Origin: a virus
Reading direction: 5' to 3' (one strand)
Length of the DNA stretch: 64,000 nucleotides
Virus record (IMG/VR): IMGVR_UViG_3300042465_006864
Span: 69,832-133,831 of that record
This document shows positions 1-64,000 of this stretch, one piece after another. Below the pieces are notes generated by a model, which worked only from the letters and a program-made list of their open reading frames with translations, made no database searches and was not told where the DNA came from. Made by a program: the position numbers and the translations under genes. The stretch's first letter is position 1, and every line of letters begins with the position of its first letter.

Positions 1-48
1 CTCAACTTCTGAGCCACAGTAAATGACGATTTCGATTTCTTCGATCAT
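1..48 (-). CDS. Small early protein, N-terminal fragment (runs off window edge)
   Basis: ATG at 48 directly follows TTGACT-N17-TATTCT-TTCCCCGCC; reads MIEEIEIVIYCGSEVE. Confidence 0.6.
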   Translation of the reverse strand, partial: MIEEIEIVIYCGSEVE

Positions 49-118
49 GGCGGGGAAAGAATAGAATGTTTTTGCGGTTAAGTCAACAAGTTTTTTTGTT
101 TTTTTTTGCATTTTTTTT

Positions 119-144
119 GAGGGGACGGCTTTCGCCGCCCCCTC
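119..144 (-). terminator. GC-rich hairpin with GAAA tetraloop downstream of 154..450
   Basis: Minus strand GAGGGGGCGGC-GAAA-GCCGTCCCCTC; followed by an A-run, not a U-run. Confidence 0.45.
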
Positions 145-153
145 TGCCATGCA

Positions 154-450
154 TCAAGCCACCACGCTTGAAAATTGTTTGTCGATCTTGCCACACTTGA
201 AAAGCAAAACCTTTTCAGGTTTGAAGCAAAAGTAACCGTTACGGTTGCGGTCAACGGCGAACATATAACCGTCTTGACGGAGCGCATCAGTAGCAGGGGA
301 ACCAGTTCCCTTGACTAGACCAGTGAAACGATCTTTTGCGTTAATCGTGCGGATTGTGCCATCTTTCTTGACAAAAGTGAGGGAAAAGAATTTTCCTTTT
401 GTTGCTTCGATGAGGGCTGTGATTTCTTCTTTTGTTGGTGCGTTTTGCAT
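154..450 (-). CDS. Small phage protein, SH3/Sm-like (WYL_2-like) family
   Basis: Start reassigned to 450 (MQNAPTKEE) because a promoter lies at 472-510; FSLTFVKKDGTIR motif. Confidence 0.65.
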   Translation of the reverse strand: MQNAPTKEEITALIEATKGKFFSLTFVKKDGTIRTINAKDRFTGLVKGTGSPATDALRQDGYMFAVDRNRNGYFCFKPEKVLLFKCGKIDKQFSSVVA

Positions 451-511
451 GATGTTTATTTGGTTAGTAGTAGGCGGGGAAAGTGTAAGCGGTTTTTTGA
501 AGTTTGTCAAC

Positions 512-697
512 TTATTTTTTGCTGTTTTGAATAAAAGTTTGCAAACGTGCAAGAGTGTAGCAAGTTGCGCCGAAAACAAGGAAACAAATACAATCAAACA
601 ATTCGTTTTTTCCGCCATAAATGGCGAAAGCGCAAAGGCTGAAAGTAGGCGAGAGGGTGACAATAGCGGAGGCAATGATGGTAAATGCATGTTTCAT
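512..697 (-). CDS. Small two-helix membrane protein
   Basis: Own promoter TTGACG-N17-TATTCT; two hydrophobic segments. Confidence 0.65.
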   Translation of the reverse strand: MKHAFTIIASAIVTLSPTFSLCAFAIYGGKNELFDCICFLVFGATCYTLARLQTFIQNSKK

Positions 698-867
698 TTT
701 TTTTTGGTGTTGTTAGTAGGCGGGGAAAGAATAGTCTTTTTTTTGGCATCCGTCAACATTTTTTTTGTTTTATTTTCGAAAAAAAGTTTTGTCATAATGT
801 GTTTTTTTTCTTGACAAGTTTCTAACAGAAAATACTTTTTTGACTTGTTAGGCATCATGCATCTGCA

Positions 868-960
868 TAAACCGTTGAGCGTCAACGACTTACGCCAAAA
901 CGACCCCGAAGGGGTCGCGTCGATGTAAGTTGTTGAGTATCAACGACTTATGACGATTGT
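868..960. repeat. ~93-bp palindromic intergenic element, copy 1
   Basis: TAAACCGTTGA-gcg-TCAACGACTTA, CGACCCC-gaa-GGGGTCG, TAAGTTGTTGA-gta-TCAACGACTTA-TGACGATT. Confidence 0.95.
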
Positions 961-1055
961 CATCGCGCTATGTTGTCAAGATTTTTTTTTCACTTTTTTT
1001 CTGTTAGAGAGCGCCCCCCTTTTTTCTGTTAGAGAGGCGCTGAGTCTAACGATTT

Positions 1056-1112
1056 TTATTTTCGGTCCGCTATCAGGAACAGCAGCACCGCAACAATCAA
1101 GAGAAAAATCAT
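1056..1112 (-). CDS. 18-aa hydrophobic peptide MIFLLIVAVLLFLIADRK
   Basis: Translated by hand; 14 nt downstream of the 1127..1822 stop with an A-rich leader. Confidence 0.45.
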   Translation of the reverse strand: MIFLLIVAVLLFLIADRK

Positions 1113-1126
1113 TTTTTTGTTAGGTG

Positions 1127-1822
1127 TTAGTGTTCGATCACGAAACCGCTTTCGTCTTTTTTCGCCTTGCCTTTCTCGACAAGTCCAACAATTTTTCCCG
1201 CGCCATCAAGAAAGCGTAAATCCGTTTCATCGCCATTTACAACGTCCACGCCTAACCATTTCGAGGGTAGCGACTTTCTGAAAACCATTGCGACATTGCC
1301 GCCCGATTTCAAAATTGATTCTGCGATTGCGCCGTTTGTTTCAGACTTGGAAAAAGTCAAATGATAATTTTGCGGCATTTCACCAGCAAGAAAAGCGGTC
1401 ATGCGTTCGGGGGATTTTGTGTAATCATAGAATTGCACACTAGGAAACAAATCAAAAACACTTTGCCCGTTGAGTTTGATTTTCTCCCATGGTAAATCAC
1501 TGGTAAGATTGAGGCGGAAAACAGCAGTGAGATTTTGCTTTTCGGCAGATTTAACGGCGGCAGTAATTTCTTTGATTAACTGCGACAAGAAAACAGCTTT
1601 ATCCTTAAAGAATAAACGAGTTTTTTCGATGCGTGAATTTTGCACGTTGGAGAATGCGCCCATGCCAGCAGTATTGAGACAGGCAGCGGCACAACCTGCG
1701 CTTGCATCTTTGCAGACGTTGAAGCCAGAGAGAGAGGCGGGAGCGAGGTGAATTCCGAACGTGCGGAAACCGATTTTTTCACCTTTGCGGATTTTAGCAT
1801 TTGCTGTGGTAAGTAATTTCAT
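1127..1822 (-). CDS. GP88-family phage protein (Cys-rich, radical-SAM-like)
   Basis: NVCKDASAGCAAACL, FRLNLTSD, QFYDYTK, YHLTFS, GDETDLRFLD motifs. Confidence 0.8.
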   Translation of the reverse strand: MKLLTTANAKIRKGEKIGFRTFGIHLAPASLSGFNVCKDASAGCAAACLNTAGMGAFSNVQNSRIEKTRLFFKDKAVFLSQLIKEITAAVKSAEKQNLTAVFRLNLTSDLPWEKIKLNGQSVFDLFPSVQFYDYTKSPERMTAFLAGEMPQNYHLTFSKSETNGAIAESILKSGGNVAMVFRKSLPSKWLGVDVVNGDETDLRFLDGAGKIVGLVEKGKAKKDESGFVIEH

Positions 1823-1873
1823 GACAGGGAAAAGTTAGCAGATTGAGAAAAAAAGTCAACAGTTTTTTTTGTT

Positions 1874-2050
1874 TTATTTCAGATTTTGCACAGTGTGAGA
1901 AATTCTGATGAACCAAGCGCAAGAAGCCAAGAAGCCAATGATTGCGCAAGCGTGTGATTCTGTGGTGGTGGATTGTGCGCCCCAAACAATGAACACGATG
2001 CACATAATGAGTGAGATGATCGAAGAGGCAAGGATGATGAAGTATTTCAT
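1874..2050 (-). CDS. Small two-helix membrane protein (58 aa, absent from ORF track)
   Basis: MKYFIILASSIISLIMCIVFIVWG...; leaderless promoter TTGCGC-N17-TACTTT-TCCCCGTC-ATG. Confidence 0.7.
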   Translation of the reverse strand: MKYFIILASSIISLIMCIVFIVWGAQSTTTESHACAIIGFLASCAWFIRISHTVQNLK

Positions 2051-2200
2051 GACGGGGAAAAAGTAGCATTTTATAAGCTAACGCGCAAGTATTTTTTTCT
2101 ATTTTTTATTTATTTTTTTTTGCGTCATAGTGCATTTTTTTGTTGACAAACTCCTAACAGAAAACGCTTTTTTTAGTTGTTAGAAGCCTAACAGATTTCG

Positions 2201-2291
2201 TAAACCGTTGAGCGTCAACGAGTTACACCAAAATGACCCCTTCGGGGTCGCCTCGACGTAAGTCGTTGAGTATCAACAACTTATGACGATT
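2201..2291. repeat. Palindromic intergenic element, copy 2
   Basis: Same core; hairpin loop is TTC (reverse complement of GAA). Confidence 0.95.
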
Positions 2292-2312
2292 CGAGGCGCA
2301 GCGTAAGAACTG

Positions 2313-2564
2313 TTAGAAGTCGCCGCAGCAGCCATCCATGCCCCACTCGCTGATCTCATGGCGATCTTCGTAGGCGGCATCGAGCCAATAGTCTTCGTTG
2401 CCTTCGTCACTGTAATCCGTCCAATGCCCATCGAGGTGGGAGTCATCAAGAAAGATTTCTTCTGGAGGGTCAGGGAGTTGATCGGCAGCGTCTGCGAAAG
2501 CTTCGCAAGCGGCAACATATTCTTCGTATTCGGCGGGGCAGTTGATGAAAGGGTGGTTAAACAT
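2313..2564 (-). CDS. Highly acidic small early protein
   Basis: About 24 D/E of 83 aa, one Arg, no Lys; perfect TATAAT promoter. Confidence 0.75.
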   Translation of the reverse strand: MFNHPFINCPAEYEEYVAACEAFADAADQLPDPPEEIFLDDSHLDGHWTDYSDEGNEDYWLDAAYEDRHEISEWGMDGCCGDF

Positions 2565-2704
2565 GACGGGGAAATTATACTCCGAAACACATAGAAACGC
2601 AACAACTTTTTTCTATTTTATGCAAAAAAAAAGTTTTGTCATAAAGCGTTTTTTTTCTTGACAAACATCTAACGAAAAAAGGTTTTTAACACGCTGCGTC
2701 TTCG

Positions 2705-2797
2705 TAAACCGTTGAGCGTCAACGACTTACGCCAAAACGACCCCGTAGGGGTCGCGTCGATGTAACTCGTTCATTATCAACGACTTATGACGATTGT
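2705..2797. repeat. Palindromic intergenic element, copy 3
   Basis: Same core; loop GTA. Confidence 0.95.
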
Positions 2798-2823
2798 ATT
2801 TTTTTTTATTTTTTTCTTGACAA

Positions 2824-2849
2824 GGGAGCCAGCCTTGCGACTGACTCCC
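2824..2849 (-). terminator. Hairpin downstream of 2863..3114
   Basis: GGGAGCCAG...CTGACTCCC imperfect stem. Confidence 0.4.
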
Positions 2850-2862
2850 GATCTGTTAGATG

Positions 2863-3114
2863 TTAGACTACGAGGTCAATTCCAGAGATGTGAAGATTGC
2901 GATATTTACTTTCGCCGCCATCATCAACGTCTAACGCTTTTACAGTGACGTATCGCTTGCCGTTCGCGGCAAATGCTACTTTGTCCACCGCTTCAATCTT
3001 GAGAACGCGAACGCCATCAGCTTTGACTTTCGAGTTTTCAGCAAAGTAGCGCACGGTTTTGTTGACGAGGGCGGAAACGACTTGTTCGGTAGGTGTATTG
3101 TAATCGAAGAACAT
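2863..3114 (-). CDS. Hypothetical early protein
   Basis: 83-aa ORF with TTGACA-N17-TATCTT promoter. Confidence 0.75.
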   Translation of the reverse strand: MFFDYNTPTEQVVSALVNKTVRYFAENSKVKADGVRVLKIEAVDKVAFAANGKRYVTVKALDVDDGGESKYRNLHISGIDLVV

Positions 3115-3148
3115 AACGAGGAAAAGATAGAAGATTTTTGCGGTATTG

Positions 3149-3346
3149 TCAAGATTCTTTTATGAAAACTGAGATTATCCAAGCGGAACAGCAAGCAGTG
3201 AAAAGAGAAAGCGATCCCAAAAGATAAGTTGTCATATTTTGAGGGCAGCACACAAGAAACGAAAGACTTGCAAGCGGAGATAAAAAGCCGCTAGTCACAA
3301 GACAAATAGCGATAGTTGATTTGATATTTTCGATGGTTGATTTCAT
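3149..3346 (-). CDS. Small two-helix membrane protein
   Basis: Two hydrophobic segments; own TTGACA-N17-TATCTT promoter. Confidence 0.65.
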   Translation of the reverse strand: MKSTIENIKSTIAICLVTSGFLSPLASLSFLVCCPQNMTTYLLGSLSLFTACCSAWIISVFIKES

Positions 3347-3412
3347 AGTAGTTAGTTGGTTGCGAGAGAAAGATAGAAGATTTTTGCGAGATTGTCAATA
3401 AGTTTTTTTGAT

Positions 3413-3724
3413 TTATTTTTCGACAATCTCAAAAACTGTTGTGATGTATTCGCGCACAGTGCAGAATGTTTTCGTGGTGATGTTTTCCCAAGGGATGATT
3501 TGTTCAATCACTGCGCCATAGTTGCAGTATTGAGCAAGACCTTCAGTCCTTGTAACACCCATGATTTCATCACCTACTGCGTAGGTTTTGATTTGACCAT
3601 AACCATAGTCAATCGTCAATTCAACTTTTGCAAAGTATTTATCCTCATATTTTTCTGTTGCTTTGTTAGCAGTATTGAGGGCGATTGCTTTATATTGTGG
3701 CTTGAGGTTAGGTTGAGCGTTCAT
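3413..3724 (-). CDS. Hypothetical early protein
   Basis: Start reassigned to 3724 (MNAQPNLK), downstream of TTGCGC-N17-TACACT. Confidence 0.7.
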   Translation of the reverse strand: MNAQPNLKPQYKAIALNTANKATEKYEDKYFAKVELTIDYGYGQIKTYAVGDEIMGVTRTEGLAQYCNYGAVIEQIIPWENITTKTFCTVREYITTVFEIVEK

Positions 3725-3887
3725 GGTTAGTATTGGTTGACGGGGAAAGTGTAACGCATAACGCATGAAAGCGCAAGAACTTTTTTATCTTTTTTTCTTT
3801 TTTTATTTTGCGGCATAATGCATTTTTTTCTTGACAAAACTCTAACAGAAAATGTTTTTTCGTGCATAGTATAGCACAGCGTATGCG

Positions 3888-3980
3888 TAAACCGTTGAGC
3901 GTCAACGACTTACGCCAAAACGACCCCGAAGGGGTCGCGTCGATGTAAGTCGTTGAGTATCAACAACTTATGACGATTGT
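3888..3980. repeat. Palindromic intergenic element, copy 4
   Basis: Nearly identical to copy 1. Confidence 0.95.
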
Positions 3981-4009
3981 TATTGTGCGATGCTGTCAAG
4001 TTTTTTTTC

Positions 4010-4064
4010 GTTAGACTAACAGTTTTTTTTCTGTTAGCCTAACGGTTTTTTTCGTTAGACTAAC
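4010..4064. repeat. Three GTTAG-N-CTAAC palindromes separated by T-tracts
   Basis: 4010-4020, 4033-4043, 4054-4064. Confidence 0.85.
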
Positions 4065-4242
4065 GGATTTGAATGAAGTGCAGTGACTGATAGCCAACCC
4101 AACCTTTTTCAAAGATGGCAAAGTTTTTTTCATCCCAATGCGAAAAAATTCCGTAGTTTGTTTTTGTTCCTTTTGTTAGAAGGCTAACAAGTTTTGCGTG
4201 AACGGCGGCGAAGTAAGCGGGAGTAAGTGAAGAAGTTTTCAT
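4060..4242 (-). CDS. Hypothetical early protein
   Basis: 60 aa; TTGCGT-N17-TACACT-TTCCCCGTC-ATG. Confidence 0.7.
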   Translation of the reverse strand: MKTSSLTPAYFAAVHAKLVSLLTKGTKTNYGIFSHWDEKNFAIFEKGWVGYQSLHFIQIR

Positions 4243-4271
4243 GACGGGGAAAGTGTAACGGTTTTTTCGGA

Positions 4272-4448
4272 TTAACGCAAGCTTTTTTTTGTTTTATTTA
4301 TATTTTTTATTTCGACCATTCCATTTACTTCGTGAGCTATTTTTTCAGCCTTAGCAAGCAATTCTGAGAATGTTGAACCGATATTGTTAGGAGCGAAACA
4401 ATTAACGAATGCGCCTTCTGAGTTTCTGATGATAATGAGCTTTTTCAT
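4272..4448 (-). CDS. Hypothetical early protein (58 aa, absent from ORF track)
   Basis: MKKLIIIRNSEGAFVNCF...; TTGACT-N17-TACACT-TTCCCCGTC-ATG. Confidence 0.65.
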   Translation of the reverse strand: MKKLIIIRNSEGAFVNCFAPNNIGSTFSELLAKAEKIAHEVNGMVEIKNINKTKKSLR

Positions 4449-4525
4449 GACGGGGAAAGTGTAGCGGTTTTTTGCGATGAAGTCAACAATTTTCTTTTGT
4501 TTTTTTTGGGGGGGAGTATTGGAAC

Positions 4526-4732
4526 TTATGCCAGTTCCTCGGCTTCGATGATGTCATCATCGTGCAGGTGCTTGGGGTGAAAAGGGCAAGCACCAAGAAA
4601 ACCAACATAAGATTTTTCATTGGCAGTAAACTCGACTTCCCAGTCTGCCCAATTATCATCCACACGATCAGCGATGGAAACGAAAGACAAGTCGGAAACG
4701 GTGGATGCGGAGAATTGAAGTAACTTATTCAT
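4526..4732 (-). CDS. Acidic small early protein
   Basis: 68 aa; TTGCGT-N17-TATACT-TTCCCCGTC-ATG. Confidence 0.7.
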   Translation of the reverse strand: MNKLLQFSASTVSDLSFVSIADRVDDNWADWEVEFTANEKSYVGFLGACPFHPKHLHDDDIIEAEELA

Positions 4733-5084
4733 GACGGGGAAAGTATAACCTGAAACGCGTAGAAACGCAAGAACTTTTTTGTGTTATGCGAAAAAAACTT
4801 TTGTGTCATACGTGAAGAAAAAACTTGACAAGACCCCCCCTATTTCTCAAAAAATGCGCAATAGTTCTGTTAGAAAAGAGCGGGGGGGATACTATTCTCA
4901 GTCTCCCAAACTCCCACCAACATCACTCCCCACCCAGAGCGCCAGACGGTGTTCTGTGCTGCTCCGCACCAGACCCCCCACCCCTTTTGTCAAAATCGCG
5001 AGACACATTCTCAGAACAACCTAAAAAAACCCAAAAAAAATCCCCCACCCTGTTTTCATAAAACCTTTTGTAATCAGAAAAAAG

Positions 5085-5090
5085 GTGTAA
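5085..5090 (+). promoter_or_regulatory. GTGTAA putative late promoter (first of ~11 copies)
   Basis: GTGTAA 8-10 nt before ATG at 5100, 5962, 11767, 18159, 22894(-), 36356, 41754, 44415, 59235. Confidence 0.7.
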
Positions 5091-5099
5091 TACTTTACG

Positions 5100-5942
5100 A
5101 TGTCAGTTATACGATACGAAAATATTCCAGTCTCTATGCCCCGAAACGATTCGGCTGGTAAGAAATACATTGCACCCGCAAACAGTGTATCTATTTCTCA
5201 TTCCGCGAAAACAAATGCATATAGAACTCTTGCCCCGAATACTTTTCCAGAAATGAGAGTTGGCGGCAACACAGATACCAAAATAACTATCGCATTTCCG
5301 CTGTGCAACAAGTTTGCCAATAATGTTTCTTCTGCTGATTCATACAATTTCGGATCAGGCGTTTTCGCTAATCTTACAGGAACAGGCAGCACTGACATAA
5401 CAATCGGGAATCGAACATTCAGTGGATGTTATCTTGACAGCTTGTCTATAGACATTGCGCCATTTCAAGCTGCAACGATGTCCACCTCTTTTACATGCAC
5501 GAATCCACCTACAGGTCTATCAATGCTTTCGGGGCTAAGTACAGGTGAAACAAACATGACCAGCAAATTTGCATATGGTCATTTCGCAGTACTTTCGGGG
5601 GCTGATAATTATTCTTCTGATGTTCACTCTAGCATTTCCTTTTCTCTTGATTTAAAAAGAACCTATTCCTATGCAATTTCTAAGCGCAACGCTTACAATG
5701 TCTTTTTGGATGAAGCAAACAAGCAACTACAAATAAAAGCAACAAACATAAAAACATTTATCAACGAGTCTGGAGCGCTTTCTTCTTTTTCTGTTGATTT
5801 AAAAAATGAATCGGGTGAATACGTTTTGCCATCAGGAACGCTGTCAACTTCTTCTCGCGGCAGATTAAATGCACAAAATCTATCTTCTTCGCCGCCAAAT
5901 ATTTTCATCGCAGATGTAACTATTGACGAACCATTGCTCTAA
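5100..5942 (+). CDS. Virion protein, tail-tube-like paralogue
   Basis: GCYLDSLSIDIAPFQAATMSTSF resembles a motif in 19818, 33381 and 35110; S/T-rich. Confidence 0.55.
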   Translation: MSVIRYENIPVSMPRNDSAGKKYIAPANSVSISHSAKTNAYRTLAPNTFPEMRVGGNTDTKITIAFPLCNKFANNVSSADSYNFGSGVFANLTGTGSTDITIGNRTFSGCYLDSLSIDIAPFQAATMSTSFTCTNPPTGLSMLSGLSTGETNMTSKFAYGHFAVLSGADNYSSDVHSSISFSLDLKRTYSYAISKRNAYNVFLDEANKQLQIKATNIKTFINESGALSSFSVDLKNESGEYVLPSGTLSTSSRGRLNAQNLSSSPPNIFIADVTIDEPLL

Positions 5943-5961
5943 ATGAGTGTAAACTATACAA

Positions 5962-6693
5962 ATGCCTAAAAAACGATTTAGTCAGTCGGACTCGGTTGAG
6001 ATTCAATTGAATCAAACCAGCAAAATTAAAACCAAGAAAAAGAATTTCAGATTCACCCCAAAACAGGTTCAACTGCTGGGGATGATACTAGACCCCGAAA
6101 ATAAAATCATTTTTATATCTGGAGCTGCGGGAACTTCTAAAACATATATGGCGCTTTACGGAGCAGTCGAAATGATGTCAGAAGACCCCGAAAAACAACT
6201 GATTTATATTCGCAGCATCATTGAAAGTGCTGACAAAGGACTTGGTAGCTTGCCTGGAGATATTGCAGAAAAGTTTGATCCATTCTTGATGCCTCTCTAC
6301 GATAAGTTGGAAGAGATCGTTTTGCCGCAAGATGTGGCGCATCTTAAATCAACAGGAAGAATAAGTGCCGCACCAATTAACTTTCTGCGTGGAGCAAGCT
6401 GGACGAACAAAATTATTGTCGCTGATGAAGCTCAGAACTTTTCCGCGAAAGAACTTATTACTTTGATTACAAGAATTGGAGAAGGCTCAAAGATTATCAT
6501 CTGCGGCGATGCTATGCAGAGTGATATTGGAAAGCTCAAGACAGGCTTTATGCCTCTACTCAATACTTTTAATGATGAAGAAAGTAAGCAAAAAGGAATT
6601 CAAACATTCGTATTCACTAAAGAAGATATTGTTCGCAGCGAAATCTTGAAATTCATCGTGAAAAAGTTAGAAGAGGGCGACTTTCATGTGTAA
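5962..6693 (+). CDS. phoH: PhoH-family ATPase
   Basis: GAAGTSKT, LGSLPGDI, FLRGAS, DEAQN, TRIGEGSK, GDAMQSD. Confidence 0.95.
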   Translation: MPKKRFSQSDSVEIQLNQTSKIKTKKKNFRFTPKQVQLLGMILDPENKIIFISGAAGTSKTYMALYGAVEMMSEDPEKQLIYIRSIIESADKGLGSLPGDIAEKFDPFLMPLYDKLEEIVLPQDVAHLKSTGRISAAPINFLRGASWTNKIIVADEAQNFSAKELITLITRIGEGSKIIICGDAMQSDIGKLKTGFMPLLNTFNDEESKQKGIQTFVFTKEDIVRSEILKFIVKKLEEGDFHV

Positions 6694-6813
6694 ATAATTA
6701 TAACAGGGTTACACACAACGCTCGCAGCGAAATGCAGGAAATATACGTGTATTCCCTGCCTTTTCGTGCCTTTTTTTATATTGAAAAAACGGTAAAAAAA
6801 CTCATTATTAATT

Positions 6814-7200
6814 ATGAGCGTTATTTACTGTTCTGAGTGCGGAAAAAAGCACGAATATAATTTTGCAAAGCCCAACTTTTGTTCTAGTTGTGGCAGTCCC
6901 TTCGGGGCAGCTAAGCTTAAAAAGCAAAAGCCTAAAGAAGAAGAGGAAGAGGACTACGAAGATGAAGATGAATATGAGGACGAAGAAGATTTCGAAGATG
7001 ATGGCGAATCATTTACCAATTCTACTCGCGTTCCCAATATCAGAAAAATCCAAGTAGATATTGAAACAGCAGCACATTACAATACTTTTGATCTTGGATC
7101 TATTATAGGATCTGAATCAAATCCAGTGCCAAAAGGTTCAACACCTCGAAGAAAAAACCGTCCAACTTCTCTCGAAGACTTTAAACAGAAAAGAAAGTAA
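6814..7200 (+). CDS. Zinc-ribbon protein with acidic linker
   Basis: CSECG...FCSSCG followed by an E/D tract. Confidence 0.75.
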   Translation: MSVIYCSECGKKHEYNFAKPNFCSSCGSPFGAAKLKKQKPKEEEEEDYEDEDEYEDEEDFEDDGESFTNSTRVPNIRKIQVDIETAAHYNTFDLGSIIGSESNPVPKGSTPRRKNRPTSLEDFKQKRK

Positions 7201-7890
7201 GTGGAATCTCCTAAAAAAAAGACATACGAAGAGTGCTATACTATTATAGACACTGTTGTTTCAAAATATCAAAGCAAGTGGAGGCTCAACGCCATAAACT
7301 GGTTTGACTTTGAAGATGTAGCGCAAATTGTTAAAACTCACATTTTTAAAAAGTGGCACTTGTGGGATCAAGAGCGACCATTGGAGCCTTGGGTTTCGAG
7401 AATCGCTTCTCACCAAATCAAAAATATAGTACGCAACAATTATACGAACTATGTTAAGCCTTGTATGTCTTGCCCCCACAATCTTGGAGACAATCTATGC
7501 TCTTTGACGAGATCAGGAGATCAAAACTCTTCTTGCACAATGTATGCAAAATGGGCTAAATCAAAGCGTCAAGGATATGGCGTAAAGATGCCGCTAGCAA
7601 TGGAAAACCATCAGCAAGAGATTGATTTATTTACTGATTCTGGTGTTGATTTTGATGCATCTATCGAAAGAATAAATGAAGTTCTAAAAAAAGAATTATC
7701 TGAAGAACATTATCAAGTGTATATGATGTTGTTCTTTGAAGATGCGTCAGAGGACGATGTAGCAAAGTATATGGGGTATAAAACTTCTGAAAAGAATCGT
7801 GCCGCTGGCTACAAGCAGATTAAAAATCTCAAAAAAATGCTGAAAGAAAAAGTGCAACAAATTATTGCCAAAAACGACATCATACTATGA
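7201..7890 (+). CDS. Phage sigma-70-family factor with Cys-rich insert
   Basis: Region 2-like FEDVAQ...WDQERPLEPWVSRIASHQIKN; C-terminal HTH SEDDVAKYMG; CMSC...C...C insert. Confidence 0.7.
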   Translation: MESPKKKTYEECYTIIDTVVSKYQSKWRLNAINWFDFEDVAQIVKTHIFKKWHLWDQERPLEPWVSRIASHQIKNIVRNNYTNYVKPCMSCPHNLGDNLCSLTRSGDQNSSCTMYAKWAKSKRQGYGVKMPLAMENHQQEIDLFTDSGVDFDASIERINEVLKKELSEEHYQVYMMLFFEDASEDDVAKYMGYKTSEKNRAAGYKQIKNLKKMLKEKVQQIIAKNDIIL

Positions 7891-8939
7891 GTTTAAACGA
7901 CGAACAAAAACAAAAAGTCCAAGATGCTTTTGGAAAGAATCCCGATTTGAATGAAATCGTCAAATACGTATTTGACAATCCACAACTCGACGGTCGTTCC
8001 AAAGAAGGACGCGAAGTAAGAAAGTATATGGTCGCAGCAGGTATGAAATTTAATACCGCTCGCCGCGAAAAAAAAGAAGATATTGTCTTCTCGCCGCAGC
8101 AAAAGCAATTCATTATTGATCAAGCGAACACTGGTTTGTCTTCGTTGGCTATTGCTGAACTACTTTTCCCAAAACAGGAAATCAAGCCGCTGTCTATGGA
8201 ACAGCGAGCTGTTTTCACATTGATGAGAGAAATCAATCCCGACTACAATCCTTCTCAAGACACAGACGCTGTGCTGTCAAGCTACGTGGCTCCGAAGGCG
8301 GCAGGTAGAGTTGTGAAAAAAATTAACGATGCGACTGGAAATGTATTCGAGGAAGAAAAGATTAATCGTCAGCACAGGATTTGTGTAGAAAAATTAACAA
8401 TTAACTTAAACAACTCTCGGTTCGTGAAAATCATGAACAATTACACATTGAAAGACGATAGAGAATTGTTCGAGCAAGAGTTTATTCGTTTAACTTGGGA
8501 CAAACCAGATTTAACATCAGACGAAATTAACCTCTACATGAACGTGTGTAAAGAAATCATTAATCTTGAGGTGATTAGTAAGCATTTGAATAAGCTGAAC
8601 GATATGTTCGACATTGCTAATGATCAAGAAGAAATGAGCGTTAGATTGGCGGAAATCATTAAAGCAAAAAGCGGTGAATATCATCAATGCGAAACACGTA
8701 TTGAAAATCTAACTAAAAAACTTCAAGGAGATAGATCTTCCAGAATGCAAAGTAAGCAGAAAGAAAATGCTTCTCTTTTGGCGTTGGTGCAATTCTTCCA
8801 AGACGAAGATGAGCGTAAGAACATGGTCAAAATCGCGGAAATGCAAAAACAATTAGTATCAGAAGAAGCGAATAGACTAGAAGGAATGGAAGAATGGAAA
8901 GCAAGAATTCTCGGAATATCAAAGTATGATGTCATTTAA
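7887..8939 (+). CDS. Hypothetical coiled-coil protein (possible terminase small subunit)
   Basis: 350-aa ORF overlapping both neighbours, upstream of TerL. Confidence 0.5.
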   Translation: MSLNDEQKQKVQDAFGKNPDLNEIVKYVFDNPQLDGRSKEGREVRKYMVAAGMKFNTARREKKEDIVFSPQQKQFIIDQANTGLSSLAIAELLFPKQEIKPLSMEQRAVFTLMREINPDYNPSQDTDAVLSSYVAPKAAGRVVKKINDATGNVFEEEKINRQHRICVEKLTINLNNSRFVKIMNNYTLKDDRELFEQEFIRLTWDKPDLTSDEINLYMNVCKEIINLEVISKHLNKLNDMFDIANDQEEMSVRLAEIIKAKSGEYHQCETRIENLTKKLQGDRSSRMQSKQKENASLLALVQFFQDEDERKNMVKIAEMQKQLVSEEANRLEGMEEWKARILGISKYDVI

Positions 8940-9861
8940 TTGTAAAGAGTGCAATGAGTCATTTGATTCATTAAAAAGCCTACACCATCATTTCAAGAAA
9001 CACGATATGATGTTGGGCGATTATTACGTCAAGCACTATCCACGCTTCAATAAGCTAACGAATGTTCCTATTCAGTTCAAAACGTATGAGGATTACATGG
9101 AGAGAGATTTCGCCACATACGATCAATTAGTCGAGTGGTGTGATACAGCGAATCAGGAAGAAGTTGGGGCATATATTCTTTCATTGCTTAAAAAACGCAT
9201 AGAAAAAAAGGGCTTGGATTATGGTCCATGCTCGACTGAATTGTTCACATCAGACTTGCCGCCAATTAGAGTATACAAACGTATCTTCGGTAGCTATAAA
9301 AAGGTATGTGATGAATGTGGCGTTAAACCAATGTTTGGATCGAACTTACCGCAAGAATTCCACAACGATTACAGAGACGTAAAGATTTTGATTGATACGA
9401 GAGAACAGCAACCGCTCAAGTTCCGTTACTCTGCGCCATTAAAGCTCGATGTTGGAGACTATGCTGTTACATCAGAGAACTTTAAGTATACGTATGCGGA
9501 TAGAAAATCGTTTTCTGATTTTTGTAGTACTTTGTCAGCAGAGTATAAGAGATTCGTCAGAGAGCTGCAACGCTGTAGGCAATCGGAATGTTTCTTATTC
9601 ATTGTGATTGAAAGCGATTTGTATAAGATGCGCGAAATCAACAAGTATGCCCCCAAAAGATCTAATCTCGACTATATCTTCCATAACATGAAAGAACTGC
9701 AAAGAGATTTTCGAGACTGTTGCCAATTTGTTTTCGCAAAGAATAGAAGCAGCAGTCAAATACTAATACCAAAGCTACTGATGCTTGGTCCAAAAATCTG
9801 GAACGTAGATGTTCAATACTTTTTGGATGCTGGAGAAATGAATTACTTTGAAATTAAATAA
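8926..9861 (+). CDS. C2H2 zinc finger plus ERCC4/XPF-type nuclease
   Basis: CKEC...HFKKH; ILIDTREQ, LDVGDY, DRKSFSDF. Confidence 0.8.
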   Translation: MMSFNCKECNESFDSLKSLHHHFKKHDMMLGDYYVKHYPRFNKLTNVPIQFKTYEDYMERDFATYDQLVEWCDTANQEEVGAYILSLLKKRIEKKGLDYGPCSTELFTSDLPPIRVYKRIFGSYKKVCDECGVKPMFGSNLPQEFHNDYRDVKILIDTREQQPLKFRYSAPLKLDVGDYAVTSENFKYTYADRKSFSDFCSTLSAEYKRFVRELQRCRQSECFLFIVIESDLYKMREINKYAPKRSNLDYIFHNMKELQRDFRDCCQFVFAKNRSSSQILIPKLLMLGPKIWNVDVQYFLDAGEMNYFEIK

Positions 9862-9863
9862 AT

Positions 9864-11723
9864 ATGGCGTGGGAAAAAGGACATCAAATCTTACATAAGA
9901 AATTTGAAAATGTAAACCAAGAAATCTTGGACACAGAAGGCTTCATTGAAGAAGAAAAGGCTAAAGTTCTTTTGTACAAGTTCTTGCGCGAGAATCCATC
10001 TTTTACTTCTGAGCTTATTTCAGGAATTTCATTGTTTCCATTCCAACACATGGCTATTAAGGCGATGATGGAGACAGATTACTTTTTGGGAATCTGGAGT
10101 CGCGGTCTTTCCAAATCATTCACCACTGGTATTTTCGCGGCTATGGATGCTATCTTAAATCAAGGTGTTTATATTGGCATTATATCAAAGTCTTTCCGTC
10201 AAAGTCGAATGATCTTTAACAAGATCGAAGAAATTGCCAAGAGTCCAAAAGCTGCGTATCTATCACAATGCATCACAAGAGTAAGTAAATCCAATGACCA
10301 ATGGGTTATGGAAATCGGGCGCAGTAAAATCATCGCTCTTCCTCTTGGAGATGGTGAGAAACTAAGGGGTTTCCGTTTCCAACGAATGATTATTGACGAG
10401 CTTCTTTTGATGCCCGAAAAAATCATTAACGAAGTTATTCTTCCGTTCTTGGCGGTTGTGGAAAATCCTACAGAGCGTCAAAAGATCTACGATCTTGAAA
10501 CAAAAATGATTGAGGCGGGGAAAATGACAGAAGAAGATCGTCACAGATGGTCTCATAACAAGATTATTGGACTATCTTCCGCTTCATACAAATTCGAATA
10601 CTTGTATAAGCTTTATCAGCAATACGAAAACCTTATTCTCAATCCTTCTAATAAAGATAATGCTCATCGAGTGATTATGCATTTGAGCTACGACTGCGCC
10701 CCGAAACAACTTTACGATCAAAACCTTTTGGATCAGTCTAAAGCCACCATGAGCGAAGCTCAGTTTGAAAGAGAGTTTGGCTCGATCTTCACAGACGATA
10801 GCTCTGGTTACTTTAAGGTTAGCAAAATGGCAGCTTGTACAGTTCCTGATGGCGAAGGACAGTCGGTAGAGGTCGTTGGTGATAAAAATAGCGAATACAT
10901 ACTATCATTTGACCCATCTTGGTCAGAGAGCGAAGGTTCTGATGACTTTGCTATGCATGTAATTAAACTCAATGCTGATAAACGATTCGGGACAATAGTT
11001 CACTCGTATGCTTTGGCTGGTGCAAACTTGAAAAAGCACATTGTATACTTTCACTATCTTTATACGCATTTCAATATACGAATGATTGTGGGTGACTATA
11101 ACGGCGGCGTTCAGTTTATTAATTCGTGCAATGAAAGTGAAATCTTTAAAAAGGCGGGGATTCAAATCCAATGCATTGATTCAGATTTTGATGATCCACA
11201 AAACTACAATGCCGATTTGCGCAGTGCTAGAAATCAATACAATGTAGAATCAAAGAAAATATGCATACTTAGAAAGCCTAGCTCATCATGGATTCGTTCG
11301 GCAAATGAGATGCTTCAAGCTGCTTTTGATCATAAGAAGATTTGGTTTGCTGGTACAGCTTTAGATGACGATTATTCGCGGCAAAAGTCAGCAGTGATTC
11401 CTATTGATGAGATTGCATTCTCACGATTCAACGATGAAGGCGACTCATATGCAAAACAAATAGATTTAATTGAGCATTTGAAAGATACAATTGATGCTAC
11501 TAAAGTTCAATGCGCATTGATTCAAGTATCTACGACAGCGAACGGTTCTCAATCATTTGATTTGCCATACAACCTCAAGAAGCAGCGAAACGCTGATAAA
11601 GCAAGAAAAGACTCTTACTCTGCTCTAGTGCTTGGTAACTGGCTTATGAACATTTATTTCGATATGATGGCGACTCCAGAGGCAGCTGCACAGACTACAT
11701 TTGTTCCAATGTTTGTTGATTAA
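9864..11723 (+). CDS. terL: Terminase large subunit
   Basis: LFPFQ, WSRGLSKS Walker A, LRGFRFQRMIIDE Walker B, LSSAS, FEREF, SFDP nuclease, KDSYSAL. Confidence 0.9.
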   Translation: MAWEKGHQILHKKFENVNQEILDTEGFIEEEKAKVLLYKFLRENPSFTSELISGISLFPFQHMAIKAMMETDYFLGIWSRGLSKSFTTGIFAAMDAILNQGVYIGIISKSFRQSRMIFNKIEEIAKSPKAAYLSQCITRVSKSNDQWVMEIGRSKIIALPLGDGEKLRGFRFQRMIIDELLLMPEKIINEVILPFLAVVENPTERQKIYDLETKMIEAGKMTEEDRHRWSHNKIIGLSSASYKFEYLYKLYQQYENLILNPSNKDNAHRVIMHLSYDCAPKQLYDQNLLDQSKATMSEAQFEREFGSIFTDDSSGYFKVSKMAACTVPDGEGQSVEVVGDKNSEYILSFDPSWSESEGSDDFAMHVIKLNADKRFGTIVHSYALAGANLKKHIVYFHYLYTHFNIRMIVGDYNGGVQFINSCNESEIFKKAGIQIQCIDSDFDDPQNYNADLRSARNQYNVESKKICILRKPSSSWIRSANEMLQAAFDHKKIWFAGTALDDDYSRQKSAVIPIDEIAFSRFNDEGDSYAKQIDLIEHLKDTIDATKVQCALIQVSTTANGSQSFDLPYNLKKQRNADKARKDSYSALVLGNWLMNIYFDMMATPEAAAQTTFVPMFVD

Positions 11724-11766
11724 CTTTTAAAGTTAACTTTTAGACTTTTTTGTGTAATATAGAGTA

Positions 11767-13761
11767 ATGGATAAGCGACATTACAACAAAAAATCTGACT
11801 ACTGGAAAAAATTCGAAAAATCGCAAATTAAAATCATGGCAAATGCTCATGAAGACTATGAGCCAGAACTATGTGGCGAACCGTTTTATGTTGCAGAGGC
11901 ATCACTGAATACTTCTTTTGCAAACGATGACTATAGTCGCGTAGATAGTTCTTCTCGTAGCGGTAGCCGCAGGAATAGAGCTGCAACCTCAAGAACTCAT
12001 GATCGCTTTAGTAGCATCCGTAATGGGCTTTTGCCTTATAGCTATGCTATGGATGGTGTCAATGTTCGCGAGGCAATCGAACTGTGCCAAAAAGCTTACG
12101 CCAATGTCGCTGTATTCAGAAACTCTATCGACATCATGTCTGAGTTTTCCAATACTGAACTGTATCTTGATGGCGGATCGCAAAAGAGTCGCGATTTCTT
12201 TAATCAGTGGTTTAAGAAGATCAAATTGTGGCACTTGAAAGATCAATTCTTCAGAGAATTCTATCGCAGTGGCAACATTTTCTTTTATCGCGTGGATGGA
12301 ACGATCCAAACTAAAGACTTTACCAAGTTGATACAACAAATCGCGGAAGAACAGCCGACTTCCAGTAAAGTTCCCGTTAGATATATTTTGCTTAACCCGT
12401 TTGACATTGTTGCAAAACGTGGATCGAGCTTTGAGACAGGATCATATGAAAAAATTCTTTCTGAATATGAACTAGCTCGTTTGCAAAATCCAGTTTCTGA
12501 CGAAGACAAGGAAACTCTTAATGGTTTACCCGATGATGTAAGACAAGATATTCAAAAAGGCGCTTATTACCAAAATGGATTGAAAATCAAACTCGATCCA
12601 AGCAAAATCATTTTCGTTTTCTACAAAAAACAAGACTACGAACCATTTGCAATTCCATTTGGCTATCCAGTCTTGGAAGATATTAATGCTAAGCTTGAAT
12701 TGAAGAAAATGGATCAAGCAATTACTCGCACTGTTGAGAATGTCATTCTATTGATTACAATGGGAGCTGAGCCAGAAAAAGGCGGCATCAATCAAAACAA
12801 CTTGATGGCTATGCAAAAACTATTCAAGAACGAAAGCGTTGGTCGAGTTCTTGTTTCTGACTATACCACAAAAGCTGACTTCGTTATTCCTGATTTGAAC
12901 AAGGTTCTTGGTCCAGAAAAGTATAAAGTTCTCAATGAAGACATTAAACAAGGACTTCAAAACATTATTGTCGGAGAAGAGAAGTATAGCTCTACAGAAG
13001 TTAAAGCAGAAATCTTTTTGGATAGACTTAAAGAAGCTAGAAATGCGTTCTTGAATGATTTCTTGCAGCCCGAAATTAAAAGAATCGCCAAAACTCTTGG
13101 TTTGAAAAAATATCCTACTGCTAAGTTTAGAGACATTGACATTAGAGACAAGACGCAGCTTATGCGCGTAACTACTCGATTGATGGAGCTTGGTATTATC
13201 ACTCCGCAACAAGGTATTGACATGTTCCATACTGGCGAGTTTCCAAAATCAGAAGATATTGCGCCATCTCAGCCAGAATTTGTTTCGCAGCGCAAAGAAG
13301 GTTACTACAATCCAATCGTCGGCGGCATTCCAACAATCTCGCCGCCAGCGCCGAAAGTTCCTAAAGATTCTGGACCGATTAATGCGACTCCAAAAGTTGC
13401 TGGTCGCCCAGAAGGAACAACTGGCATTCCATTGGCAAAAGCCAAATTATCAGTAAAGAATATTCGCGGCGTTGTAACAAAAATAGAATCTCTTCGTGCA
13501 TCTATCGAAAGCGAATTGAAAGCATCGTTATCGCTGGAAACATTATCTGATAATCAACAGGAAATGGTGAATAAGCTGTGTGAAACCGTTGTTGTTTCAA
13601 GCGATTTAGAAAGTTGGGATGAAGTAGCATCTTCATGTGTAAAGGATTTTGAGACTATCGCTTCTTTATCTACTCTCCCAGAAGTATTAGAAGCAGCAGC
13701 AGAATTCGAAATTGATGATGATTATTCTGCGGCATTATTATACCATTCACAAACAAAATAA
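11767..13761 (+). CDS. Portal protein
   Basis: Follows TerL; FRNSIDIMSEF, EFYRSGNIF, AIPFGYP. Confidence 0.8.
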   Translation: MDKRHYNKKSDYWKKFEKSQIKIMANAHEDYEPELCGEPFYVAEASLNTSFANDDYSRVDSSSRSGSRRNRAATSRTHDRFSSIRNGLLPYSYAMDGVNVREAIELCQKAYANVAVFRNSIDIMSEFSNTELYLDGGSQKSRDFFNQWFKKIKLWHLKDQFFREFYRSGNIFFYRVDGTIQTKDFTKLIQQIAEEQPTSSKVPVRYILLNPFDIVAKRGSSFETGSYEKILSEYELARLQNPVSDEDKETLNGLPDDVRQDIQKGAYYQNGLKIKLDPSKIIFVFYKKQDYEPFAIPFGYPVLEDINAKLELKKMDQAITRTVENVILLITMGAEPEKGGINQNNLMAMQKLFKNESVGRVLVSDYTTKADFVIPDLNKVLGPEKYKVLNEDIKQGLQNIIVGEEKYSSTEVKAEIFLDRLKEARNAFLNDFLQPEIKRIAKTLGLKKYPTAKFRDIDIRDKTQLMRVTTRLMELGIITPQQGIDMFHTGEFPKSEDIAPSQPEFVSQRKEGYYNPIVGGIPTISPPAPKVPKDSGPINATPKVAGRPEGTTGIPLAKAKLSVKNIRGVVTKIESLRASIESELKASLSLETLSDNQQEMVNKLCETVVVSSDLESWDEVASSCVKDFETIASLSTLPEVLEAAAEFEIDDDYSAALLYHSQTK

Positions 13762-14160
13762 ATGAAAATTAATCCCGAAGATATTAAAGTACCACTCGAA
13801 AAAGTAGTGGAAGTTAAAAACAGAGAAGTTCAAGTGTCCCTTGCTAAAATGGATAACGGCAAAGCCGCAATCTATAAAACATTCATGAGCGCATGTGCAT
13901 CAGACGATAAAGCTTTAGTTGATACCACAGATATGGATGACGAATCAACCATGAAAGCTTGTATGGTGCAATTTGACAATATGAAAGCAATGCTTATGGA
14001 AAAAAGTAATTCTGGAGAATTGACACCAGCGCAAAAAAAACTTCCACCAGCTCTTCAAAAAGCCATCCTCAAAAAGATGGATAAGCCATCTGATCCCGCT
14101 TCTCACGAAAACAAAGAAACTGACGAAGAGGAAGAAATGGAAGAGGGCGAAGACGATTAA
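13762..14160 (+). CDS. Hypothetical head-module protein
   Basis: LTPAQKKLPPALQKAILKK motif, acidic tail. Confidence 0.6.
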   Translation: MKINPEDIKVPLEKVVEVKNREVQVSLAKMDNGKAAIYKTFMSACASDDKALVDTTDMDDESTMKACMVQFDNMKAMLMEKSNSGELTPAQKKLPPALQKAILKKMDKPSDPASHENKETDEEEEMEEGEDD

Positions 14161-14168
14161 TTTTAAAT

Positions 14169-15734
14169 ATGAAAAAAAATTATCTATACACAGCTTCTTT
14201 TGATTCGCCGATTCTTGCTTATGCGCGAGAAGAGGAGTCGTTTATATCTAAAGCTTCATTGAAAAACTTGCGATCCTTGTTGCCGCAGGATATTGACTTC
14301 TCGCAGAATATTGACCTGCTTGGAGTAGCTTTTAATGCGGCAGTAGTTAATCAATTCAACAAGAATGATGATGGTATTGACTCAGCTTTGGCGGCACAAG
14401 TAGTTCAAAACTTTAAGCATAAACCTACTAATATCGAACACAATAAAGAAAACATTGTCGGACATATTATCAACGCTGGATTTAGCGAATATAATAATTC
14501 CAATAAAATGATTTCAGCAGAAGAAGCTCGCGATATGAAAGATCCTTTCAATATTGCATTGGGCGCTGTTGTTTATAAACATGTAAATAAAGACTTTGTA
14601 AAATTGATTGAAAGATCGGTTGACGAATTTGATACACTTCACGAAGCAGTTTCTGCTAGCTGGGAAATTGGCTTTAGCGAATATGACATTTTGGTCGGCA
14701 GCAAAAACATGAAAGATGCTGAGCGTATTGATCCAAAACACTTCAACGAAATTAAACCGATGCTCAAAGCATACGGTGGCAATGGAGCAATGAAAGATGG
14801 AACTAAAGTTTATCGACTTCTTAAAGGAGAAATCTTCCCACTTGGTATCGGCTTTACTACTAAGCCAGCCGCCGATGTAAAAGGTTTGTATTCTGAAAAT
14901 GCAACTACCAATAATATCACCTTCAAAGACAAAAGAGATGCAAAAGCCTATTTTGATATTAAAAATAACATTTTTTCTAAAAAAAATACCGCTTTTATTT
15001 CCCATTTAGATAATGGTGATGTAAAAAACAAAAAAGAAACTAATATGGATATTGAACAAATTCTTGCCGAACTGAAAGGTCTCCTTGTTGAGAAGAAATT
15101 CTCCGAAGAGGCAGTTGCTAATATGACGCAGACCTTCGCTGAAGCGATTAAAAAGAAAGACGCAGAATATCGCGATTCTATGACCAAAGCCGAAAAAGAA
15201 AAAGAAGACATGGCTAAGGAAAAAGAAGAAATGAAAGATTCTGTTAAAAAAGTTGAAGCTGAACTCAAAGCTGCTGTTGAAAAAATTCAAGAGTTTGAAA
15301 ACTTCCAAAAACAAGAAGAAGCTGTTGCTCGTTTCAATTCCCGTATGGAAGTGATCGACCAAGGTTATGAGCTTGACGACGAAGATCGCAAAGTTTTGGC
15401 TTCTGATCTTAAAGAACTTGCTGCTACCGAAGAAGCTTTTGCTTCTTATCAAGAAAAGCTTGCCGTTATGTGGAAACACAAAAACAAAGAAGCTAAAGCA
15501 GCTTTCGAAAAACAAATTCAAGCTCGTATTGACGAAGAAGTCGCTAAGAAAATTTCCGTTTCGAATGCTTCTGAAAACAAAACCGCAGAAGAACTGGCTC
15601 AAGAAGCTCTTGACAATGCTAAAGCTTCTGAAACCACTCTTCCAAACAACAACGAAGCTCAATCGCAACAACCCGTCTCTTTCAAAGAAAAATTTGCTAA
15701 TGCATTTAGCAGAGAAAACATTGTAATCTCCTAA
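14169..15734 (+). CDS. Prohead protease fused to coiled-coil scaffold
   Basis: NKNDDG, PTNIEH...IVGHI, SASWEIGF, GFTTKPA; K/E-rich helical C-terminal half. Confidence 0.75.
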   Translation: MKKNYLYTASFDSPILAYAREEESFISKASLKNLRSLLPQDIDFSQNIDLLGVAFNAAVVNQFNKNDDGIDSALAAQVVQNFKHKPTNIEHNKENIVGHIINAGFSEYNNSNKMISAEEARDMKDPFNIALGAVVYKHVNKDFVKLIERSVDEFDTLHEAVSASWEIGFSEYDILVGSKNMKDAERIDPKHFNEIKPMLKAYGGNGAMKDGTKVYRLLKGEIFPLGIGFTTKPAADVKGLYSENATTNNITFKDKRDAKAYFDIKNNIFSKKNTAFISHLDNGDVKNKKETNMDIEQILAELKGLLVEKKFSEEAVANMTQTFAEAIKKKDAEYRDSMTKAEKEKEDMAKEKEEMKDSVKKVEAELKAAVEKIQEFENFQKQEEAVARFNSRMEVIDQGYELDDEDRKVLASDLKELAATEEAFASYQEKLAVMWKHKNKEAKAAFEKQIQARIDEEVAKKISVSNASENKTAEELAQEALDNAKASETTLPNNNEAQSQQPVSFKEKFANAFSRENIVIS

Positions 15735-15766
15735 TTTAAACAAAAACAATCTAATAAACAAAATAT

Positions 15767-16402
15767 ATGGCACTTAGAACACTACCATTCAGACAGTATA
15801 ACGAAACTGATGTTATCAACATGTTCGCTATGGGTACTGGATTCATTAATGAATCCGTTACCGACAGCGGCAATGGCGATGCTGGCGTTTTCGTTACCGT
15901 GGAATCTGGCAACCTCAATCTCGATACTATCGTGTATGACAGCGCTTACGACTCCTATCTCGGCAAAACCAATTACCCACACGTTGGAGTTAACCAATAT
16001 CCTCGCGTTTCCCTCTCGCTGAAACCTGCGACTTCTGGCGATGCTCTTGTTGGTATCACTCTCCGTCAAACTGCAAAGACTGACGAAAACGGTGAGAAAC
16101 TTCTCTACTACCCACAAAAAGCTGAAGAGCTGATGTGTATGCTTCCTGGTCAAGCAGTTCCTGTTGCTAGCCGTGGTGTATTCACCCTCGCTGCTTCTGC
16201 TTTCGCTGGCTCTGTTCCAGCAATTGGCTCTGGCTTCAAACTTCCTAGCGGTGTCAGCGGTAAAGTTACTGGCTGCACTAACAGTGATGCCCAGAAAGTC
16301 GGCACGGTTTTGGCTACTGGCTCGCGCACAGCTAGCGTTTCAACCGCAAACCTTTCAGATCCTTTGACTGGCTCGTATGCCATCGTTTTCTTGGGTCTCT
16401 AA
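15767..16402 (+). CDS. Capsid decoration/minor head protein
   Basis: Lies between protease and MCP; highly expressed codon bias. Confidence 0.6.
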   Translation: MALRTLPFRQYNETDVINMFAMGTGFINESVTDSGNGDAGVFVTVESGNLNLDTIVYDSAYDSYLGKTNYPHVGVNQYPRVSLSLKPATSGDALVGITLRQTAKTDENGEKLLYYPQKAEELMCMLPGQAVPVASRGVFTLAASAFAGSVPAIGSGFKLPSGVSGKVTGCTNSDAQKVGTVLATGSRTASVSTANLSDPLTGSYAIVFLGL

Positions 16403-16425
16403 TTTTAACTTAGAAAAATAATCAC

Positions 16426-17568
16426 ATGAAAATTACCCTTAAAAGAACTCCTGAACAAATCGAGCTTGTGAAAGCTATGGCTTCGAAAAATCGCGCTATC
16501 GCGACCGAAGCTCAAGTTGCACTCGCTGAGTTCATTGGTCCTGTGTTGGCTGAAGTGATCAACAACGCTCCTACGTTGAGCAACTTGTTCACCACTCTGC
16601 AATTCAATGCCGATGACAATCCTAGCATTCCGCTTGACCTCTATTATGATGTTAACGCTGAAGACTATATCGAAGTTTACAGCCAAAGCGCTGCTGGCGG
16701 TCTTCCTCAGAACCAAGTACTTCCTACTGTTTCTGAAATGAAGATCCACACCTACACTCTTGACTCTGCATTGAGCTTTGATAAGCGCTATGCTGCTAAG
16801 AGCCGCTTGGATGTAATCAGCAAAACCTTCACTCGCCTCGCTCAAGAAATTCTTCTGAAGCAAGAGAAGACTTCGGCAAACCTATTGCTTGGCGCTCTCG
16901 CCAACGCTCAAACCAACGGCAAGAAACACGTTCAACGTGCCAACACTAACGGTCGTTTCCTCTTGGCTGACTTGAACGAACTGTTCACTCTTGCTAAGCG
17001 TATCAACACCTCTTGGCTTGGTGGCACTCCAGATGCTCGTCAAGGTCGTGGTCTTACAGACATCATCGTGTCTCCTGAAGTTGTTCAAGAGCTTCGCGCT
17101 ATGGCTTACAATCCTATCAATACCAAAGGTTCACCTGCTGGTGGCACTCCTACTGATGGTATCGCTGCTCCTGATGACATGAGAACTGCTATCTATAACT
17201 CCGCAGGTATTCCTGAGTTTTATGGTGTAGCCATCATGGAAATCAATGAGCTTGGTCGTGGTCAACGCTTCAACAGCATCTTCGACACCGTTGCTGGTTC
17301 GACTGCCTTCACTAACGCTGCTGGAGGCAACTCCGCTGCATTTGATGGCGCTGCTGAAGAGATCATCATTGGTCTTGATCGTGGTCGTGAGTCTCTGATC
17401 CGTGCTGTTGCTGTGGATTCGGAAAATGGTTCGGAGTTCTCTCTGACTGCCGATGACCAATACAGCGTTCGTCAGAAGAAAATCGGCTACTTCGGCTCGA
17501 TGGAAGAAGGTCGCATGGTGCTTGACACCCGCGCTCTGGTTGGCAAGATCGTTTCGGGTCTCGCCTAA
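16426..17568 (+). CDS. Major capsid protein
   Basis: Position, 380 aa, strong codon bias, strong terminator downstream. Confidence 0.8.
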   Translation: MKITLKRTPEQIELVKAMASKNRAIATEAQVALAEFIGPVLAEVINNAPTLSNLFTTLQFNADDNPSIPLDLYYDVNAEDYIEVYSQSAAGGLPQNQVLPTVSEMKIHTYTLDSALSFDKRYAAKSRLDVISKTFTRLAQEILLKQEKTSANLLLGALANAQTNGKKHVQRANTNGRFLLADLNELFTLAKRINTSWLGGTPDARQGRGLTDIIVSPEVVQELRAMAYNPINTKGSPAGGTPTDGIAAPDDMRTAIYNSAGIPEFYGVAIMEINELGRGQRFNSIFDTVAGSTAFTNAAGGNSAAFDGAAEEIIIGLDRGRESLIRAVAVDSENGSEFSLTADDQYSVRQKKIGYFGSMEEGRMVLDTRALVGKIVSGLA

Positions 17569-17577
17569 TAGATTCAG

Positions 17578-17654
17578 GCTGGGGGGTTCGCCTCCCAGCT
17601 TTCAAAAAACCCACCACGCCTCTCAACGATGCGAACCAGGGTGGGTATTTTTTT
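17578..17654 (+). terminator. Double hairpin terminator after MCP
   Basis: GCTGGGGGG-TTCG-CCTCCCAGC-TTT, then ACCCACC...GGTGGGT-ATTTTTTT. Confidence 0.75.
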
Positions 17655-17688
17655 GCTTAAATTTAATATTTAAATGTTACCATAAAGT

Positions 17689-18144
17689 ATGGCTAGAAAA
17701 AAACAAATAGTAGAAGAAACCAATGGAATGATTCAAGAACCTGTATCTGAATCAATTGCCAGTGTCCCCAAAAGAACGCTCATTCAAGAGATTGAAGAAA
17801 TGAAAGCATCTGGCTTAGTTGGCACTCCAGATTTTACTGATAAAATGCGCCAGTTGGAAGTTATGTTGGGCGTGAGTCAAATCAGTCCATTCGGCACAAA
17901 TGAGCTGGAAATCTTTGAACAAAATCTCGCGGAAATGTCTCTTTCTGATATGCAAAAACTTGCACTCAAGATTGGCACAAATCCATATCACGAAAAGCCT
18001 GTATTGAAGAAGAGTCTCATTAGAGAGTTTACTGCTTACACACGCAATAGTCGCCGCAATATTATGCCTACTGCTGTACAGTCGTTTGTTATCGACCACA
18101 ACAATCCCAAGCATCAAGAATTATTGAAGCTACTCAATAACTAA
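17689..18144 (+). CDS. Hypothetical protein
   Basis: 151-aa ORF. Confidence 0.7.
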   Translation: MARKKQIVEETNGMIQEPVSESIASVPKRTLIQEIEEMKASGLVGTPDFTDKMRQLEVMLGVSQISPFGTNELEIFEQNLAEMSLSDMQKLALKIGTNPYHEKPVLKKSLIREFTAYTRNSRRNIMPTAVQSFVIDHNNPKHQELLKLLNN

Positions 18145-18158
18145 GTGTAAAAGAATAC

Positions 18159-18638
18159 ATGAGTACATTAAGTGGTTTAGCAACCAAAATATTTCAGACG
18201 GAGTTTGACAGTGATACTGGCGTTGTGCCACGTTCTTACATTGAAGCATGGCTTGGCGCTAATTTGGGGCTATTAAATACGCGCATCAATACATCTTATA
18301 GCGGAGTTAACGCTCCACTAGATCAAGAGTCTCAGGCTATCTATAAAGAGATGTATATGGCAAACTATTACCGCAAACAATCGCGTAATGCGTTGAAAGG
18401 ATTAGTCGGCAACACAGATGGCTCAGATATTCTTTCGCTAAGAGATGGCAACAGCTCTGTTACATTCACCAATAAGAACGAAGTATCAAAAGTATACAAG
18501 TCTTTGTCGGATGATTGCGAAACAAAAATTGACAAGCTCGCTCATCAGTATAACATGTATCAGTCAGAGCCTTTACAATTGGGCGGATTGGAAACTGATG
18601 GAGTATTAACCATTGCTGATTACAATACGTTTCTGTAA
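18159..18638 (+). CDS. Putative head-tail adaptor
   Basis: Position, size, LSLRDGNSSVTF motif, GTGTAA promoter. Confidence 0.55.
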   Translation: MSTLSGLATKIFQTEFDSDTGVVPRSYIEAWLGANLGLLNTRINTSYSGVNAPLDQESQAIYKEMYMANYYRKQSRNALKGLVGNTDGSDILSLRDGNSSVTFTNKNEVSKVYKSLSDDCETKIDKLAHQYNMYQSEPLQLGGLETDGVLTIADYNTFL

Positions 18639-18659
18639 AGCGGAAAAGTATAGAAAGAG

Positions 18660-18689
18660 AAAAGGCGCTGTTTTCACAGCGCCTTTTTT
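18660..18689. terminator. Bidirectional intrinsic terminator
   Basis: AAAAGGCGCTG-TTTTCA-CAGCGCCTTTTT between convergent genes. Confidence 0.85.
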
Positions 18690-18695
18690 AATTGA

Positions 18696-19664
18696 TTAAA
18701 CTACACCTGTGTCGAAAAGAATATGCACTTTTCTCAGCGGCAGAGCTAGGTCGCTAAATTGTTGCGTGTTGTTGATTCGAATAGAAGCTGTTCCGCTATT
18801 ACCATCATTGCTGGATAGAACAGTGTAGCTATCCATTATTTCATTTGGAATTATTTGCTGTAAAGTGTTGCCAGCGGTATAACTAAAATTTGCAAATGGA
18901 TCGGGTGTCATTTGTCCAGCTCCTGATGTTAGTGTTAATTGACCATTGAGCCATTTTACATTATATAGCTGTGTAGCACCAGCAGTTTTTGATGGAATTG
19001 TAACAGTTTGATAACTGCCACCTGTAAATGCTACTCCAGAAATACTTAATGTTCCATAACTAGACGCTCCAGCCCTATTTACTTGCGTTAAATACCAACT
19101 AGCGTTTCTAGTTTGATTAAATTGAATTGGAACGGTAATATTAGAAGAGTCGCCGCTAAAAACATAAGTAGCGCCTGGAGTTAAATAAATGGGACTGACT
19201 TCTCCTGGATTAAAAGTTGTAGAATCTATTAAAGCTGATTCTGGCTGTTCAAACTGTATATCTAATATAGAGGAATTAGCGTTACCAGATCCAGTACTAA
19301 GAATATAATAAGTTCCTTCGAAAGTATTCCATCCAATTGCCCAAAAACCTCCAGAAGTATATGAGCATTGTGCAGCACCGTTGTTGGGAAGATTGTTTCC
19401 GCTCCAATTGTTTCCACTTCCACTTATTGTTATGAAATCATCTACAGTATCATAGTCTAAAAAAACTTGATCGAATGGAGACGTAACTGCTTCTGGAGGA
19501 TTGATCATCAAGCCATTTGGCATTCCAGTAAATGTAATTATTCCATCACTTATTAACAAATCACTAATTCCGCCGTAAATGGGAACATATTCGTATGGTT
19601 GGATTGGAGCAACTGGGAAGTCTCCAGTTTGTGTAAATTCTGCGTAGTTTATATATCTTGGCAT
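18696..19664 (-). CDS. Beta-rich virion accessory/decoration protein
   Basis: S/T/G/N-rich, few charged residues; downstream of tail tube gene. Confidence 0.55.
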   Translation of the reverse strand: MPRYINYAEFTQTGDFPVAPIQPYEYVPIYGGISDLLISDGIITFTGMPNGLMINPPEAVTSPFDQVFLDYDTVDDFITISGSGNNWSGNNLPNNGAAQCSYTSGGFWAIGWNTFEGTYYILSTGSGNANSSILDIQFEQPESALIDSTTFNPGEVSPIYLTPGATYVFSGDSSNITVPIQFNQTRNASWYLTQVNRAGASSYGTLSISGVAFTGGSYQTVTIPSKTAGATQLYNVKWLNGQLTLTSGAGQMTPDPFANFSYTAGNTLQQIIPNEIMDSYTVLSSNDGNSGTASIRINNTQQFSDLALPLRKVHILFDTGVV

Positions 19665-19705
19665 ATTTTTTGTTTTTTTTTGTTTGGTTTTTAGCCCTTC
19701 TGAAT

Positions 19706-19744
19706 AAAAAGGAGGTTCTGTCTCCAGAACCCCCTCTTTTTTTT
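19706..19744 (-). terminator. Intrinsic terminator after tail tube gene
   Basis: Minus strand GAGGGGGTTCTG-GAGA-CAGAACCTCC-TTTTT. Confidence 0.75.
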
Positions 19745-19817
19745 AATTTTTATGCGAATGCGCCGACAATATCAAATGAACTAATATAAGTTGGAGCAGG
19801 AGGTTCAGAAGGGCTAC

Positions 19818-20927
19818 TTAAAAAGGGGCTGTTGTAAAGCTCCCGCTCATCTGAATACCGTTGTCTGTGTCGTTAGCACCACCGATTTGAGTTGTGAATG
19901 TAAAGTCGGAGGTTTTATTCGAACCAATCGAGCTAGAAACACTAGCAGAATCAAGCTGCGCACGTTTGATGACGTATTGAACAGCGAGTGTATTGCTTCC
20001 TGGCTTCTTGACAGAAATTACTACGTCTTGTTTAGGATTTGCATTGACCAAATCAACAAGATTTCCGCCAGCAGTTTCGTTTTGCACACCATTCAAGGTG
20101 AGTGTTGCAGTTACAGGGAAGTCAACTGTTCTAGCGAACGCGAATTTAGAACCAAGACGTTCAATTGGAGTTCTTCCAAGAGGAAGAGATAAACTTGCGC
20201 TTTGAATGTGCGCACCATCAGTGCCGCCAAGTTTGGAAATCAAACCACTGCCGCTCCAGATGCCGAAGTCAATAGTGACATCACCAGGACGAAGAGCAGT
20301 AACCACATTAGCTCCAGTAAAGCTATCGGGTTCTTTCAAGCGGATAACGGAATTAAGTGCAGTTCCAGATTCTTGATTGATAGCAACAGAAGTTCCCGAA
20401 TTAGTTCCACTGAAAGTAAAGGCGTTCATGTTAGCGCCTTCAAAGCTAACAGTAGCAGTAGGAATGCTGCCAACTGCCAACTCAATCGAGTAATCAGTAA
20501 GATAAGCGTTACCAACACCAATGCAACCTTTACCGCTCAAGCTGGATGCGCCAGAGAAGTTGTTAAGGTCAGTACCTTCGTTACTGGTTACGATATAAAG
20601 GTTTCTTCCGCTTCCATCTTGAACGTGACCAGACGGGAACTGTGAGAATGTTTGAGCGCCAGTAGCAACATAGAAACCGAGAGCAGCTTCATTTTGACCA
20701 TCAGTGATATAGTAGCTCATGTCCATCGACACAGTAGGAGATTCCAGAACGATAGAGTCGATACGAGCCAACTCACCATATTGGTTAACATCCTGACGAG
20801 CGATGTTGAAATTGTAGTTCGCGGATTGTACGCGAGAAAGCTGGGCGTGATCACCGCTGCCAGTAGAGGTAGCTTCTTTGCTGATATATACGCCTTCCGA
20901 TTGATAAATGATTCGATTTCTTGCCAT
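19818..20927 (-). CDS. Major tail tube protein
   Basis: RVQSANYNF, LPLGRTPIERLG; highly expressed codon bias; follows neck genes. Confidence 0.7.
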   Translation of the reverse strand: MARNRIIYQSEGVYISKEATSTGSGDHAQLSRVQSANYNFNIARQDVNQYGELARIDSIVLESPTVSMDMSYYITDGQNEAALGFYVATGAQTFSQFPSGHVQDGSGRNLYIVTSNEGTDLNNFSGASSLSGKGCIGVGNAYLTDYSIELAVGSIPTATVSFEGANMNAFTFSGTNSGTSVAINQESGTALNSVIRLKEPDSFTGANVVTALRPGDVTIDFGIWSGSGLISKLGGTDGAHIQSASLSLPLGRTPIERLGSKFAFARTVDFPVTATLTLNGVQNETAGGNLVDLVNANPKQDVVISVKKPGSNTLAVQYVIKRAQLDSASVSSSIGSNKTSDFTFTTQIGGANDTDNGIQMSGSFTTAPF

Positions 20928-20981
20928 AAGTGTTTATCTTTACTTTGTTTACATCAACAATAAAAAAAAGAGAAAAAAAAA

Positions 20982-21830
20982 TTACAAACGATGAACCCTT
21001 TGCTGGTGAATCTCAAAATCAATAAATCCAATAAACAAGTCATTCGATAAAGACTTTCTAGCTTTGTCGCTTAATTTGGATGTTACGACATCTTCAATGA
21101 AGAAAAGTGGTTCGCTGTTGTATTGGTTTTTTAATGAATCATAAGAATAAGTGCCGTTTTTAACATCTCCATATTCAGTGGTTGGATTGCCAGAGAATGG
21201 TATTGTCGGGAAGACCTCGTTGAAACTATCCGCAAAAATAGAAAGTGCGCCATCCAGTTGATAAGAGTTTTCTGCCATTACTACTGCTTTCATTTGTATT
21301 TTAGTAGTGTCTTCGCCGCCAAAAGAAAATGGTGCATTGTTGATTGATTGACTCGACAAGAAGATAGCTGGCACGACATTATCGTATGGCTCAATATAAG
21401 ATGCAGCCGCAGAAAAAACACGAGAGTTAGGTGTGTATTTTTTGTCTACGATCAAATCTTCTTCTCCATCATTAGTAAAGTAGATGTTGAAATCCTTTAC
21501 CGCGAAAGAACCAGAAACAGATGCTGTAGAAGCTGCGCCACTAATTAATGCTCGACCGTTATTAAAATCTAAAAGAAGTGAAGAACTTCGCGGATGAAAA
21601 GTTCCGCCAACATAAACGCCAGATGGAACAGTTGCGCCAGCGATAGATGAATCATTCACCCATTGTTTATATGGACTGCCGAAAGCCTTGAAGCGATCAT
21701 CGAGGCGATCATCGGCATAGTAATAGAATGAGCCGCTTTTGTTAGAATAGGCTTGACCTTTTTTCAGCAGGTAGTTGTCAAACCACAGCATGAAAGAGTT
21801 TGTTGCTTTGTGTTGGAATTGTTCGATCAT
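20982..21830 (-). CDS. Putative tail terminator/completion protein
   Basis: Precedes tail tube; VPAIFL...PFSFGG motif. Confidence 0.5.
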   Translation of the reverse strand: MIEQFQHKATNSFMLWFDNYLLKKGQAYSNKSGSFYYYADDRLDDRFKAFGSPYKQWVNDSSIAGATVPSGVYVGGTFHPRSSSLLLDFNNGRALISGAASTASVSGSFAVKDFNIYFTNDGEEDLIVDKKYTPNSRVFSAAASYIEPYDNVVPAIFLSSQSINNAPFSFGGEDTTKIQMKAVVMAENSYQLDGALSIFADSFNEVFPTIPFSGNPTTEYGDVKNGTYSYDSLKNQYNSEPLFFIEDVVTSKLSDKARKSLSNDLFIGFIDFEIHQQRVHRL

Positions 21831-21833
21831 TGA

Positions 21834-22436
21834 TTATTTAAGATTTAATTGTGACGATTTGATTGAAGAAAATTGTTTGATATATTTTTGTATAAATGTG
21901 GATATGTATTGAGTTCGCTTGAAGGTTCCGCTTTTTACTTTTTTAGTAGATTGAACTCCAGCAGTTGATCTTCCAACATCGCTTTTTGCAATGTAAAAGC
22001 CAAGCCCAGAAATTCCACCTTCAATACCTTTTGCCCAACTGCGTCCAGATGCCCATGGCATTGGTGTGGCGCTAAAAATAGATGCGGCAGATGGAATCGT
22101 AATAGTAACAAGATGATCCGCTCCTTCACGAATTACAATAGACGAAGATTCCAAAAGATCCAAAATAGGCTCGATAGGTTTATCTGACCGCTCAAATCCT
22201 ATAAAACCAAAAAGATTGCCTCTGCCAGCTAATGTGCCAGAAATGTTTGGAGAATCTGAGCCTCCCATAATCTCTTGAGTAACTGGCAAGCTCAAAAAGT
22301 CGCGAATCATTTGCTCTTTGATTATGTTAAACTCTCTTTGAATTGATTCATAGACTTGCGATTGCAAAACCTTTGCGGAGTCTTTGCGAGCTTTTTTAAG
22401 AACAGATTGAGGGATTATGGGATTGCCAATTTTCAT
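21834..22436 (-). CDS. Putative neck/tail completion protein
   Basis: Position; basic; WAKGIEGG. Confidence 0.5.
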   Translation of the reverse strand: MKIGNPIIPQSVLKKARKDSAKVLQSQVYESIQREFNIIKEQMIRDFLSLPVTQEIMGGSDSPNISGTLAGRGNLFGFIGFERSDKPIEPILDLLESSSIVIREGADHLVTITIPSAASIFSATPMPWASGRSWAKGIEGGISGLGFYIAKSDVGRSTAGVQSTKKVKSGTFKRTQYISTFIQKYIKQFSSIKSSQLNLK

Positions 22437-22894
22437 TATTCGTCGATAGGTGTCAACAGAAATTCATAGTATTGATTACTAAACAAACCAATGGGATTAC
22501 CATCACTGCGGATAGAGAATGTAATGCCGTCAAATTCAACCTTGCGAGCTTCTCTAATAAACAAATAGCCTCTAGGATCAACAACGATTTTTACAGAACC
22601 ATTCGGCATGATAATTTTATTTTGGGAATCAGTGCCAGCAGAAGAGTTTTGGAAAAATTCTTCATCCATCTTTAGATAGTAAATGCGAGCTGAGAATGTT
22701 GCAGATACTGTTTGATATTCAGATGTATTTGTTGCGCCAGAATTACCATAAATAGCGTTGAATGAAGGGGAGCTGGCAATAGCTACTCTTTTTGCATTTT
22801 TATAAACAGTAATTTCGCGGGAAAAAGTATCATGTAGATCAGCAAGTCTAAGACTGACCCTATCCATGAGTTTTTGGTTAATTAAACTTGGCAT
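22436..22894 (-). CDS. Putative head closure (stopper) protein
   Basis: Size, position, KVEFDGITF; GTGTAA-N8-ATG. Confidence 0.5.
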   Translation of the reverse strand: MPSLINQKLMDRVSLRLADLHDTFSREITVYKNAKRVAIASSPSFNAIYGNSGATNTSEYQTVSATFSARIYYLKMDEEFFQNSSAGTDSQNKIIMPNGSVKIVVDPRGYLFIREARKVEFDGITFSIRSDGNPIGLFSNQYYEFLLTPIDE

Positions 22895-22935
22895 ATTGAA
22901 ATTTACACTTTTTTTTCTATTATAAAATAGATAAA

Positions 22936-23223
22936 ATGGACGCTAACCACTACTTATTAAAGCAACACAAGAAAGAAGTCACAGCTTTATTCAAGAATTA
23001 CTTGAAAATTTTAGAGGACATGAAAGCTGATCACGACTTTCATTATAACAAGCTTTATGAGCTAATTCCAGAAGAACATCACGTTATTATTACTGCCGCA
23101 AATCACTTTACCAATGAAAAGTTGAATTGGATTCGCAAAAGAATACTTGATGGTGGCAACGAGTCTCTTAGAAATTTCACCGAAGAAATGGAAAACTATT
23201 CTGTTTCATTTATATTTAAATAA
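22936..23223 (+). CDS. Hypothetical protein
   Basis: 95-aa ORF. Confidence 0.65.
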   Translation: MDANHYLLKQHKKEVTALFKNYLKILEDMKADHDFHYNKLYELIPEEHHVIITAANHFTNEKLNWIRKRILDGGNESLRNFTEEMENYSVSFIFK

Positions 23224-23228
23224 CAAGT

Positions 23229-23990
23229 ATGGAAAAAGGTTTTAAAGAATTGTACAGTTTCTCTGTTGATAGAGAAGTGGAAAAGGAAGTTAGCTCGACT
23301 AAAAAAGACAAAAAAACAGGCGAAGAAATTACCGTGACTAAAAAAGTCAAGGAAAAAGAGCCTCTTGCAGTCAAAATTAAAAAGCCATCTCGCCGCGAAT
23401 TAGAAGATGCTGAACTTGAGTTTAGCGTTGAAATGAGCAAATGCATCAAAAAAGGTATTCTTACTAAAGCGATGTTGGCAAAAAAATATAGCGATACTGG
23501 CGGTCTAATGAGTGAAGATGACGCTCAAGAGTTGGTAGATAACTATAAAAAGATTTTTGAATTGCAGTCCGATTATTCGAGACTAGAAATCATTCAAAAC
23601 AAAACAGAGAAACAAACGAAAAGAGTCGATGAAATTATCGAAGAGCTTCAAGCAGTTCGCCGCAAGATCGTAGAAACAGAGTCGAATTATCAAGCGCTGT
23701 TCGATCATACTGCTGATGTAAAAGCTCAGAACAGACTTATTCTTTGGTATGTTATCATGCTTACCTATATTCAAGGAGTTGATGATGAAAATCCAACACC
23801 TTATTTTGGATCGGGAGATTTTGACGACAAACTTGCGGAATATTACAAGAAAGAAGAATCCGACGATTCTCTCTATTTCTTGATTACCAAAAAAGCTGCA
23901 ACAATTTTGGCGTTCTGGTTCTTCAATCAAGCTTCTGATAAAGATTCATTCGACGACCTAATGAAGCGAGTCGAAAGTAATGAACTCTAA
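23229..23990 (+). CDS. Putative tail assembly chaperone
   Basis: Upstream of TMP; helical and acidic. Confidence 0.5.
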   Translation: MEKGFKELYSFSVDREVEKEVSSTKKDKKTGEEITVTKKVKEKEPLAVKIKKPSRRELEDAELEFSVEMSKCIKKGILTKAMLAKKYSDTGGLMSEDDAQELVDNYKKIFELQSDYSRLEIIQNKTEKQTKRVDEIIEELQAVRRKIVETESNYQALFDHTADVKAQNRLILWYVIMLTYIQGVDDENPTPYFGSGDFDDKLAEYYKKEESDDSLYFLITKKAATILAFWFFNQASDKDSFDDLMKRVESNEL

Positions 23991-23992
23991 TT

Positions 23993-24961
23993 GTGACTGA
24001 AGAGGAATACATTGGAATCGTTGGAGAAATATTTGATGGCTATACAGACATAACTTTTCAAGGAAAGACTGTATACATCAAGCATTTCTCTATTCGAGAC
24101 CAACGATATATCCACAGATTTTACAACAAATACAAATCAATTGCAGAATCCAAGGGCATCCCCTCAGAAGAGGAGATGCTCAATTCTTTGCGCGAAGATG
24201 GATTATGGAGCGATAACGATGATCGCAAAATTGTAGAACTTGAACAAGAGATGGAAGGTTTAAGAGGCGCGAAAAGAAACTCATTCCTACCATCGCAGAA
24301 AAAACATATTCAAGAAACTCTTGAGGCTAAGCAGAAAGAGCTTTATTTCTTGTTTAATAAAAAAGCAGAACTTGTAGGAAAGACATCTGAACGCTATGGT
24401 TCTCAGCGATCCAATGAGGAGTTTATTCGTTATTTGATTTATGCTGATCCGCAATGTTCCCGACATTTTTTTACAGACGAGCAGTTTTCCAATCTATCAG
24501 AAGAAGAGCTGGAGTTTTTTGTAAAAGAAAACGATCACATTAGTCATAGGCTCAATGAGTCAAACATACAACATGTAGTATTACGCGATTTCTTCAATAT
24601 GTATATGTCGCAAACAGAAGATGTTTCTGCATTTTACGGCAAAGCAATTATTGAACTTTCTGTTTACCAATTGAAACTAGCAATTTATGCGCGTATTTTC
24701 TTCAACATGTTCCAATATAACGAAGACATTCCTGAAAGAATGAAAAAAGACCCAGAAGCAATTTTCGACTTCGTTGAAAGAAAGAAGGGCAATAATAAAG
24801 CAAATGTCAATACTGAAAAAGGAGCTTCAGCAGTCTTCGGTGCTACAAAAGAAGACTTAGAAGCTATTGATCCAAATGCGAGAGCAATTAGTTTATCCGA
24901 TGAAATTGCAAAAAGCGGTGGCGTAATGAATATGGATCAATTGATAGAATTAATGGGCTAG
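23993..24961 (+). CDS. Putative tail assembly chaperone 2
   Basis: Immediately upstream of TMP. Confidence 0.5.
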   Translation: MTEEEYIGIVGEIFDGYTDITFQGKTVYIKHFSIRDQRYIHRFYNKYKSIAESKGIPSEEEMLNSLREDGLWSDNDDRKIVELEQEMEGLRGAKRNSFLPSQKKHIQETLEAKQKELYFLFNKKAELVGKTSERYGSQRSNEEFIRYLIYADPQCSRHFFTDEQFSNLSEEELEFFVKENDHISHRLNESNIQHVVLRDFFNMYMSQTEDVSAFYGKAIIELSVYQLKLAIYARIFFNMFQYNEDIPERMKKDPEAIFDFVERKKGNNKANVNTEKGASAVFGATKEDLEAIDPNARAISLSDEIAKSGGVMNMDQLIELMG

Positions 24962-25003
24962 TCAATAGACTTTTGGTGTAATCCTTTATAGGAAAAAGGA
25001 GCC

Positions 25004-28000
25004 ATGTCACAGTCTATTCAATTACAAGTTACTCAGGTCGGATTAGAGCAAAGTATCGCCGCTGCAATGAAGCGTGTAGGTAGTTCTTCGCAGATTAACT
25101 TAGGGACAAGCTCAAAGCAAATTAACGCATTGAGCCAACCATTGGGCAGGATCACTGGTCAGGCAGACGAGTTCTCTAAATCCATGGCAGCAGCAAATGC
25201 CCGTGTTTTGGCATTCGGAGCTTCTGCTGGTATTATCGCAGGTGTGTCTTCGGCAATGTCTGGGCTTTTGGCTAGTACTATTAAGGTAGAAAAAAGTCTA
25301 GTAGAAATTAGCACCGTCTTAAATAAGACTGGTTCGGAACTTGACAAGTTTGGTCAAGATATTTTTAACGTGGCGAAAAATACTGGCAAATCGTTTGACG
25401 AAGTTGCTAAAGGTGCATTAGAATTGGCTCGCCAAGGTTTAAGCGCAGAAGATACTCTTACTCGATTGAACGATGCTTTGATTCTATCAAGACTTTCTGG
25501 ATTAGATGCTACGCAATCTGTTGAGGGTTTGACCGCTGCATTCAACTCTTTCAAGAAATCTGGAATCACAACAGCAGAAATCCTAAATAAAGTTGTGGCT
25601 GCTTCTCAAAAATATGCAGTATCGGAAAAAGATATTATTGAAGGTCTCAAGCGATCTGCTTCAGTTGCTAATTTAGCTGGTGTTTCGTTTGAAGAGTTAG
25701 CGGCTGTTATCACAGCAGTTCAAGAAAAAACCGCTAGAGGTGGTGCTGTTATCGGTAACGCTTTTAAAACAATTTTTAGCAGAATACAAGATAAGACTGT
25801 TTTGTCTGATTTAGATGAAATGGGTATTGCTGTGACCGACCTAGCAAATGGGGAGGTATTGCCAGCGTTAAAAATATTAGAAAACTTGGCTAAAAAAATG
25901 GAAGGCTTTTCTCAAATTGAGCAAGCGGATATTGCCAAAAAACTAGGTGGTGTATATCAATTAGATAAGTTGCTAGCTGCATTAAGTGACCTTTCTGATG
26001 AAGCATCGGTTACAACAGGAGCTTTAAATGCCATGGAAAAAGCTGGAAATTCAGCATATCAGAAAAATGCAGTTCTTAATCAAACTCTAGCAGCATTATT
26101 AAATAAAGTTGCCGTAAGTGCTGAACAGCTTGGCGCAAAACTTGGTGAAATTGGCGTAACAGATAACTTGAAGAATGTTTTGGGATTTTTCAATAGCTTG
26201 CTAGAAGGAATTCAAAAGATTTTGGGTGAGGAAAGTGGTTTAGGAAATTTAGTCCGTGGATTAGTAAAGGGTCTTGGAAGCTTTTTGGCTGGACCTGGTT
26301 TGGCTTTATTTGGTGGTATTATTCTTAAACTCTCCAAGGATTTAGTACAGTTTGGATTTGCCAGTTTAAAAGCATTCTTTGGAATTGGCAAAGCGGCTAA
26401 AGAAGTTCAAAATGTTGAAGGAGCAATTTCTCAAATATTGTCTAAGAACGTCAATCTACAACAACAGTTGTTTGCATTAGAAGGCAATAGAGCTGCCCAA
26501 TTGAGATTAATTACTGGAGCATTGGTTGAGCAAGAAGCTCTTCTTCGAAGAAGCGCTAATATTTCTTCTGGACTAGCAGCGCCTCTTTATAATGTAGGAG
26601 CTAGAGCTAAAAGTTCTGGCTTGCGCATTGGTAATAGTGCTGGTGGTTACATGCCAGCAGTCGCCCAAGAAAGCAAATCAATTCAAAAGGGAGTTGGTGG
26701 CGCTCGCGCAGGTGATAAGCCTGTTGTTGTGCCGAACTTCAACTTTGGTAGTGGTAAAAAGGGAACCATGGTCGCTCATACTGGCGAGTATATTGTGCCG
26801 AATTTCAATGGAAGCGGTGGATCTGCTGTGTTTAATAGGCAAATGGTTCAATCTATGGGATTGCCATCAGGAGCAAAGAAAATAAATGCGGCTGGTGGAT
26901 TGATTCCAAATTTTGCAAAAGTTTCGGAAATTGCCAAATATAATCCTAGAGTAGCAACCGCTTTACAAAAATCAGATTTAACGGATAAAAGATTAAATAA
27001 ATTAGATTTAGTAAATTTATTTAATAACAAATATCAACAAGAATTTATTCCTAAACTGCCAAATGAATCAGCCAATCAATACGAAGAAAGAGTGACTAGA
27101 TTACTTGGATATAACAATAATGACACTTTAAAACATCGTGGAAGTTCTGCTGTAGATGGATTTATTAAAAAATCAAATTCTATAAAATTATTAGAAGTTA
27201 AATCTGGAGCTTGGAATTCTTATGAAGTTTTAAATAAATTTCTAAGAGCGTTACCAGAAAATTATGGAGCAAATAATGCTTTAGATATTTGGACGGGTAA
27301 TAGAGATGATATAAAGGTGCAAGCGACTATAGCTTCACCAATTAAAAAAAACTTTGCAGCGAAACAGGCTGGTTTATTTTCTAGGGCTGCAAATGGCTTT
27401 ATTCCAAACTTCGCGCCAAAGTTTAATGCCGAAACAGTTAGAAAATATGCTGACGAAATTCAAAAATATAAAGATCCAACAAAAGATTTTTATCAATTCC
27501 CCGATGGAACAGGTGGCTATGGATCTCAGATCAAAAATGTTTTGTCAAGACAACAATCAAAAGCTGTTGCTAACAAGCAAATAAAGGAGAAAAAAATAGA
27601 AGACAGGGGATTCTTTAATTTAAGTGCCGATTCACTTGGTGGAATACTTTTGGTTTCTCCTAGATTTGGCAAAAGCCAAGGCTCATTAGATACATCAATG
27701 CAGATTGGAGAAATCCCATTCTTCAATCAAGACAAGTCAATGTCAATTGACAAAAACAAATATATCAAACTGTCTGGCATCAAAACAACTAATACTCCAA
27801 GCGGCAGGGATTTAAAGTCGTTGAGAGCAGATGTTAATGAATTATTTTCGGACGGAATCGTTAGACTTGCGAATAGGCTTTACGGCGAAACTTTTGATCC
27901 CGCTAGCGGAGGTGAATTTTCTGCAAAATTACAATCCTTAGATGCTTCCAAAAAACAACAGCTACTTCCTCCTGCTGCACAAGGTGACTTGTTTGAAGCT

Positions 28001-31000
28001 GCTGGAAAGGTAGCTCTTAATAGTTTTGCAAATTTAGAATCTTTATTTGGATCTGGTGAGCAAAATAGACCATTCGATTTCCAAAATCCAGAAGCATTGC
28101 GAAAAGTATTTGGTGTTAATGCTAAAAGGGGTGAAGCTAAGAGAGGTGGAGAGAAAAACTTCGGTTCTTCTAAGCAGGTTCAGGGAATAATTAAAAAAAT
28201 CTTTAATGATTCTGAATATTCATCAAGCGCTATAAAATCTTTGCGTGGTCAAGGTGCGTTTGATTTTTCCAAAGCACAAAAAGCTGCGCAAGAAAAAAAT
28301 GCTGCTGGCGGTTTCATTCCTAATTTTTATGATTATAAATTAAAAAAACAAGGAAAAGATAGTAAACGCGAGATACTTGATAAAATAACAGGCAGCTATT
28401 TAACCTATTCAAAAAATAATGATAACTTAGAGATAAAAACAGCATTTTCCTATAAAAGGGGAGCAATGTTGGGATTGTATAATAATTTAGGAAAAGTAGC
28501 AAAAAAATCTGGAAAAAGTCTATTCTCTCCAATAATTATTCCGCAAAGAGATAGATTAAAATCTTTTAACGAAAATTCAAGCATAGATGAAATATTAAAA
28601 GCAGTATATCCACAATTAGTATATAGAGAAAAAAGCAATTCAAAAAATACAAAATTAAAGTTATACTTAGGAGGAAATGGCATAGACTTGTCAGGAAAAA
28701 ATATTTTCCAGCAAGTTGCTAATTATTTTAAAAATACATCGCCTACATCGCCTAAAGATTTATTAAGTTCTATAGAAGATCGTAAAGTTTCAATTACAAG
28801 CCTTGTAGATACTTTTGCAAATGGATATATTCCAAATTTCGCTAATCCACTTCAAGCGGCATTAGGTCGCGAAATGGCTGCTGGCGTTCCTGCTTCACAA
28901 ATTTATATTGATAAGAATTCTTCGCTAAAAAATGCGGCAAACCCCATGGGCTTGATGGTTGCTAATCGTCGTGACGAACCTGCTGGTGGATTCCAAGGCA
29001 TTAATCGTGCAAGAAGAGAAGGAGCCAATCCAATGATGTATGGTGCTGCTGGTGGGTTTGTGCCGAATTATAACAATCCGTATGGGGCGAGAACAATGTA
29101 TACTCAATCGGCTGCTCCTTCTTTGCCGCCTCTATCAATGAACGCCCAACAAACTGCTTCATCTGGAGCAGCTCAACCAATGGCAGCACTAACAAATTCT
29201 ACTGAAGAAGTTGTAAAAGCAAATAGAGACATGCTCGGAACTATTTTTGCAGTTCAAGCTGGCATGTCTGTATTAACTGGAGCTACAGATGGAGCTACTA
29301 ACGGATTCGCAAAATTTGCTAATAGCTTCGGCACAGTAGCAAGTTCCGTCTCAACTGTTGTTTTTGCTGGACAGGGATTATCTCAAGCTTTTGGTGGTGC
29401 AGAAAAAGGACTTGGTAAAGTCGTTGGAAAATTAGGTATATATGGAGCTGTAGCCGTAGGAGTCTATACTGGATTTCAAGAATTAACAAAATATCTTGAT
29501 TCTACAAATCCAGAAATTCAAAAGGCATCTGAAGCCATGTCAAGAGTTTCAGATGCAGCAAGCAGAGCCGCTGTTAATCTTAACACGTTAAATCCAGCTT
29601 TAAAAGAGCGAGTACAGAAAGAATCAAAAAAATTAATATCTGATGCTAGAAAATATACTACTACTGAGTATGCAACTAGCGGAGGCACAATGGGCGCTTA
29701 CGGTTCTAGCGCTACTAGAGAAGTTATTAGATCTGCTGAATTTGAAGGAGTTAGCGATCAAGTGCAAACTGGTTTTGAAGAGCTTATCGCACAAGCCTCT
29801 GGAGCTGGAATTAGCGATAAAGCCATATTAAAATTGATAGCACCGAGATTTCAAAGCGACAGGAAAATGACAACGAATGAGGTTGAAGAAATTTCGTCAT
29901 CATTAAGTAATTCTATATTAACAATTGCAAAAGAAGGTTCTCCAGAAGCAATTATTAAGAGATTAAGCAAAGAGGATAGGGAAAAATATGCAAGTATGAT
30001 TCCAAAAGACGTAGAAAGTGCTATTGCAAGTAGAGCTGGATCTGATGGAAAAGGTCGATCAGATAACGCATTAGCTGGCTTGCAAGAAGAATTTTATAAC
30101 GCTGGAATTGAGGGAGATATAGCTAGACAAGAATCTATTCGCAAAACAATTGATCTATTAAGAGATCAGAAAAATGCTGAAGAAAATGTTGCAAAAGAAG
30201 CGATTGATCAAATCAAAACATCTATTGCACAAGATAAATTAAGAAACGCTTTAGCCATGTCTATTGCGAAAGCCCGCAGCTTCGGTAATGATATATTAGG
30301 GCAAGAGTTATTAAAAGGTCAAGAGCTTGGAACTCTTGATGAAAAAGCTTTGCGCAATTTACAAGACAAAATAGCATTGCGTGATGTAGATCGAGAGCTT
30401 CAAGATGCAACCTCCAATTTAATACAAGAGCAAATATCACAAGCTAAAAAAATTACAGCAGACTCTGAAAAAGCTCAAGCACTGCAAGAAAAATTAAATT
30501 CTTTAAGCGCTGAAGATCTTCAAAACAGATACGTGGTAAATGAATTATTGAACGAAACTAGCAAATTGCTTGATCAAAATTCTGGACTAACAGATCAACA
30601 AAAGATAGCTCTACAGGCAACATTGGACAAATTATTTGATGAAAATGAATTAAAAAAAGACAATTTACGACTAACCCAAGAACAAACTGGAGAATACAAA
30701 GAACAAGCTCGCCAACTTGATTTAATAAGCCAAGCATCGAAGAGGGCATTAGAAGCTCAATCTTTTAATAGAGAAATTGGAGCGACTAAATCTATTAACG
30801 CTAATGATTTACAAATTCGCGCACTTGAGTCTTCTAAATTAGGAGCTTCAGATTCTCAAATTAGACAAATTGATCAACAGATAGCCGCTATCAAAGCAAA
30901 TACTATTGCGCTAGAACAATCTAATGCAAAAAATAAAATATTCGAAGATATGAAAAGTGAATTGTCTGCTAACAATAAAGTTACAGATGAAAATACAAAA

Positions 31001-33379
31001 CAAGCTTTGGAAAATAAAATTAAAGAAGCCAAAACAATAGATGAATTAAAAAGTTTGGCAGCGGTGATGTTCATGAGCAATAAGGGACAAGATCCACTAT
31101 TGAATCAGAGTCAGATGCAAGATTTTATTCAAAAATATCAAGAACAACTTATAAAACAAGGTATAGAGTCAGAGCAAGCTCTAAAACAAGCACAAGCTGA
31201 TATTAATGATGCTGGAAGAATCGCACCTGTTATTGATGCATTAGAAATGTTTAGACGCTCTCTGCTTGCAACTACACAAATCATTGATCAAAAAATCGAA
31301 GATATTAAGCTTCAACAACTCACTTCCATATCTGGAAAAGAGCTTATTCAAGGTAATTACGATATTGAAACATTAAATCAACAAAGAGGGCAGACCAAAG
31401 AAGAAGCCGCGAGAATAGCTAGACAACGCCAAAACAAAGGATTGGGACAGCTCTTCGCCGAAGAATATACTAAAACAGATGAAGAAAGAGCATTAAACAT
31501 CAATCAAGCAATTGTCGATGGATCTGTCCAATTCAAAAACAATATGATTGAAGGCATCATGGGTGCTGTAGAAGGAACAAGTTCTCTTAAAGATGGTTTG
31601 CGTTCTGCCGCTTATGAATTCGTCAAAATGATCAACCAAAAAATGATGAGCAACTTGGCTGACAAAGTTGTTGGTGGAAATGTTCAGAGTGGAACTGGTC
31701 AAACTAGCGGTGGATTGGCTGGATTTTTCTCTAATATGTTTGCTTCTGGAGGCAAGGTAACTGGTGGCTCTGGATCGAAAGACGATGTTCCAGCAATGCT
31801 TATGGGCGGCGAATATGTTGTCAATAAGAAAGCTGTGTCGAAATATGGTCCAAAATTCTTAGAGGCAATCAACAATGGCACACTCAATGGTTATGCTAAA
31901 GGTGGAAAAGTTCAAAAAGGTCCACAAGGTAACTTCTATGCTCCAGGAACTTTTGGTCAAGGAGCTATCAGCGGCAAAAGAAATCTTTTGGATTTCGCTA
32001 CTCAAACTGGCACATCTGGAAAATTCGATCAAATGATCAACGAGTCAGGCTATCAATCAATTGCTCTTGAGCCTGAGAGTTCGAGACTTTCTGTTTCTGG
32101 AATGAGAAATTCTCCAATGTTTGATGCAACTCAATCAGCCAAAGGACAGGCTTTTGATTTGTATTTACAACAGTATAATGCTGAAAGAGAAGCAAAGAAA
32201 CAAGCGAAAGAGCAGAAGAAAGCCTTGATAAAACAAGTGGGCATGTTGGCTTTGTCTGCTGCATTGGGTCCCGTGATTAATGCGGCTGGCACTGGATTTA
32301 GTGCCGCATTTAAAGGCGCTTCTGGTCAAGGATTTATGAGTCAAGTCGGAGCTGGATTCAAAGGAATTGTTTCAGGTGGTAGCGTAGGAGGTCAACAAGT
32401 TGGAGGTTTATCTAATTTGTTTAGTAGCGCTGGTAAAGCATTCTCTGGTGATTTTGCTGGTGCAGCTAATCAGTTTAAAATGTCTCAAATTGGAAATGGA
32501 AATCAATTGAGTGATCTTTATAAGTCTGATCCGAAATTTGCTTCTTATATTGATCAAAGAGGCGGATTTGACACTTCTGGTGCGTTAAAGGCTATTCCTG
32601 TTTCTGGAATTGGTGGCGGAATTTCTTCTGGCATTGCGAAAGGATCTAGCTCTTTTAGAGCGACAGCTTTTGGAAGACCAGATATTGATGCGACTACAGC
32701 GCAAGAAATAAGAAGTGGTCAATTCAAAAAAATGGGCGGGGATATTAATATAGGATCTGGAGGTATAAGATACGCTGGATTAAGCAGTAATTTACCAACC
32801 GTAGCTGTTCATCCAAGTAGTGGATTTAAAGCTGGCGATAGAATTTCTGTAATAAGCAACTTATTCCCCAATGGTAGAGAGTTTTTGGTAGCTGGTACTG
32901 GACCAGCCCCAGGAAGACTAGATTTCTTTTCAGATAATAAACAAGAGTATAGACAGCTTGCTGGACAAAGAATTCAAAGCGTTACTAAAAGAGCTATTGG
33001 CGGCATGATTCCATCAACATCAGGCATTGACACAGTTCCAGCAATGCTTTCTGGTGGAGAATTCGTCATGAATCGCTCTGCCGTTCAAAGCATTGGCGCA
33101 CCAAATCTTCAATCAATGAATGCTGGTGGAACTTCCATCACTTCAGAAGAGACGAGCAAAGAACTCAACGAAAAACTCTTGGCAAAACTTGATGAACTTA
33201 TTGGAGCATCTGGTTCAACTGGAAACATTACAATAAACGTGGCTCCATCTGGTCAAACCTCTCAAGAAACTTCACAAGATCCATCTGCAAGCCGTCAACA
33301 GCTTGCTCGCCAAATCAAAGACGCAGTATTGCAGATCATCAACGACGAGAAAAGAATTGGAGGCACTCTAAGAAGATAA
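25004..33379 (+). CDS. Tape measure protein (TP901-type) with internal cargo domains and a 3D-like domain
   Basis: ELARQG, TARGGAVIGNAFKTIFSR; DDVPAMLMGGEYVV and DTVPAMLSGGEFVM; SD AAGGAG. Confidence 0.92.
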   Translation: MSQSIQLQVTQVGLEQSIAAAMKRVGSSSQINLGTSSKQINALSQPLGRITGQADEFSKSMAAANARVLAFGASAGIIAGVSSAMSGLLASTIKVEKSLVEISTVLNKTGSELDKFGQDIFNVAKNTGKSFDEVAKGALELARQGLSAEDTLTRLNDALILSRLSGLDATQSVEGLTAAFNSFKKSGITTAEILNKVVAASQKYAVSEKDIIEGLKRSASVANLAGVSFEELAAVITAVQEKTARGGAVIGNAFKTIFSRIQDKTVLSDLDEMGIAVTDLANGEVLPALKILENLAKKMEGFSQIEQADIAKKLGGVYQLDKLLAALSDLSDEASVTTGALNAMEKAGNSAYQKNAVLNQTLAALLNKVAVSAEQLGAKLGEIGVTDNLKNVLGFFNSLLEGIQKILGEESGLGNLVRGLVKGLGSFLAGPGLALFGGIILKLSKDLVQFGFASLKAFFGIGKAAKEVQNVEGAISQILSKNVNLQQQLFALEGNRAAQLRLITGALVEQEALLRRSANISSGLAAPLYNVGARAKSSGLRIGNSAGGYMPAVAQESKSIQKGVGGARAGDKPVVVPNFNFGSGKKGTMVAHTGEYIVPNFNGSGGSAVFNRQMVQSMGLPSGAKKINAAGGLIPNFAKVSEIAKYNPRVATALQKSDLTDKRLNKLDLVNLFNNKYQQEFIPKLPNESANQYEERVTRLLGYNNNDTLKHRGSSAVDGFIKKSNSIKLLEVKSGAWNSYEVLNKFLRALPENYGANNALDIWTGNRDDIKVQATIASPIKKNFAAKQAGLFSRAANGFIPNFAPKFNAETVRKYADEIQKYKDPTKDFYQFPDGTGGYGSQIKNVLSRQQSKAVANKQIKEKKIEDRGFFNLSADSLGGILLVSPRFGKSQGSLDTSMQIGEIPFFNQDKSMSIDKNKYIKLSGIKTTNTPSGRDLKSLRADVNELFSDGIVRLANRLYGETFDPASGGEFSAKLQSLDASKKQQLLPPAAQGDLFEAAGKVALNSFANLESLFGSGEQNRPFDFQNPEALRKVFGVNAKRGEAKRGGEKNFGSSKQVQGIIKKIFNDSEYSSSAIKSLRGQGAFDFSKAQKAAQEKNAAGGFIPNFYDYKLKKQGKDSKREILDKITGSYLTYSKNNDNLEIKTAFSYKRGAMLGLYNNLGKVAKKSGKSLFSPIIIPQRDRLKSFNENSSIDEILKAVYPQLVYREKSNSKNTKLKLYLGGNGIDLSGKNIFQQVANYFKNTSPTSPKDLLSSIEDRKVSITSLVDTFANGYIPNFANPLQAALGREMAAGVPASQIYIDKNSSLKNAANPMGLMVANRRDEPAGGFQGINRARREGANPMMYGAAGGFVPNYNNPYGARTMYTQSAAPSLPPLSMNAQQTASSGAAQPMAALTNSTEEVVKANRDMLGTIFAVQAGMSVLTGATDGATNGFAKFANSFGTVASSVSTVVFAGQGLSQAFGGAEKGLGKVVGKLGIYGAVAVGVYTGFQELTKYLDSTNPEIQKASEAMSRVSDAASRAAVNLNTLNPALKERVQKESKKLISDARKYTTTEYATSGGTMGAYGSSATREVIRSAEFEGVSDQVQTGFEELIAQASGAGISDKAILKLIAPRFQSDRKMTTNEVEEISSSLSNSILTIAKEGSPEAIIKRLSKEDREKYASMIPKDVESAIASRAGSDGKGRSDNALAGLQEEFYNAGIEGDIARQESIRKTIDLLRDQKNAEENVAKEAIDQIKTSIAQDKLRNALAMSIAKARSFGNDILGQELLKGQELGTLDEKALRNLQDKIALRDVDRELQDATSNLIQEQISQAKKITADSEKAQALQEKLNSLSAEDLQNRYVVNELLNETSKLLDQNSGLTDQQKIALQATLDKLFDENELKKDNLRLTQEQTGEYKEQARQLDLISQASKRALEAQSFNREIGATKSINANDLQIRALESSKLGASDSQIRQIDQQIAAIKANTIALEQSNAKNKIFEDMKSELSANNKVTDENTKQALENKIKEAKTIDELKSLAAVMFMSNKGQDPLLNQSQMQDFIQKYQEQLIKQGIESEQALKQAQADINDAGRIAPVIDALEMFRRSLLATTQIIDQKIEDIKLQQLTSISGKELIQGNYDIETLNQQRGQTKEEAARIARQRQNKGLGQLFAEEYTKTDEERALNINQAIVDGSVQFKNNMIEGIMGAVEGTSSLKDGLRSAAYEFVKMINQKMMSNLADKVVGGNVQSGTGQTSGGLAGFFSNMFASGGKVTGGSGSKDDVPAMLMGGEYVVNKKAVSKYGPKFLEAINNGTLNGYAKGGKVQKGPQGNFYAPGTFGQGAISGKRNLLDFATQTGTSGKFDQMINESGYQSIALEPESSRLSVSGMRNSPMFDATQSAKGQAFDLYLQQYNAEREAKKQAKEQKKALIKQVGMLALSAALGPVINAAGTGFSAAFKGASGQGFMSQVGAGFKGIVSGGSVGGQQVGGLSNLFSSAGKAFSGDFAGAANQFKMSQIGNGNQLSDLYKSDPKFASYIDQRGGFDTSGALKAIPVSGIGGGISSGIAKGSSSFRATAFGRPDIDATTAQEIRSGQFKKMGGDINIGSGGIRYAGLSSNLPTVAVHPSSGFKAGDRISVISNLFPNGREFLVAGTGPAPGRLDFFSDNKQEYRQLAGQRIQSVTKRAIGGMIPSTSGIDTVPAMLSGGEFVMNRSAVQSIGAPNLQSMNAGGTSITSEETSKELNEKLLAKLDELIGASGSTGNITINVAPSGQTSQETSQDPSASRQQLARQIKDAVLQIINDEKRIGGTLRR

Positions 33380-33380
33380 T

Positions 33381-34169
33381 ATGTTTGATTTATTAAACAA
33401 CTACGAGAATAAAGTTTTCATCTCTGGGCAAGAACTGCTCGGAGTTGAAAACGTCAACATTTCATATTCTCAATCTACGGCTGTCTCAAGATTTTTGGGA
33501 CTATCTACAGCGCAAACATTAATTGCTGGCGAGACTCAAAAACAAGTGACATTCTCGCGGTATTTGATTTATAGCGATCCAGTCTTGTCACTGACAGGCT
33601 CTTCGCCAACAAGTGGCAGCATCAACTACAATGGTCAAGCTTATGGCTTTAATAGCGGATTCCTGACCGAGTATAGCGTCAATTGCGCTGTAGGAACTGT
33701 GCCGTCAACTAATGCTGCTTTATCTGTTTATGGAGAGATGAGAAGCGGAATCAACCATTCGGGTTCAGTAGCAGCTCCAACAATATACATACCAAACCAA
33801 GGATCAATATCTTTATCATGCGATAACTCAACTACTAATCGTGTAGTTGGTTTCGATTACTCATTAAAAATTAATAGAGAGCCACTTTACAAAATAGGTT
33901 CAATTCTTCCCGCAGAAGTAATCACTGATCGAGTTATTGAGTTTAATGCGTCTGTGCAAATTGATGTAGATGACGCATTCTTGCAAAACGCCAGTGGATT
34001 TTTATCAGGAAGACAGAACAAAACAGTAACTTTTACTGTAAAATCAAAAGACAACACGCAAACAATTCAGCAGCTCACCATACCAAATGCATCATTAATT
34101 GGCGAGACTCTAACATCATCTGCTGATGGCGGCGTAAAATTAACACTTAACTATATTGGTCATTCATGA
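33381..34169 (+). CDS. Tail-tube-like baseplate/tip protein
   Basis: GFLTEYSVNCAVGTVP and INREPLYKIG shared with tail tube. Confidence 0.6.
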   Translation: MFDLLNNYENKVFISGQELLGVENVNISYSQSTAVSRFLGLSTAQTLIAGETQKQVTFSRYLIYSDPVLSLTGSSPTSGSINYNGQAYGFNSGFLTEYSVNCAVGTVPSTNAALSVYGEMRSGINHSGSVAAPTIYIPNQGSISLSCDNSTTNRVVGFDYSLKINREPLYKIGSILPAEVITDRVIEFNASVQIDVDDAFLQNASGFLSGRQNKTVTFTVKSKDNTQTIQQLTIPNASLIGETLTSSADGGVKLTLNYIGHS

Positions 34170-35113
34170 GCAGCTTTTACGATAGAACAACAGGCAACAT
34201 TAGCGGCGTTAGTCCACTAGCTTCATTAAGCTCAGAGTTTCCAGCATACGGATCGAAGGTGGCAATCACTTCGCGAAATAGTTTATATGAAACACAAAAT
34301 GGTTTCTATAACCTGATGCCGATGTCAGTCAATAACTTGAACGCTAAGTTTGATTTGAGATACGATTTACCCGAAAACAAGGCTCAACAGTTGGTGAGAT
34401 TTTTAGAATTAAAAAGTGGTCAAGAGTTTATTGAATTTGATGATCCTTCTGATTTCTATAAAAAGGTAAGTGGCGTTTGCGACAACTATGCTATTAATCA
34501 CATAAATAAGCAACATTATGAGGTTGCATTTTCGCTAGAAGTATTTCAGGCTTCTTCTATTCTTAACTGGTCTGGAATGTCTTATATAAATACCAGTTAT
34601 AAAACTTGGTCTGCCTCTCAATCCTATAAAAAATACGACATACTTTATTCTGGAGTCAATAGCAATAAATTAAACAATTTTTATTACTGCACCGAAGACC
34701 ATATTGCATCCAGCACTTCTTTAGATGGTCCAACAGGTTCTACAGCAAAATGGAGTCAGTCATTCTTTTTCGAGCCAGATGTTGGTGTTCAAAACGATGT
34801 TAAAATGCGCGTTGATACTGTAGATTTCAAAAACTCTTTTATCCAAAAGATCAATTCTTCGCGCAATATTTCTTTAGTCAATTGGCAGTATAAGTTCGAA
34901 AATATTGATGATCAAAAAGCCAAAGCTATCTTCCACTTTTTGGAAAATAAATTCGGCTATAGAAGATTCTATCATACACCTTCTTCTGTTTACAATAGAT
35001 TGAAGGTATACTACTGTCCATCGTGGCAACACACTTGGAACTACAACAATTCACACACACTGGAAGTTGAAATAGTGGAAGACCCACTTGGGATAGTTCC
35101 TAACGATCAATGA
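34166..35113 (+). CDS. Minor/distal tail protein with duplicated domain
   Basis: KAQQLVRFLELKSG and KAKAIFHFLENKFG internal duplication. Confidence 0.6.
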   Translation: MSSFYDRTTGNISGVSPLASLSSEFPAYGSKVAITSRNSLYETQNGFYNLMPMSVNNLNAKFDLRYDLPENKAQQLVRFLELKSGQEFIEFDDPSDFYKKVSGVCDNYAINHINKQHYEVAFSLEVFQASSILNWSGMSYINTSYKTWSASQSYKKYDILYSGVNSNKLNNFYYCTEDHIASSTSLDGPTGSTAKWSQSFFFEPDVGVQNDVKMRVDTVDFKNSFIQKINSSRNISLVNWQYKFENIDDQKAKAIFHFLENKFGYRRFYHTPSSVYNRLKVYYCPSWQHTWNYNNSHTLEVEIVEDPLGIVPNDQ

Positions 35114-36270
35114 GCAAATTTATATTCAAAAGCAATTCAGCAATACTAGCTACATCGCCATCTCCTGCTTGGACTACTACCGAGCAGAGCGGTTATTTTG
35201 TGCCGCTAGTTCAAGGATCAGAGATTTCTGTTTCTGTGGACAGGCAAACATCTAAACAGGTAGGCTCACAACAATATGCAATTGATGATATAGTTCGATC
35301 TCCAGATGTTAATTTTAATGTTAGTTATCTGTTTTCCCCCTATTTCGTTAACGAATATTTATTTGGTATTTATAAAAAAGACAAGGCAACATCTCCAACA
35401 GATCTCAACCAAGATCAAAATTTTTATCTACTTATTAATGATCAAAATGGTAGCGATATATTGCCGAGTTTTACTGGCGTTTCCCCAAGAACTAATTTTA
35501 GTGGAATGACATGCGCTTCAATTGGAAATTGTTTTTTAAATAATTATTCTGTTAGTTTTAGCGTTGGCTCATTACCAACAGTATCATGTTCTTTCGTTGG
35601 ATCGAATGTTCAATTTGTAAACTTGACGGGAAATAATATGGGAATACCAGCGATTAATCTAGCCTCTGGTAATCAAGTTAATTCTGGTTTTGTTAATTTT
35701 TCAAATTTCAAAACTTCTCTTTCGGGTTATTCTCCACAAGTTTCTTCAGATTCGCCAAATGTATATAGATTGCCAGTAACAAAACCAAGCGATGTGCAGC
35801 CAACGCTAAGCAATTTGCAATGCGGTGGCGCAACTTTAATTTCGGGCGCTTTGATACAATCTTTTAATATTGATATTCCTTTCGAAAGGACTAGTCTTTA
35901 TGGATTAGGGAGTAACTATATCTATGGTCGTAAAGCAAATTCTCCTGCTAGAGGATCAGCTTCTATCAGTGCTATTGTTGAGAATTTTAATAGCGGCAAT
36001 TTAGCTTCACTGAATCAATCAGAACAAAAATACGATTTTGAAATAGAAATGTTAAATTCGCAAAATGAAAAACAGAGCTATTTTTTCATTCAAAATGCAA
36101 AAGTTAATTCTATTTCTTATTCATTAAATGTCAATGGATTGATGGAGTTTTCTGCTAGCTACTCTTTTGAGGTAAATGATAATGGCGGATTGGTTATTTC
36201 TCCTTACGTTGCGATAGATAACAATGAATCAATTTGGCAAAACATTGACATAGAATGGAGCCTTTTTTAA
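35110..36270 (+). CDS. Tail-tube-like protein
   Basis: IGNCFLNNYSVSFSVGSLPT and IPFERTSLYGLGS match 19818..20927. Confidence 0.65.
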   Translation: MSKFIFKSNSAILATSPSPAWTTTEQSGYFVPLVQGSEISVSVDRQTSKQVGSQQYAIDDIVRSPDVNFNVSYLFSPYFVNEYLFGIYKKDKATSPTDLNQDQNFYLLINDQNGSDILPSFTGVSPRTNFSGMTCASIGNCFLNNYSVSFSVGSLPTVSCSFVGSNVQFVNLTGNNMGIPAINLASGNQVNSGFVNFSNFKTSLSGYSPQVSSDSPNVYRLPVTKPSDVQPTLSNLQCGGATLISGALIQSFNIDIPFERTSLYGLGSNYIYGRKANSPARGSASISAIVENFNSGNLASLNQSEQKYDFEIEMLNSQNEKQSYFFIQNAKVNSISYSLNVNGLMEFSASYSFEVNDNGGLVISPYVAIDNNESIWQNIDIEWSLF

Positions 36271-36355
36271 CAACGTCTTAAATAAGGTTGGATGAAATTT
36301 TAAATGATAAACCAAATCGCTGAAACTTTATATAAATTAAGTGTAATTATAAAAG

Positions 36356-37231
36356 ATGAGCTTGGGACCATTAGCAATTAAAAATTCTTTTCAGTATCTG
36401 CTGATACAAAGCGGAGCTGCGCGACCGAAATTAGGAGATGGTAGCGCTATAAATTGGAGCTATGGAATCGCAGATGGATCTAGCAATGTTGCAACTGGAA
36501 CATATACTAATGTAGTAGGAGGACTTAGCAATACCGCTAGCGGTAGCTATTCTTTTATAGGCGGAGGCTATGGTAATACAGTTAGTGTAAACAATAGTGT
36601 AGTTGCTGGAGGAGGTTATAATACAGTAAGTGGAAATACTAGCGCAATTGTTGGAGGTGTTTTTAATGATGCTAATGCAAGCTTTTGTTTTGTTGGTGCG
36701 GGTTATGATAATGGAGCCAGTGGAAGCTATAGCTCAGTAGTCGGAGGCAATAATAATAAAGTAACTGGGGCGGCTTCTTTTATAGGAGGTGGTGAACTAA
36801 ATCGTGTTTATGGTGACAGTTCTTCAATTGTCGGCGGCTCTTCACATACAGCAAGTGGGGCGGCATCTTTTGTAGGAGGAGGTATTTCCAATGGCGCTAA
36901 TGGAGATTACAGCGCAATTGTTGGAGGCTCTTTAAATAATATTGACTCAAGCGCAACTTACTCTTCTATCCTTGGTGGACTTCGTTCAATAATAAGCTCT
37001 GGGCATTCTGGGGCAACAGTCATTTCTGATGGACAAAATCGAGATCATACATCTAAAGGTCCAAATACATGCTCTTTAGATTTTGCTAGTGGAGTTTATT
37101 TAAGGCTTCCTGCGTTCACAGGCTCCAGCTCTCAAGCTGGAAATTCTGGAGAATTAAAAATAAGTGGCGCATTTCTTTATATAGCAACAGGCAGTAATTT
37201 GTGGGGGAGAATGCCAATATCAACATTCTAA
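36356..37231 (+). CDS. Gly-rich beta-roll tail fibre/adhesin
   Basis: About 11 15-aa repeats S(F/A)(I/V)xGGxxN. Confidence 0.7.
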   Translation: MSLGPLAIKNSFQYLLIQSGAARPKLGDGSAINWSYGIADGSSNVATGTYTNVVGGLSNTASGSYSFIGGGYGNTVSVNNSVVAGGGYNTVSGNTSAIVGGVFNDANASFCFVGAGYDNGASGSYSSVVGGNNNKVTGAASFIGGGELNRVYGDSSSIVGGSSHTASGAASFVGGGISNGANGDYSAIVGGSLNNIDSSATYSSILGGLRSIISSGHSGATVISDGQNRDHTSKGPNTCSLDFASGVYLRLPAFTGSSSQAGNSGELKISGAFLYIATGSNLWGRMPISTF

Positions 37232-37238
37232 TAAAAAT

Positions 37239-37529
37239 ATGATACTAAATAACAGTCAACCAATCGTAATTCAAGCTGTAGAAGAAAAACAATTTCCTCA
37301 TTTATGGCTCAAGAATATCCATATTAATAGCGACTCTACAAGCGAGGGGACTATTATGATCGAGTGCGCTCCTTATAATGCCGAAACTAAAGAAGTCGGA
37401 CACGGGAACGTAAAGAGAATATTCGTTAGAGACTTATGGGAAGCTGTCAAAAACATCCCAGAAGCTGCTATAGCTATGGAGGCGATTATTGCGGCGATTG
37501 AGCCTATCGAAGCTTGGAATCAAAAATAA
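37239..37529 (+). CDS. Small fibre-associated protein
   Basis: 96-aa ORF after the fibre gene. Confidence 0.55.
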   Translation: MILNNSQPIVIQAVEEKQFPHLWLKNIHINSDSTSEGTIMIECAPYNAETKEVGHGNVKRIFVRDLWEAVKNIPEAAIAMEAIIAAIEPIEAWNQK

Positions 37530-37542
37530 GATTCAGGCTAAT

Positions 37543-37935
37543 TTATTTTCCAAAATCGACTTGGATATTCTTACTTTCAAATGATTTCATTTGATCGGGA
37601 TGTTTTGCTCCTCTGCGTTTTTCAGAGTAGTCTTTAAAGTATTTTTCTTTTACTGGGTCAACGCCGCCAGCCATCTCTGCGCGTTGATGACTAAGCTCCG
37701 CGCTTTTGTCTAACAGGTCTCCGTATGTTCCCTTTTTGCCGCCAGTTTTTCGAGTAAAGTCTTCGGATTTGAATGGATCAATTTTTGAATCAATAGATGC
37801 ATGTGGAACAGTGAATACTCTTTTCCAAGTAGCTTCGTCTCCATCCTCCCCAAAATATTCGTGGACATCGCTCATTTTTTGAACAATGTCCCGATATTCT
37901 TCCGTTTCAGAATTAAAATAAGTATAAATTGGCAT
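37543..37935 (-). CDS. FmdB-like protein (Cys-less)
   Basis: MPIYTY...WKRVFTVP pattern. Confidence 0.55.
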   Translation of the reverse strand: MPIYTYFNSETEEYRDIVQKMSDVHEYFGEDGDEATWKRVFTVPHASIDSKIDPFKSEDFTRKTGGKKGTYGDLLDKSAELSHQRAEMAGGVDPVKEKYFKDYSEKRRGAKHPDQMKSFESKNIQVDFGK

Positions 37936-39017
37936 TAGACAAACGACTCAAGAATTTTCTGAACGGTATTGGCGTAGGTTAGTTGCTCGCCAAGCTTGAT
38001 TCCAGCAGTATTGATAGGTTGGTCTGCCAAGCGTTTTTCTGCTCTATCGAATGCATCAATCATTGCTTGATCAGAATAAGCAGGAAAAGGACCCTGATTA
38101 AAGCTATGACCAGTGGTGAAGAATGCACCATCATGGCTGTCAATAAACGAATCGCACTCAACAAGAATGGAGTTTTCATCTGTAGCCCAATCTTTGTGAG
38201 AGGTAGAGTTTGAGACGATAGACCATTTGCCGAGGCACGTAGCATTAAAGCTTGGCAGATTCCAACCTTCGGCGTAACTTAATCCAGTAAGATCAATATC
38301 AATCGCATTTAGCAACTCATTGACTTCCTGATTAGTTTTCAAGTATGGAAGAAAATTGATATTAGAATACCTTTTGCCTCCAAGAACACCATTGATGATT
38401 TCACTCATCTGTTCAGGCTTAAAGAATGGATTTGTAATACAGCAAGTAAGTTGATACTTATTGTCGTTTCCATATTTTTCAAGCCACGCTTTGATGATGC
38501 CAGCAGTGTTCTTTCTCTTCTCAAACTTGCCCATCAGTCCGAAATGAGTTACGCCTTTCAAGTATGTGCGATCAGTTCTTTGGAAGTCCTGATCGAACCC
38601 AAGAGGTGCAAAAACAAAGTTATCACACCCTTTTTGTTTAAACAAGTCCAGCGCATAATTGGAAGTAACGATTACCTTATTTTGGGATTTGGCAATAGCA
38701 ACCTCTATATCAGTGGGTTCGCTGCACTCGTAAAATGTAAAAAGATTTTGGCAGTGAGATTTTCTGTCTTCCCCACCACTGAAGTGCCATAGTTTCAGTG
38801 ATGGAGATCCATGTGACAACGCCGAGTAACGATTATCAATTGCTCTCTGCAAATATTGTTTAAAGTCTTCTGAGACTTTGAAAGTAGACAAGTCAACATT
38901 TCCAATTGGAAAAAGCCCAATATCAAAATTCAATTTATAAAACTCCCGAAGAATGTTAAAAGAAACATTTCCGAAACTAAGGGAATTAAGTGGAGCTTCT
39001 ACTATTAGGCTTTTCAT
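37935..39017 (-). CDS. GT-B glycosyltransferase
   Basis: MGKFEKRKN, SYAEGWNLP. Confidence 0.8.
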   Translation of the reverse strand: MKSLIVEAPLNSLSFGNVSFNILREFYKLNFDIGLFPIGNVDLSTFKVSEDFKQYLQRAIDNRYSALSHGSPSLKLWHFSGGEDRKSHCQNLFTFYECSEPTDIEVAIAKSQNKVIVTSNYALDLFKQKGCDNFVFAPLGFDQDFQRTDRTYLKGVTHFGLMGKFEKRKNTAGIIKAWLEKYGNDNKYQLTCCITNPFFKPEQMSEIINGVLGGKRYSNINFLPYLKTNQEVNELLNAIDIDLTGLSYAEGWNLPSFNATCLGKWSIVSNSTSHKDWATDENSILVECDSFIDSHDGAFFTTGHSFNQGPFPAYSDQAMIDAFDRAEKRLADQPINTAGIKLGEQLTYANTVQKILESFV

Positions 39018-39022
39018 ATCAA

Positions 39023-39415
39023 TTAAAATGGAATGTCATCGTCGTCTGCCGCGAAATTATCTTGTTTTGCAGCTGGTTTAGATGGTTTGTCAGCTTCGTC
39101 TTTTTTGCCGCCGCCAGTATTGAGGAACTTGATTTTGGTTCCACGGATAAAGTTTTTGGATTTTTCAGTTCCATCTTTATCTTTCCAAGTGCTGGAGCTT
39201 AGCTCGCCTTCAAAGTAAATTTGACGACCTTTGACGAGGTATTGTTGGCATGTTTCGCCAAGTTTTTCCCAGCACTCAACGTCAATGAAACATTTGTTTT
39301 TTGAGTTAGAGTCTGAGATACACATTCTCATGCGACAAATAGATTTGCCACTAGAGGTTGATTGAGTGGTGGGGTCAGCCACCAGATGTCCGATTCCTAC
39401 GATTGTATTATGCAT
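39023..39415 (-). CDS. ssb: Single-stranded DNA-binding protein
   Basis: IGHLVADP, FIDVECW, YLVKGRQIYFEGEL, DDDDIPF tail; start reassigned to MHNT. Confidence 0.9.
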   Translation of the reverse strand: MHNTIVGIGHLVADPTTQSTSSGKSICRMRMCISDSNSKNKCFIDVECWEKLGETCQQYLVKGRQIYFEGELSSSTWKDKDGTEKSKNFIRGTKIKFLNTGGGKKDEADKPSKPAAKQDNFAADDDDIPF

Positions 39416-39977
39416 TTTGAATAATTTTTTTAATTTTGTTGATGAATTTGTCGTGAATATCAATGCAGCCCTGTATGGACATTTTCAAAGATTCCGCAAC
39501 TTCTTTCCATCCGTGCGGCTTATTGTAAGTCAATCCATAGCGCATGTCAATAATTTTTTTGATTCTTTGATCTTTTTGTTCATTAGCCATTTGGATAATC
39601 ATTTCAAGAGATTCTTGCGCCTGTATCTCATCCAAGAAGAGTGAGCCATCAGAGCATTGATCAAAGTTATCGTCAAGCGATTCGCGTTGGAATTTCTTTT
39701 GTTTATTATAGATATTTAAACAGCGCCAGCGAGTTTCATTTGCTAGATATGTCGAGAACTTGACGTTTCTATCTGGCTCGAATTTTAAAGCAGCAGAATA
39801 GATGTAGTAATCTTTCTCCTCTAGGATTTCGTTTTTATCAATAAAAAATGCTGCATTAGCGATTGTTCTATTAACTGTGTCGATGTAAATGCCCGAATGC
39901 TTGTCGATAAGACACTGAAGGCTTTCGCTATCGTTTTCTTGTTTGATTTTTTCAATCAATGAAATGTCTGTGTCCAT
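39408..39977 (-). CDS. Sigma-70-family factor
   Basis: KFEPDRNVKFSTY region 2; IIDMRYG...KEVAESL region 4. Confidence 0.8.
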   Translation of the reverse strand: MDTDISLIEKIKQENDSESLQCLIDKHSGIYIDTVNRTIANAAFFIDKNEILEEKDYYIYSAALKFEPDRNVKFSTYLANETRWRCLNIYNKQKKFQRESLDDNFDQCSDGSLFLDEIQAQESLEMIIQMANEQKDQRIKKIIDMRYGLTYNKPHGWKEVAESLKMSIQGCIDIHDKFINKIKKIIQNA

Positions 39978-40558
39978 AGTTCAATTTCTTTTTCATCAAC
40001 GGTTTTTTCAAGCACTTCGATAGCAACTTGCTTGAGCATTTTTTTATTTTCAGCGCCAACGGTTTGCCAAGTCAACTGGAAGTCGCAGCTAGCTTTGAGA
40101 ATTGGATTGTTAGCCGCTTCCTCATCGTTTGCTGGAGGGATAATATTTTCGCCATCCATTCTATCAATGAAAATGCAATAGCTCTTATGCTGTCTCAACC
40201 ACTCAAGCTCATTTGGAAAGCGAATATCTGGAACGATATAGACGCACTGTTCAGTCATCTTTTCCGCTGCTTGTTTAATCCAAACATTATCGTCAAGCTT
40301 TCGGCGCACATGCGTTCCCCATGTAACCAGCAACGGTCTGATGATCGTTTTCTCTTCGGTGTTGTCAGTATATACATCAATGCCAAGAGTCTTGTTAACA
40401 AAGTCTCGCAGTTCATCTTTGAGAGAATCAGCAAGATTAATTTTCTTGCTTTTCACGTTGATGTCTGCTAAGGCTTCTTGAATTAGATCTGCCATAGTAT
40501 CTTTGCCGCAGCGAGCGTTGCCGCAAATTCCAATAATTGTTTTAGTTTCAGTGTTCAT
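39956..40558 (-). CDS. Deoxynucleoside monophosphate kinase
   Basis: GICGNARCGKDT, LADSLK, RPLLVTWG, PDIRFPNE. Confidence 0.85.
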   Translation of the reverse strand: MNTETKTIIGICGNARCGKDTMADLIQEALADINVKSKKINLADSLKDELRDFVNKTLGIDVYTDNTEEKTIIRPLLVTWGTHVRRKLDDNVWIKQAAEKMTEQCVYIVPDIRFPNELEWLRQHKSYCIFIDRMDGENIIPPANDEEAANNPILKASCDFQLTWQTVGAENKKMLKQVAIEVLEKTVDEKEIELWTQTFH

Positions 40559-41049
40559 AATCCAGTGCTTCCAAAGGCTCCAGTTCCTCGTTGTGTTTGA
40601 TTTAAAGCTCCAACTTCCCATTCAGTTGGCTCGATTGTTTTTGTGAAAACCAATTGACCGATTTTATCGTATTTTTTGTAAATTTTATCAGCATCTACTT
40701 CACATACCAATTTGCCTCCATCGACGATCATATCGTAAGGTTGAAAAATATAACCAAAACGCAATTTGATTGTTCCACGGTAGCCATTGTCAATAAGTCC
40801 AACAGAATTGCGCAAAAACAAATTAGTCTTAGAGATGGAACTTCTTGGCATAACGAGAGTGTGATAGCCTTCTTCTGGGGCAATCTCTAGTCCAGTATCG
40901 TATTCGATATAGTCGATCTTCTCCCAATATGGACCGTAGGCAATCTGCCCAACAATCTTTGGCTCGCTTTGTGCGATAACGTCCCATCCAGCGTCACCAA
41001 TATTCGCTGGCAAGCTGATGTAATCAACAGAATTTACTGATAGTTTCAT
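40555..41049 (-). CDS. dut: Trimeric dUTPase
   Basis: AGWD, PRSS, GLIDNGYRG, RGTGAFGSTG. Confidence 0.95.
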   Translation of the reverse strand: MKLSVNSVDYISLPANIGDAGWDVIAQSEPKIVGQIAYGPYWEKIDYIEYDTGLEIAPEEGYHTLVMPRSSISKTNLFLRNSVGLIDNGYRGTIKLRFGYIFQPYDMIVDGGKLVCEVDADKIYKKYDKIGQLVFTKTIEPTEWEVGALNQTQRGTGAFGSTGL

Positions 41050-41348
41050 TTTCCTTTTTCTTGATTATCTTTTAGTGGACCGAGTTTTTCTGCAAGGTCT
41101 TTTGCGAATGAGTGCATTCCAAGATCTGCCAAAACAAAAGGAGAGTAGATAAACTCTGCTGCTTTTTTGTTGATTTTGACAGGGATAACTTCAATTGTCG
41201 CTCCAACAGAAAATCCATCTTCTGAAGATTTTATTTGTCGATTTAAAGCTGCTATTGCAGCCGCCATTGGCGATTCTGCCGACTCGATAAGACAATCCCA
41301 CTCTGCACTAGAACAGATGTATGATTGTGTTGTTTTTTTGTCTTTCAT
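41046..41348 (-). CDS. Hypothetical protein
   Basis: TTGACA-N17-TAAATT-N8-ATG leaderless promoter. Confidence 0.7.
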   Translation of the reverse strand: MKDKKTTQSYICSSAEWDCLIESAESPMAAAIAALNRQIKSSEDGFSVGATIEVIPVKINKKAAEFIYSPFVLADLGMHSFAKDLAEKLGPLKDNQEKGK

Positions 41349-41753
41349 ACGAGTGAAATTTAGCGTAAAATTATTATCTTGTCAAGTAATTTGTTGATAT
41401 TTTTTTAATCAAAAAAGAAAATGTATTGTTCTTATGAACAAAGAGAGTCTATCTTATTTCGGGCGATTTAAATTAATTATAACGCTTAGTAATTGCTCTG
41501 CGCCAAAGCTTTAGTTCTAAGCGTGAAGTTATTGGCGAGCTTATACGTATAGATAAGCGTAGAGTGGTAGTACTATACAATACTTTATTGATTATCGTAT
41601 ACGTTATAGACTTGACAAAAGCTTTTGTCTTAGGTCGCTAAGTACTACGTACTCATTATAATGACCAAAAATGACTTGTCAAGAAAAAAATAAAAAAATT
41701 TTTCTTGTTGACATTGACGCGATTTTGACGATAGTTCGTGTAAACAAATTGCT

Positions 41754-42725
41754 ATGATCTTTGAAGAACAAATCTCACGTAAACCGAATAAATATCCATG
41801 GACTGAACAATTCATTGATGCGATGCATCAGGGATTTTGGACTGACAAAGAATTCAGCTTCAAAACAGACTTCCATCAATTCAAAACTATCCTGAATGAC
41901 AAGGAGCGCGAAATCATCGTGAGAACATTGTCTGCAATTGGGCAAATTGAGGTAGCCGTTAAGACATTCTGGGCTAAGTTGGGCGAAAACCTTCCCCACC
42001 CCTCACTTTCCGATCTTGGCTTCGTAATGGCGAACGTAGAGGTAATTCACAACAATGCCTACGAGCGTCTTTTGCGCGAATTGGACATGGAAGACGTATT
42101 CGAGGAAAACCTCAAGCTGGAGTGGATTCAGGGTCGTGTGAAGTATCTCAAGAAATACACTCATCGCTTTTACAAAGATTCCAAGAAGCAGTATCTTTAT
42201 GCTTTGATCTTGTTTACTCTTTTTGTTGAAAATGTTTCTTTGTTTAGTCAGTTTTACGTTATCAACTGGTTTGCTAAGAATAAGAATGTTCTTAAAGATA
42301 CCGACCAACAAGTTCGATATACACGGAATGAAGAAGCGATTCACGCGATGGTTGGCATGAAAATTATCAGCACCATTCGCGAAGAATACCCAGAGCTTTT
42401 TGACCAAGAGCTGCAAGATCGTATCGCTCACGAAGCAGAGCAAGCTTTTATCGCAGAAAGCAAAATTATTGATTGGATGGTAAATGGAATTCAAGAGCCT
42501 GGTCTTTCTGCTCCCGTATTGAAAGAATTTATTAAAAACAGAATCAATGAGTCGTTGACTGGAATCGGATTTTCTCCAGTTTTTGATATTGACAATCAAT
42601 TATTGGATGATACATTTTGGTTCGACGAGCAAGTTCTCGCACCTAATCAAACTGACTTTTTCCATTCCAGACCCGTAGAATATGCGAAAAATTCACAATC
42701 CTACGACGAAGACGAATTGTTTTAA
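41754..42725 (+). CDS. nrdB: Ribonucleotide reductase class I beta subunit
   Basis: EVIHNNAY, ENVSLFSQF, NEEAIH, DFF...EY. Confidence 0.92.
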   Translation: MIFEEQISRKPNKYPWTEQFIDAMHQGFWTDKEFSFKTDFHQFKTILNDKEREIIVRTLSAIGQIEVAVKTFWAKLGENLPHPSLSDLGFVMANVEVIHNNAYERLLRELDMEDVFEENLKLEWIQGRVKYLKKYTHRFYKDSKKQYLYALILFTLFVENVSLFSQFYVINWFAKNKNVLKDTDQQVRYTRNEEAIHAMVGMKIISTIREEYPELFDQELQDRIAHEAEQAFIAESKIIDWMVNGIQEPGLSAPVLKEFIKNRINESLTGIGFSPVFDIDNQLLDDTFWFDEQVLAPNQTDFFHSRPVEYAKNSQSYDEDELF

Positions 42726-42728
42726 TTT

Positions 42729-44381
42729 ATGACGAAAGAAAAATACTACTGGCTAAATGAAGACTCCATTAAATTCTTGGAGCAAGGTTATCTAAGTGAG
42801 GGTCAATCCCCCATCGAAAGAATTCAAGAAATCGCTAATACAGCACAAAAAATCCTTGGCATCGAAGGTTTCGCGGCTAAGTTTGTTGATTACATGTCTC
42901 GCGGCTTTTATAGCCTCTCCACTCCTGTGTGGATGAACTTTGGAAACGAAAGAGGCAATCCAATCTCTTGCTTTAACAGTCACATCTCTGATAGCATCGA
43001 AGCTTTCTTGACTAAGCAAGCTGAAGTTGGCATGATGACTAAAGTCGGTGGCGGAACATCTGGATATTTTGGCGACATTCGCCCAAGAGGTTCTAAAATT
43101 TCAACAGGTGGCGTTGCAGAGGGTGCAGTTCGATGCATGGAGTTGTTTGATAACGTAGCCAAGATCATCAGCCAAGGAAGCGCACGTAGAGGCAGCTTCG
43201 CTGCATATCTGCCGATTGATCATGGTGATTTTGACGAGTTCATGAAGATTCGTTCTGAGGGTCACTCTATTCAAGAAATGTCTATTGGAGTTACGATTCC
43301 TGAAGGATGGATGAATTCAATGATTGATGGCGATAAAGAAAAAAGACGTAGGTGGGGAGCTGTAATCAAGAAGCGTTCTGAGACGGGCTATCCTTATGTT
43401 TTCTTCACAGACAATGCAAACAATCAAGCTCCGCAAGTCTACAAAGACAAGGAATATAAAATCAATGCAAGCAATCTTTGCTCTGAGATTTTCCTGCCAT
43501 CTACCAACGACGAGTCGTTTGTATGCTGCTTGTCTTCATTGAATTTGTTATGGTGGGATGAAATTGAAAAGACTGATGCCGTCGAAACAATGGTGATGTT
43601 TTTGGATGCCGTCATGACGGAATTTATTGAAAAAACAAAAGGCAATCGTTTGATGGAAGCTGCTCACAACTTTGCTAAAAATCACAGAGCTTTAGGCATG
43701 GGAGTTCTTGGCTATCACAGCTATCTTCAATCAAAAATGATTGCATGGGAAAGTATGGACGCTCATTTTGAGAATGTTGCAATTTTTTCAGAAATTCGTA
43801 TACGTGCCGATAAAACCTCTCAAGAACTTGCTGCAATGTTTGGCGAGCCAGAAGTATTGAAAGGCTATGGTCGCCGCAATACTACGACTATTGCTATCGC
43901 TCCCACTACAAGCTCTAGCTTTATTTTGGGTCAAGTTAGTCCAAGTATTGAGCCTCTCAATAGCAACTACTTCGTCAAGAATCTCGCTAAAGGTCAATTC
44001 ACTTATCGCAATCCAAAACTCGAAGACGTATTGGAATTAAAAGGAAAAAATGACAAAGAAACTTGGAAGAGCATTCTAGTTCATGGCGGCAGCGTTCAAC
44101 ATCTTGATTTCTTTACCGAACACGAAAAGAATGTATTTAAGACGTTCGCAGAGATTTCCCAGAAAGAAGTTATCATTCATGCTGCACAAAGACAACGACA
44201 TATTGATCAAGGACAATCTCTTAATCTGATGATTCCTGCTGGCACAAAACCAAAAGAAATCAACGAATTAATGATGTTTGCATGGGAACAGGGAATTAAA
44301 TCTTTGTATTATCAAAGAAGCTCGAACCCATCACAAGATTTAGCACGATCAATTTTGACATGCTCAAGTTGCGAAAGTTGA
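42729..44381 (+). CDS. nrdA: Ribonucleotide reductase class I alpha subunit (no ATP cone)
   Basis: ISCF, SQGSARRG, SNLCSEI, IAPTTSSS, KSLYY, CSSCES. Confidence 0.95.
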   Translation: MTKEKYYWLNEDSIKFLEQGYLSEGQSPIERIQEIANTAQKILGIEGFAAKFVDYMSRGFYSLSTPVWMNFGNERGNPISCFNSHISDSIEAFLTKQAEVGMMTKVGGGTSGYFGDIRPRGSKISTGGVAEGAVRCMELFDNVAKIISQGSARRGSFAAYLPIDHGDFDEFMKIRSEGHSIQEMSIGVTIPEGWMNSMIDGDKEKRRRWGAVIKKRSETGYPYVFFTDNANNQAPQVYKDKEYKINASNLCSEIFLPSTNDESFVCCLSSLNLLWWDEIEKTDAVETMVMFLDAVMTEFIEKTKGNRLMEAAHNFAKNHRALGMGVLGYHSYLQSKMIAWESMDAHFENVAIFSEIRIRADKTSQELAAMFGEPEVLKGYGRRNTTTIAIAPTTSSSFILGQVSPSIEPLNSNYFVKNLAKGQFTYRNPKLEDVLELKGKNDKETWKSILVHGGSVQHLDFFTEHEKNVFKTFAEISQKEVIIHAAQRQRHIDQGQSLNLMIPAGTKPKEINELMMFAWEQGIKSLYYQRSSNPSQDLARSILTCSSCES

Positions 44382-44414
44382 TTTTTTTATTAAAAAAAAG
44401 TGTAATAAGTTCGT

Positions 44415-45389
44415 ATGGAATTAGACTTCTCTTTGCAAATTAAAGACCTCTTTGAAAACTCCGAAGCGGCGAAAAGATCTGGACCAAAAAGCGGGGCGCA
44501 AACCCCCGCTAAACCGTCTGAGCGCAGAAAAGGATCGGATAAAAATCCATCAGGTTCCGCATCGAAAGATGGCGCAAAGATTGAATTTACGGAAAAGATC
44601 GTCAATTCTTTGCAAGAGAAAGTCAAAAACCATAACGAGAAGCATAGCAAAAAAGTTACGCTCTCGCAGTTGAAGAAAGTATATCGTCGTGGTCTTGGCG
44701 CGTTTTCTTCTTCTCATAGACCTGGACAGAATAGAAACAGCTGGGCAATGGCTCGCGTCAACATGTTCTTGAAGATGCAATCTGGTGGCAAAGTAAAGAA
44801 TTCTTATCGTGCCGCTGATCAAGACTTGGCTTCTGGTGAAGAGCTGTATTACGAGCAAAAGTCAGAAGACATTTTTTGGGAATTCGATTCTATCGACTTT
44901 GATTTGGCGCGTATTGATCTTTTGAAAGCCAATGTAGACTTGGATGAAGAAGGTGACATTGATCTCTTTGATATTGATTACAGCGAAGCTGAAAAGAAAA
45001 CTCTTGGCAAGCCATTTCGACTTCCAAGCGGCTCCAACAAAAAATTTGGTGTCTATGTCAAAAACGACAAAGGCAATACCGTAGTTGTTAAATTTGGTGA
45101 TCCTAATATGGAGATTCGCAGAGACGATCCTGACCGCAGAAGAAACTTTCGCGCCCGTCATCAATGCGATTCAAATCCAGGTCCTCGTTGGAAAGCTCGC
45201 TATTGGAGCTGCCGATTCTGGAGTAAGAAGCCTGTGTCATCTATGGCATCAGAAGAATTCCTTTTGAGCGATGATGATGGAATGGATTGGGATTGGGACG
45301 ACTCTGAATTTGTCGAATACGACGAAATCATTGCAGAATATCCAGAATTACAAAATGTAGAAATTCAGGTTGAAGAAGTTGATTTGTAA
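44415..45389 (+). CDS. Two-domain conserved phage protein
   Basis: VYRRGLGAF...WAMARVN and KKFGVYVKN...KFGDPNM...FRARHQC...YWSC domains; GTGTAA promoter. Confidence 0.65.
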   Translation: MELDFSLQIKDLFENSEAAKRSGPKSGAQTPAKPSERRKGSDKNPSGSASKDGAKIEFTEKIVNSLQEKVKNHNEKHSKKVTLSQLKKVYRRGLGAFSSSHRPGQNRNSWAMARVNMFLKMQSGGKVKNSYRAADQDLASGEELYYEQKSEDIFWEFDSIDFDLARIDLLKANVDLDEEGDIDLFDIDYSEAEKKTLGKPFRLPSGSNKKFGVYVKNDKGNTVVVKFGDPNMEIRRDDPDRRRNFRARHQCDSNPGPRWKARYWSCRFWSKKPVSSMASEEFLLSDDDGMDWDWDDSEFVEYDEIIAEYPELQNVEIQVEEVDL

Positions 45390-45404
45390 GATATAATCTT
45401 ACGG

Positions 45405-46223
45405 ATGAACGAGAAAGTTTCCGTATTTTGTATTTGGAGAGATGCTGAAAAGCATATCCATAGAACTCTTAAACAACTAGAAGACATCGAGTCTATCTGT
45501 GGGTATGATTTTTCTTATTATTTTTATGAAAATGACTCTACAGATAATACCGCAAAAATTCTTCAAGAATGGATGAGTGTTCGTAGTGGAGGTTTCTTAT
45601 CAGAAACTTTATCCGCTCCAAAATTTAGCAGCACTCCCGAAATCGAAAGAATGAAATTTCTTTGCAAGTGTCGAAACAAATGCAAAGAATTAGCTGGTGA
45701 AAATGATTCGCGCTTTTCTCTTTTAATAGATGGCGATATTGAATTTTCCAAAGAAAATTTTTTGACTTCTGTTTATGATATTGAAACTTTACCATGCGCC
45801 TCAATGGTCACTCCAAATGTGCGACAAAATATCCCCGATCTAACTTTTGAAGCATCTCCCGATTCTTATTATGATGTCTACCCATTTCGCGATAGACATG
45901 GAAATGAAGGAATTTATTTTTCTGATTGCCCATCATATAATCAAGAAGACCAATTAAACTGGAGATTGGGAATGCCTATTCGTTGTTTGTCAGCATTTGG
46001 CGGATTCTCGTTATTGAAATCTGAAGACTTTAATAAAGTTTCTTGGTCAGCAGACATTCATTGTGATCATGTTAATATGTGCTTTGATTTGGGATTATAT
46101 GGCAATATTTATTGCAATCCTCGCAATAAAGTTTATACAACGGTAGACTTAGAAAAAATTAATTTAGACGCTTGTAAGGAAATATCTAAACAACAAAAAG
46201 AAAAATACGACACATATTTTTAG
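45405..46223 (+). CDS. GT-A glycosyltransferase
   Basis: YENDSTDNT, DGD, SAFGG, CDHV. Confidence 0.75.
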   Translation: MNEKVSVFCIWRDAEKHIHRTLKQLEDIESICGYDFSYYFYENDSTDNTAKILQEWMSVRSGGFLSETLSAPKFSSTPEIERMKFLCKCRNKCKELAGENDSRFSLLIDGDIEFSKENFLTSVYDIETLPCASMVTPNVRQNIPDLTFEASPDSYYDVYPFRDRHGNEGIYFSDCPSYNQEDQLNWRLGMPIRCLSAFGGFSLLKSEDFNKVSWSADIHCDHVNMCFDLGLYGNIYCNPRNKVYTTVDLEKINLDACKEISKQQKEKYDTYF

Positions 46224-46224
46224 T

Positions 46225-46833
46225 ATGAATTTTGATCATTACATTTTCGATTTAGACGGAACTATAGTTAATACCAAAGAAATTCATCAGTTAGCATTTA
46301 ATGACGCTTTGATATATTTAAATTTTCCTAAAATTCCCGATGAAGATTTATTCTCTTTCGAAGCTTTGCCATCCTTTAAAAAGATACAATTATATAATTC
46401 TGTCAATAAAACAAGCATTGATATTGAAAAGTTTTTGAGAACTAAAAATTTTTTTTGTTTAAATAGAATTAAAGAATCTGATTCTATTTTTAATATAGAA
46501 ATTTTCAATTTATTTAAAAAATTATATGAAGATGGTAAAAAAATTAGCATCTGCTCTAATTGTACATTAGAATCAATTATCGCAATATTAGAAAGCGCTA
46601 AGATATTAGATTTTGTAAATCATGATTGTATATTTCATAATAAAAGCTGCGAACCAAAACCATCACCTGAAATATATCGGCTAGCGGTTTTAAATTCAAA
46701 AATAAAACCAGAAAGTTCAATAATTTTTGAAGATAGTCCTATTGGGATTAAATCGGCATTGGAAAGTTTTGACAATATAAATGTCGTTAAAATATTGAAT
46801 CCCGAATCGCTGTTATTATTATTTACTAAATGA
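46225..46833 (+). CDS. HAD-family phosphatase
   Basis: FDLDGT, KPSPEIY, FEDSPIG. Confidence 0.9.
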   Translation: MNFDHYIFDLDGTIVNTKEIHQLAFNDALIYLNFPKIPDEDLFSFEALPSFKKIQLYNSVNKTSIDIEKFLRTKNFFCLNRIKESDSIFNIEIFNLFKKLYEDGKKISICSNCTLESIIAILESAKILDFVNHDCIFHNKSCEPKPSPEIYRLAVLNSKIKPESSIIFEDSPIGIKSALESFDNINVVKILNPESLLLLFTK

Positions 46834-47570
46834 ACAATATAGACATAATCATTCCTTGTGCTGGAAATGGGCAGAGATTTTTAGAAGCTGGTTATGAGCT
46901 TCCAAAACCGATGATAGACGTTCTCGGCAAACCAATGATCCAAAGGGTTATTGAGAATTTAGATGTCGATGGCAAATATCATTTTATTGTTCAAAAAGAG
47001 CATCAAAAAAAATATGGAATTTCTGATCTATTAAAATCTTTAAAAAAAGATTGTAATATCATCGAGGTTGAACAAAAGACAGATGGAGCAGCGTGTTCTG
47101 TATTATTAGCTGAAAAGTATTTAAATGCAGATAGCGAGCTTATCATTACTAATTGCGATCAAATTTTTGAATGGGATAAAAACAAATTCCTAGAATTATC
47201 TAAATTTTATGATGGAATGCTTTTGTGCCACGAAGATAAAAATACAAAATGGAGTTACTGCATAGGCGATATTGAAAACGATGTTATGAATGTTAATTCT
47301 ATAGTTGAAAAACCTAAAGAAATTCCAAATCATTCTTATGCAAATGTAGGATTTTATTATTGGAAAAAGTCTTCTCGATTTTGTCAAGATGCAAAAAATA
47401 TGATTGCTTCAAATGAAAGAGTAAATGGAGAATTTTATATAGCGCCAGTTTACAATAAATTAATCTCTTCAGATAGTAAAAATGTAGCAGCGACTCTTTG
47501 TAAAAAAATGTGGGGCATTGGCACTCCAGAAGATTTAAAAAAATATGAACTTGAGTTTAATTTGGATTAA
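46830..47570 (+). CDS. Sugar-phosphate nucleotidyltransferase
   Basis: IPCAGNGQRF...PKPMI, NCDQ, VEKP, GIGTPEDL. Confidence 0.88.
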   Translation: MNNIDIIIPCAGNGQRFLEAGYELPKPMIDVLGKPMIQRVIENLDVDGKYHFIVQKEHQKKYGISDLLKSLKKDCNIIEVEQKTDGAACSVLLAEKYLNADSELIITNCDQIFEWDKNKFLELSKFYDGMLLCHEDKNTKWSYCIGDIENDVMNVNSIVEKPKEIPNHSYANVGFYYWKKSSRFCQDAKNMIASNERVNGEFYIAPVYNKLISSDSKNVAATLCKKMWGIGTPEDLKKYELEFNLD

Positions 47571-48144
47571 AAGAAACAATCAACAAGAAGACATCTTCTT
47601 AGAAGAATATTTAAATCTTTTGAAGGATGTTGATTTAGAAAAAATTGTCGTAGGACATACTTCTCTAGTGAGAAATGATTTTACTTATATTCCGTTCCAT
47701 GAATTTGGCTTAGATGAAATGGGGCTAATTTGCCACAAAAAAAATATAGGAGTTCTGGCATCTAACTCTAAATATTGTTTAGTTATGCATTGTGATGTTA
47801 GACCATGTTTATCTTTTTTTGAAGAGTTTAAGAAAATTGAATCAGAATTAAATGATTTAACGGTATATTGCCCGATTGGTGAATTGGAAAATGGCAATAA
47901 AGGATTAACTTGGTGTTTATATGCTGGAAATCATAAAGATACTAATCAAGAATTTTGCCATGCATCTTATATTAGTGGCGGATGCTTATTGGCATCAAAA
48001 AAGATACTTAGAAAATATCAGTGGAATCAAAACCTAAAACATAATCAAGAAGAAGATTTTGAATTCTCTCAAAGATTAAACTCTTTTGGCATAAAGCACA
48101 AATGCCTTACAAATTTAAAAATAATCATGAAAAATTCTCAATAA
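47545..48144 (+). CDS. GT2-like glycosyltransferase
   Basis: KKNIG, HCD, ISGG, EEDFEFSQR. Confidence 0.65.
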   Translation: MNLSLIWIKRNNQQEDIFLEEYLNLLKDVDLEKIVVGHTSLVRNDFTYIPFHEFGLDEMGLICHKKNIGVLASNSKYCLVMHCDVRPCLSFFEEFKKIESELNDLTVYCPIGELENGNKGLTWCLYAGNHKDTNQEFCHASYISGGCLLASKKILRKYQWNQNLKHNQEEDFEFSQRLNSFGIKHKCLTNLKIIMKNSQ

Positions 48145-48145
48145 A

Positions 48146-48739
48146 ATGAAAAAAATAATATTTGATGTCGGAGCCAATGATGGATCTTCATGTTTACATT
48201 TGCAAAATGAAAATTCTAAAATTTTTGCTTTTGAGCCTACTCCATATTTATTGAATAAATATTTATATCAATATCAAAATGAAAACTATGTTGTAATTGA
48301 TAAAGCGGTTTCTAATTTTAATGGAAAAGCTATTTTTAAAATAGCTGGACAACATGATTGGGGATGCAGTTCGCTTAATACCTTTAGTGATAATTTGAGT
48401 GAAACTTGGAAAGGTAGAACCGACTTTCTAGTTACGGAAGAAATAGAAGTCGATGTTATTACGTTGGAAAAATTTATCATTGATAATGATATCAATACTA
48501 TTGATTGGTTGCACATAGACACCCAAGGCAGCGATCTTAACGTATTAAAAGGATTAAAAGATAAAATATCAATTGTTGTTGCTGGTGTAATTGAAGCTCC
48601 AGCAGATGAGTCTGTGAAATTATACAAAGAACAACCATCAAAAGAAGAATCTATTGATTTTTTAATAAAAAATGGATTTAAAGTAAATTCTATGGAATAT
48701 CAAATGAATGAGTATAATATATATTTTAGTAGATCATGA
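48146..48739 (+). CDS. FkbM-family methyltransferase
   Basis: FDVGANDG, AFEP, LHIDTQGSD. Confidence 0.88.
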   Translation: MKKIIFDVGANDGSSCLHLQNENSKIFAFEPTPYLLNKYLYQYQNENYVVIDKAVSNFNGKAIFKIAGQHDWGCSSLNTFSDNLSETWKGRTDFLVTEEIEVDVITLEKFIIDNDINTIDWLHIDTQGSDLNVLKGLKDKISIVVAGVIEAPADESVKLYKEQPSKEESIDFLIKNGFKVNSMEYQMNEYNIYFSRS

Positions 48740-49776
48740 AAAAAGTAATCATAACAGGAGTAACGGGTCAGGATGGCAGCTTTATGGCTGACTATCTGCT
48801 TAAAAATACAGACCATACAATCATCGCTGGCGCACGTAGATTAAGCGTGACTAACCACAAAAACATCAAACATCTCAAAAACAATCCGCGATTTAAACTG
48901 ATTGATTTGGATATTACTGATTCGCAAAATGTCGAAGATGTAATTCGTAAAGAGCAGCCAGATTACTTCATTAACTTTGCCGCAAATTCTTTTGTCGGCA
49001 ATAGTTGGACAATGCCAGTTAATCACATGAATACGAATTGTATGGCTGTGATTTATCAGCTCGAAGCTATTCGTAAATTCGCACCTCATTGTCGATATTA
49101 CAATGCTGGTTCGTCTGAAGAGTTTGGTGATGTTGTGACAGCTCCGCAGTCTGAGGAACATCCGCTTCGCCCACGCAGTCCATATGGAGCAGCAAAAGCT
49201 GCTGCTAGACATTTGGTCAAAGTCTATCGTGAATCTTACAGCATTTACGCTGTTCAAGGATGGCTCTTCAATCACGAAGGAACTCGTCGCGGCGAAGAAT
49301 TCGTTACTCGTAAAATTACCAAAGCCGTGGCTCGCATTAAGCAAGCGATTGATCGAGAAGAAGCGTACGATCTTTTAGAACTTGGAAATATCGAATCTAA
49401 AAGAGATTGGTCAGATGCTGAAGATTTTGTAGAAGGTGTGTGGCTTATGCTTAATCAACAACAACCACGCGAATATGTCTTGTCCTCCAATGAAACGCAC
49501 ACAATTCGCGAATTCGTTGAACTTGCATTTGAAGCAGCTGGAATTCAAGGCTATTGGCTGGGGTCGGGGATAAATGAAATTTTCTTGCAAAAAGAAACGG
49601 AAAGAGTTCTTATGGTAATTAATGAAAAATTCTATCGACCAGCAGAGGTTGAGCTTCTTCTTGGTGATTCGACAAAGGCTCGCCAAGAGCTTGGATGGAA
49701 GCCAAAAACTTCTTTCAAAAATTTAATTGACAAGATGGTTTTTTGGGACATAATGTTGCTGGATGGCAAAGAGTAA
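48736..49776 (+). CDS. gmd: GDP-mannose 4,6-dehydratase
   Basis: TGVTGQDGS, PRSPYGAAK, FVTRKIT, YRPAEV. Confidence 0.95.
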   Translation: MKKVIITGVTGQDGSFMADYLLKNTDHTIIAGARRLSVTNHKNIKHLKNNPRFKLIDLDITDSQNVEDVIRKEQPDYFINFAANSFVGNSWTMPVNHMNTNCMAVIYQLEAIRKFAPHCRYYNAGSSEEFGDVVTAPQSEEHPLRPRSPYGAAKAAARHLVKVYRESYSIYAVQGWLFNHEGTRRGEEFVTRKITKAVARIKQAIDREEAYDLLELGNIESKRDWSDAEDFVEGVWLMLNQQQPREYVLSSNETHTIREFVELAFEAAGIQGYWLGSGINEIFLQKETERVLMVINEKFYRPAEVELLLGDSTKARQELGWKPKTSFKNLIDKMVFWDIMLLDGKE

Positions 49777-50107
49777 AATAAACAAAAAACACATACTCGC
49801 AAGACTCACGCTTGTCCCCACAAAGGATAAGCGTTTGTTTTATATGCGAGAAATGAAGATACTTAATGACTTATGCGACAGATATTCGCTTGAGTTTATG
49901 AATGCCGTTTCTTTTGATAAACAGTTTGACTCTCTGGCTTATTTAGTCTGCGACAAACTTCAAGAGACAATGGATAAAAAGTTTCGCGCATTCAATTTTA
50001 AGGTTGACTTATCTAAGTATCCCAATTACGATATAGGCGAGAAGGTTGGCGAAGATGCCAAGATAGACAAAAAAATAAAATCATTAAAGAACTTTTTAGA
50101 TGGCTAA
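49763..50107 (+). CDS. Hypothetical protein
   Basis: TTGACA-N17-CATAAT-N8-ATG promoter. Confidence 0.7.
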   Translation: MAKSKINKKHILARLTLVPTKDKRLFYMREMKILNDLCDRYSLEFMNAVSFDKQFDSLAYLVCDKLQETMDKKFRAFNFKVDLSKYPNYDIGEKVGEDAKIDKKIKSLKNFLDG

Positions 50108-51242
50108 AATTAAACAAGATAAAGATAAAGAAGTATTAAAGTCAAGCTCAGTGCTAGGCTCATTCTTAAAACAGAATTCCGAAGATCACTACAACTTTGA
50201 GGATGAAATTGATTACAAAGTTTCTAGCAGTTCTTTGCAACTAGACTTGAGACTCGGTGGAGGTTTGTGTCCAGGTTTGCATAGATTTTGCGGAATGAAT
50301 GAAGGAGGCAAGACAAGCGCTGCGCTCGCGTTTATGAAAAACTTTTTGGCAACCGTTCCAAATTCAAAAGGATTCTACATCAAAGCAGAGGGTCGTTTGT
50401 CTAAGGAAATGAGAGAAAGATCAGGTATCAAATTTGTTTTCAAGCCAGAAGAATGGGAAGCTGGAACATGCTTTGTATTTGAAAGTAATATTTATGAGAC
50501 TGTTGTCGCGGCAATGCGCGAACTCGTTACCAAAAACGAAGAAGACAATCGCTACTATTTCTTGCTTGATTCTGTCGATGGACTAATCACAAAGGGAGAC
50601 TTAGATAAAGACTTCGAAGACTCAAACAAAGTAGCTGGTGGCGCTGTGATTGCCGCAAACTTTATGAAGCGTCTTTCGATTGCTCTTGCCAAGAGAGGTC
50701 ATATGGCAGTATTCATTAGTCAAGTTCGCGCTGATATTAAGCTCGATCCATATTCCAAAGCTCCAGTGCGCCAAACAACTGCCACAGGCGGAAACGCTCT
50801 GCTGCACTTTGCGAATTTCATTCTTGAGTTCGAGCCGCGATATAAAGGAGATTTAATTCTTAAAAATCCTTCCGATAAGACAATTGATCCTGTTAACAAT
50901 CCAATCATTGGTCACTTCGCTAAAGTAACAGTGAAAAAATCGCCTAATGAAAAAACCAACCTCACTATTTCTTATCCAATTAAATATGGTCGCACAAATG
51001 GCAATTCTGTATGGATTGAAAAAGAAATTGTTGATTTGCTTTTGCTGTGGGAGTTTCTTGGCAAGGGTGGCGCTTGGTATACAGCAACAGAAGAATTTGA
51101 AGAACTTCTCGCGGAAAATTCTCTTCCAGCATTTGGCAAAGTACAAGGGCTAGAATCAGTATTTAACAAAATCGAACAAGACCCACAACTCAGCAAATTC
51201 CTTGTTGGATATTTCAAGAAAGCAATTTGCAATGAAGTTTAA
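50100..51242 (+). CDS. recA: RecA/UvsX-like recombinase
   Basis: LDLRLGGG, GMNEGGKT, LDSV, ISQVR, TGGNAL, GGAWY. Confidence 0.85.
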   Translation: MAKIKQDKDKEVLKSSSVLGSFLKQNSEDHYNFEDEIDYKVSSSSLQLDLRLGGGLCPGLHRFCGMNEGGKTSAALAFMKNFLATVPNSKGFYIKAEGRLSKEMRERSGIKFVFKPEEWEAGTCFVFESNIYETVVAAMRELVTKNEEDNRYYFLLDSVDGLITKGDLDKDFEDSNKVAGGAVIAANFMKRLSIALAKRGHMAVFISQVRADIKLDPYSKAPVRQTTATGGNALLHFANFILEFEPRYKGDLILKNPSDKTIDPVNNPIIGHFAKVTVKKSPNEKTNLTISYPIKYGRTNGNSVWIEKEIVDLLLLWEFLGKGGAWYTATEEFEELLAENSLPAFGKVQGLESVFNKIEQDPQLSKFLVGYFKKAICNEV

Positions 51243-51639
51243 AACAATCAACGGCTCTGTCGCTGAGCTTAAAAATGCTAAAAGATATTTAATCAAATGG
51301 AGAGGCAAGAGTCGCAGCAAGTTTCAGCTCTCAGTAAAAGAATTTCTTTTTCCCTATTGGAAGAATGACATTGTATTCGAAGAGTTCAAACTTGTCGGCA
51401 CTCGCCTTTCTTTTGATTTCTACAACGCTAACAAAAAAATTGCCATCGAAGTTCAGGGTGGTCAACATACAAAATATGTTGAGTTCTTTCATGGCAATCG
51501 TTTTCAATATCTCCAGCAATTAAAAAGAGATGAAAAGAAATTACAATTCTGCGAAGTCAACGGAATCACCCTCGTTGAAATCTACCCAAAGGATAAAATC
51601 GACGAAGAGCTTTTTTCATCATTTGGCGTAATTTTGTGA
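51232..51639 (+). CDS. Vsr/DUF559-like endonuclease
   Basis: FDFY...IAIEVQGGQH...RDEKK. Confidence 0.75.
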   Translation: MKFKTINGSVAELKNAKRYLIKWRGKSRSKFQLSVKEFLFPYWKNDIVFEEFKLVGTRLSFDFYNANKKIAIEVQGGQHTKYVEFFHGNRFQYLQQLKRDEKKLQFCEVNGITLVEIYPKDKIDEELFSSFGVIL

Positions 51640-51675
51640 TTGACAACGGTAAAAAAAGTCTTATCTTCAACTCAG

Positions 51676-53184
51676 ATGATCTACAACTTAGAACTAGAAA
51701 AACAACTACTAGCAGCATTAATCAAAGAACCAGAAAGCTATTGTGAGATTTCCAATTTCATTAGCCACAAGGATTTCTACAGCGAAGATTCGGGGCTTCA
51801 TAGTTCAATCTTTACAGTAATCAAACAAGCAATTGACGCTGGCGATCAGATTGATGAAGTTATCGTTGCACAGCGAGTGTCAACACTCGGATTATCTTTC
51901 GAAGATAGACTCAATCCTGCTGATTACATTCGCTCGCTTGCCATGCGCAAAGTTCCGCACGGTAATCTAATCAAGACAGCCAAAGAACTCAAGAAGTTTA
52001 CTATTCGTAGAGAGATATATGAATCTTCTCAAGAGATTGCTCGCAAGATGAAGTCTATTGCTCCAGAGTCGAGCTATAGTCAAATCATTGGGGCAGCAGA
52101 TGATTCTTATAATTCTCGTATCAATCTTTATGAGATTGGAAACGATACACCAGAAAATATCTATGATGAAATGGAAGCATTGATTGAAGAGCGAGGCAAC
52201 AATCCTATCACCGAATTCGGCATGATGGGTCCTCATGAAAAAATCAATGAAATCTATGGATCATTGCTAAGACCTGGAAACATCACAGTTATTGTTGCGC
52301 GATCTGGCGTAGGAAAGACTCAGTGGTGCATGGACTACTCTACAAAAGTTTCCATGAAATATAATGTTCCTGTATTGCACTTTGATAATGGTGAGATGAG
52401 TAAAGAAGAACTTATCATGCGTCAATGCGCTGCTATTTCTGGAGTTCAAATGCATCTTCTTGAAACAGGAAACTGGAGAAAAGCTGGAGCAGATGTAGTC
52501 GCAAAAGTTCGTGCTACTTGGGCAAAAGTAAAAGACCTAAAGTTTTATTACTACAATGTCGGCGGCATGGATGTAGACTCGATGATCAAAGTTCTCAAGC
52601 GATTTTACTATGGCAAAGTTGGTCGTGGCAATCAAATGATCTTCTCATTTGACTATATCAAAACGACTTCTGAATCTGGCGGCGGCAAGAATGAATGGCA
52701 AGTAGTTGGCGAAATGGTTGACAAATTCAAGAAGTGCATTCAGAAAGAAATCCTTCATGAAGGTGATCCTATCATTCCAATGATTACTTCTGTGCAATCC
52801 AACAGAAGTGGTATTACCAATAACCGTCAATCAGCAAACATCGTTGATGACGAAAGTATCGTATCGTTGTCAGACCGAATCACACAATTCTGCTCTCACA
52901 TGTTTATTCTTCGTAATAAAACTGCTGATGAAATTGAAACAGAGGGACGGAATTTTGGCACTCATAAAATTATCAATGTCAAAGCTCGACACCTTGGCAA
53001 AGATATTGCTGGCGCTGTTGAACCAGTTCGCATTGGAGACAACTTGCGCAAGAACTTTATCAATCTTGAGTTCCATAATTTCTGCATCACCGAAAAAGGA
53101 GACCTTCGCGACATTGCTCGCGTAATGGAAGGTGGCGCAGACTTAGAAGACAATGAATCAGATGACATCCCAGACTTCAATTGA
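51676..53184 (+). CDS. dnaB: Replicative DNA helicase
   Basis: ARSGVGKT, GEMS, FDYIK, QSNR; start moved to MIYN after the TTGACA...TATCTT promoter. Confidence 0.9.
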   Translation: MIYNLELEKQLLAALIKEPESYCEISNFISHKDFYSEDSGLHSSIFTVIKQAIDAGDQIDEVIVAQRVSTLGLSFEDRLNPADYIRSLAMRKVPHGNLIKTAKELKKFTIRREIYESSQEIARKMKSIAPESSYSQIIGAADDSYNSRINLYEIGNDTPENIYDEMEALIEERGNNPITEFGMMGPHEKINEIYGSLLRPGNITVIVARSGVGKTQWCMDYSTKVSMKYNVPVLHFDNGEMSKEELIMRQCAAISGVQMHLLETGNWRKAGADVVAKVRATWAKVKDLKFYYYNVGGMDVDSMIKVLKRFYYGKVGRGNQMIFSFDYIKTTSESGGGKNEWQVVGEMVDKFKKCIQKEILHEGDPIIPMITSVQSNRSGITNNRQSANIVDDESIVSLSDRITQFCSHMFILRNKTADEIETEGRNFGTHKIINVKARHLGKDIAGAVEPVRIGDNLRKNFINLEFHNFCITEKGDLRDIARVMEGGADLEDNESDDIPDFN

Positions 53185-54223
53185 TCCTATCCACATCAAG
53201 CCTACCCTTGAAAAAATAGGGTATCGCTTGATTGATTGCGGAAATCATTGGCGCACAAAAGCTTTATATCGAGGCGGCGACAATGAAACTGCCATTTGTG
53301 TTTACAAAAACACTGGAGTATGGACTGACTATGCTCAAGGCAGTCAGAAGTTTCCCTTTGAGAGACTAATCAAATTGACTTTTGGCTCTGACCAACAAGC
53401 TATTAAAAACATTTTATCTTCTATCAATAAGTCTGAAGAATACGTATATACTGAAAAACAAACAATCGAAATGGACCAAATCTACCCTGAATCAATGCTG
53501 AACAATCTGTTCCCCAATTTCTCTTTTTACAAGAAGAAAGGATTGTCAGATGATACTCTCAACTTTTACAAAACTGGACTTGCTCAATCTGGCAAGATGT
53601 ATCGACGCATGGTATTTCCAATCTATAACGAACATAAACAAATCATTGGCTTTAGCGGTAGAAAAATAGACGATAGTAATGACAAAATTCCCAAGTGGAA
53701 ACATCTCGGCAAAAGAAAGAATTGGATTTATCCAGCATATATTCCCGCAGAAGAAACTGTCGATTCTATCATTCGCAAAACAGGAGAAGTTGTAATTGTT
53801 GAAAGCATAGGCGACAGCATGGCTCTTTTTGAATCTGGTATCAAAAACAATCTAGTATCTTTTGGACTCGGCTGTCAGTCTATCATGCTATCGTATCTCA
53901 GCTCTTTTCCTGTAAAGAGAATTGTCATCGCTGGCAACAATGACTTAGATGGCGAAAATCACGGCTATCTTGGATGTGTCAAAACATTGTTGAATCTTTT
54001 GCCGTATTTTGATTTTAATTGTATTGAGATTAATCTGCCTCCACAATCTCATAATGACTTCTCTGATGCATTTAATTCTGGAGTCGATCTAAAAAAATGG
54101 TATAATACTCCTGTAGACCGTTCTCAATTCATCAAGGAATTGATTACTTTTGTAGCCGCAAATAAGCAGAAATTTAAAGAAAAAGACCTGTCTATGCTAA
54201 GAAAAGTATTAAAATCCGTATGA
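53153..54223 (+). CDS. dnaG: DNA primase (TOPRIM)
   Basis: RMVFPI...GFSGR, PKWKH, VESIGD. Confidence 0.8.
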   Translation: MNQMTSQTSIDPIHIKPTLEKIGYRLIDCGNHWRTKALYRGGDNETAICVYKNTGVWTDYAQGSQKFPFERLIKLTFGSDQQAIKNILSSINKSEEYVYTEKQTIEMDQIYPESMLNNLFPNFSFYKKKGLSDDTLNFYKTGLAQSGKMYRRMVFPIYNEHKQIIGFSGRKIDDSNDKIPKWKHLGKRKNWIYPAYIPAEETVDSIIRKTGEVVIVESIGDSMALFESGIKNNLVSFGLGCQSIMLSYLSSFPVKRIVIAGNNDLDGENHGYLGCVKTLLNLLPYFDFNCIEINLPPQSHNDFSDAFNSGVDLKKWYNTPVDRSQFIKELITFVAANKQKFKEKDLSMLRKVLKSV

Positions 54224-55236
54224 GTGAACCAAAGAATTCGTTATCTGCTAGTCGTATCAAAACTCTCCAGTCTTGTAGCTGGATGTATTATGCTAAGTAC
54301 GTTATTGGCATCCCAGACAAATCAAATGATGGCGCAAATCGCGGCACTATTTGTCACTTGATATTTGAAGTTCTTGGTGAATCTCGTAGAAAGAAGATCT
54401 ATGATAAAATCATTAAAAAACAAGATGTTTTTTCGGTAAAGTCTATCGAGAAACTAATTTTCAAACACGCTAAACGTCTTGGTGTCGATGACGACGATAA
54501 CATCGAGTTGATTAAAAAAATGACACTCAATGGACTGATGTATGATTTCTTTGGTCTATCCGCTGGAAAACCAGCGCTAGCAGTCTCAGAGCAGGATTTC
54601 GATATTGTTGTTAATGACGGCAAATTCAAATACAAAATCAAAGGATTCATTGACAAATTGTTTCTCTACAAGAAGCAAAAGTTTGCGCTAATTCGAGATT
54701 TCAAAACTAGCCGCGAAACTTTCAAAGGCAAAGAAGTCAAAGACAATTTGCAGGATTACATGTATAGTCTTGCTGTAAAACATTTGTTCCCCGAATATTC
54801 AGATAGGGCAAGCGAGTTTCTATTTTTAAAATTTGAATTAGACGACTCTAAGAATTCAGGCATCATTCGCATGGCTCCAATCACTGATGATGACCTAGAA
54901 GGTTTTGAGTATCAACTGACAGCCATTCAAGAATACCTTGACAATTTCTCCGAAGAGGATGCTTATTCTAACTTTGCATCCAAACAACCTTTCCCGAAAG
55001 ATAAAACTTTCAGTGGACCACTACAATGTGGATTTGCCAAATATCCAGGGCAACTAAAGATTGATGGAACTCCCATGTGGGCATGTTCCTGTAAATGGGC
55101 TTTCGATTATTTCTCCACTGTAGATGAAAATGGAAAGCAATTAAAATCATATTTTAATGAATCAGACATTCCAGAAGGACAAAAATATGAGAAGCGTCAT
55201 TATGCTGGTTGTCCTACACACCAAAAAAAGTCTTGA
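54220..55236 (+). CDS. PD-(D/E)xK RecB-like exonuclease
   Basis: LSASRI...C, RGTICH, GFIDKL, RDFKT. Confidence 0.85.
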   Translation: MSEPKNSLSASRIKTLQSCSWMYYAKYVIGIPDKSNDGANRGTICHLIFEVLGESRRKKIYDKIIKKQDVFSVKSIEKLIFKHAKRLGVDDDDNIELIKKMTLNGLMYDFFGLSAGKPALAVSEQDFDIVVNDGKFKYKIKGFIDKLFLYKKQKFALIRDFKTSRETFKGKEVKDNLQDYMYSLAVKHLFPEYSDRASEFLFLKFELDDSKNSGIIRMAPITDDDLEGFEYQLTAIQEYLDNFSEEDAYSNFASKQPFPKDKTFSGPLQCGFAKYPGQLKIDGTPMWACSCKWAFDYFSTVDENGKQLKSYFNESDIPEGQKYEKRHYAGCPTHQKKS

Positions 55237-55265
55237 CATCGTGAAGAGGATGTATTATTCTCTTC

Positions 55266-56036
55266 TTGATGATTCCTATATTTACATCTCACTTCTCGAT
55301 AGGCAAGTCGATTCTCACGCTACAGCACCCCGACAAAGAAACTTCGGATGGTTCTGATAGCATTTTCTCAATCGCTAAAGAAAGCGGTTTAAAGAACCTT
55401 TTCTTAGTTGAGGAATCAATGACTGGATTCTTTGAAGCCTTTAGAATCTCTAAAGAGCTGGGTATTCAATTGCACTTCGGCTATAAATTCGTATGCTGCA
55501 ATTCTGATGCCAATGCCAAGTCTAATCACAAGCTCATTGCCTTTGCTAAAAACGATGCTGGTTGCAAAGCTTTGAATCAGTTGTATTCTTTTATCAATAC
55601 AAGTCAAAAGGGTGCTATCTCTAATGACGATTTAATCTCTCATTGGAGCGATGATCTTATGCTAGCTGTTCCCTTTTACGACTCATTTATTTTTAATAAT
55701 CAAATGATTATGGGCAACTGCATTCCAAATATCGCACCGCTTAATCCAGTCTTTTTCATCGAATCTAATGGACTGCCATTTGATGAACTTATCAAGAAAG
55801 CTGTGCATCGTTATGCGCGAGATACTATGCCAGATGCATCAATTCAGTTGGTGCAATCTATTTTCTATAAGTATAAATCTGATTGCGATGCCTTTCAGAC
55901 ATACAAGATTCTCAGTGACCGCAAATTCGGCAAACAAGCCACATTATCCTGCCCGAACTTGGAACACTTTGGCAGCGATGAATTCTGCTGGGAGCAATAT
56001 GAACAAAAACTTAAAACAATAATGAACCGACCATGA
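55266..56036 (+). CDS. Stand-alone PHP domain of DNA Pol III alpha
   Basis: FTSHFSIGKS, FAKNDAGCKAL. Confidence 0.75.
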   Translation: MMIPIFTSHFSIGKSILTLQHPDKETSDGSDSIFSIAKESGLKNLFLVEESMTGFFEAFRISKELGIQLHFGYKFVCCNSDANAKSNHKLIAFAKNDAGCKALNQLYSFINTSQKGAISNDDLISHWSDDLMLAVPFYDSFIFNNQMIMGNCIPNIAPLNPVFFIESNGLPFDELIKKAVHRYARDTMPDASIQLVQSIFYKYKSDCDAFQTYKILSDRKFGKQATLSCPNLEHFGSDEFCWEQYEQKLKTIMNRP

Positions 56037-56662
56037 ACGACCTACTTAGATTTAAAAAAGATCAAAACTACATAGTTTTAGATACGGAGACGGAGGGATT
56101 GAATCTTGTCTCTTCCAGACCATGGCAAGCTTCATGGATTGTGTGTCGCGGCAATACAGTAATCTCCAAGCATGATCATTTTATTCATTGGGATAATATC
56201 AATGTGTCTCCCGATGCTGCTAGAATTACAGGCTTCGATAAAGACCACTATTACTCAAAATCTGAACATCCTATTCAAGTATTTGAAAAACTTTCCAAGT
56301 ATCTTTATGATCCATCGTTTTTGGTTATCGGGCAGAACTTCCTAGGCTTTGATGTTTACATGATTAACGTCTGGCGCAAAATGATTGGCATGGATAGCGA
56401 TCACTCTTATGTCAAAAGACTCATTGACACAAAATCAATATCCACTGCTATATTCAAGAACATCTTGCCCGACAAAGAAAATTTCTTATCATGGCAATAT
56501 AAGATGTTGCATATTCGCGAAAAGGGTTTAAAAACCAGTCAAGCATTCATGCTTAAATACTACGACATTCCTCATGACCCTAAAAAACTTCACGATAGCC
56601 TCTACGATGTAGAGATGACATTCGAAATCTTCAAAAAACAAATTTTTAATATTGATCTATGA
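56033..56662 (+). CDS. DEDDh 3'-5' exonuclease (DnaQ-like)
   Basis: LDTETEG, NFLGFD, HDSLYDV. Confidence 0.88.
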   Translation: MNDLLRFKKDQNYIVLDTETEGLNLVSSRPWQASWIVCRGNTVISKHDHFIHWDNINVSPDAARITGFDKDHYYSKSEHPIQVFEKLSKYLYDPSFLVIGQNFLGFDVYMINVWRKMIGMDSDHSYVKRLIDTKSISTAIFKNILPDKENFLSWQYKMLHIREKGLKTSQAFMLKYYDIPHDPKKLHDSLYDVEMTFEIFKKQIFNIDL

Positions 56663-59217
56663 TTGAAAAATTCTCACATTACGAATCCCCATTTCCAGCA
56701 GGGGTAAAACTTCCTAAAATTCAAATCGAAAAACGCTACTATCAAGAGCTTGGAATCTCTGATAACATTTCCAACTTTGAATTCTTACGCCGCATTTGTT
56801 TCGAGGGTGTAAAAAAACGTGGCATTTTAGAGTTTGCAAACAAAGAGAAATACTTTGAGCGACTCAAAATGGAATTATCTGTCTTCGAAGACTTAGGCTT
56901 TATTGATTATGTTCTATTGAATTGGGACATTATTAACTTCTGTCACGAAACAGGTATTCCTACAGGCGCGGGTCGTGGCTCAGCTCCTGGAAGTTTGGTG
57001 TTGTATGCTATCGGCGTGACTAACATTGACCCAATCAAACATGACCTATTCTTCGAGCGATTCGTATCTAAGAGCCGTGCGCGAAAAATTGAACACAATG
57101 GAGAAATCTTTTTGGACGGTTCGCTACTGTGCGATGTTGACAACGACATTAGCTACGATAGACGACAAGAAGTGCTAGATTATATTAATAAAAAATATGC
57201 TGGCAAAACTTCCAAGATTCTTACCCTGAATACTCTAAGCAGTAAACTATGCATCAAAGAGTGCGGCAAGATCGTTGGCGAGATGTCGGAGTCAGAAGTT
57301 AATATCATTAGTGATTCAATCCCTAAAAAGTTTGGCAAGGTGGCAAAGCTTGGCGTAGCGTATGAAGAAAGTGAAGTCTTCAAAGAATTCGCCAATCATA
57401 ATAAGCGCATCTATCGCATTTCCAAAAAGATCGAAGGTCTTAATAAGAATGTCGGCGTACATCCATCTGGCATTGCTATTAGCTACTATCCACTAGAAGA
57501 GATTATGCCTGTCCAGAATACTGGTGAAGAAGCATTAGTTTCGGGGTATGATATGAACAACGTAGCAGAGCTGATGGTTAAGTTCGATATTCTTGGTCTG
57601 CGCACACTGTCGGTAGTTAATGACGTTTGCCAACAAATCGGCATCAAAGCTCACGAAATTGATGTAGAACATCCATCTATTTATGCAGCACTACAAACAC
57701 TGCAAGCGCCTAAAGGTCTCTTTCAGATTGAAGCTGATACCAACTTCAAAGTCGCACAGAAAGTCGCGCCACGTAACCTAGAGCAGCTTTCTGCCGTAGT
57801 TGCTATCGCAAGACCTGGAGCATTAGACTTTTTGGACAGATACGCAGAATACGTAAGAACAGGAGATTCGCAATCTATCCATCCGTTCTTCGATGATGTT
57901 CTCTCATACACAGGCAACATTCCTTTGTTTCAAGAACAGTTGATGAAGATGGCTGTAAAGGTTGGATTCAATCTTGACGAATCAGAACAATTGCGTCGAA
58001 TCGTTGGCAAGAAAAAAGTCGATAAAATGGCAGAGTGGAAAGACAAGATCGCTCAAAAAATCCAAGAGAATAATCTTGATCCTGTCATTGGAGATATTCT
58101 ATGGAAGGTTGCCGAAGACTCTGCAAATTACTCTTTCAACAAGTCTCACTCCATGGCTTATGCATATCTTGCAGCAACAACTGTATATCTCAAATTCAAC
58201 TATCCCCAACAGTTTTTCTTGAGTCTTTTGAAGTTTGCGCAATTCGAGCCAAGTCCTCATGAAGAAATCCTCAAGATTTCCCAAGAGCTTTCATCGTTTG
58301 GCATTGAGCTTTTGCCTCCTAGTTTGACTAAATCCGAAATTGACTTTTCCATTGAAGGCAAAGATATTCGTTATGGTTTGAATACAATCAAAGGCGTTTC
58401 TACAAAGTCCTTAGAAGCACTGCTAGAGTTTCGCCAAGGAGCATTTGACAACAAGTATGAGGTATTTATGGCGGCAAAACAAGCGGGTGTAAATATCGGC
58501 TTAATGTCTGGACTTGTTCAAGCTGGTTTGCTCGATCATTTCGTTGAGAAAGATCGCTGCCGATTAGTTTTGGAATCGCAAACATTCAACATTCTCACAG
58601 ATAGAGAAAAAAGAAACCTTATTACTTTGGGCGAAAAGTATAATTTTAATCTTTTGGAAAGCATTAGCGACTCTGTAAAAACCAAAGCAGTCGGCGATGA
58701 TAACAAAGCTATCTTTTCTGAAAAGCGTTTTGAAACATTCAAAACAAAATATCAACCCTATAGACAAATTTATGACCAAAACAAACAACACATCAAGTAT
58801 GCTAACTGGTTCTTTGAGAGCAAACTTCTTGGTTACAGCTATTCACAAAACATTCGCGAAGTCTTCAAAGAAGCTAGTCAGTCTCATTTTGTTTCTTCGC
58901 ATGATTTATCTTCAGTCAGTAACAATACCACCGTATGTTCTGTCGGGTTTGTCGTGGATTCCATTTCTAGGACTAGCGCCAACGGAAACAAATATGCTCG
59001 CATTGACATTGCTGATGAACGTGGTAACATTTCAATGCTACTTATGGACAACAGCAGAGAGCCGAAACTTACAAACTTCCTAAGTTCTGGTAAAAAGATT
59101 CCCAAAAAAGGAGAAGTGGTAATTGGTGTTGGTCAAAAAAATAACGACATTATTATGCTTGACAAGCTCGTCCTTTTAGAAGATAAAATCTACATGAAGC
59201 TCTCAGAGCTAAAATAA
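56659..59217 (+). CDS. dnaE: DNA polymerase III alpha catalytic subunit lacking PHP
   Basis: GRGSAPGS, FERF, DVDND, HPSG, KFDILGL, YSFNKSH. Confidence 0.93.
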   Translation: MIEKFSHYESPFPAGVKLPKIQIEKRYYQELGISDNISNFEFLRRICFEGVKKRGILEFANKEKYFERLKMELSVFEDLGFIDYVLLNWDIINFCHETGIPTGAGRGSAPGSLVLYAIGVTNIDPIKHDLFFERFVSKSRARKIEHNGEIFLDGSLLCDVDNDISYDRRQEVLDYINKKYAGKTSKILTLNTLSSKLCIKECGKIVGEMSESEVNIISDSIPKKFGKVAKLGVAYEESEVFKEFANHNKRIYRISKKIEGLNKNVGVHPSGIAISYYPLEEIMPVQNTGEEALVSGYDMNNVAELMVKFDILGLRTLSVVNDVCQQIGIKAHEIDVEHPSIYAALQTLQAPKGLFQIEADTNFKVAQKVAPRNLEQLSAVVAIARPGALDFLDRYAEYVRTGDSQSIHPFFDDVLSYTGNIPLFQEQLMKMAVKVGFNLDESEQLRRIVGKKKVDKMAEWKDKIAQKIQENNLDPVIGDILWKVAEDSANYSFNKSHSMAYAYLAATTVYLKFNYPQQFFLSLLKFAQFEPSPHEEILKISQELSSFGIELLPPSLTKSEIDFSIEGKDIRYGLNTIKGVSTKSLEALLEFRQGAFDNKYEVFMAAKQAGVNIGLMSGLVQAGLLDHFVEKDRCRLVLESQTFNILTDREKRNLITLGEKYNFNLLESISDSVKTKAVGDDNKAIFSEKRFETFKTKYQPYRQIYDQNKQHIKYANWFFESKLLGYSYSQNIREVFKEASQSHFVSSHDLSSVSNNTTVCSVGFVVDSISRTSANGNKYARIDIADERGNISMLLMDNSREPKLTNFLSSGKKIPKKGEVVIGVGQKNNDIIMLDKLVLLEDKIYMKLSELK

Positions 59218-59231
59218 CAGTGTAATCAAAT

Positions 59232-61526
59232 ATGATGGACCTTGACAAAAAAAATTGGACATTCAGCGCTTTAGAATCTTGGATGCATGTAACTAAATTA
59301 GCAGAATCTAAGAATCATAAAATAACCAACATCTATCACCTGCTGATCTCCTTATGGGAGCATAGCAACACACCTTTTCTTGAGTTTATAGAGAGCAAAG
59401 GTTTCTCCATTAAACCGAAAACTCTTCATACTATTGTAGAAAAATTCGCCAAGAAGAATCCTGATATGTTTTTCAGCACTGAAATGGAGTCTCTTGTCGA
59501 AAAAGAAATCCAGAATTGCATTTCAAATGCTACTATGCTCGCCATCAAGCATGAGAACATGTTCATTGGAACAGAGCATTTTATTTGGGGTGTTCTTCAA
59601 AGCTCAGAAAAGTTTTGCGATTTTCTCCTAGAGAATGGCATTGATACAGAGCATTTCAAAAACTCTATTGATGCTTTTCTTAAAAGCGATTCGATAGAAA
59701 TGATTGGCGATGATCTTGGTCTCGATCTTGACGATGAAGAAGATGCAGCTGAATCAAAACAACTTGGTCAATCTCAAATCAATAGATTTTGCATCTTGTT
59801 AAACGATGTTGTATCAAAGCCAGGTTTTGGCATTATTTCTGGTCGAGATAAAGAGATTAGCAGCCTAGAAGAAATTCTGAACTGCAAAATTAAAAGCAAT
59901 TGCGTTTTGCTTGGAGAGGCTGGAACTGGAAAAACTTCTGTTGTCGAAGGCTTAGCTCAAAACATTTCTTCGCCCAAGTATAACGGACCATTAAAAAACA
60001 AAAAAATATACTCTCTTGATGTTGGCTCTCTTATTGCTGGCAGCAAGTATCGTGGTCAATTTGAGATGCGCTTTAGTAAGCTAGTTGAAGAACTGAAAGC
60101 TGACGGTAATGCCATCTTGTTTATTGACGAAATTCACGGCATTATCGGCGCTGGCAGCGGCAAAGAGGGTTCTCCAGACTTTGCTAACCTAATCAAGCCA
60201 GCACTAGCTCGCGGCGAAATTAAGTGCATTGGCGCAACAACATATTCAGAATACAAAAAATACTTTGAAAAAGATGCCGCACTTACACGAAGATTCCACA
60301 TTTTAGATATTAAAGAACCTGACTTAGAACAAATGAAAGAAATTGTTCTCAAAGCAGCTCCAGCTTATGAAAAGTATCATGGAATCAAGTTCCCGAAAAA
60401 AATGTTAAAAATGTCAGTTGATATGTGCGAGACTTATTTGCCGCACAAGAAATTCATCGACAAAGCTTTTGATGTTATTGATCGCGCTTTTGCCAAAGCA
60501 AAAATTCGCATCTTCAATACGACTAATCAAACAGGTGAAGAACCAATCGCAGTTGTCACCATCGAAGACCTACTCAAAGTCGTGTCAGAGCTTTCTGGCA
60601 TGAATGTAGACACACTCAGAAAAAACATGGACAAAAAATTCTCTGATCTGGCAGATAACTTCAAAAAAGAAATCTTCGGTCAAGACAAAGCAATCGACAA
60701 AATCTACAATTGTTTGGCGTGTGCAAAAGCAGGACTCAATGCTCCAAATAAACCATTGTCTAGCTTTCTGTTTGTTGGTCCGACAAGCGTTGGCAAAACT
60801 CATACTGCCAAAAAAATTGCAAAAGAATTCTTCGGTAATGACAGTAGTTACCTGCAACTCAATATGAGCGAATATCAAGAATCAGCTTCTGTGTCTCGTC
60901 TTTTGGGGGCAAGTGCAGGATATGTTGGATATGACGAGGGAGGCATTCTCACAGATTTCGTGCGCAATAATCCCAATAGTCTCATTTTGTTTGATGAAAT
61001 CGAAAAGGGCAGCTTTTCTGTGTTGAATTTGTTGCTTCAAATCCTCGATGAAGGAAAGCTTAAAGATGGATATGGGCGCGACATTGACTTTTCTCGCACG
61101 ATTGTTGTTCTTACGAGCAACATTGGCGCAGTCGAAGCAAGCAAGCCGTCAATGGGCTTTATGTCTCACGTAGAAGATGTCACAAACTCTTTCGAATCTT
61201 CTATCAAACAGTCTCTATCTCCAGAGATGCGTTCACGTATTGATGAGATTATTATCTTTGAAAAAATCAATGGACAATCTCTTTCCAAGATTTTCGATCA
61301 ATGCGTTGAAGAACTCAAAGAGAGAGCAGATAAAAAGGGAATAAAAATCAACTGTCAAATCACTCTTTCAGATTTGGTCGATGACGTAAGCAAGCTACAC
61401 GCTCGCGAAATCAAAACAATCTTCCGAAACAAAGTCCAAACTTCACTCGCGCAATTCATCGCCTCTGGTAAAAAAAGTCGCAATTTGACGATAAAAGTTC
61501 TTGACAAATCGGTGGTAATCGCTTAG
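59232..61526 (+). CDS. ClpA-like AAA+ unfoldase
   Basis: Clp N domain, GEAGTGKT, FIDEIH, GPTSVGKT, GYVGY, FDEIEK, SMGF loop; no ClpB middle domain. Confidence 0.9.
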   Translation: MMDLDKKNWTFSALESWMHVTKLAESKNHKITNIYHLLISLWEHSNTPFLEFIESKGFSIKPKTLHTIVEKFAKKNPDMFFSTEMESLVEKEIQNCISNATMLAIKHENMFIGTEHFIWGVLQSSEKFCDFLLENGIDTEHFKNSIDAFLKSDSIEMIGDDLGLDLDDEEDAAESKQLGQSQINRFCILLNDVVSKPGFGIISGRDKEISSLEEILNCKIKSNCVLLGEAGTGKTSVVEGLAQNISSPKYNGPLKNKKIYSLDVGSLIAGSKYRGQFEMRFSKLVEELKADGNAILFIDEIHGIIGAGSGKEGSPDFANLIKPALARGEIKCIGATTYSEYKKYFEKDAALTRRFHILDIKEPDLEQMKEIVLKAAPAYEKYHGIKFPKKMLKMSVDMCETYLPHKKFIDKAFDVIDRAFAKAKIRIFNTTNQTGEEPIAVVTIEDLLKVVSELSGMNVDTLRKNMDKKFSDLADNFKKEIFGQDKAIDKIYNCLACAKAGLNAPNKPLSSFLFVGPTSVGKTHTAKKIAKEFFGNDSSYLQLNMSEYQESASVSRLLGASAGYVGYDEGGILTDFVRNNPNSLILFDEIEKGSFSVLNLLLQILDEGKLKDGYGRDIDFSRTIVVLTSNIGAVEASKPSMGFMSHVEDVTNSFESSIKQSLSPEMRSRIDEIIIFEKINGQSLSKIFDQCVEELKERADKKGIKINCQITLSDLVDDVSKLHAREIKTIFRNKVQTSLAQFIASGKKSRNLTIKVLDKSVVIA

Positions 61527-61538
61527 TATAACAGCGCA

Positions 61539-61766
61539 ATGAAGAACAAACAAACTAAAAAAACATCGGCAGTAGACGCAATGAAACAAGCAAAAGGTCG
61601 TTTCTTCGGTCTTTATCTCAAGAATGGAGAAGTAATTAACGCTCAGTTTCGTCGCGAAACTCCACAAAAAGTGTCGATTTATGATCGCAAAAATCGTCGT
61701 GAGCGACTGATCAATAAATCGGGAATTGATTTCGTCTTTACTAATAGTACAGGTTACGCTGCATAA
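61539..61766 (+). CDS. Small Sm/SH3-like protein
   Basis: KGRFFGLYLKNGE resembles 154..450; TTGACA-N17-TAGTAT promoter. Confidence 0.65.
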   Translation: MKNKQTKKTSAVDAMKQAKGRFFGLYLKNGEVINAQFRRETPQKVSIYDRKNRRERLINKSGIDFVFTNSTGYAA

Positions 61767-61789
61767 GTTCGTCGAATATAAAAAACCTA

Positions 61790-61816
61790 AAACCCAGTCG
61801 AAAGGCTGGGTTTTTT
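61790..61816 (+). terminator. Intrinsic terminator
   Basis: AAAACCCAGTC-GAAA-GGCTGGGTTTTTT. Confidence 0.85.
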
Positions 61817-61830
61817 CGTTATAATACAAA

Positions 61831-62889
61831 GTGAAATCTATAACAAATGCTGATAGACCTTATCTATTTTCTTTGAATCAAACAGATGCAGAAAATGAAC
61901 TCTTGGCAGCTAATCTACTTAAAAAGATTGGCTTTTCTTCTGTAGAGGATGTTGTTTTTTTGGATTCACAGATGGACTTCGATTGTTTTAAAGCTACGGT
62001 TGATAGACAATCACGATACTTCAAATACTCTTTCGATGGCGATGGCTCATTTTTCGCGCATGAGTATAGCATTCTCAAACAGCTAGCGCCATTTGCCCCT
62101 GTTGCTTACAAACACGGCAAGACAAAGTATAGCGAACAGCTACAATATATTGTCACTTCATTTGAAGCAGCAGACACGGTAACAGATTTTGGCATCTCAT
62201 CTATCATAGAGAATAGCGATTCATTCTTATACTCTTTTGATAAATTGCGAGGCGTAAAGGTAGATAGAACATTCACGCATTATATCAATGATTTGTTTTC
62301 TCGCTGCGATATAGAACAGCTACCAGAACATTCACTTGCCGCTATTACAGATCATTCTAACATCAATAATCTGCGGTCAATTCTTCAAATTCTGAAAAAC
62401 GAAATTGAATATCTTTCGCGGCAGAGCTTCTGTAAAACTTCTGACTTTTGTCACGGAAAGCTCAACACTGATAACATTTTAATCAGAAATAATTTGTTTA
62501 AATTCCAGCACCTACAAAACGGTTACATGGGAAATCAGTTGTTTGATTTGTGCTACTTGTTTATCAACATGGGCGTTCCGCTAGAATATCAAAGGCAATT
62601 TACCATGGATTATAAATCTTTATTCCCCGATTTTAATCAGGAACAGTTTATTGAAGAGTATAATTCGTGCTTCAATTTAATGATTCGTCTGTTTGTTTAT
62701 GAAACGATTTTCAACTATCTGTGCGAGATATATCTATACGAAAGTTCTCGTCCCGCGAAAATACTGCATATGGTAAGCGTATTCTTACGTAATGAAGAGG
62801 CATTGGCAATGATACCAAGCCTCAGTCAATATACTACCTTTTTAGTAAGAGATATTATGGAACCTTTGATTGGCAGCGTAGATCGCTAA
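61831..62889 (+). CDS. APH/choline-kinase-fold protein
   Basis: YFK...HEYSIL, FCHGKLNTDNIL, GNQLFDL. Confidence 0.6.
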   Translation: MKSITNADRPYLFSLNQTDAENELLAANLLKKIGFSSVEDVVFLDSQMDFDCFKATVDRQSRYFKYSFDGDGSFFAHEYSILKQLAPFAPVAYKHGKTKYSEQLQYIVTSFEAADTVTDFGISSIIENSDSFLYSFDKLRGVKVDRTFTHYINDLFSRCDIEQLPEHSLAAITDHSNINNLRSILQILKNEIEYLSRQSFCKTSDFCHGKLNTDNILIRNNLFKFQHLQNGYMGNQLFDLCYLFINMGVPLEYQRQFTMDYKSLFPDFNQEQFIEEYNSCFNLMIRLFVYETIFNYLCEIYLYESSRPAKILHMVSVFLRNEEALAMIPSLSQYTTFLVRDIMEPLIGSVDR

Positions 62890-63345
62890 TTATGCTATTT
62901 CGTCGCTAGACTCTTCAGCAATAATTTCTGGTTCAGAAAAATCTGGTAATGGCGGCTCAATTACTGGATCTACAATAACTTCTGGATCAGGTGTAGGCTC
63001 AAGCTCAACTACTACAGGTTGTTTAAGTGTTACTATTCCATCAACAATTTCAAACTCTCTTGCGGCAACTGCAATAGCTACGACACCTTCGCTATTTGCT
63101 CTGCTTTTAATTTCGTTTAACGCTTTAGCACTATATTCATGATTAGCGAACAACGGCATCAATTGATTATTGTCATATAGTTTTTGCAGAACTGCTGTCA
63201 ATCTATCGTCTGGCAAATTCCAAAAAACTTGGTGAGAGTTATTGAGAGAATGTATAGCAGCATTGACTGCATTCAAGAACGTGGTTGCTGATGCTTCTAT
63301 GCTGGCGATGTCAATATCTATTTGTTGTTTTGTTATTAAGTTCAT
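62890..63345 (-). CDS. Hypothetical protein with P/E-rich tail
   Basis: 151-aa ORF. Confidence 0.7.
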   Translation of the reverse strand: MNLITKQQIDIDIASIEASATTFLNAVNAAIHSLNNSHQVFWNLPDDRLTAVLQKLYDNNQLMPLFANHEYSAKALNEIKSRANSEGVVAIAVAAREFEIVDGIVTLKQPVVVELEPTPDPEVIVDPVIEPPLPDFSEPEIIAEESSDEIA

Positions 63346-63348
63346 ATG

Positions 63349-63999
63349 TTAAAATCTTAGTGAGTTCCAATTTGATGGAGCAGCAGAAGTTCCTGTTACT
63401 TTATAGTATAAGTAATCTATGAAAAGTTGAGATCTATTGGGAGAAGTATAAGTGAAATGACCACTTTGTAGACCTATCTCGTTACTAGCTCCAGTAGCAT
63501 ATAATTCACCTCTCCTATTCCATGTGCTAATAGTTGGATGAGTGGCTGTATTATAACTGGCTTGAAATAAAACAACATTGTCTCTAGTAATAATTATTGT
63601 TATAGTTGGTCCAACGGCTCGATCAATTTTATATGTAATATTAACCCATTTATTAATTAAGTCAGTGAAATTAAATCCAGTATCTAAGAAGTCAACATTT
63701 GCAGCGGTCGTTGTAAATGTAAATGGAGTTACAGTAGTAGACTTATAAGTTCCTAATACAAAATTAGTAGGATGTAGAAATGGGTTAAAAATTAAACCAG
63801 CACGTAAGGCAGTATCAGAGCCACCTGTTCCTCCCTTTGGTATTGGTCCAATTTTGAAATATCCCTGAGTCGCAAAATCCGCACCATTTATGAATACACG
63901 AGATGTAAATTCATCTATTCTATTTGTTAAACTATATGGTATAGTTGTTCTATTTATACCAATATAATAAGCTTGACTATTTGCTGTTGGTCCTCTAAC
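63349..63999 (-). CDS. C-terminal part of a beta-rich (tail fibre-like) protein, truncated by window edge
   Basis: Frame read by hand at both ends: VRGPTANSQAYYIG...DYLYYKVTGTSAAPSNWNSLRF-stop. Confidence 0.55.
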   Translation of the reverse strand, partial: VRGPTANSQAYYIGINRTTIPYSLTNRIDEFTSRVFINGADFATQGYFKIGPIPKGGTGGSDTALRAGLIFNPFLHPTNFVLGTYKSTTVTPFTFTTTAANVDFLDTGFNFTDLINKWVNITYKIDRAVGPTITIIITRDNVVLFQASYNTATHPTISTWNRRGELYATGASNEIGLQSGHFTYTSPNRSQLFIDYLYYKVTGTSAAPSNWNSLRF

Positions 64000-64000
64000 A

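Follow-up and report, generated by a model that had tools for sequence, protein, structure and literature searches.

A repeat-bounded array of putative early genes in an uncultured freshwater phage, probably shuffled by homologous recombination

Introduction

The mechanisms by which phages replace their small, rapidly evolving early genes for dealing with the host are still known from few cases. The locus analysed here raises this question, as a series of repeated elements divides a putative early region into small groups of genes, and a preliminary description had proposed that the elements might be the attC-like ends of a phage cassette system. What are these elements, and how do the genes between them come and go?

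The locus belongs to an uncultured freshwater phage with a genome of 134 kb (133,831 bp), which is complete by its direct terminal repeats and 100% complete by CheckV. The phage is long-tailed and not T4-like, because it encodes a tape measure protein of 2791 aa and a terminase whose best cultured match, from SPbeta-type phages, shares 23% identity with it. Comparison of the region with cultured phages by blastn gave no match, and a tRNA search found none.

Results

Anatomy and distribution of the elements

A repeat search of the window (the whole stretch of 64,000 nucleotides that was analysed) returned a 130-nt family at 859-988, 2192-2321, 2696-2825 and 3879-4008, and an 81-nt left-flank family at 760-840, 2092-2172, 2607-2687 and 3780-3860, so that all four positions at which elements had been described proved correct. 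The elements, to which no strand is assigned, are E7 (791-1008), E8 (2124-2318), E9 (2638-2861) and E10 (3812-4070); their 94-nt cores lie at 866-959, 2199-2292, 2703-2796 and 3886-3979, and are pairwise identical at 82-91 of 94 positions. The landmarks given in the preliminary description were present, in the same order, in all four: G(T/G)CATA (at 791, 2124, 2638 and 3812), TTGACA (811, 2143, 2658 and 3831), CTAAC (822, 2154, 2669 and 3842), a G+C hairpin (902, 2235, 2739 and 3922) and GTTAG (1003, 2312, 2855 and 4010). The outer ends had also been described as inverted, which is exact for the 12-nt pair at 821 and 997, whereas the pairs of the other elements are 7-11 nt long.

Each core consists of two 27-bp palindromes (12-bp arms with a 3-bp spacer) flanking the G+C hairpin, which has a 3-nt loop. 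The stem of this hairpin did not vary in any of 72 unique cores, and its loop was found in both orientations and flips often. Folds of whole elements had z = -8.4 and -7.8. The palindromes were kept in relatives despite the divergence of the genes, and both stand at a constant spacing and, in most copies, at a constant distance to the next promoter. The left arm of E7 reads GTCATAAT, a T-run, TTGACAAG and CTAACAG, and its right arm, after the core, TTGTCAAG, a T-run and CTGTTAG; behind the core of E10 stand three GTTAG-N-CTAAC palindromes in tandem (4010-4064). An eleventh, coreless set of the left-arm motifs (4795-4873, no strand assigned; GTCATA, an A-run, CTTGACAAG and CTGTTAG), borders the rightward genes. 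The window contained 16 CTAACAG sites where 5.5 +/- 2.6 were expected, none of 100 shuffles reached 16, and 11 of the 16 sites lay within the first 4.9 kb; CTAAC and GTTAG were 4-7 times denser across the whole early block than in the rest of the genome.

The family is larger than the four elements first described. The genome carries ten copies of a unit of roughly 200-250 bp, all co-oriented and all within a 10-kb block of leftward genes (64.1-73.8 kb of the genome), six of them to the left of the window and four inside it. When the core was sought more widely, as had been suggested, 159 copies were collected by sequence pattern from 45 sources. All 20 occurrences of the 12-nt half-site GTAAsTyGTTGA fell inside the array and none elsewhere in the 134 kb, which makes this half-site a simple sequence handle for finding such arrays in metagenomes.

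Genes between the elements

The elements had been described as separating units of one to three self-promoted genes, and the units of the window do hold one to three genes, each with a promoter-like site. The unit between E7 and E8 contains a GP88-family gene on the minus strand (1127-1822; PF17338, E 5e-49), which has a paralogue to the left of the window, together with a 58-aa ORF (1874-2050). Between E8 and E9 lies a single minus-strand gene (2313-2564) for a very acidic protein of 83 aa, with 24 D+E and 1 K+R, and between E9 and E10 a minus-strand unit of three genes (2863-3766, comprising 2863-3114, 3149-3346 and 3413-3766). To the right of E10, three small early genes on the minus strand (4060-4732; 4060-4242, 4272-4448 and 4526-4732) have their own promoter-like sites and no core between them. 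As had been noted, three of the genes, those ending at 1127, 2313 and 2863, have their stop codon within a minus-strand CTAAC, and the gene ending at 4060 has it in the adjacent box. Such an embedded stop was present in 17 of 45 distinct core-adjacent genes, compared with 17 of 187 other ORFs, and the gap from the stop of the upstream gene to the core ranged from 20 to 191 nt.

Eight of the ten early proteins searched had no Pfam or PHROGs family match below E = 0.001, and the same databases gave for the cassette genes GP88 and two weak matches, nothing more. The preliminary description had suggested host-takeover or anti-defence genes; the Atlas search with the cassette genes returned nothing above 0.87 and no functional lead. 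Early gene bodies were found in contigs of four RNA libraries, the contigs being strandless and open to DNA contamination; the cores were among the parts that had no cover. One joint among these contigs ran from 2638 to 4490, with a short side of 23 letters, which is below the reliability limit.

Promoters and terminator-like features

The predicted early promoters are sigma-70-like and near-leaderless, with one TTGAC-N17-TAnnnT site before each gene. In the minus-strand example at 728-756 the site is followed by a C-rich stretch that abuts the start codon, and further promoters of this type were found at 58-86, 482-510, 3124-3152, 3370-3398 and 4458-4486. Promoter-like sites numbered 14, against 7.2 +/- 2.4 expected. 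The distance from the core to the next promoter motif was 117-145 nt in seven of the ten copies and exactly 145 nt in four, and the 81-nt family represented by 760-840 takes in the upstream region of the promoter. The TTGACA boxes of the elements themselves, read on both strands, had no acceptable -10 at 16-19 nt, and a promoter scan of the element flanks yielded solely a weak ATGACA-16-GATACT site at 963-936.

In the main group of cores the hairpin has a 7-bp stem followed by UUUU on the mRNA-sense strand. The U-run is just 4 long. One of the four window cores (that of E8, on the minus strand) passed a simple terminator scan, and terminator-like sites overall showed no enrichment (6 against 6.3 expected). 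Divergent relatives have no U-run behind the hairpin. The sequence thus argues only weakly for a terminator function of the core, and such a role does not explain the two strongly conserved 27-bp palindromes. Hairpins with a T-run were also seen on the opposite (+) strand after three of the ten cores; a reading as a plus-strand small RNA gene was considered, and no plus-strand promoter was found.

Gene content varies by whole units in related phages

The preliminary description had set the possibility that relatives keep an identical gene order against its own reading, and this did not occur. Whole units of gene(s) plus element were present or absent at four slots, and at one slot there were three alternative contents. 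The unit between E8 and E9, with the 83-aa gene, was missing in two relative lineages, and the third gene of the unit between E9 and E10 (3413-3766) stood as a separate unit at another place in relatives. The backbone gene order was largely collinear, and the shuffling is therefore modest. Neither circles nor deletion variants were observed directly.

The elements at these sites carried traces of recombination. E7 consists of the left flank of one element of the relative L003 joined to the core and right flank of the next L003 element, and in L032 and L011, two relatives without the unit of the 83-aa gene, the element changes from E8-like to E9-like inside the core in a mosaic pattern, the "parents" in this chimera analysis being diverged relatives and not the true parents. 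The switch point lay to the left of the core in one event and within the core in two. Two further indels were remote from the cores, with breakpoints within early promoters of the ordinary type. Gene gain and loss in the related phages probably came about through ordinary recombination between repeats, and an earlier pointer to PeSL elements turned out to be the right lead, as the indels of the relatives are repeat-flanked and leave a chimeric motif behind.

A search for recombinases

The preliminary description had asked for a recombinase elsewhere in the genome. The tyrosine recombinase family PF00589 gave no match in the complete genome, whereas the control genomes all matched, and the serine recombinase (PF00239), Y1 transposase (PF01797) and TnpB (PF07282) families likewise gave no match in the complete genome. 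RecT and ERF were absent from the genome, and AAA_24 stayed under the cut-off in the genome search. The sole recombinase family found in the genome was RecA, represented by a plus-strand gene for a protein of 380 aa (50100-51242).

Discussion

A probable PeSL-like array

The array is a cassette-like, repeat-bounded set of putative early genes that is probably shuffled by homologous recombination in the manner of PeSLs. The elements would be regulatory repeats of composite build, placed between the genes of the putative early region, in which the palindromic core ends or insulates one transcription unit and the sigma-70-like promoter of the next unit is joined to it at a fixed distance. As this element is present ten times in a single orientation, the copies would offer homology that is portable. 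Modules of gene(s) plus element would then be deleted, duplicated or moved by general homologous recombination, either from copy to copy or from one ordinary early promoter to another, and the RecA-family gene of the phage could carry out the recombination.

PeSL (promoter-early stem-loop) cassettes were defined, and a model for them was given, by Arbiol et al. (2010; PMC2839356) in T4-type myoviruses, and they are also treated by Comeau et al. (2014; PMC4122927). As in PeSLs, the repeated intergenic composite joins a stem-loop to an early promoter of sigma-70 type whose upstream region is A/T-rich, the upstream gene has its stop codon at the edge of the repeat, and the repeats are concentrated among small genes of unknown function. 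Relatives again differ by repeat-flanked modules with a single chimeric repeat remaining, attributed to homologous recombination over about 100 bp or more. The PeSL stem-loop is a short G/C stem that lies within the promoter or next to it, and terminator activity and mini-circles are reported for PeSLs. By contrast, the 94-nt core with its two 27-bp palindromes and hairpin is far larger and better conserved, and it lies some 100 nt upstream of the promoter. The host range of PeSLs, as given there, is T4-like myoviruses, to which the long-tailed phage described here is unrelated; in the portions of the phage literature searched, mentions of PeSLs concerned T4-like, cyanophage, jumbo or archaeal tailed viruses. 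The element works like a PeSL but is not related to it by descent.

The same logic of portable promoter and stem-loop homology moving gene modules would thus operate in an unrelated lineage of uncultured freshwater phages. The array gives clean natural examples of the gain, loss and relocation of units, around a repeat that is more elaborate and more conserved. The palindromes may act as a terminator or insulator, as an operator for a protein or as a structure in the mRNA, and since the 27-bp palindrome is defined, a binding partner or an RNA role is directly testable.

Palindromes as possible protein-binding sites

It is possible, if somewhat unlikely, that the 27-bp palindromes are operators at which a dimeric DNA-binding protein, from either phage or host, would silence, insulate or time each of the early modules, and that recombination at the elements is a by-product of their repetition. 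The pairing of the palindromes was explained by conserved columns and not by covariation, as the three-hairpin model had, over 72 unique cores, 91.8% paired cells against 91.2% in shuffles, and 5 pairs changed on both sides against 4.8. One arm position (columns 13/31) varied between G and C uncompensated, leaving 27 of 72 cells unpaired. The confinement of the half-site to the array, the fixed palindrome spacing and promoter distance, and the occurrence of the hairpin loop in either orientation would also suit a DNA site. So would the arrangement in L015, where a canonical terminator is followed by the palindromes and then by the next promoter, a place in which little RNA is expected, and where extra palindrome units occur without a hairpin. 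On the other side, no candidate binding protein emerged, every copy has one orientation relative to the genes, and a DNA site would not predict the strand bias of the first palindrome, in which canonical pairs make up 95% on the mRNA-sense strand and 78% on the opposite one (158 A.C against 11 G.T cells).

A precedent is the 17-bp dyad repeat of Cluster O mycobacteriophages, present in more than 30 copies and predicted to bind a dimeric protein, its function being unknown (PMC4351075). Its inverted motifs, too, are 3 bp apart and many of its tens of copies are intergenic, the phage has no integrase, and there is some asymmetry of the spacer relative to transcription. That repeat differs in its 7-bp arms and genome-wide spread, and few if any sites lie in rearrangements according to its authors, whereas the present palindromes have 12-bp arms, flank a hairpin as a pair, stay within one block and are located at the borders of indels. 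Stoperators of Cluster A mycobacteriophages, many repressor-binding sites across the genome that halt transcription elongation (PMC9283540), are a possible functional analogue of an oriented intergenic site. They are short and asymmetric and bind a monomeric repressor in temperate phages, whereas the sites here are palindromic. In the present phage neither a repressor nor an integrase was found.

More doubtful, and in our judgement unlikely, is the reading of the palindrome pairs as sites of a dedicated phage system, either a dimeric regulator that locks modules or a structure-specific nuclease that cuts hairpins. Both versions are compatible with the frequent flips of the loop, the restriction of the half-site to the array and the persistence of the palindromes in relatives with diverged genes. 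If the regulator version were true, every early module of a virulent long-tailed phage would be locked or insulated by it, and the sites would be a palindromic equivalent of stoperators; if the nuclease version were true, extruded hairpins would be cut, and the elements would be programmed recombination hot spots of a cassette exchanger that needs no integrase.

A possible role of the core as RNA

A function of the core as RNA in the mRNA sense, with a long or three-part hairpin at the 3' ends of early transcripts, seems very unlikely. Such a hairpin could stabilise transcripts, or offer a site for double-strand-specific processing by which read-through transcripts are separated or made less stable. 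The strand bias of the first palindrome favours the mRNA-sense strand, and three arm positions carry recurrent G/A polymorphisms that preserve G.U pairing solely on that strand. Of five main-group cores folded singly, four reached -37 to -45 kcal/mol, and in all five the mRNA-sense strand was slightly the more stable. However, the covariation score was modest (0.085 against 0.078, with 14 of 500 shuffles as high). The long nested hairpin, which is the minimum-energy fold of single cores, was rejected, as its covariation was unsupportive (482 of 500 shuffles as high). The elements had no Rfam match, the one chance-level hit lying outside them. The free flipping of the loop and the position of the L015 palindromes after a terminator also speak against a function as RNA, and the early gene bodies in the RNA libraries, which would favour it, come from contigs that carry no strand information and may include DNA.

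Integron-like and transposon-like readings

Integron cassettes end in RYYYAAC ... GTTRRRY and are mostly promoterless, being driven by a common promoter, and attC sites are alike in structure and not in sequence. An integron-like system, in which a site-specific recombinase joins attC-like elements at the CTAAC and GTTAG boxes, had been proposed for this locus, and it is now extremely unlikely. The layout is indeed integron-like, with an ORF followed by a folded imperfect palindrome in a single orientation, the stop codon often in the first box and commoner there in core-adjacent genes, and the gain and loss of whole units; several core-adjacent ends read GTCTAAC, which fits RYYYAAC. Yet the complete genome has no tyrosine or serine recombinase and no integrase, the switch points are variable and internal to the element and not at the boxes, some indels are promoter-bounded, and each gene has its own promoter-like site. 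Taking the boxes nearest the core, both match the consensus in one of the four window elements only (E9, ATCTAAC and GTTAGAT), with one or neither matching in E7, E8 and E10. The boxes are about 165-190 nt apart, past the attC range, and the cores are conserved in sequence itself, being near-identical. The integron reading is thus largely refuted.

A reading of the elements as selfish, miniature mobile DNA of a MITE-like or palindrome-associated type that spread through intergenic sites is hardly credible, for although they have terminal inverted repeats of 7-12 nt (CTAACAG... / ...CTGTTAG) and many copies, some in tandem, transposases of the searched families are absent, the flanks as read contain no target-site duplication, the copies are restricted to a single block and orientation, and no relative, by eye, has an empty site that differs by the element alone. 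One palindrome arm resembles the IHF consensus and the first bases of the core resemble the end of a CRISPR repeat, and both were set aside as chance resemblances.

The repeated element and its core

All four elements that the preliminary description had placed in the window (E7 to E10; 791-1008, 2124-2318, 2638-2861 and 3812-4016) were present, with every named landmark found in order. The shared core that it had described was also confirmed, and proved richer in structure: over about 94 nt, two 27-bp palindromes (12-bp arms GTAAsTyGTTGA, 3-bp spacer) flank a central hairpin (window 902-916, 2235-2249, 2739-2753 and 3922-3936) in which the six inner stem pairs are invariant and the loop is 3 nt. 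A search of the complete phage genome (G000) found ten cores in a single orientation between genome positions 64,113 and 73,717, six of them to the left of the window, with the first two standing in tandem. The half-site GTAAsTyGTTGA was confined to this array (20 of 20 occurrences, none elsewhere in the genome), and the outer motif CTAACAG/CTGTTAG occurred more often than expected (16 times against 5.5), 11 of these copies lying in the first 4.9 kb. Among the relatives 45 distinct genes have their end no more than 250 nt from a core, and in 17 of them the stop codon lay inside CTAAC, compared with 17 of 187 other ORFs; in these counts the rows are non-independent and the ORF list contains spurious frames. 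The core is linked to the promoter that follows: in seven of the ten copies 117-145 nt separate it from the promoter motif, and in four the distance is exactly 145 nt.

The loops of 74 unique cores fell mainly into two reverse-complement pairs (GAA in 33 and TTC in 17; TAC in 12 and GTA in 10), and therefore the loop sequence is free and often flipped, with small loop inversions frequent here. The spacers of the flanking palindromes were likewise found in both orientations. A distinct sub-type of core occurs at genome 64112-64301 (positions 6112-6301 of L050, the stretch left of the window) and in the related stretches L032, L013 and L014; it always stands directly before another core, about 96 nt start to start and in one or two copies, at the far limit of the early block and, in some relatives, at a slot that has been emptied. 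At window 4010-4064 three GTTAG-N-CTAAC palindromes stand in tandem, 21-23 bp apart with T-runs between them, just past the stop of a 60-aa gene; they look like either an operator array or a multi-frame stop set.

The array lies among small minus-strand genes that occupy window bases 1-4,750 and about 8 kb further left. Each is preceded by TTGAC-N17-TAnnnT and then by a C-rich stretch that abuts the start codon or lies about 25 nt before it; 14 such promoter-like sites were observed against 7.2 ± 2.4 expected (window 58-86, 482-510, 728-756, 3124-3152, 3370-3398, 4458-4486 and others). This layout of genes and promoters suggests that the genes are "early". In the early promoters TAnnnT lies about 9 nt ahead of the ATG, with the conserved C-rich stretch in between, so that the mRNAs are predicted to be leaderless or nearly so and to lack a Shine-Dalgarno sequence, which may hint at the host group.

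Gain and loss of units in relatives

Pattern scans recovered 16 viral, 28 metagenomic and 3 MAG-labelled stretches carrying the element, and a profile search of the first 44 collected stretches together with G000 identified 159 non-overlapping cores in 45 sources (155 full-length, 77 unique sequences). When slots were compared by eye on array maps, the backbone was collinear and the differences were of whole units. The unit of a 266-aa gene is absent from one lineage, that of a 76-aa gene from another, in which two adjacent cores remain, and that of an 83-aa acidic gene from two. Ahead of the GP88 gene, G000 and two other lineages have an empty slot, two have a paralogue of a 117-aa gene there and a sixth carries a different gene; the 117-aa gene was found in three different contexts across lineages.

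The genomes compared at the junctions are diverged relatives and not parent and offspring. On its left flank E7 of G000 matches one element of the relative L003, and its core and right flank match the following element; the changeover falls to the left of the core. In L032 and L011 the elements from which the acidic-gene unit is missing are E8-like on the left and E9-like on the right, with the switch within the core and mosaic patches. Two other indels, of a 70-aa and a 90-aa gene, have their break points within two ordinary early promoters, of which a single hybrid remains. Switch points that vary inside shared homology, and do so at two different kinds of repeat, are the signature of homologous recombination. 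G000 encodes a RecA-family protein. The left arm is degenerate in all main-group cores and forms perfect palindromes in divergent lineages beside the same gene families, a pattern consistent with concerted evolution.

The preliminary description had read the array as possibly an integron-like set of cassettes with attC-like ends. This reading was not supported: the array failed four of the defining features of integrons that were tested, and the complete G000 lacks tyrosine and serine recombinases, as it does Y1 transposase and TnpB. The closer likeness is to the promoter-early stem-loop (PeSL) cassettes of T4-type phages, in which a promoter and stem-loop repeat also lies among genes of unassigned function, chimeric repeats also remain at indels and modules also travel with their own control signals. 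Unlike those cassettes, the G000 element has a far larger and better conserved core, and it does not share their ancestry. The array works in the manner of PeSL cassettes, and we consider it fairly probable that it is a composite regulatory repeat at which units are shuffled by homologous recombination.

The element also stood on L047 and L049 (139-kb contig) and on L048 (22-kb contig), which are filed under one MAG of Saccharibacteria and one of Actinomycetota. Because its array is laid out in the same way and its length is similar to that of G000, the 139-kb contig probably represents a phage genome that was binned with a bacterium; the filing is at most a weak host hint.

Candidate roles of the core

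A role at the DNA level is suggested by the reverse-complement loop pairs, and the half-sites, being conserved, are of a kind that a dimeric protein could bind, as was suggested for the 17-bp repeats in mycobacteriophages of Cluster O (PMC4351075). The core is also a candidate terminator or insulator, given its position past stop codons, its single orientation and an invariant G+C stem with TTTT after it on the mRNA-sense strand; however, just one of the four window cores passed a simple terminator scan and the U-run is missing in divergent copies. Moreover, in the divergent relative L015 (8860-10500) runs of up to six 27-bp units per intergenic region, some without the central hairpin, come after a canonical terminator. 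These runs are followed by a triple 20-nt direct repeat (10505-10555). Action as RNA would fit the first palindrome, in which 95% of pairs are canonical on the mRNA-sense strand and 78% on the opposite strand, but covariation over the three hairpins was slight (91.8% paired against 91.2%; score 0.085 against 0.078, with 14 of 500 shuffles as high), the long hairpin showed none and one arm position varies without compensation. The RNA libraries yielded contigs of gene bodies only, which do not discriminate among these roles.

Other genes of the putative early block and the phage genome

Two paralogous GP88-family (PF17338) genes, at window 1127-1822 (minus strand) and genome 64914-65930 (L050:6914-7930), share about 68% DNA identity across about 690 nt; in G000 the left copy encodes 338 aa, and some relatives have it in split or shortened form (232 + 119 aa). 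The 83-aa acidic protein (window 2313-2564, minus strand), a single-gene unit with 24 acidic residues and one basic and a pI of about 4.05, has a composition reminiscent of DNA-mimic proteins; family and Atlas searches with it gave no lead. On the plus strand, window 6814-7200 encodes a protein of 128 aa that carries a CxxC...CxxC motif at its N terminus and a series of acidic 9-bp repeats (family D8, 6935-7006); a sigma-like gene (7201-7890) follows directly.

The virus record is complete (133,831 bp, with direct terminal repeats), the window being its right part. A blastn search of cultured phages with the region gave no match and no close cultured relative, and the best cultured match of the terminase, to SPbeta-type phages, was 23% identical. 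Besides this large terminase and the sigma-like protein, the genome encodes a family-A-type DNA polymerase, a ribonucleotide reductase, a DnaB-like helicase and a tape-measure protein of 2791 aa (window 25004-33379, plus strand), the length of which implies an unusually long tail.

Follow-up and report, generated by a model that had tools for sequence, protein, structure and literature searches.

Tail and capsid subunits that are extended by frameshifting are already well known. The closest precedent for the locus described here is gene 10A/10B of phage T7. There, as proposed here, the gene encodes a major virion protein, and a -1 shift close to its last codons gives rise to a minor, C-terminally extended form. 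The extension of T7 gene 10 comprises 53 amino acids. The T7 shift site is of the G_GUU_UUC type, in which re-pairing in the P site is imperfect, and the shift involves sequence of the transcription terminator, located over 200 nt 3' of the site, a long-range effect described in the review as unexplained (PMC5009743). Two forms of the tube subunit are also produced by frameshifting at the 3' end of the gene in SPP1 (gp17.1/gp17.1*) and for the major tail proteins of the Listeria phages A118, A500, and PSA, where the extended subunit is a minority form that decorates the tube exterior (PMC8718954, PMC5009743).

An uncultivated, siphophage-like 134-kb lake-water phage (133.8-kb genome) is the source of the 64-kb stretch of DNA that was analyzed (the window). 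The positions of the frameshift device and of both flanking genes are minus-strand coordinates (Table 1). A distant-mode blastn search of phage records with positions 18600-21000 as the query revealed no match. Relatives were represented by 17 loci carrying a homolog of the gene for the 322-aa protein (16 distinct sequences) and 20 loci without one; some comparisons (pN/pS, minimum free energy [MFE] folding, model training, and alternative pairing) were performed with 15 sequences, and L062, the 16th, was added separately. The locus is probably best explained as a -1 frameshift cassette at the end of a tail tube gene, and, judged from its sequence, the tube gene itself very probably makes a second, longer protein by programmed -1 frameshifting (recoding).

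Table 1. Positions of the tail tube gene, the predicted frameshift device, and the neighboring gene in the window
Feature	Position	Strand	Remarks
Major tail tube protein gene, 369 aa (predicted from ORF and fold)	19818..20927	-	0-frame stop TAA 19820-19818
Predicted shift site C_CCT_TTT	19821..19827	-	Invariant part T_TTT 19824-19821, the Phe codon UUU after a U
-1 extension	19750..19821	-	23 codons 19821-19753 (LSSPSEPPAPTYISSFDIVGAFA) and stop TAA 19752-19750
Helix 5' arm (TAGCCCTTCTGAA)	19804..19816	-	Encodes SPSE; begins 4 nt after the heptamer
GAACCTCCT copy in the extension	19798..19806	-	Duplicates hairpin 3' arm 19718-19710; candidate competitor for the hairpin 5' arm
Inner G+C-rich hairpin with U tract	19703..19739	-	5' arm 19739-19725, loop 19724-19721, 3' arm 19720-19706
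U tract TTTTTATT	19710-19703	-	Follows the inner hairpin
Helix 3' arm (TTCAGAAGGGCTA)	19692..19704	-	Its start overlaps the end of the inner-hairpin U tract
Gene for the 322-aa all-beta protein	18696..19664	-	Orphan, fast-evolving family; linked to the device without exception
Terminator-like hairpin after the 322-aa gene	18660..18687	-	In relatives lacking the device, the same hairpin sequence comes right after the tube gene

The original prediction, made from the letters of the window, had described a gene end GCC CCT TTT TAA containing the heptamer C CCT TTT, a -1 frame adding 23 aa (LSSPSEPPAPTYISSFDIVGAFA), a segment TAGCCCTTCTGAA with a perfect 13-nt complement beyond the terminator, and two copies of GAACCTCCT. 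All of these features are present on the minus strand exactly where they had been placed, with 99 nt between the 13-nt arms. Its interpretation held with respect to the tube fold, the coding nature of the -1 extension, the covarying pairing, and the linkage to the downstream gene; the canonical heptamer as a conserved unit did not hold.

Searches of Pfam and PHROGs with the 369-aa protein returned no families, and a search of PDB sequence profiles gave a single, unrelated match (E 0.37). Comparison of an AF2 model of the protein (pLDDT 74, pTM 0.77) with known structures revealed tube proteins. Model residues 6-366 matched the tube proteins of P74-26 (8ed0_A, Z 19.8) and T5 (9iny_A, Z 19.1) in VIA, and Foldseek aligned the model to tube proteins at E values of 1e-11 to 1e-9. 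Matches to duplicated tube proteins covered about 280-306 residues (Z 16.4-19.8), and single-domain tube proteins aligned to residues 7-204 or 197-365. According to these fold matches, two tandem tube (Hcp/gpV-like) domains are fused in one chain, like in T5 pb6 and P74-26. The model comparisons support the predicted role as a tail tube protein (Z 19-20), of the duplicated T5 pb6/P74-26 type, with the reservation that sequence similarity to these proteins is not detectable and the kinship is one of fold level only, because no sequence family matched. A family of 369-aa proteins not recognized by Pfam or PHROGs thereby receives a functional assignment. Residues 4-365 of the model align to pb6 residues 3-356, and pb6 carries an external Ig-like (Big_2) domain directly C-terminal of the aligned region (PMC8718954). 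By homology, the C terminus of the 369-aa protein would lie outside the tube, and the extension peptide would be displayed on the exterior, at the same C-terminal point as the Ig-like decoration of pb6; unlike in pb6, the decoration is not fused in frame here.

Slippery sites have been defined minimally as Z_ZZN and classically as X_XXY_YYZ (PMC5009743). The canonical X_XXY_YYZ heptamer was found in just 10 of the 16 distinct sequences with the device; U_UUU, which permits tRNA re-pairing in the -1 frame, was conserved in 16/16, and the stop codon followed 0 to 1 codon further on in all of them. The remaining six sequences have A/G_CCU_UUU or G/A_GUU_UUU, where re-pairing in the P site is imperfect and the shift efficiency may be low; G_GUU_UUU, found in relative L037, resembles the T7 gene 10 site. 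In the 20 relatives lacking the device, TTC occupies the place of this Phe codon in 14 and TTT in 5, and the codon is absent in 1; only one of the five TTT codons is preceded by T. Homopolymer sequencing error as the source of the T run is ruled out, since independent assemblies differ in context (runs of four or five T, with the stop adjacent or one codon on). A Shine-Dalgarno (SD)-like sequence, GGGAG, located 12 nt upstream in the window was considered as a 5' stimulator and rejected; it is not kept in relatives, and 2/36 gene starts are SD-like.

The -1 extension remained open and in register in 16/16 sequences despite indels, with lengths of 20, 21, 22, 23, 26, and 27 aa. In it, a Pro/Ser linker precedes the hydrophobic motif (Y/F)xxxFxI(V/L/Y)GA(F/L). 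Among 15 sequences, pN/pS of the extension was 0.37 in the -1 frame versus 1.19 and 1.27 in the other frames, the corresponding values for the motif block were 0.34 versus 1.12 and 1.21, and the Gly column of the motif used all four GGN codons. These comparisons support the extension as coding sequence under purifying selection in the -1 frame, as had been predicted. In 5 of the 13 relatives inspected, stop codons close the -1 frame 2-5 codons ahead of the U run, and neither a start codon (ATG, GTG, or TTG) before the motif nor a leader is present in the extension, so the extension can be entered only at the U run. At 20-27 aa, it is too short for an Ig-like or FN3 domain.

The MFE fold of positions 19680-19835 contains both a long helix, formed by the 13-nt arms, and the inner hairpin (-52.8 kcal/mol, z -6.4); 0 of 200 shuffles were as good. 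The long helix, comprising 11-14 pairs with its 3' arm about 100 nt downstream, past the whole extension ORF, was present in the MFE structure of 15/15 sequences and of L062, and it was predicted independently by RNAalifold. In a plain MAFFT alignment, 86.7% of long-helix cells pair, compared to 32-58% in slid controls, and 5 of 14 pairs changed on both sides. The covariation score was 0.156 versus 0.089 in shuffles and was reached by 0/500 of them; the covariation stems from about 4-5 lineages only, 7 of the 14 outer pairs are invariant, and a mismatch occurs at one pair in 5/16 sequences. A covariance model trained on 15 sequences detected the untrained L062 with 81.8 bits, with all other matches at or below 29.6 bits, and an Rfam search returned two chance-level rows (E 0.49 and 0.88), far under the gathering scores. 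The arm pair is the sole perfect inverted repeat of at least 13 nt with a spacing of 3-150 nt in the window. Since 12% of block shuffles of the window hold at least one such repeat somewhere, a chance origin is not excludable from the window alone; the device is beyond chance because it is conserved and covaries in relatives, one of the checks that the original prediction had proposed.

The position of this helix relative to the shift site corresponds to that of a frameshift stimulator. The helix starts 4-6 nt past the UUU codon, and in 16/16 sequences 6 nt separate this codon from the first invariant G-C pair, in agreement with the spacer of 5-9 nt described for 3' stimulators (PMC5009743). 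We consider it reasonably likely that the long helix stimulates the shift.

The inner hairpin enclosed by the long helix is G+C rich and directly followed by a U-rich tract. Across 16 sequences, its helix is 96.9% paired and 9 of 12 pairs show compensatory changes; its energy ranges from -20.3 to -26.8 kcal/mol (15/15). The tail after the hairpin is UUUUUAUU in the window and only the short UUUAAUAC in the L041-43 lineage, and a simple terminator scanner did not list the hairpin on the minus strand. By its sequence, the inner hairpin is shaped like an intrinsic terminator and is a putative one. An alternative pairing of GAACCUCCU with the hairpin 5' arm was predicted in 15/15 truncated RNAs; this competitor helix is weaker than the hairpin in 15/15 (-10.6 to -20.8 versus -20.6 to -29.3 kcal/mol), and a swap of partners between lineages gave cognate alternative pairs no advantage in 2 of 3 lineage groups. 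GAACCUCCU may act as an antiterminator, and the C-rich start of the extension may add an extra, ribosome-sensitive antiterminator layer.

In the mechanism that we propose, a fraction of ribosomes whose P site holds an NNU codon and whose A site holds UUU would slip back one base on U_UUU, miss the UAA located 0 to 1 codon ahead, and append 20-27 aa. The long helix would promote the slip, because a ribosome positioned on the shift site would meet the first invariant G-C pair of this helix at its mRNA entrance. The 3' arm lies past the extension ORF, directly behind the terminator-like hairpin. RNAs stopped at the hairpin would lack this arm and presumably undergo little shifting, and read-through RNAs would carry both the full stimulator and the next gene. 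Gating of the frameshift by the terminator is doubtful. The same doubt applies to the fuller form of the idea, a stimulator split by an intrinsic terminator, in which the transcript isoform would set the recoding rate, terminated RNAs yielding plain subunits and read-through RNAs yielding tagged subunits together with a 322-aa tag binder. If this were true, the number of docking sites would match the supply of decoration protein, and the split stimulator would offer a concrete model for the distal-terminator dependence of T7 gene 10 frameshifting. On terminated RNA, GGGGCU within the extension offers the 5' arm a local alternative partner (9-13 of 14 nt) in 4/16 sequences (lineages L041-43 and L062), which weakens the idea that the stimulator exists only on read-through RNA.

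The gene downstream of the tube gene encodes a 322-aa protein (AF2 model pLDDT 77) whose identity among relatives varies from 25 to 82%, with conserved N- and C-terminal parts. A homolog search resulted in 35 clusters, none of them named and none with a Pfam domain; a Pfam search with 15 members of the family gave nothing at E below 0.06, Foldseek against PDB gave nothing at E 1e-3 or better, and an Atlas search gave nothing usable. VIA wide returned weak matches to phage spike or baseplate domains, the best of which (Z 7.6) covers residues 143-249 only and has a Z score of a size that the tool describes as common, and eight BFVD rows at E 1e-3 or better all had TM values of 0.22 or lower. No SD-like or GTGTAA motif was found ahead of this gene, which is consistent with expression by read-through. 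The predicted tie between the device and this gene was borne out, since the device is present in 17/17 loci with the 322-aa gene and in 0/20 without it. On the tube-protein tree, the device label needs three changes, and both losses removed all parts together; the extension, the hairpin, the 3' arm, and the 322-aa gene behave like one insertion/deletion unit.

This linkage makes it conceivable that the extension peptide serves as the attachment point for the 322-aa product, and we regard docking of the 322-aa protein on the peptide as a tentative assignment with somewhat less than even chances. It would suggest a modular tube decoration, in which a short displayed peptide and a separate, fast-diversifying protein replace a fused Ig-like domain. 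A rather unlikely alternative is that the extension functions independently of the 322-aa protein and acts as a C-arm that provides extra contacts between tube rings or binds something else, the two being linked through a shared transcript or a recombination cassette. The C-terminal arm of 80alpha gp53, which folds onto the next ring (PMC8718954), offers an example, and the extension motif is nearly constant while the 322-aa protein diverges widely. Yet this alternative has to accommodate a perfect co-occurrence with two joint losses, and the conserved terminal parts of the 322-aa protein could form a constant docking surface.

Less probable still is an alternative that accepts the shift at U_UUU but takes the helix and hairpin to be a compound 3'-end structure serving termination, protection from 3' exonucleases, or RNA processing, so that the slippery run and the nearby stop would suffice for recoding. 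The long helix clamps the base of the terminator-form hairpin, a terminator occupies the corresponding position in relatives lacking the device, and the stop lies within one codon of the shift site in 16/16. These properties would suit such a structure, but it does not account for the constant 6 nt between the UUU codon and the first G-C pair (16/16), which is stimulator geometry (spacer 5-9 nt, PMC5009743). Nor does it account for the constraint on the 5' arm at the nucleotide level within the coding sequence: the SPSE codons of the arm show a pS of 0.155 versus 0.617 in the remaining extension, i.e., far fewer synonymous changes. Moreover, relatives without the extension have the terminator but lack the enclosing helix.

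The 13-nt arms could also be inverted DNA ends of a small mobile or recombination cassette, with covariation arising because the ends are kept alike; we regard this as very improbable. Gain and loss of the extension, hairpin, 3' arm, and 322-aa gene as one unit would agree with it, but the arms enclose only the extension and the hairpin and leave the 322-aa gene outside, and the 12-mer arm core occurs at just these two sites in the whole 133.8-kb genome (1 mismatch or fewer). A long-helix pair is retained as G.U in one lineage, a change that would be neutral at the RNA level only. In addition, the 5' arm is part of a coding sequence, at a constant distance from the shift site, and when viral contigs were scanned for the pattern, the arm pair turned up in no other gene context (5 of 80 loci retrieved, all from this phage group). 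Equally improbable is a complete lack of recoding, with the -1 ORF being a decaying remnant of a once longer gene or an independently initiated small peptide, or with the longer product arising from RNA polymerase slippage on the T run. The presence of a T run and the lack of an observed product would agree with this, but purifying selection is confined to the -1 frame, the frame is kept through indels in 16/16, the extension has neither start codon nor leader, and the T run, only 4-5 long, is too short for productive transcriptional slippage.

Taken as a -1 frameshift cassette, the locus differs from the described systems in several respects. Unlike in T7, the gene concerned is a tail tube gene and not a capsid gene, the extension is 20-27 aa long, and the distal partner is a covarying helix arm located directly behind the hairpin, not within it. 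The extensions of SPP1 and the Listeria phages are whole FN3 or Ig-like domains, whereas a short peptide without a domain fold is added here and a separate gene is always linked to it; the Listeria tail shifts are +1 (PMC5009743), unlike the -1 shift proposed here. In long-distance stimulators of the BYDV type (luteovirus, dianthovirus) and of the IS3411 type, a local stem-loop is supplemented by a loop-loop or bulge-loop contact. In the present device, the entire 3' strand of the helix is distal, and a trans-frame ORF and a terminator-like hairpin lie between the arms. A resemblance to terminator/antiterminator attenuators lies in three predicted pairings that exclude one another or are nested. 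Region 1, comprising the 5' arm and GAACCUCCU, could pair with the hairpin 5' arm before the hairpin 3' arm exists, and ribosomes stopping or shifting at the end of the gene would cover this region. Unlike in attenuators, the competitor helix is the weaker one throughout, lineage-specific matching is lacking, and a leader peptide logic is not evident.

Titles and abstracts of the literature searched contained no other stimulatory helix with its far strand just past a terminator-like hairpin, and the sole precedent found was the unexplained terminator dependence of T7 gene 10 (PMC5009743). With a length of about 135 nt and comparative backing, the cassette could serve as a testbed for the gating of translational recoding by transcription termination.

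A simple check for a G/GT-type chaperone frameshift upstream of the tape measure gene showed that the frame of the second ORF opens only at 23984 and that the overlap is without a heptamer. The sequencing runs listed for the phage number 24, of which 6 are RNA runs with word shares of 0.05-0.17. Short metatranscriptome contigs (Logan) from four RNA runs, from libraries of a kind that can hold DNA and with no contig bridging 19664-19830, map to the tube gene and, in one run, also to the 322-aa gene.

Inspection of the 3' end of the tube gene confirmed what the original prediction had read from the sequence: the heptamer C_CCT_TTT, a 23-codon -1 reading frame closed by TAA, an arm with a perfect distal complement and two copies of a short motif were all found. 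The remainder of the extension and the inner hairpin are enclosed between the two arms of the long helix. Folding of positions 19680-19835 yielded both helices at -52.8 kcal/mol (z -6.4), a value equalled by 0 of 200 shuffles. The arms constitute the sole perfect inverted repeat of at least 13 nt with 3-150 nt spacing in the 64-kb window, and the 12-mer of the helix core occurs only at these two sites in the 133.8-kb genome. At least one such inverted repeat was present somewhere in 12% of block shuffles of the window, so chance is not excludable from the window alone.

Features of the tube-gene end (the device) and of its genomic surroundings
Feature	Position	Strand	Remark
Tube ORF, 369 aa	19818..20927	-	3' end reads GCC CCT TTT TAA
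Heptamer C_CCT_TTT	19827-19821	-	read from sequence
-1 frame extension, 23 codons, LSSPSEPPAPTYISSFDIVGAFA	stop TAA 19752-19750	-	translation of -1 frame
Long helix, 5' arm TAGCCCTTCTGAA	19816-19804	-	perfect complement at 19704-19692
Long helix, 3' arm	19704-19692	-	starts within end of U tract of inner hairpin
Inner hairpin	5' arm 19739-19725, loop 19724-19721, 3' arm 19720-19706	-	followed by TTTTTATT
Repeated GAACCTCCT	19806-19798 and 19718-19710	-	two copies
Hairpin GGCGCTGTGAAAACAGCGCC	18687-18660	-	behind 322-aa gene
GTGTAA sites	5085, 5947, 11752, 18145, 22908 (-), 36341, 41738, 44400, 59220
Terminase large subunit gene	9864-11723		structural module round device
Two ORFs (253 and 322 aa)	23229-24961	+	ahead of tape measure gene; second in -1 frame of first
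Tape measure protein, 2791 aa	25004-33379		structural module round device
Minor tail protein	34166-35113		structural module round device
Tube paralogue, 386 aa	35110-36270	+	31% identity, E 9e-23

Searching viral contigs with the tube protein revealed 24 related loci, 23 of which reach the gene end (L020 runs off). The whole device was present in three of the 23 (L001, L002 and L007) and absent from 20; by tblastn, the same three, and no others among those loci, have a 322-aa gene homologue downstream. Where the homologue is missing, the tube gene gives way either directly to a terminator and then a convergent gene or to small genes that are unrelated. The more distant relatives L011-L019, L022 and L024 carry, directly 3' of the tube gene, a different small gene with a Lys/Pro/Glu-rich product, replacing the device and the 322-aa gene. 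Scans with the 322-aa protein alignment added L031 from the viral contigs (L028 and L032 end too early upstream to show the device) and 11 metagenomic loci (L033-L043), all with the device; L038 is identical to L001 across it. A pattern scan for the arm pair returned 82 stretches; of the 80 examined, 75 were unrelated and five came from this phage group, four on known contigs and one new (L062). The device was thus present in 17/17 loci with the 322-aa gene and upstream DNA (16 distinct sequences) and in 0/20 loci without this gene.

The tube-protein tree comprised 27 distinct rows; rows below 300 aa (L004, L020, L033 and L041) and duplicates (L005, L009, L010, L023 and L038) were left out, and L042 and L062 are not in it. 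The device label changed three times on this tree versus 9.2 times in shuffles, which fits a single gain plus two losses, the latter in L003/L005 and L006/L023. Each loss removed the extension, hairpin, 3' arm and 322-aa gene jointly, leaving as the next element after the tube gene the hairpin GGCGCTGTGAAAACAGCGCC, which in the window stands behind the 322-aa gene. The same hairpin lies directly 3' of the tube gene in the device-less loci L003, L004, L005, L006 and L023. This result indicates that the extension, inner hairpin, 3' arm and 322-aa gene form one insertion/deletion cassette.

In none of the 16 sequences was the -1 ORF interrupted or out of register, despite length changes (20 aa, n=4; 21, n=1; 22, n=2; 23, n=7; 26, n=1; 27, n=1). 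The pN/pS, summed over pairs of 15 sequences that are not phylogenetically independent, was 0.37 for the extension in the -1 frame versus 1.19 and 1.27 for the same columns in the other frames, and 0.34 versus 1.12 and 1.21 for the C-terminal motif block. The invariant Gly is encoded by GGC, GGT, GGA and GGG, and the following Ala by GCA, GCG and GCT. Ahead of the motif, the extension contains no ATG, GTG or TTG. In 5 of the 13 relatives examined, a stop 2-5 codons before the U run closes the -1 frame, and the 0-frame stop follows UUU directly in 12/16 sequences and after one codon in 4/16. Lack of a start codon and the closed frames therefore leave a -1 shift in the roughly three codons up to and including UUU as the sole entry. 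Homopolymer sequencing error is excluded because run lengths (T4, T5) and contexts differ among independent assemblies, and productive polymerase slippage needs a longer run than 4-5 T. We consider -1 recoding at the tube-gene end highly probable.

Of the predicted heptamer, the U_UUU portion was invariant (16/16), but the canonical C_CCU_UUU stood in only 10/16 sequences. The codon before UUU is CCU in 14 sequences, including two A_CCU_UUU and two G_CCU_UUU, and GUU in two, which read G_GUU_UUU (L037) and A_GUU_UUU (L062). According to passages of a 2016 review, a -1 site needs at least Z_ZZN, and an imperfect P-site triplet can be tolerated, as is G_GU in T7 gene 10 (PMC5009743). Among 20 device-less relatives, 14 have TTC as the homologous Phe codon, five have TTT (one after T) and one lacks the codon; the choice of a U-preceded UUU is therefore specific to device-bearing genomes.

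The distance from the UUU codon to the first invariant G-C pair of the long helix is 6 nt in 16/16 sequences; some have one or two added A-U pairs and hence a spacer of 4-5 nt. For a ribosome with UUU in its A site and NNU in its P site, the helix base therefore falls about +11 to +13, which is the classical position; a spacer of 5-9 nt is given for frameshift stimulators in the same passages (PMC5009743). The helix was part of the MFE structure of 15/15 sequences and also of L062. In a plain MAFFT alignment, 86.7% of helix cells pair (slid controls, 32-58%), and 5 of the 14 pairs show both-sided changes. At two of these, C-G replaces U-A, in four and three sequences respectively. L040 has G-C in place of A-U, the peptide having exchanged Ser for Gly and the 3' arm carrying the matching T-to-C change. 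The other two lie at the helix ends. In one sequence, a pair has become G.U. Covariation scored 0.156 versus 0.089 in shuffles, a value reached by 0 of 500. The proposed arm pairing is borne out by covariation in relatives. RNAalifold gave both helices from the same alignment. A covariance model built from 15 sequences assigned 81.8 bits to the untrained L062 and at most 29.6 bits to the rest of 31 sources. In the model-fitted 16-row alignment, which is biased towards structure, 91.3% of cells pair, with both-sided changes in 14/26 pairs, and the inner hairpin is 96.9% paired, with 9/12 pairs compensated. The SPSE codons of the 5' arm have a pS of 0.155 versus 0.617 in the motif block, indicating a nucleotide-level constraint beyond the coding constraint. 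Against the helix count seven invariant outer pairs, one pair mismatched in 5/16 sequences and the origin of the covariation in only 4-5 lineages. The long helix probably acts as the stimulator of the -1 shift.

The inner hairpin, rich in G+C (-20.3 to -26.8 kcal/mol), occupies the place of the terminator in device-less relatives. In most sequences, 6-7 of the 8 nt in the tract behind it are U; in L041-L043, the tract is only UUUAAUAC. An A-rich spacer of 24-50 nt separates the 3' arm from the 322-aa gene start. The first base of GTGTAA lies 12-16 nt upstream of nine gene starts, including the head of the tail-tube operon on the minus strand; the total in the window (27) is not above the 21.9 expected by chance, so the signal is positional. 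GTGTAA may be a piece of a phage promoter or initiation signal. It is missing ahead of the 322-aa gene, which makes expression of this gene by read-through plausible. A Shine-Dalgarno-like motif was present at only 2/36 gene starts in the window, and leaders are A/T-rich; this pattern suggests a host that does not depend on SD pairing, and our guess would be a Bacteroidota-like one.

The anatomy of the device implies that an RNA terminated at the U tract does not include the 3' arm, and the stimulatory stem had been proposed to form on read-through transcripts only. In the main group and L031, the 5' arm of the terminated RNA is predicted to be mostly unpaired (0-6/14 nt, pairing probability 0.20-0.47). 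In L041-L043 and L062, however, the arm is predicted to pair with a local GGGGCU of the extension (9-13/14 nt, probability 0.55-0.77); absence of a stimulator from terminated RNA is therefore not general. The GGGGCU partner is created by the conserved Gly-Ala codons GGG GCU, and its pairing is possibly a second, terminator-independent stimulatory stem. The proposed antiterminator was examined in RNAs truncated before the hairpin 3' arm, in which the hairpin 5' arm is predicted to pair with a region overlapping the helix 5' arm (15/15). At -10.6 to -20.8 kcal/mol, these duplexes are less stable than the hairpin (-20.6 to -29.3 kcal/mol); partner swaps between lineages revealed no cognate preference in 2/3 groups, and the pairing could just reflect C-rich Pro/Ser codons facing a G-rich arm. 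The region may or may not act as an antiterminator. Gating of the frameshift by the terminator is possible, though less likely than not.

Frameshift-extended tube or capsid subunits are described for SPP1 gp17.1*, Listeria phages and T3/T7 gene 10 in passages of PMC8718954 and PMC5009743. The closest mechanistic precedent is T7 gene 10, in which a terminator sequence more than 200 nt downstream takes part by a mechanism that the 2016 review left unexplained (PMC5009743). Long-distance stimulators are established for BYDV and IS3411-type elements. Unlike in these known cases, the far helix strand here lies just past a terminator-like hairpin and the whole trans-frame ORF is enclosed, the extension is a short peptide and not a domain, and the device is strictly tied to a separate, diversifying gene. 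An arrangement of this kind was not found in full-text literature searches judged mostly by title and abstract.

The virus record (133,831 bp) has direct terminal repeats. The 369-aa protein had no match in Pfam, PHROG or PDB sequences. Structure comparison of its AlphaFold model (19-row alignment, pLDDT 74, pTM 0.77) matched residues 4-366 to duplicated tube proteins, namely the tubes of P74-26 (Z 19.8, 306 residues aligned) and T5 (Z 19.1) and the pb6 crystal structure (Z 16.4); either half was matched by single-domain tube and Hcp proteins. The predicted model thus supports the earlier tail-tube assignment at the fold level. Residues 3-356 of pb6 align with model residues 4-365. The duplicated tube domain of pb6 spans residues 1-374, and the next Ig-like domain juts outward, according to PMC8718954; by homology with pb6, the C-terminal extension would be shown on the tube exterior. 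The tube paralogue sits three genes past the tape measure gene, a position resembling that of the T5 tube-like tail-tip protein. A simple check of the two ORFs ahead of the tape measure gene did not find a canonical G/GT chaperone frameshift; the frame of the second opens only at 23984, with a short overlap without an X_XXY_YYZ site.

The 322-aa protein is predicted to be all-beta (pLDDT 77). Its model gave nothing at an E of 1e-3 or better with Foldseek against PDB and a TM of at most 0.22 in all rows against BFVD. Residues 143-249 showed weak fold matches to domains of a Klebsiella phage baseplate protein (Z 7.6), CBA120 TSP4 (Z 7.1) and a capsid spike (Z 5.8). The family is closed, comprising 35 clusters (all E <= 2.4e-47), all unnamed or "hypothetical" and none with a Pfam domain. 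The N- and C-terminal parts are conserved and the middle is variable; homologues are 25-82% identical to the window copy, and flanking genes 85-98% in close relatives. This variability and the linkage to a displayed peptide would fit a virion decoration or adhesin, and docking of the extension peptide to this protein is conceivable, if somewhat doubtful.
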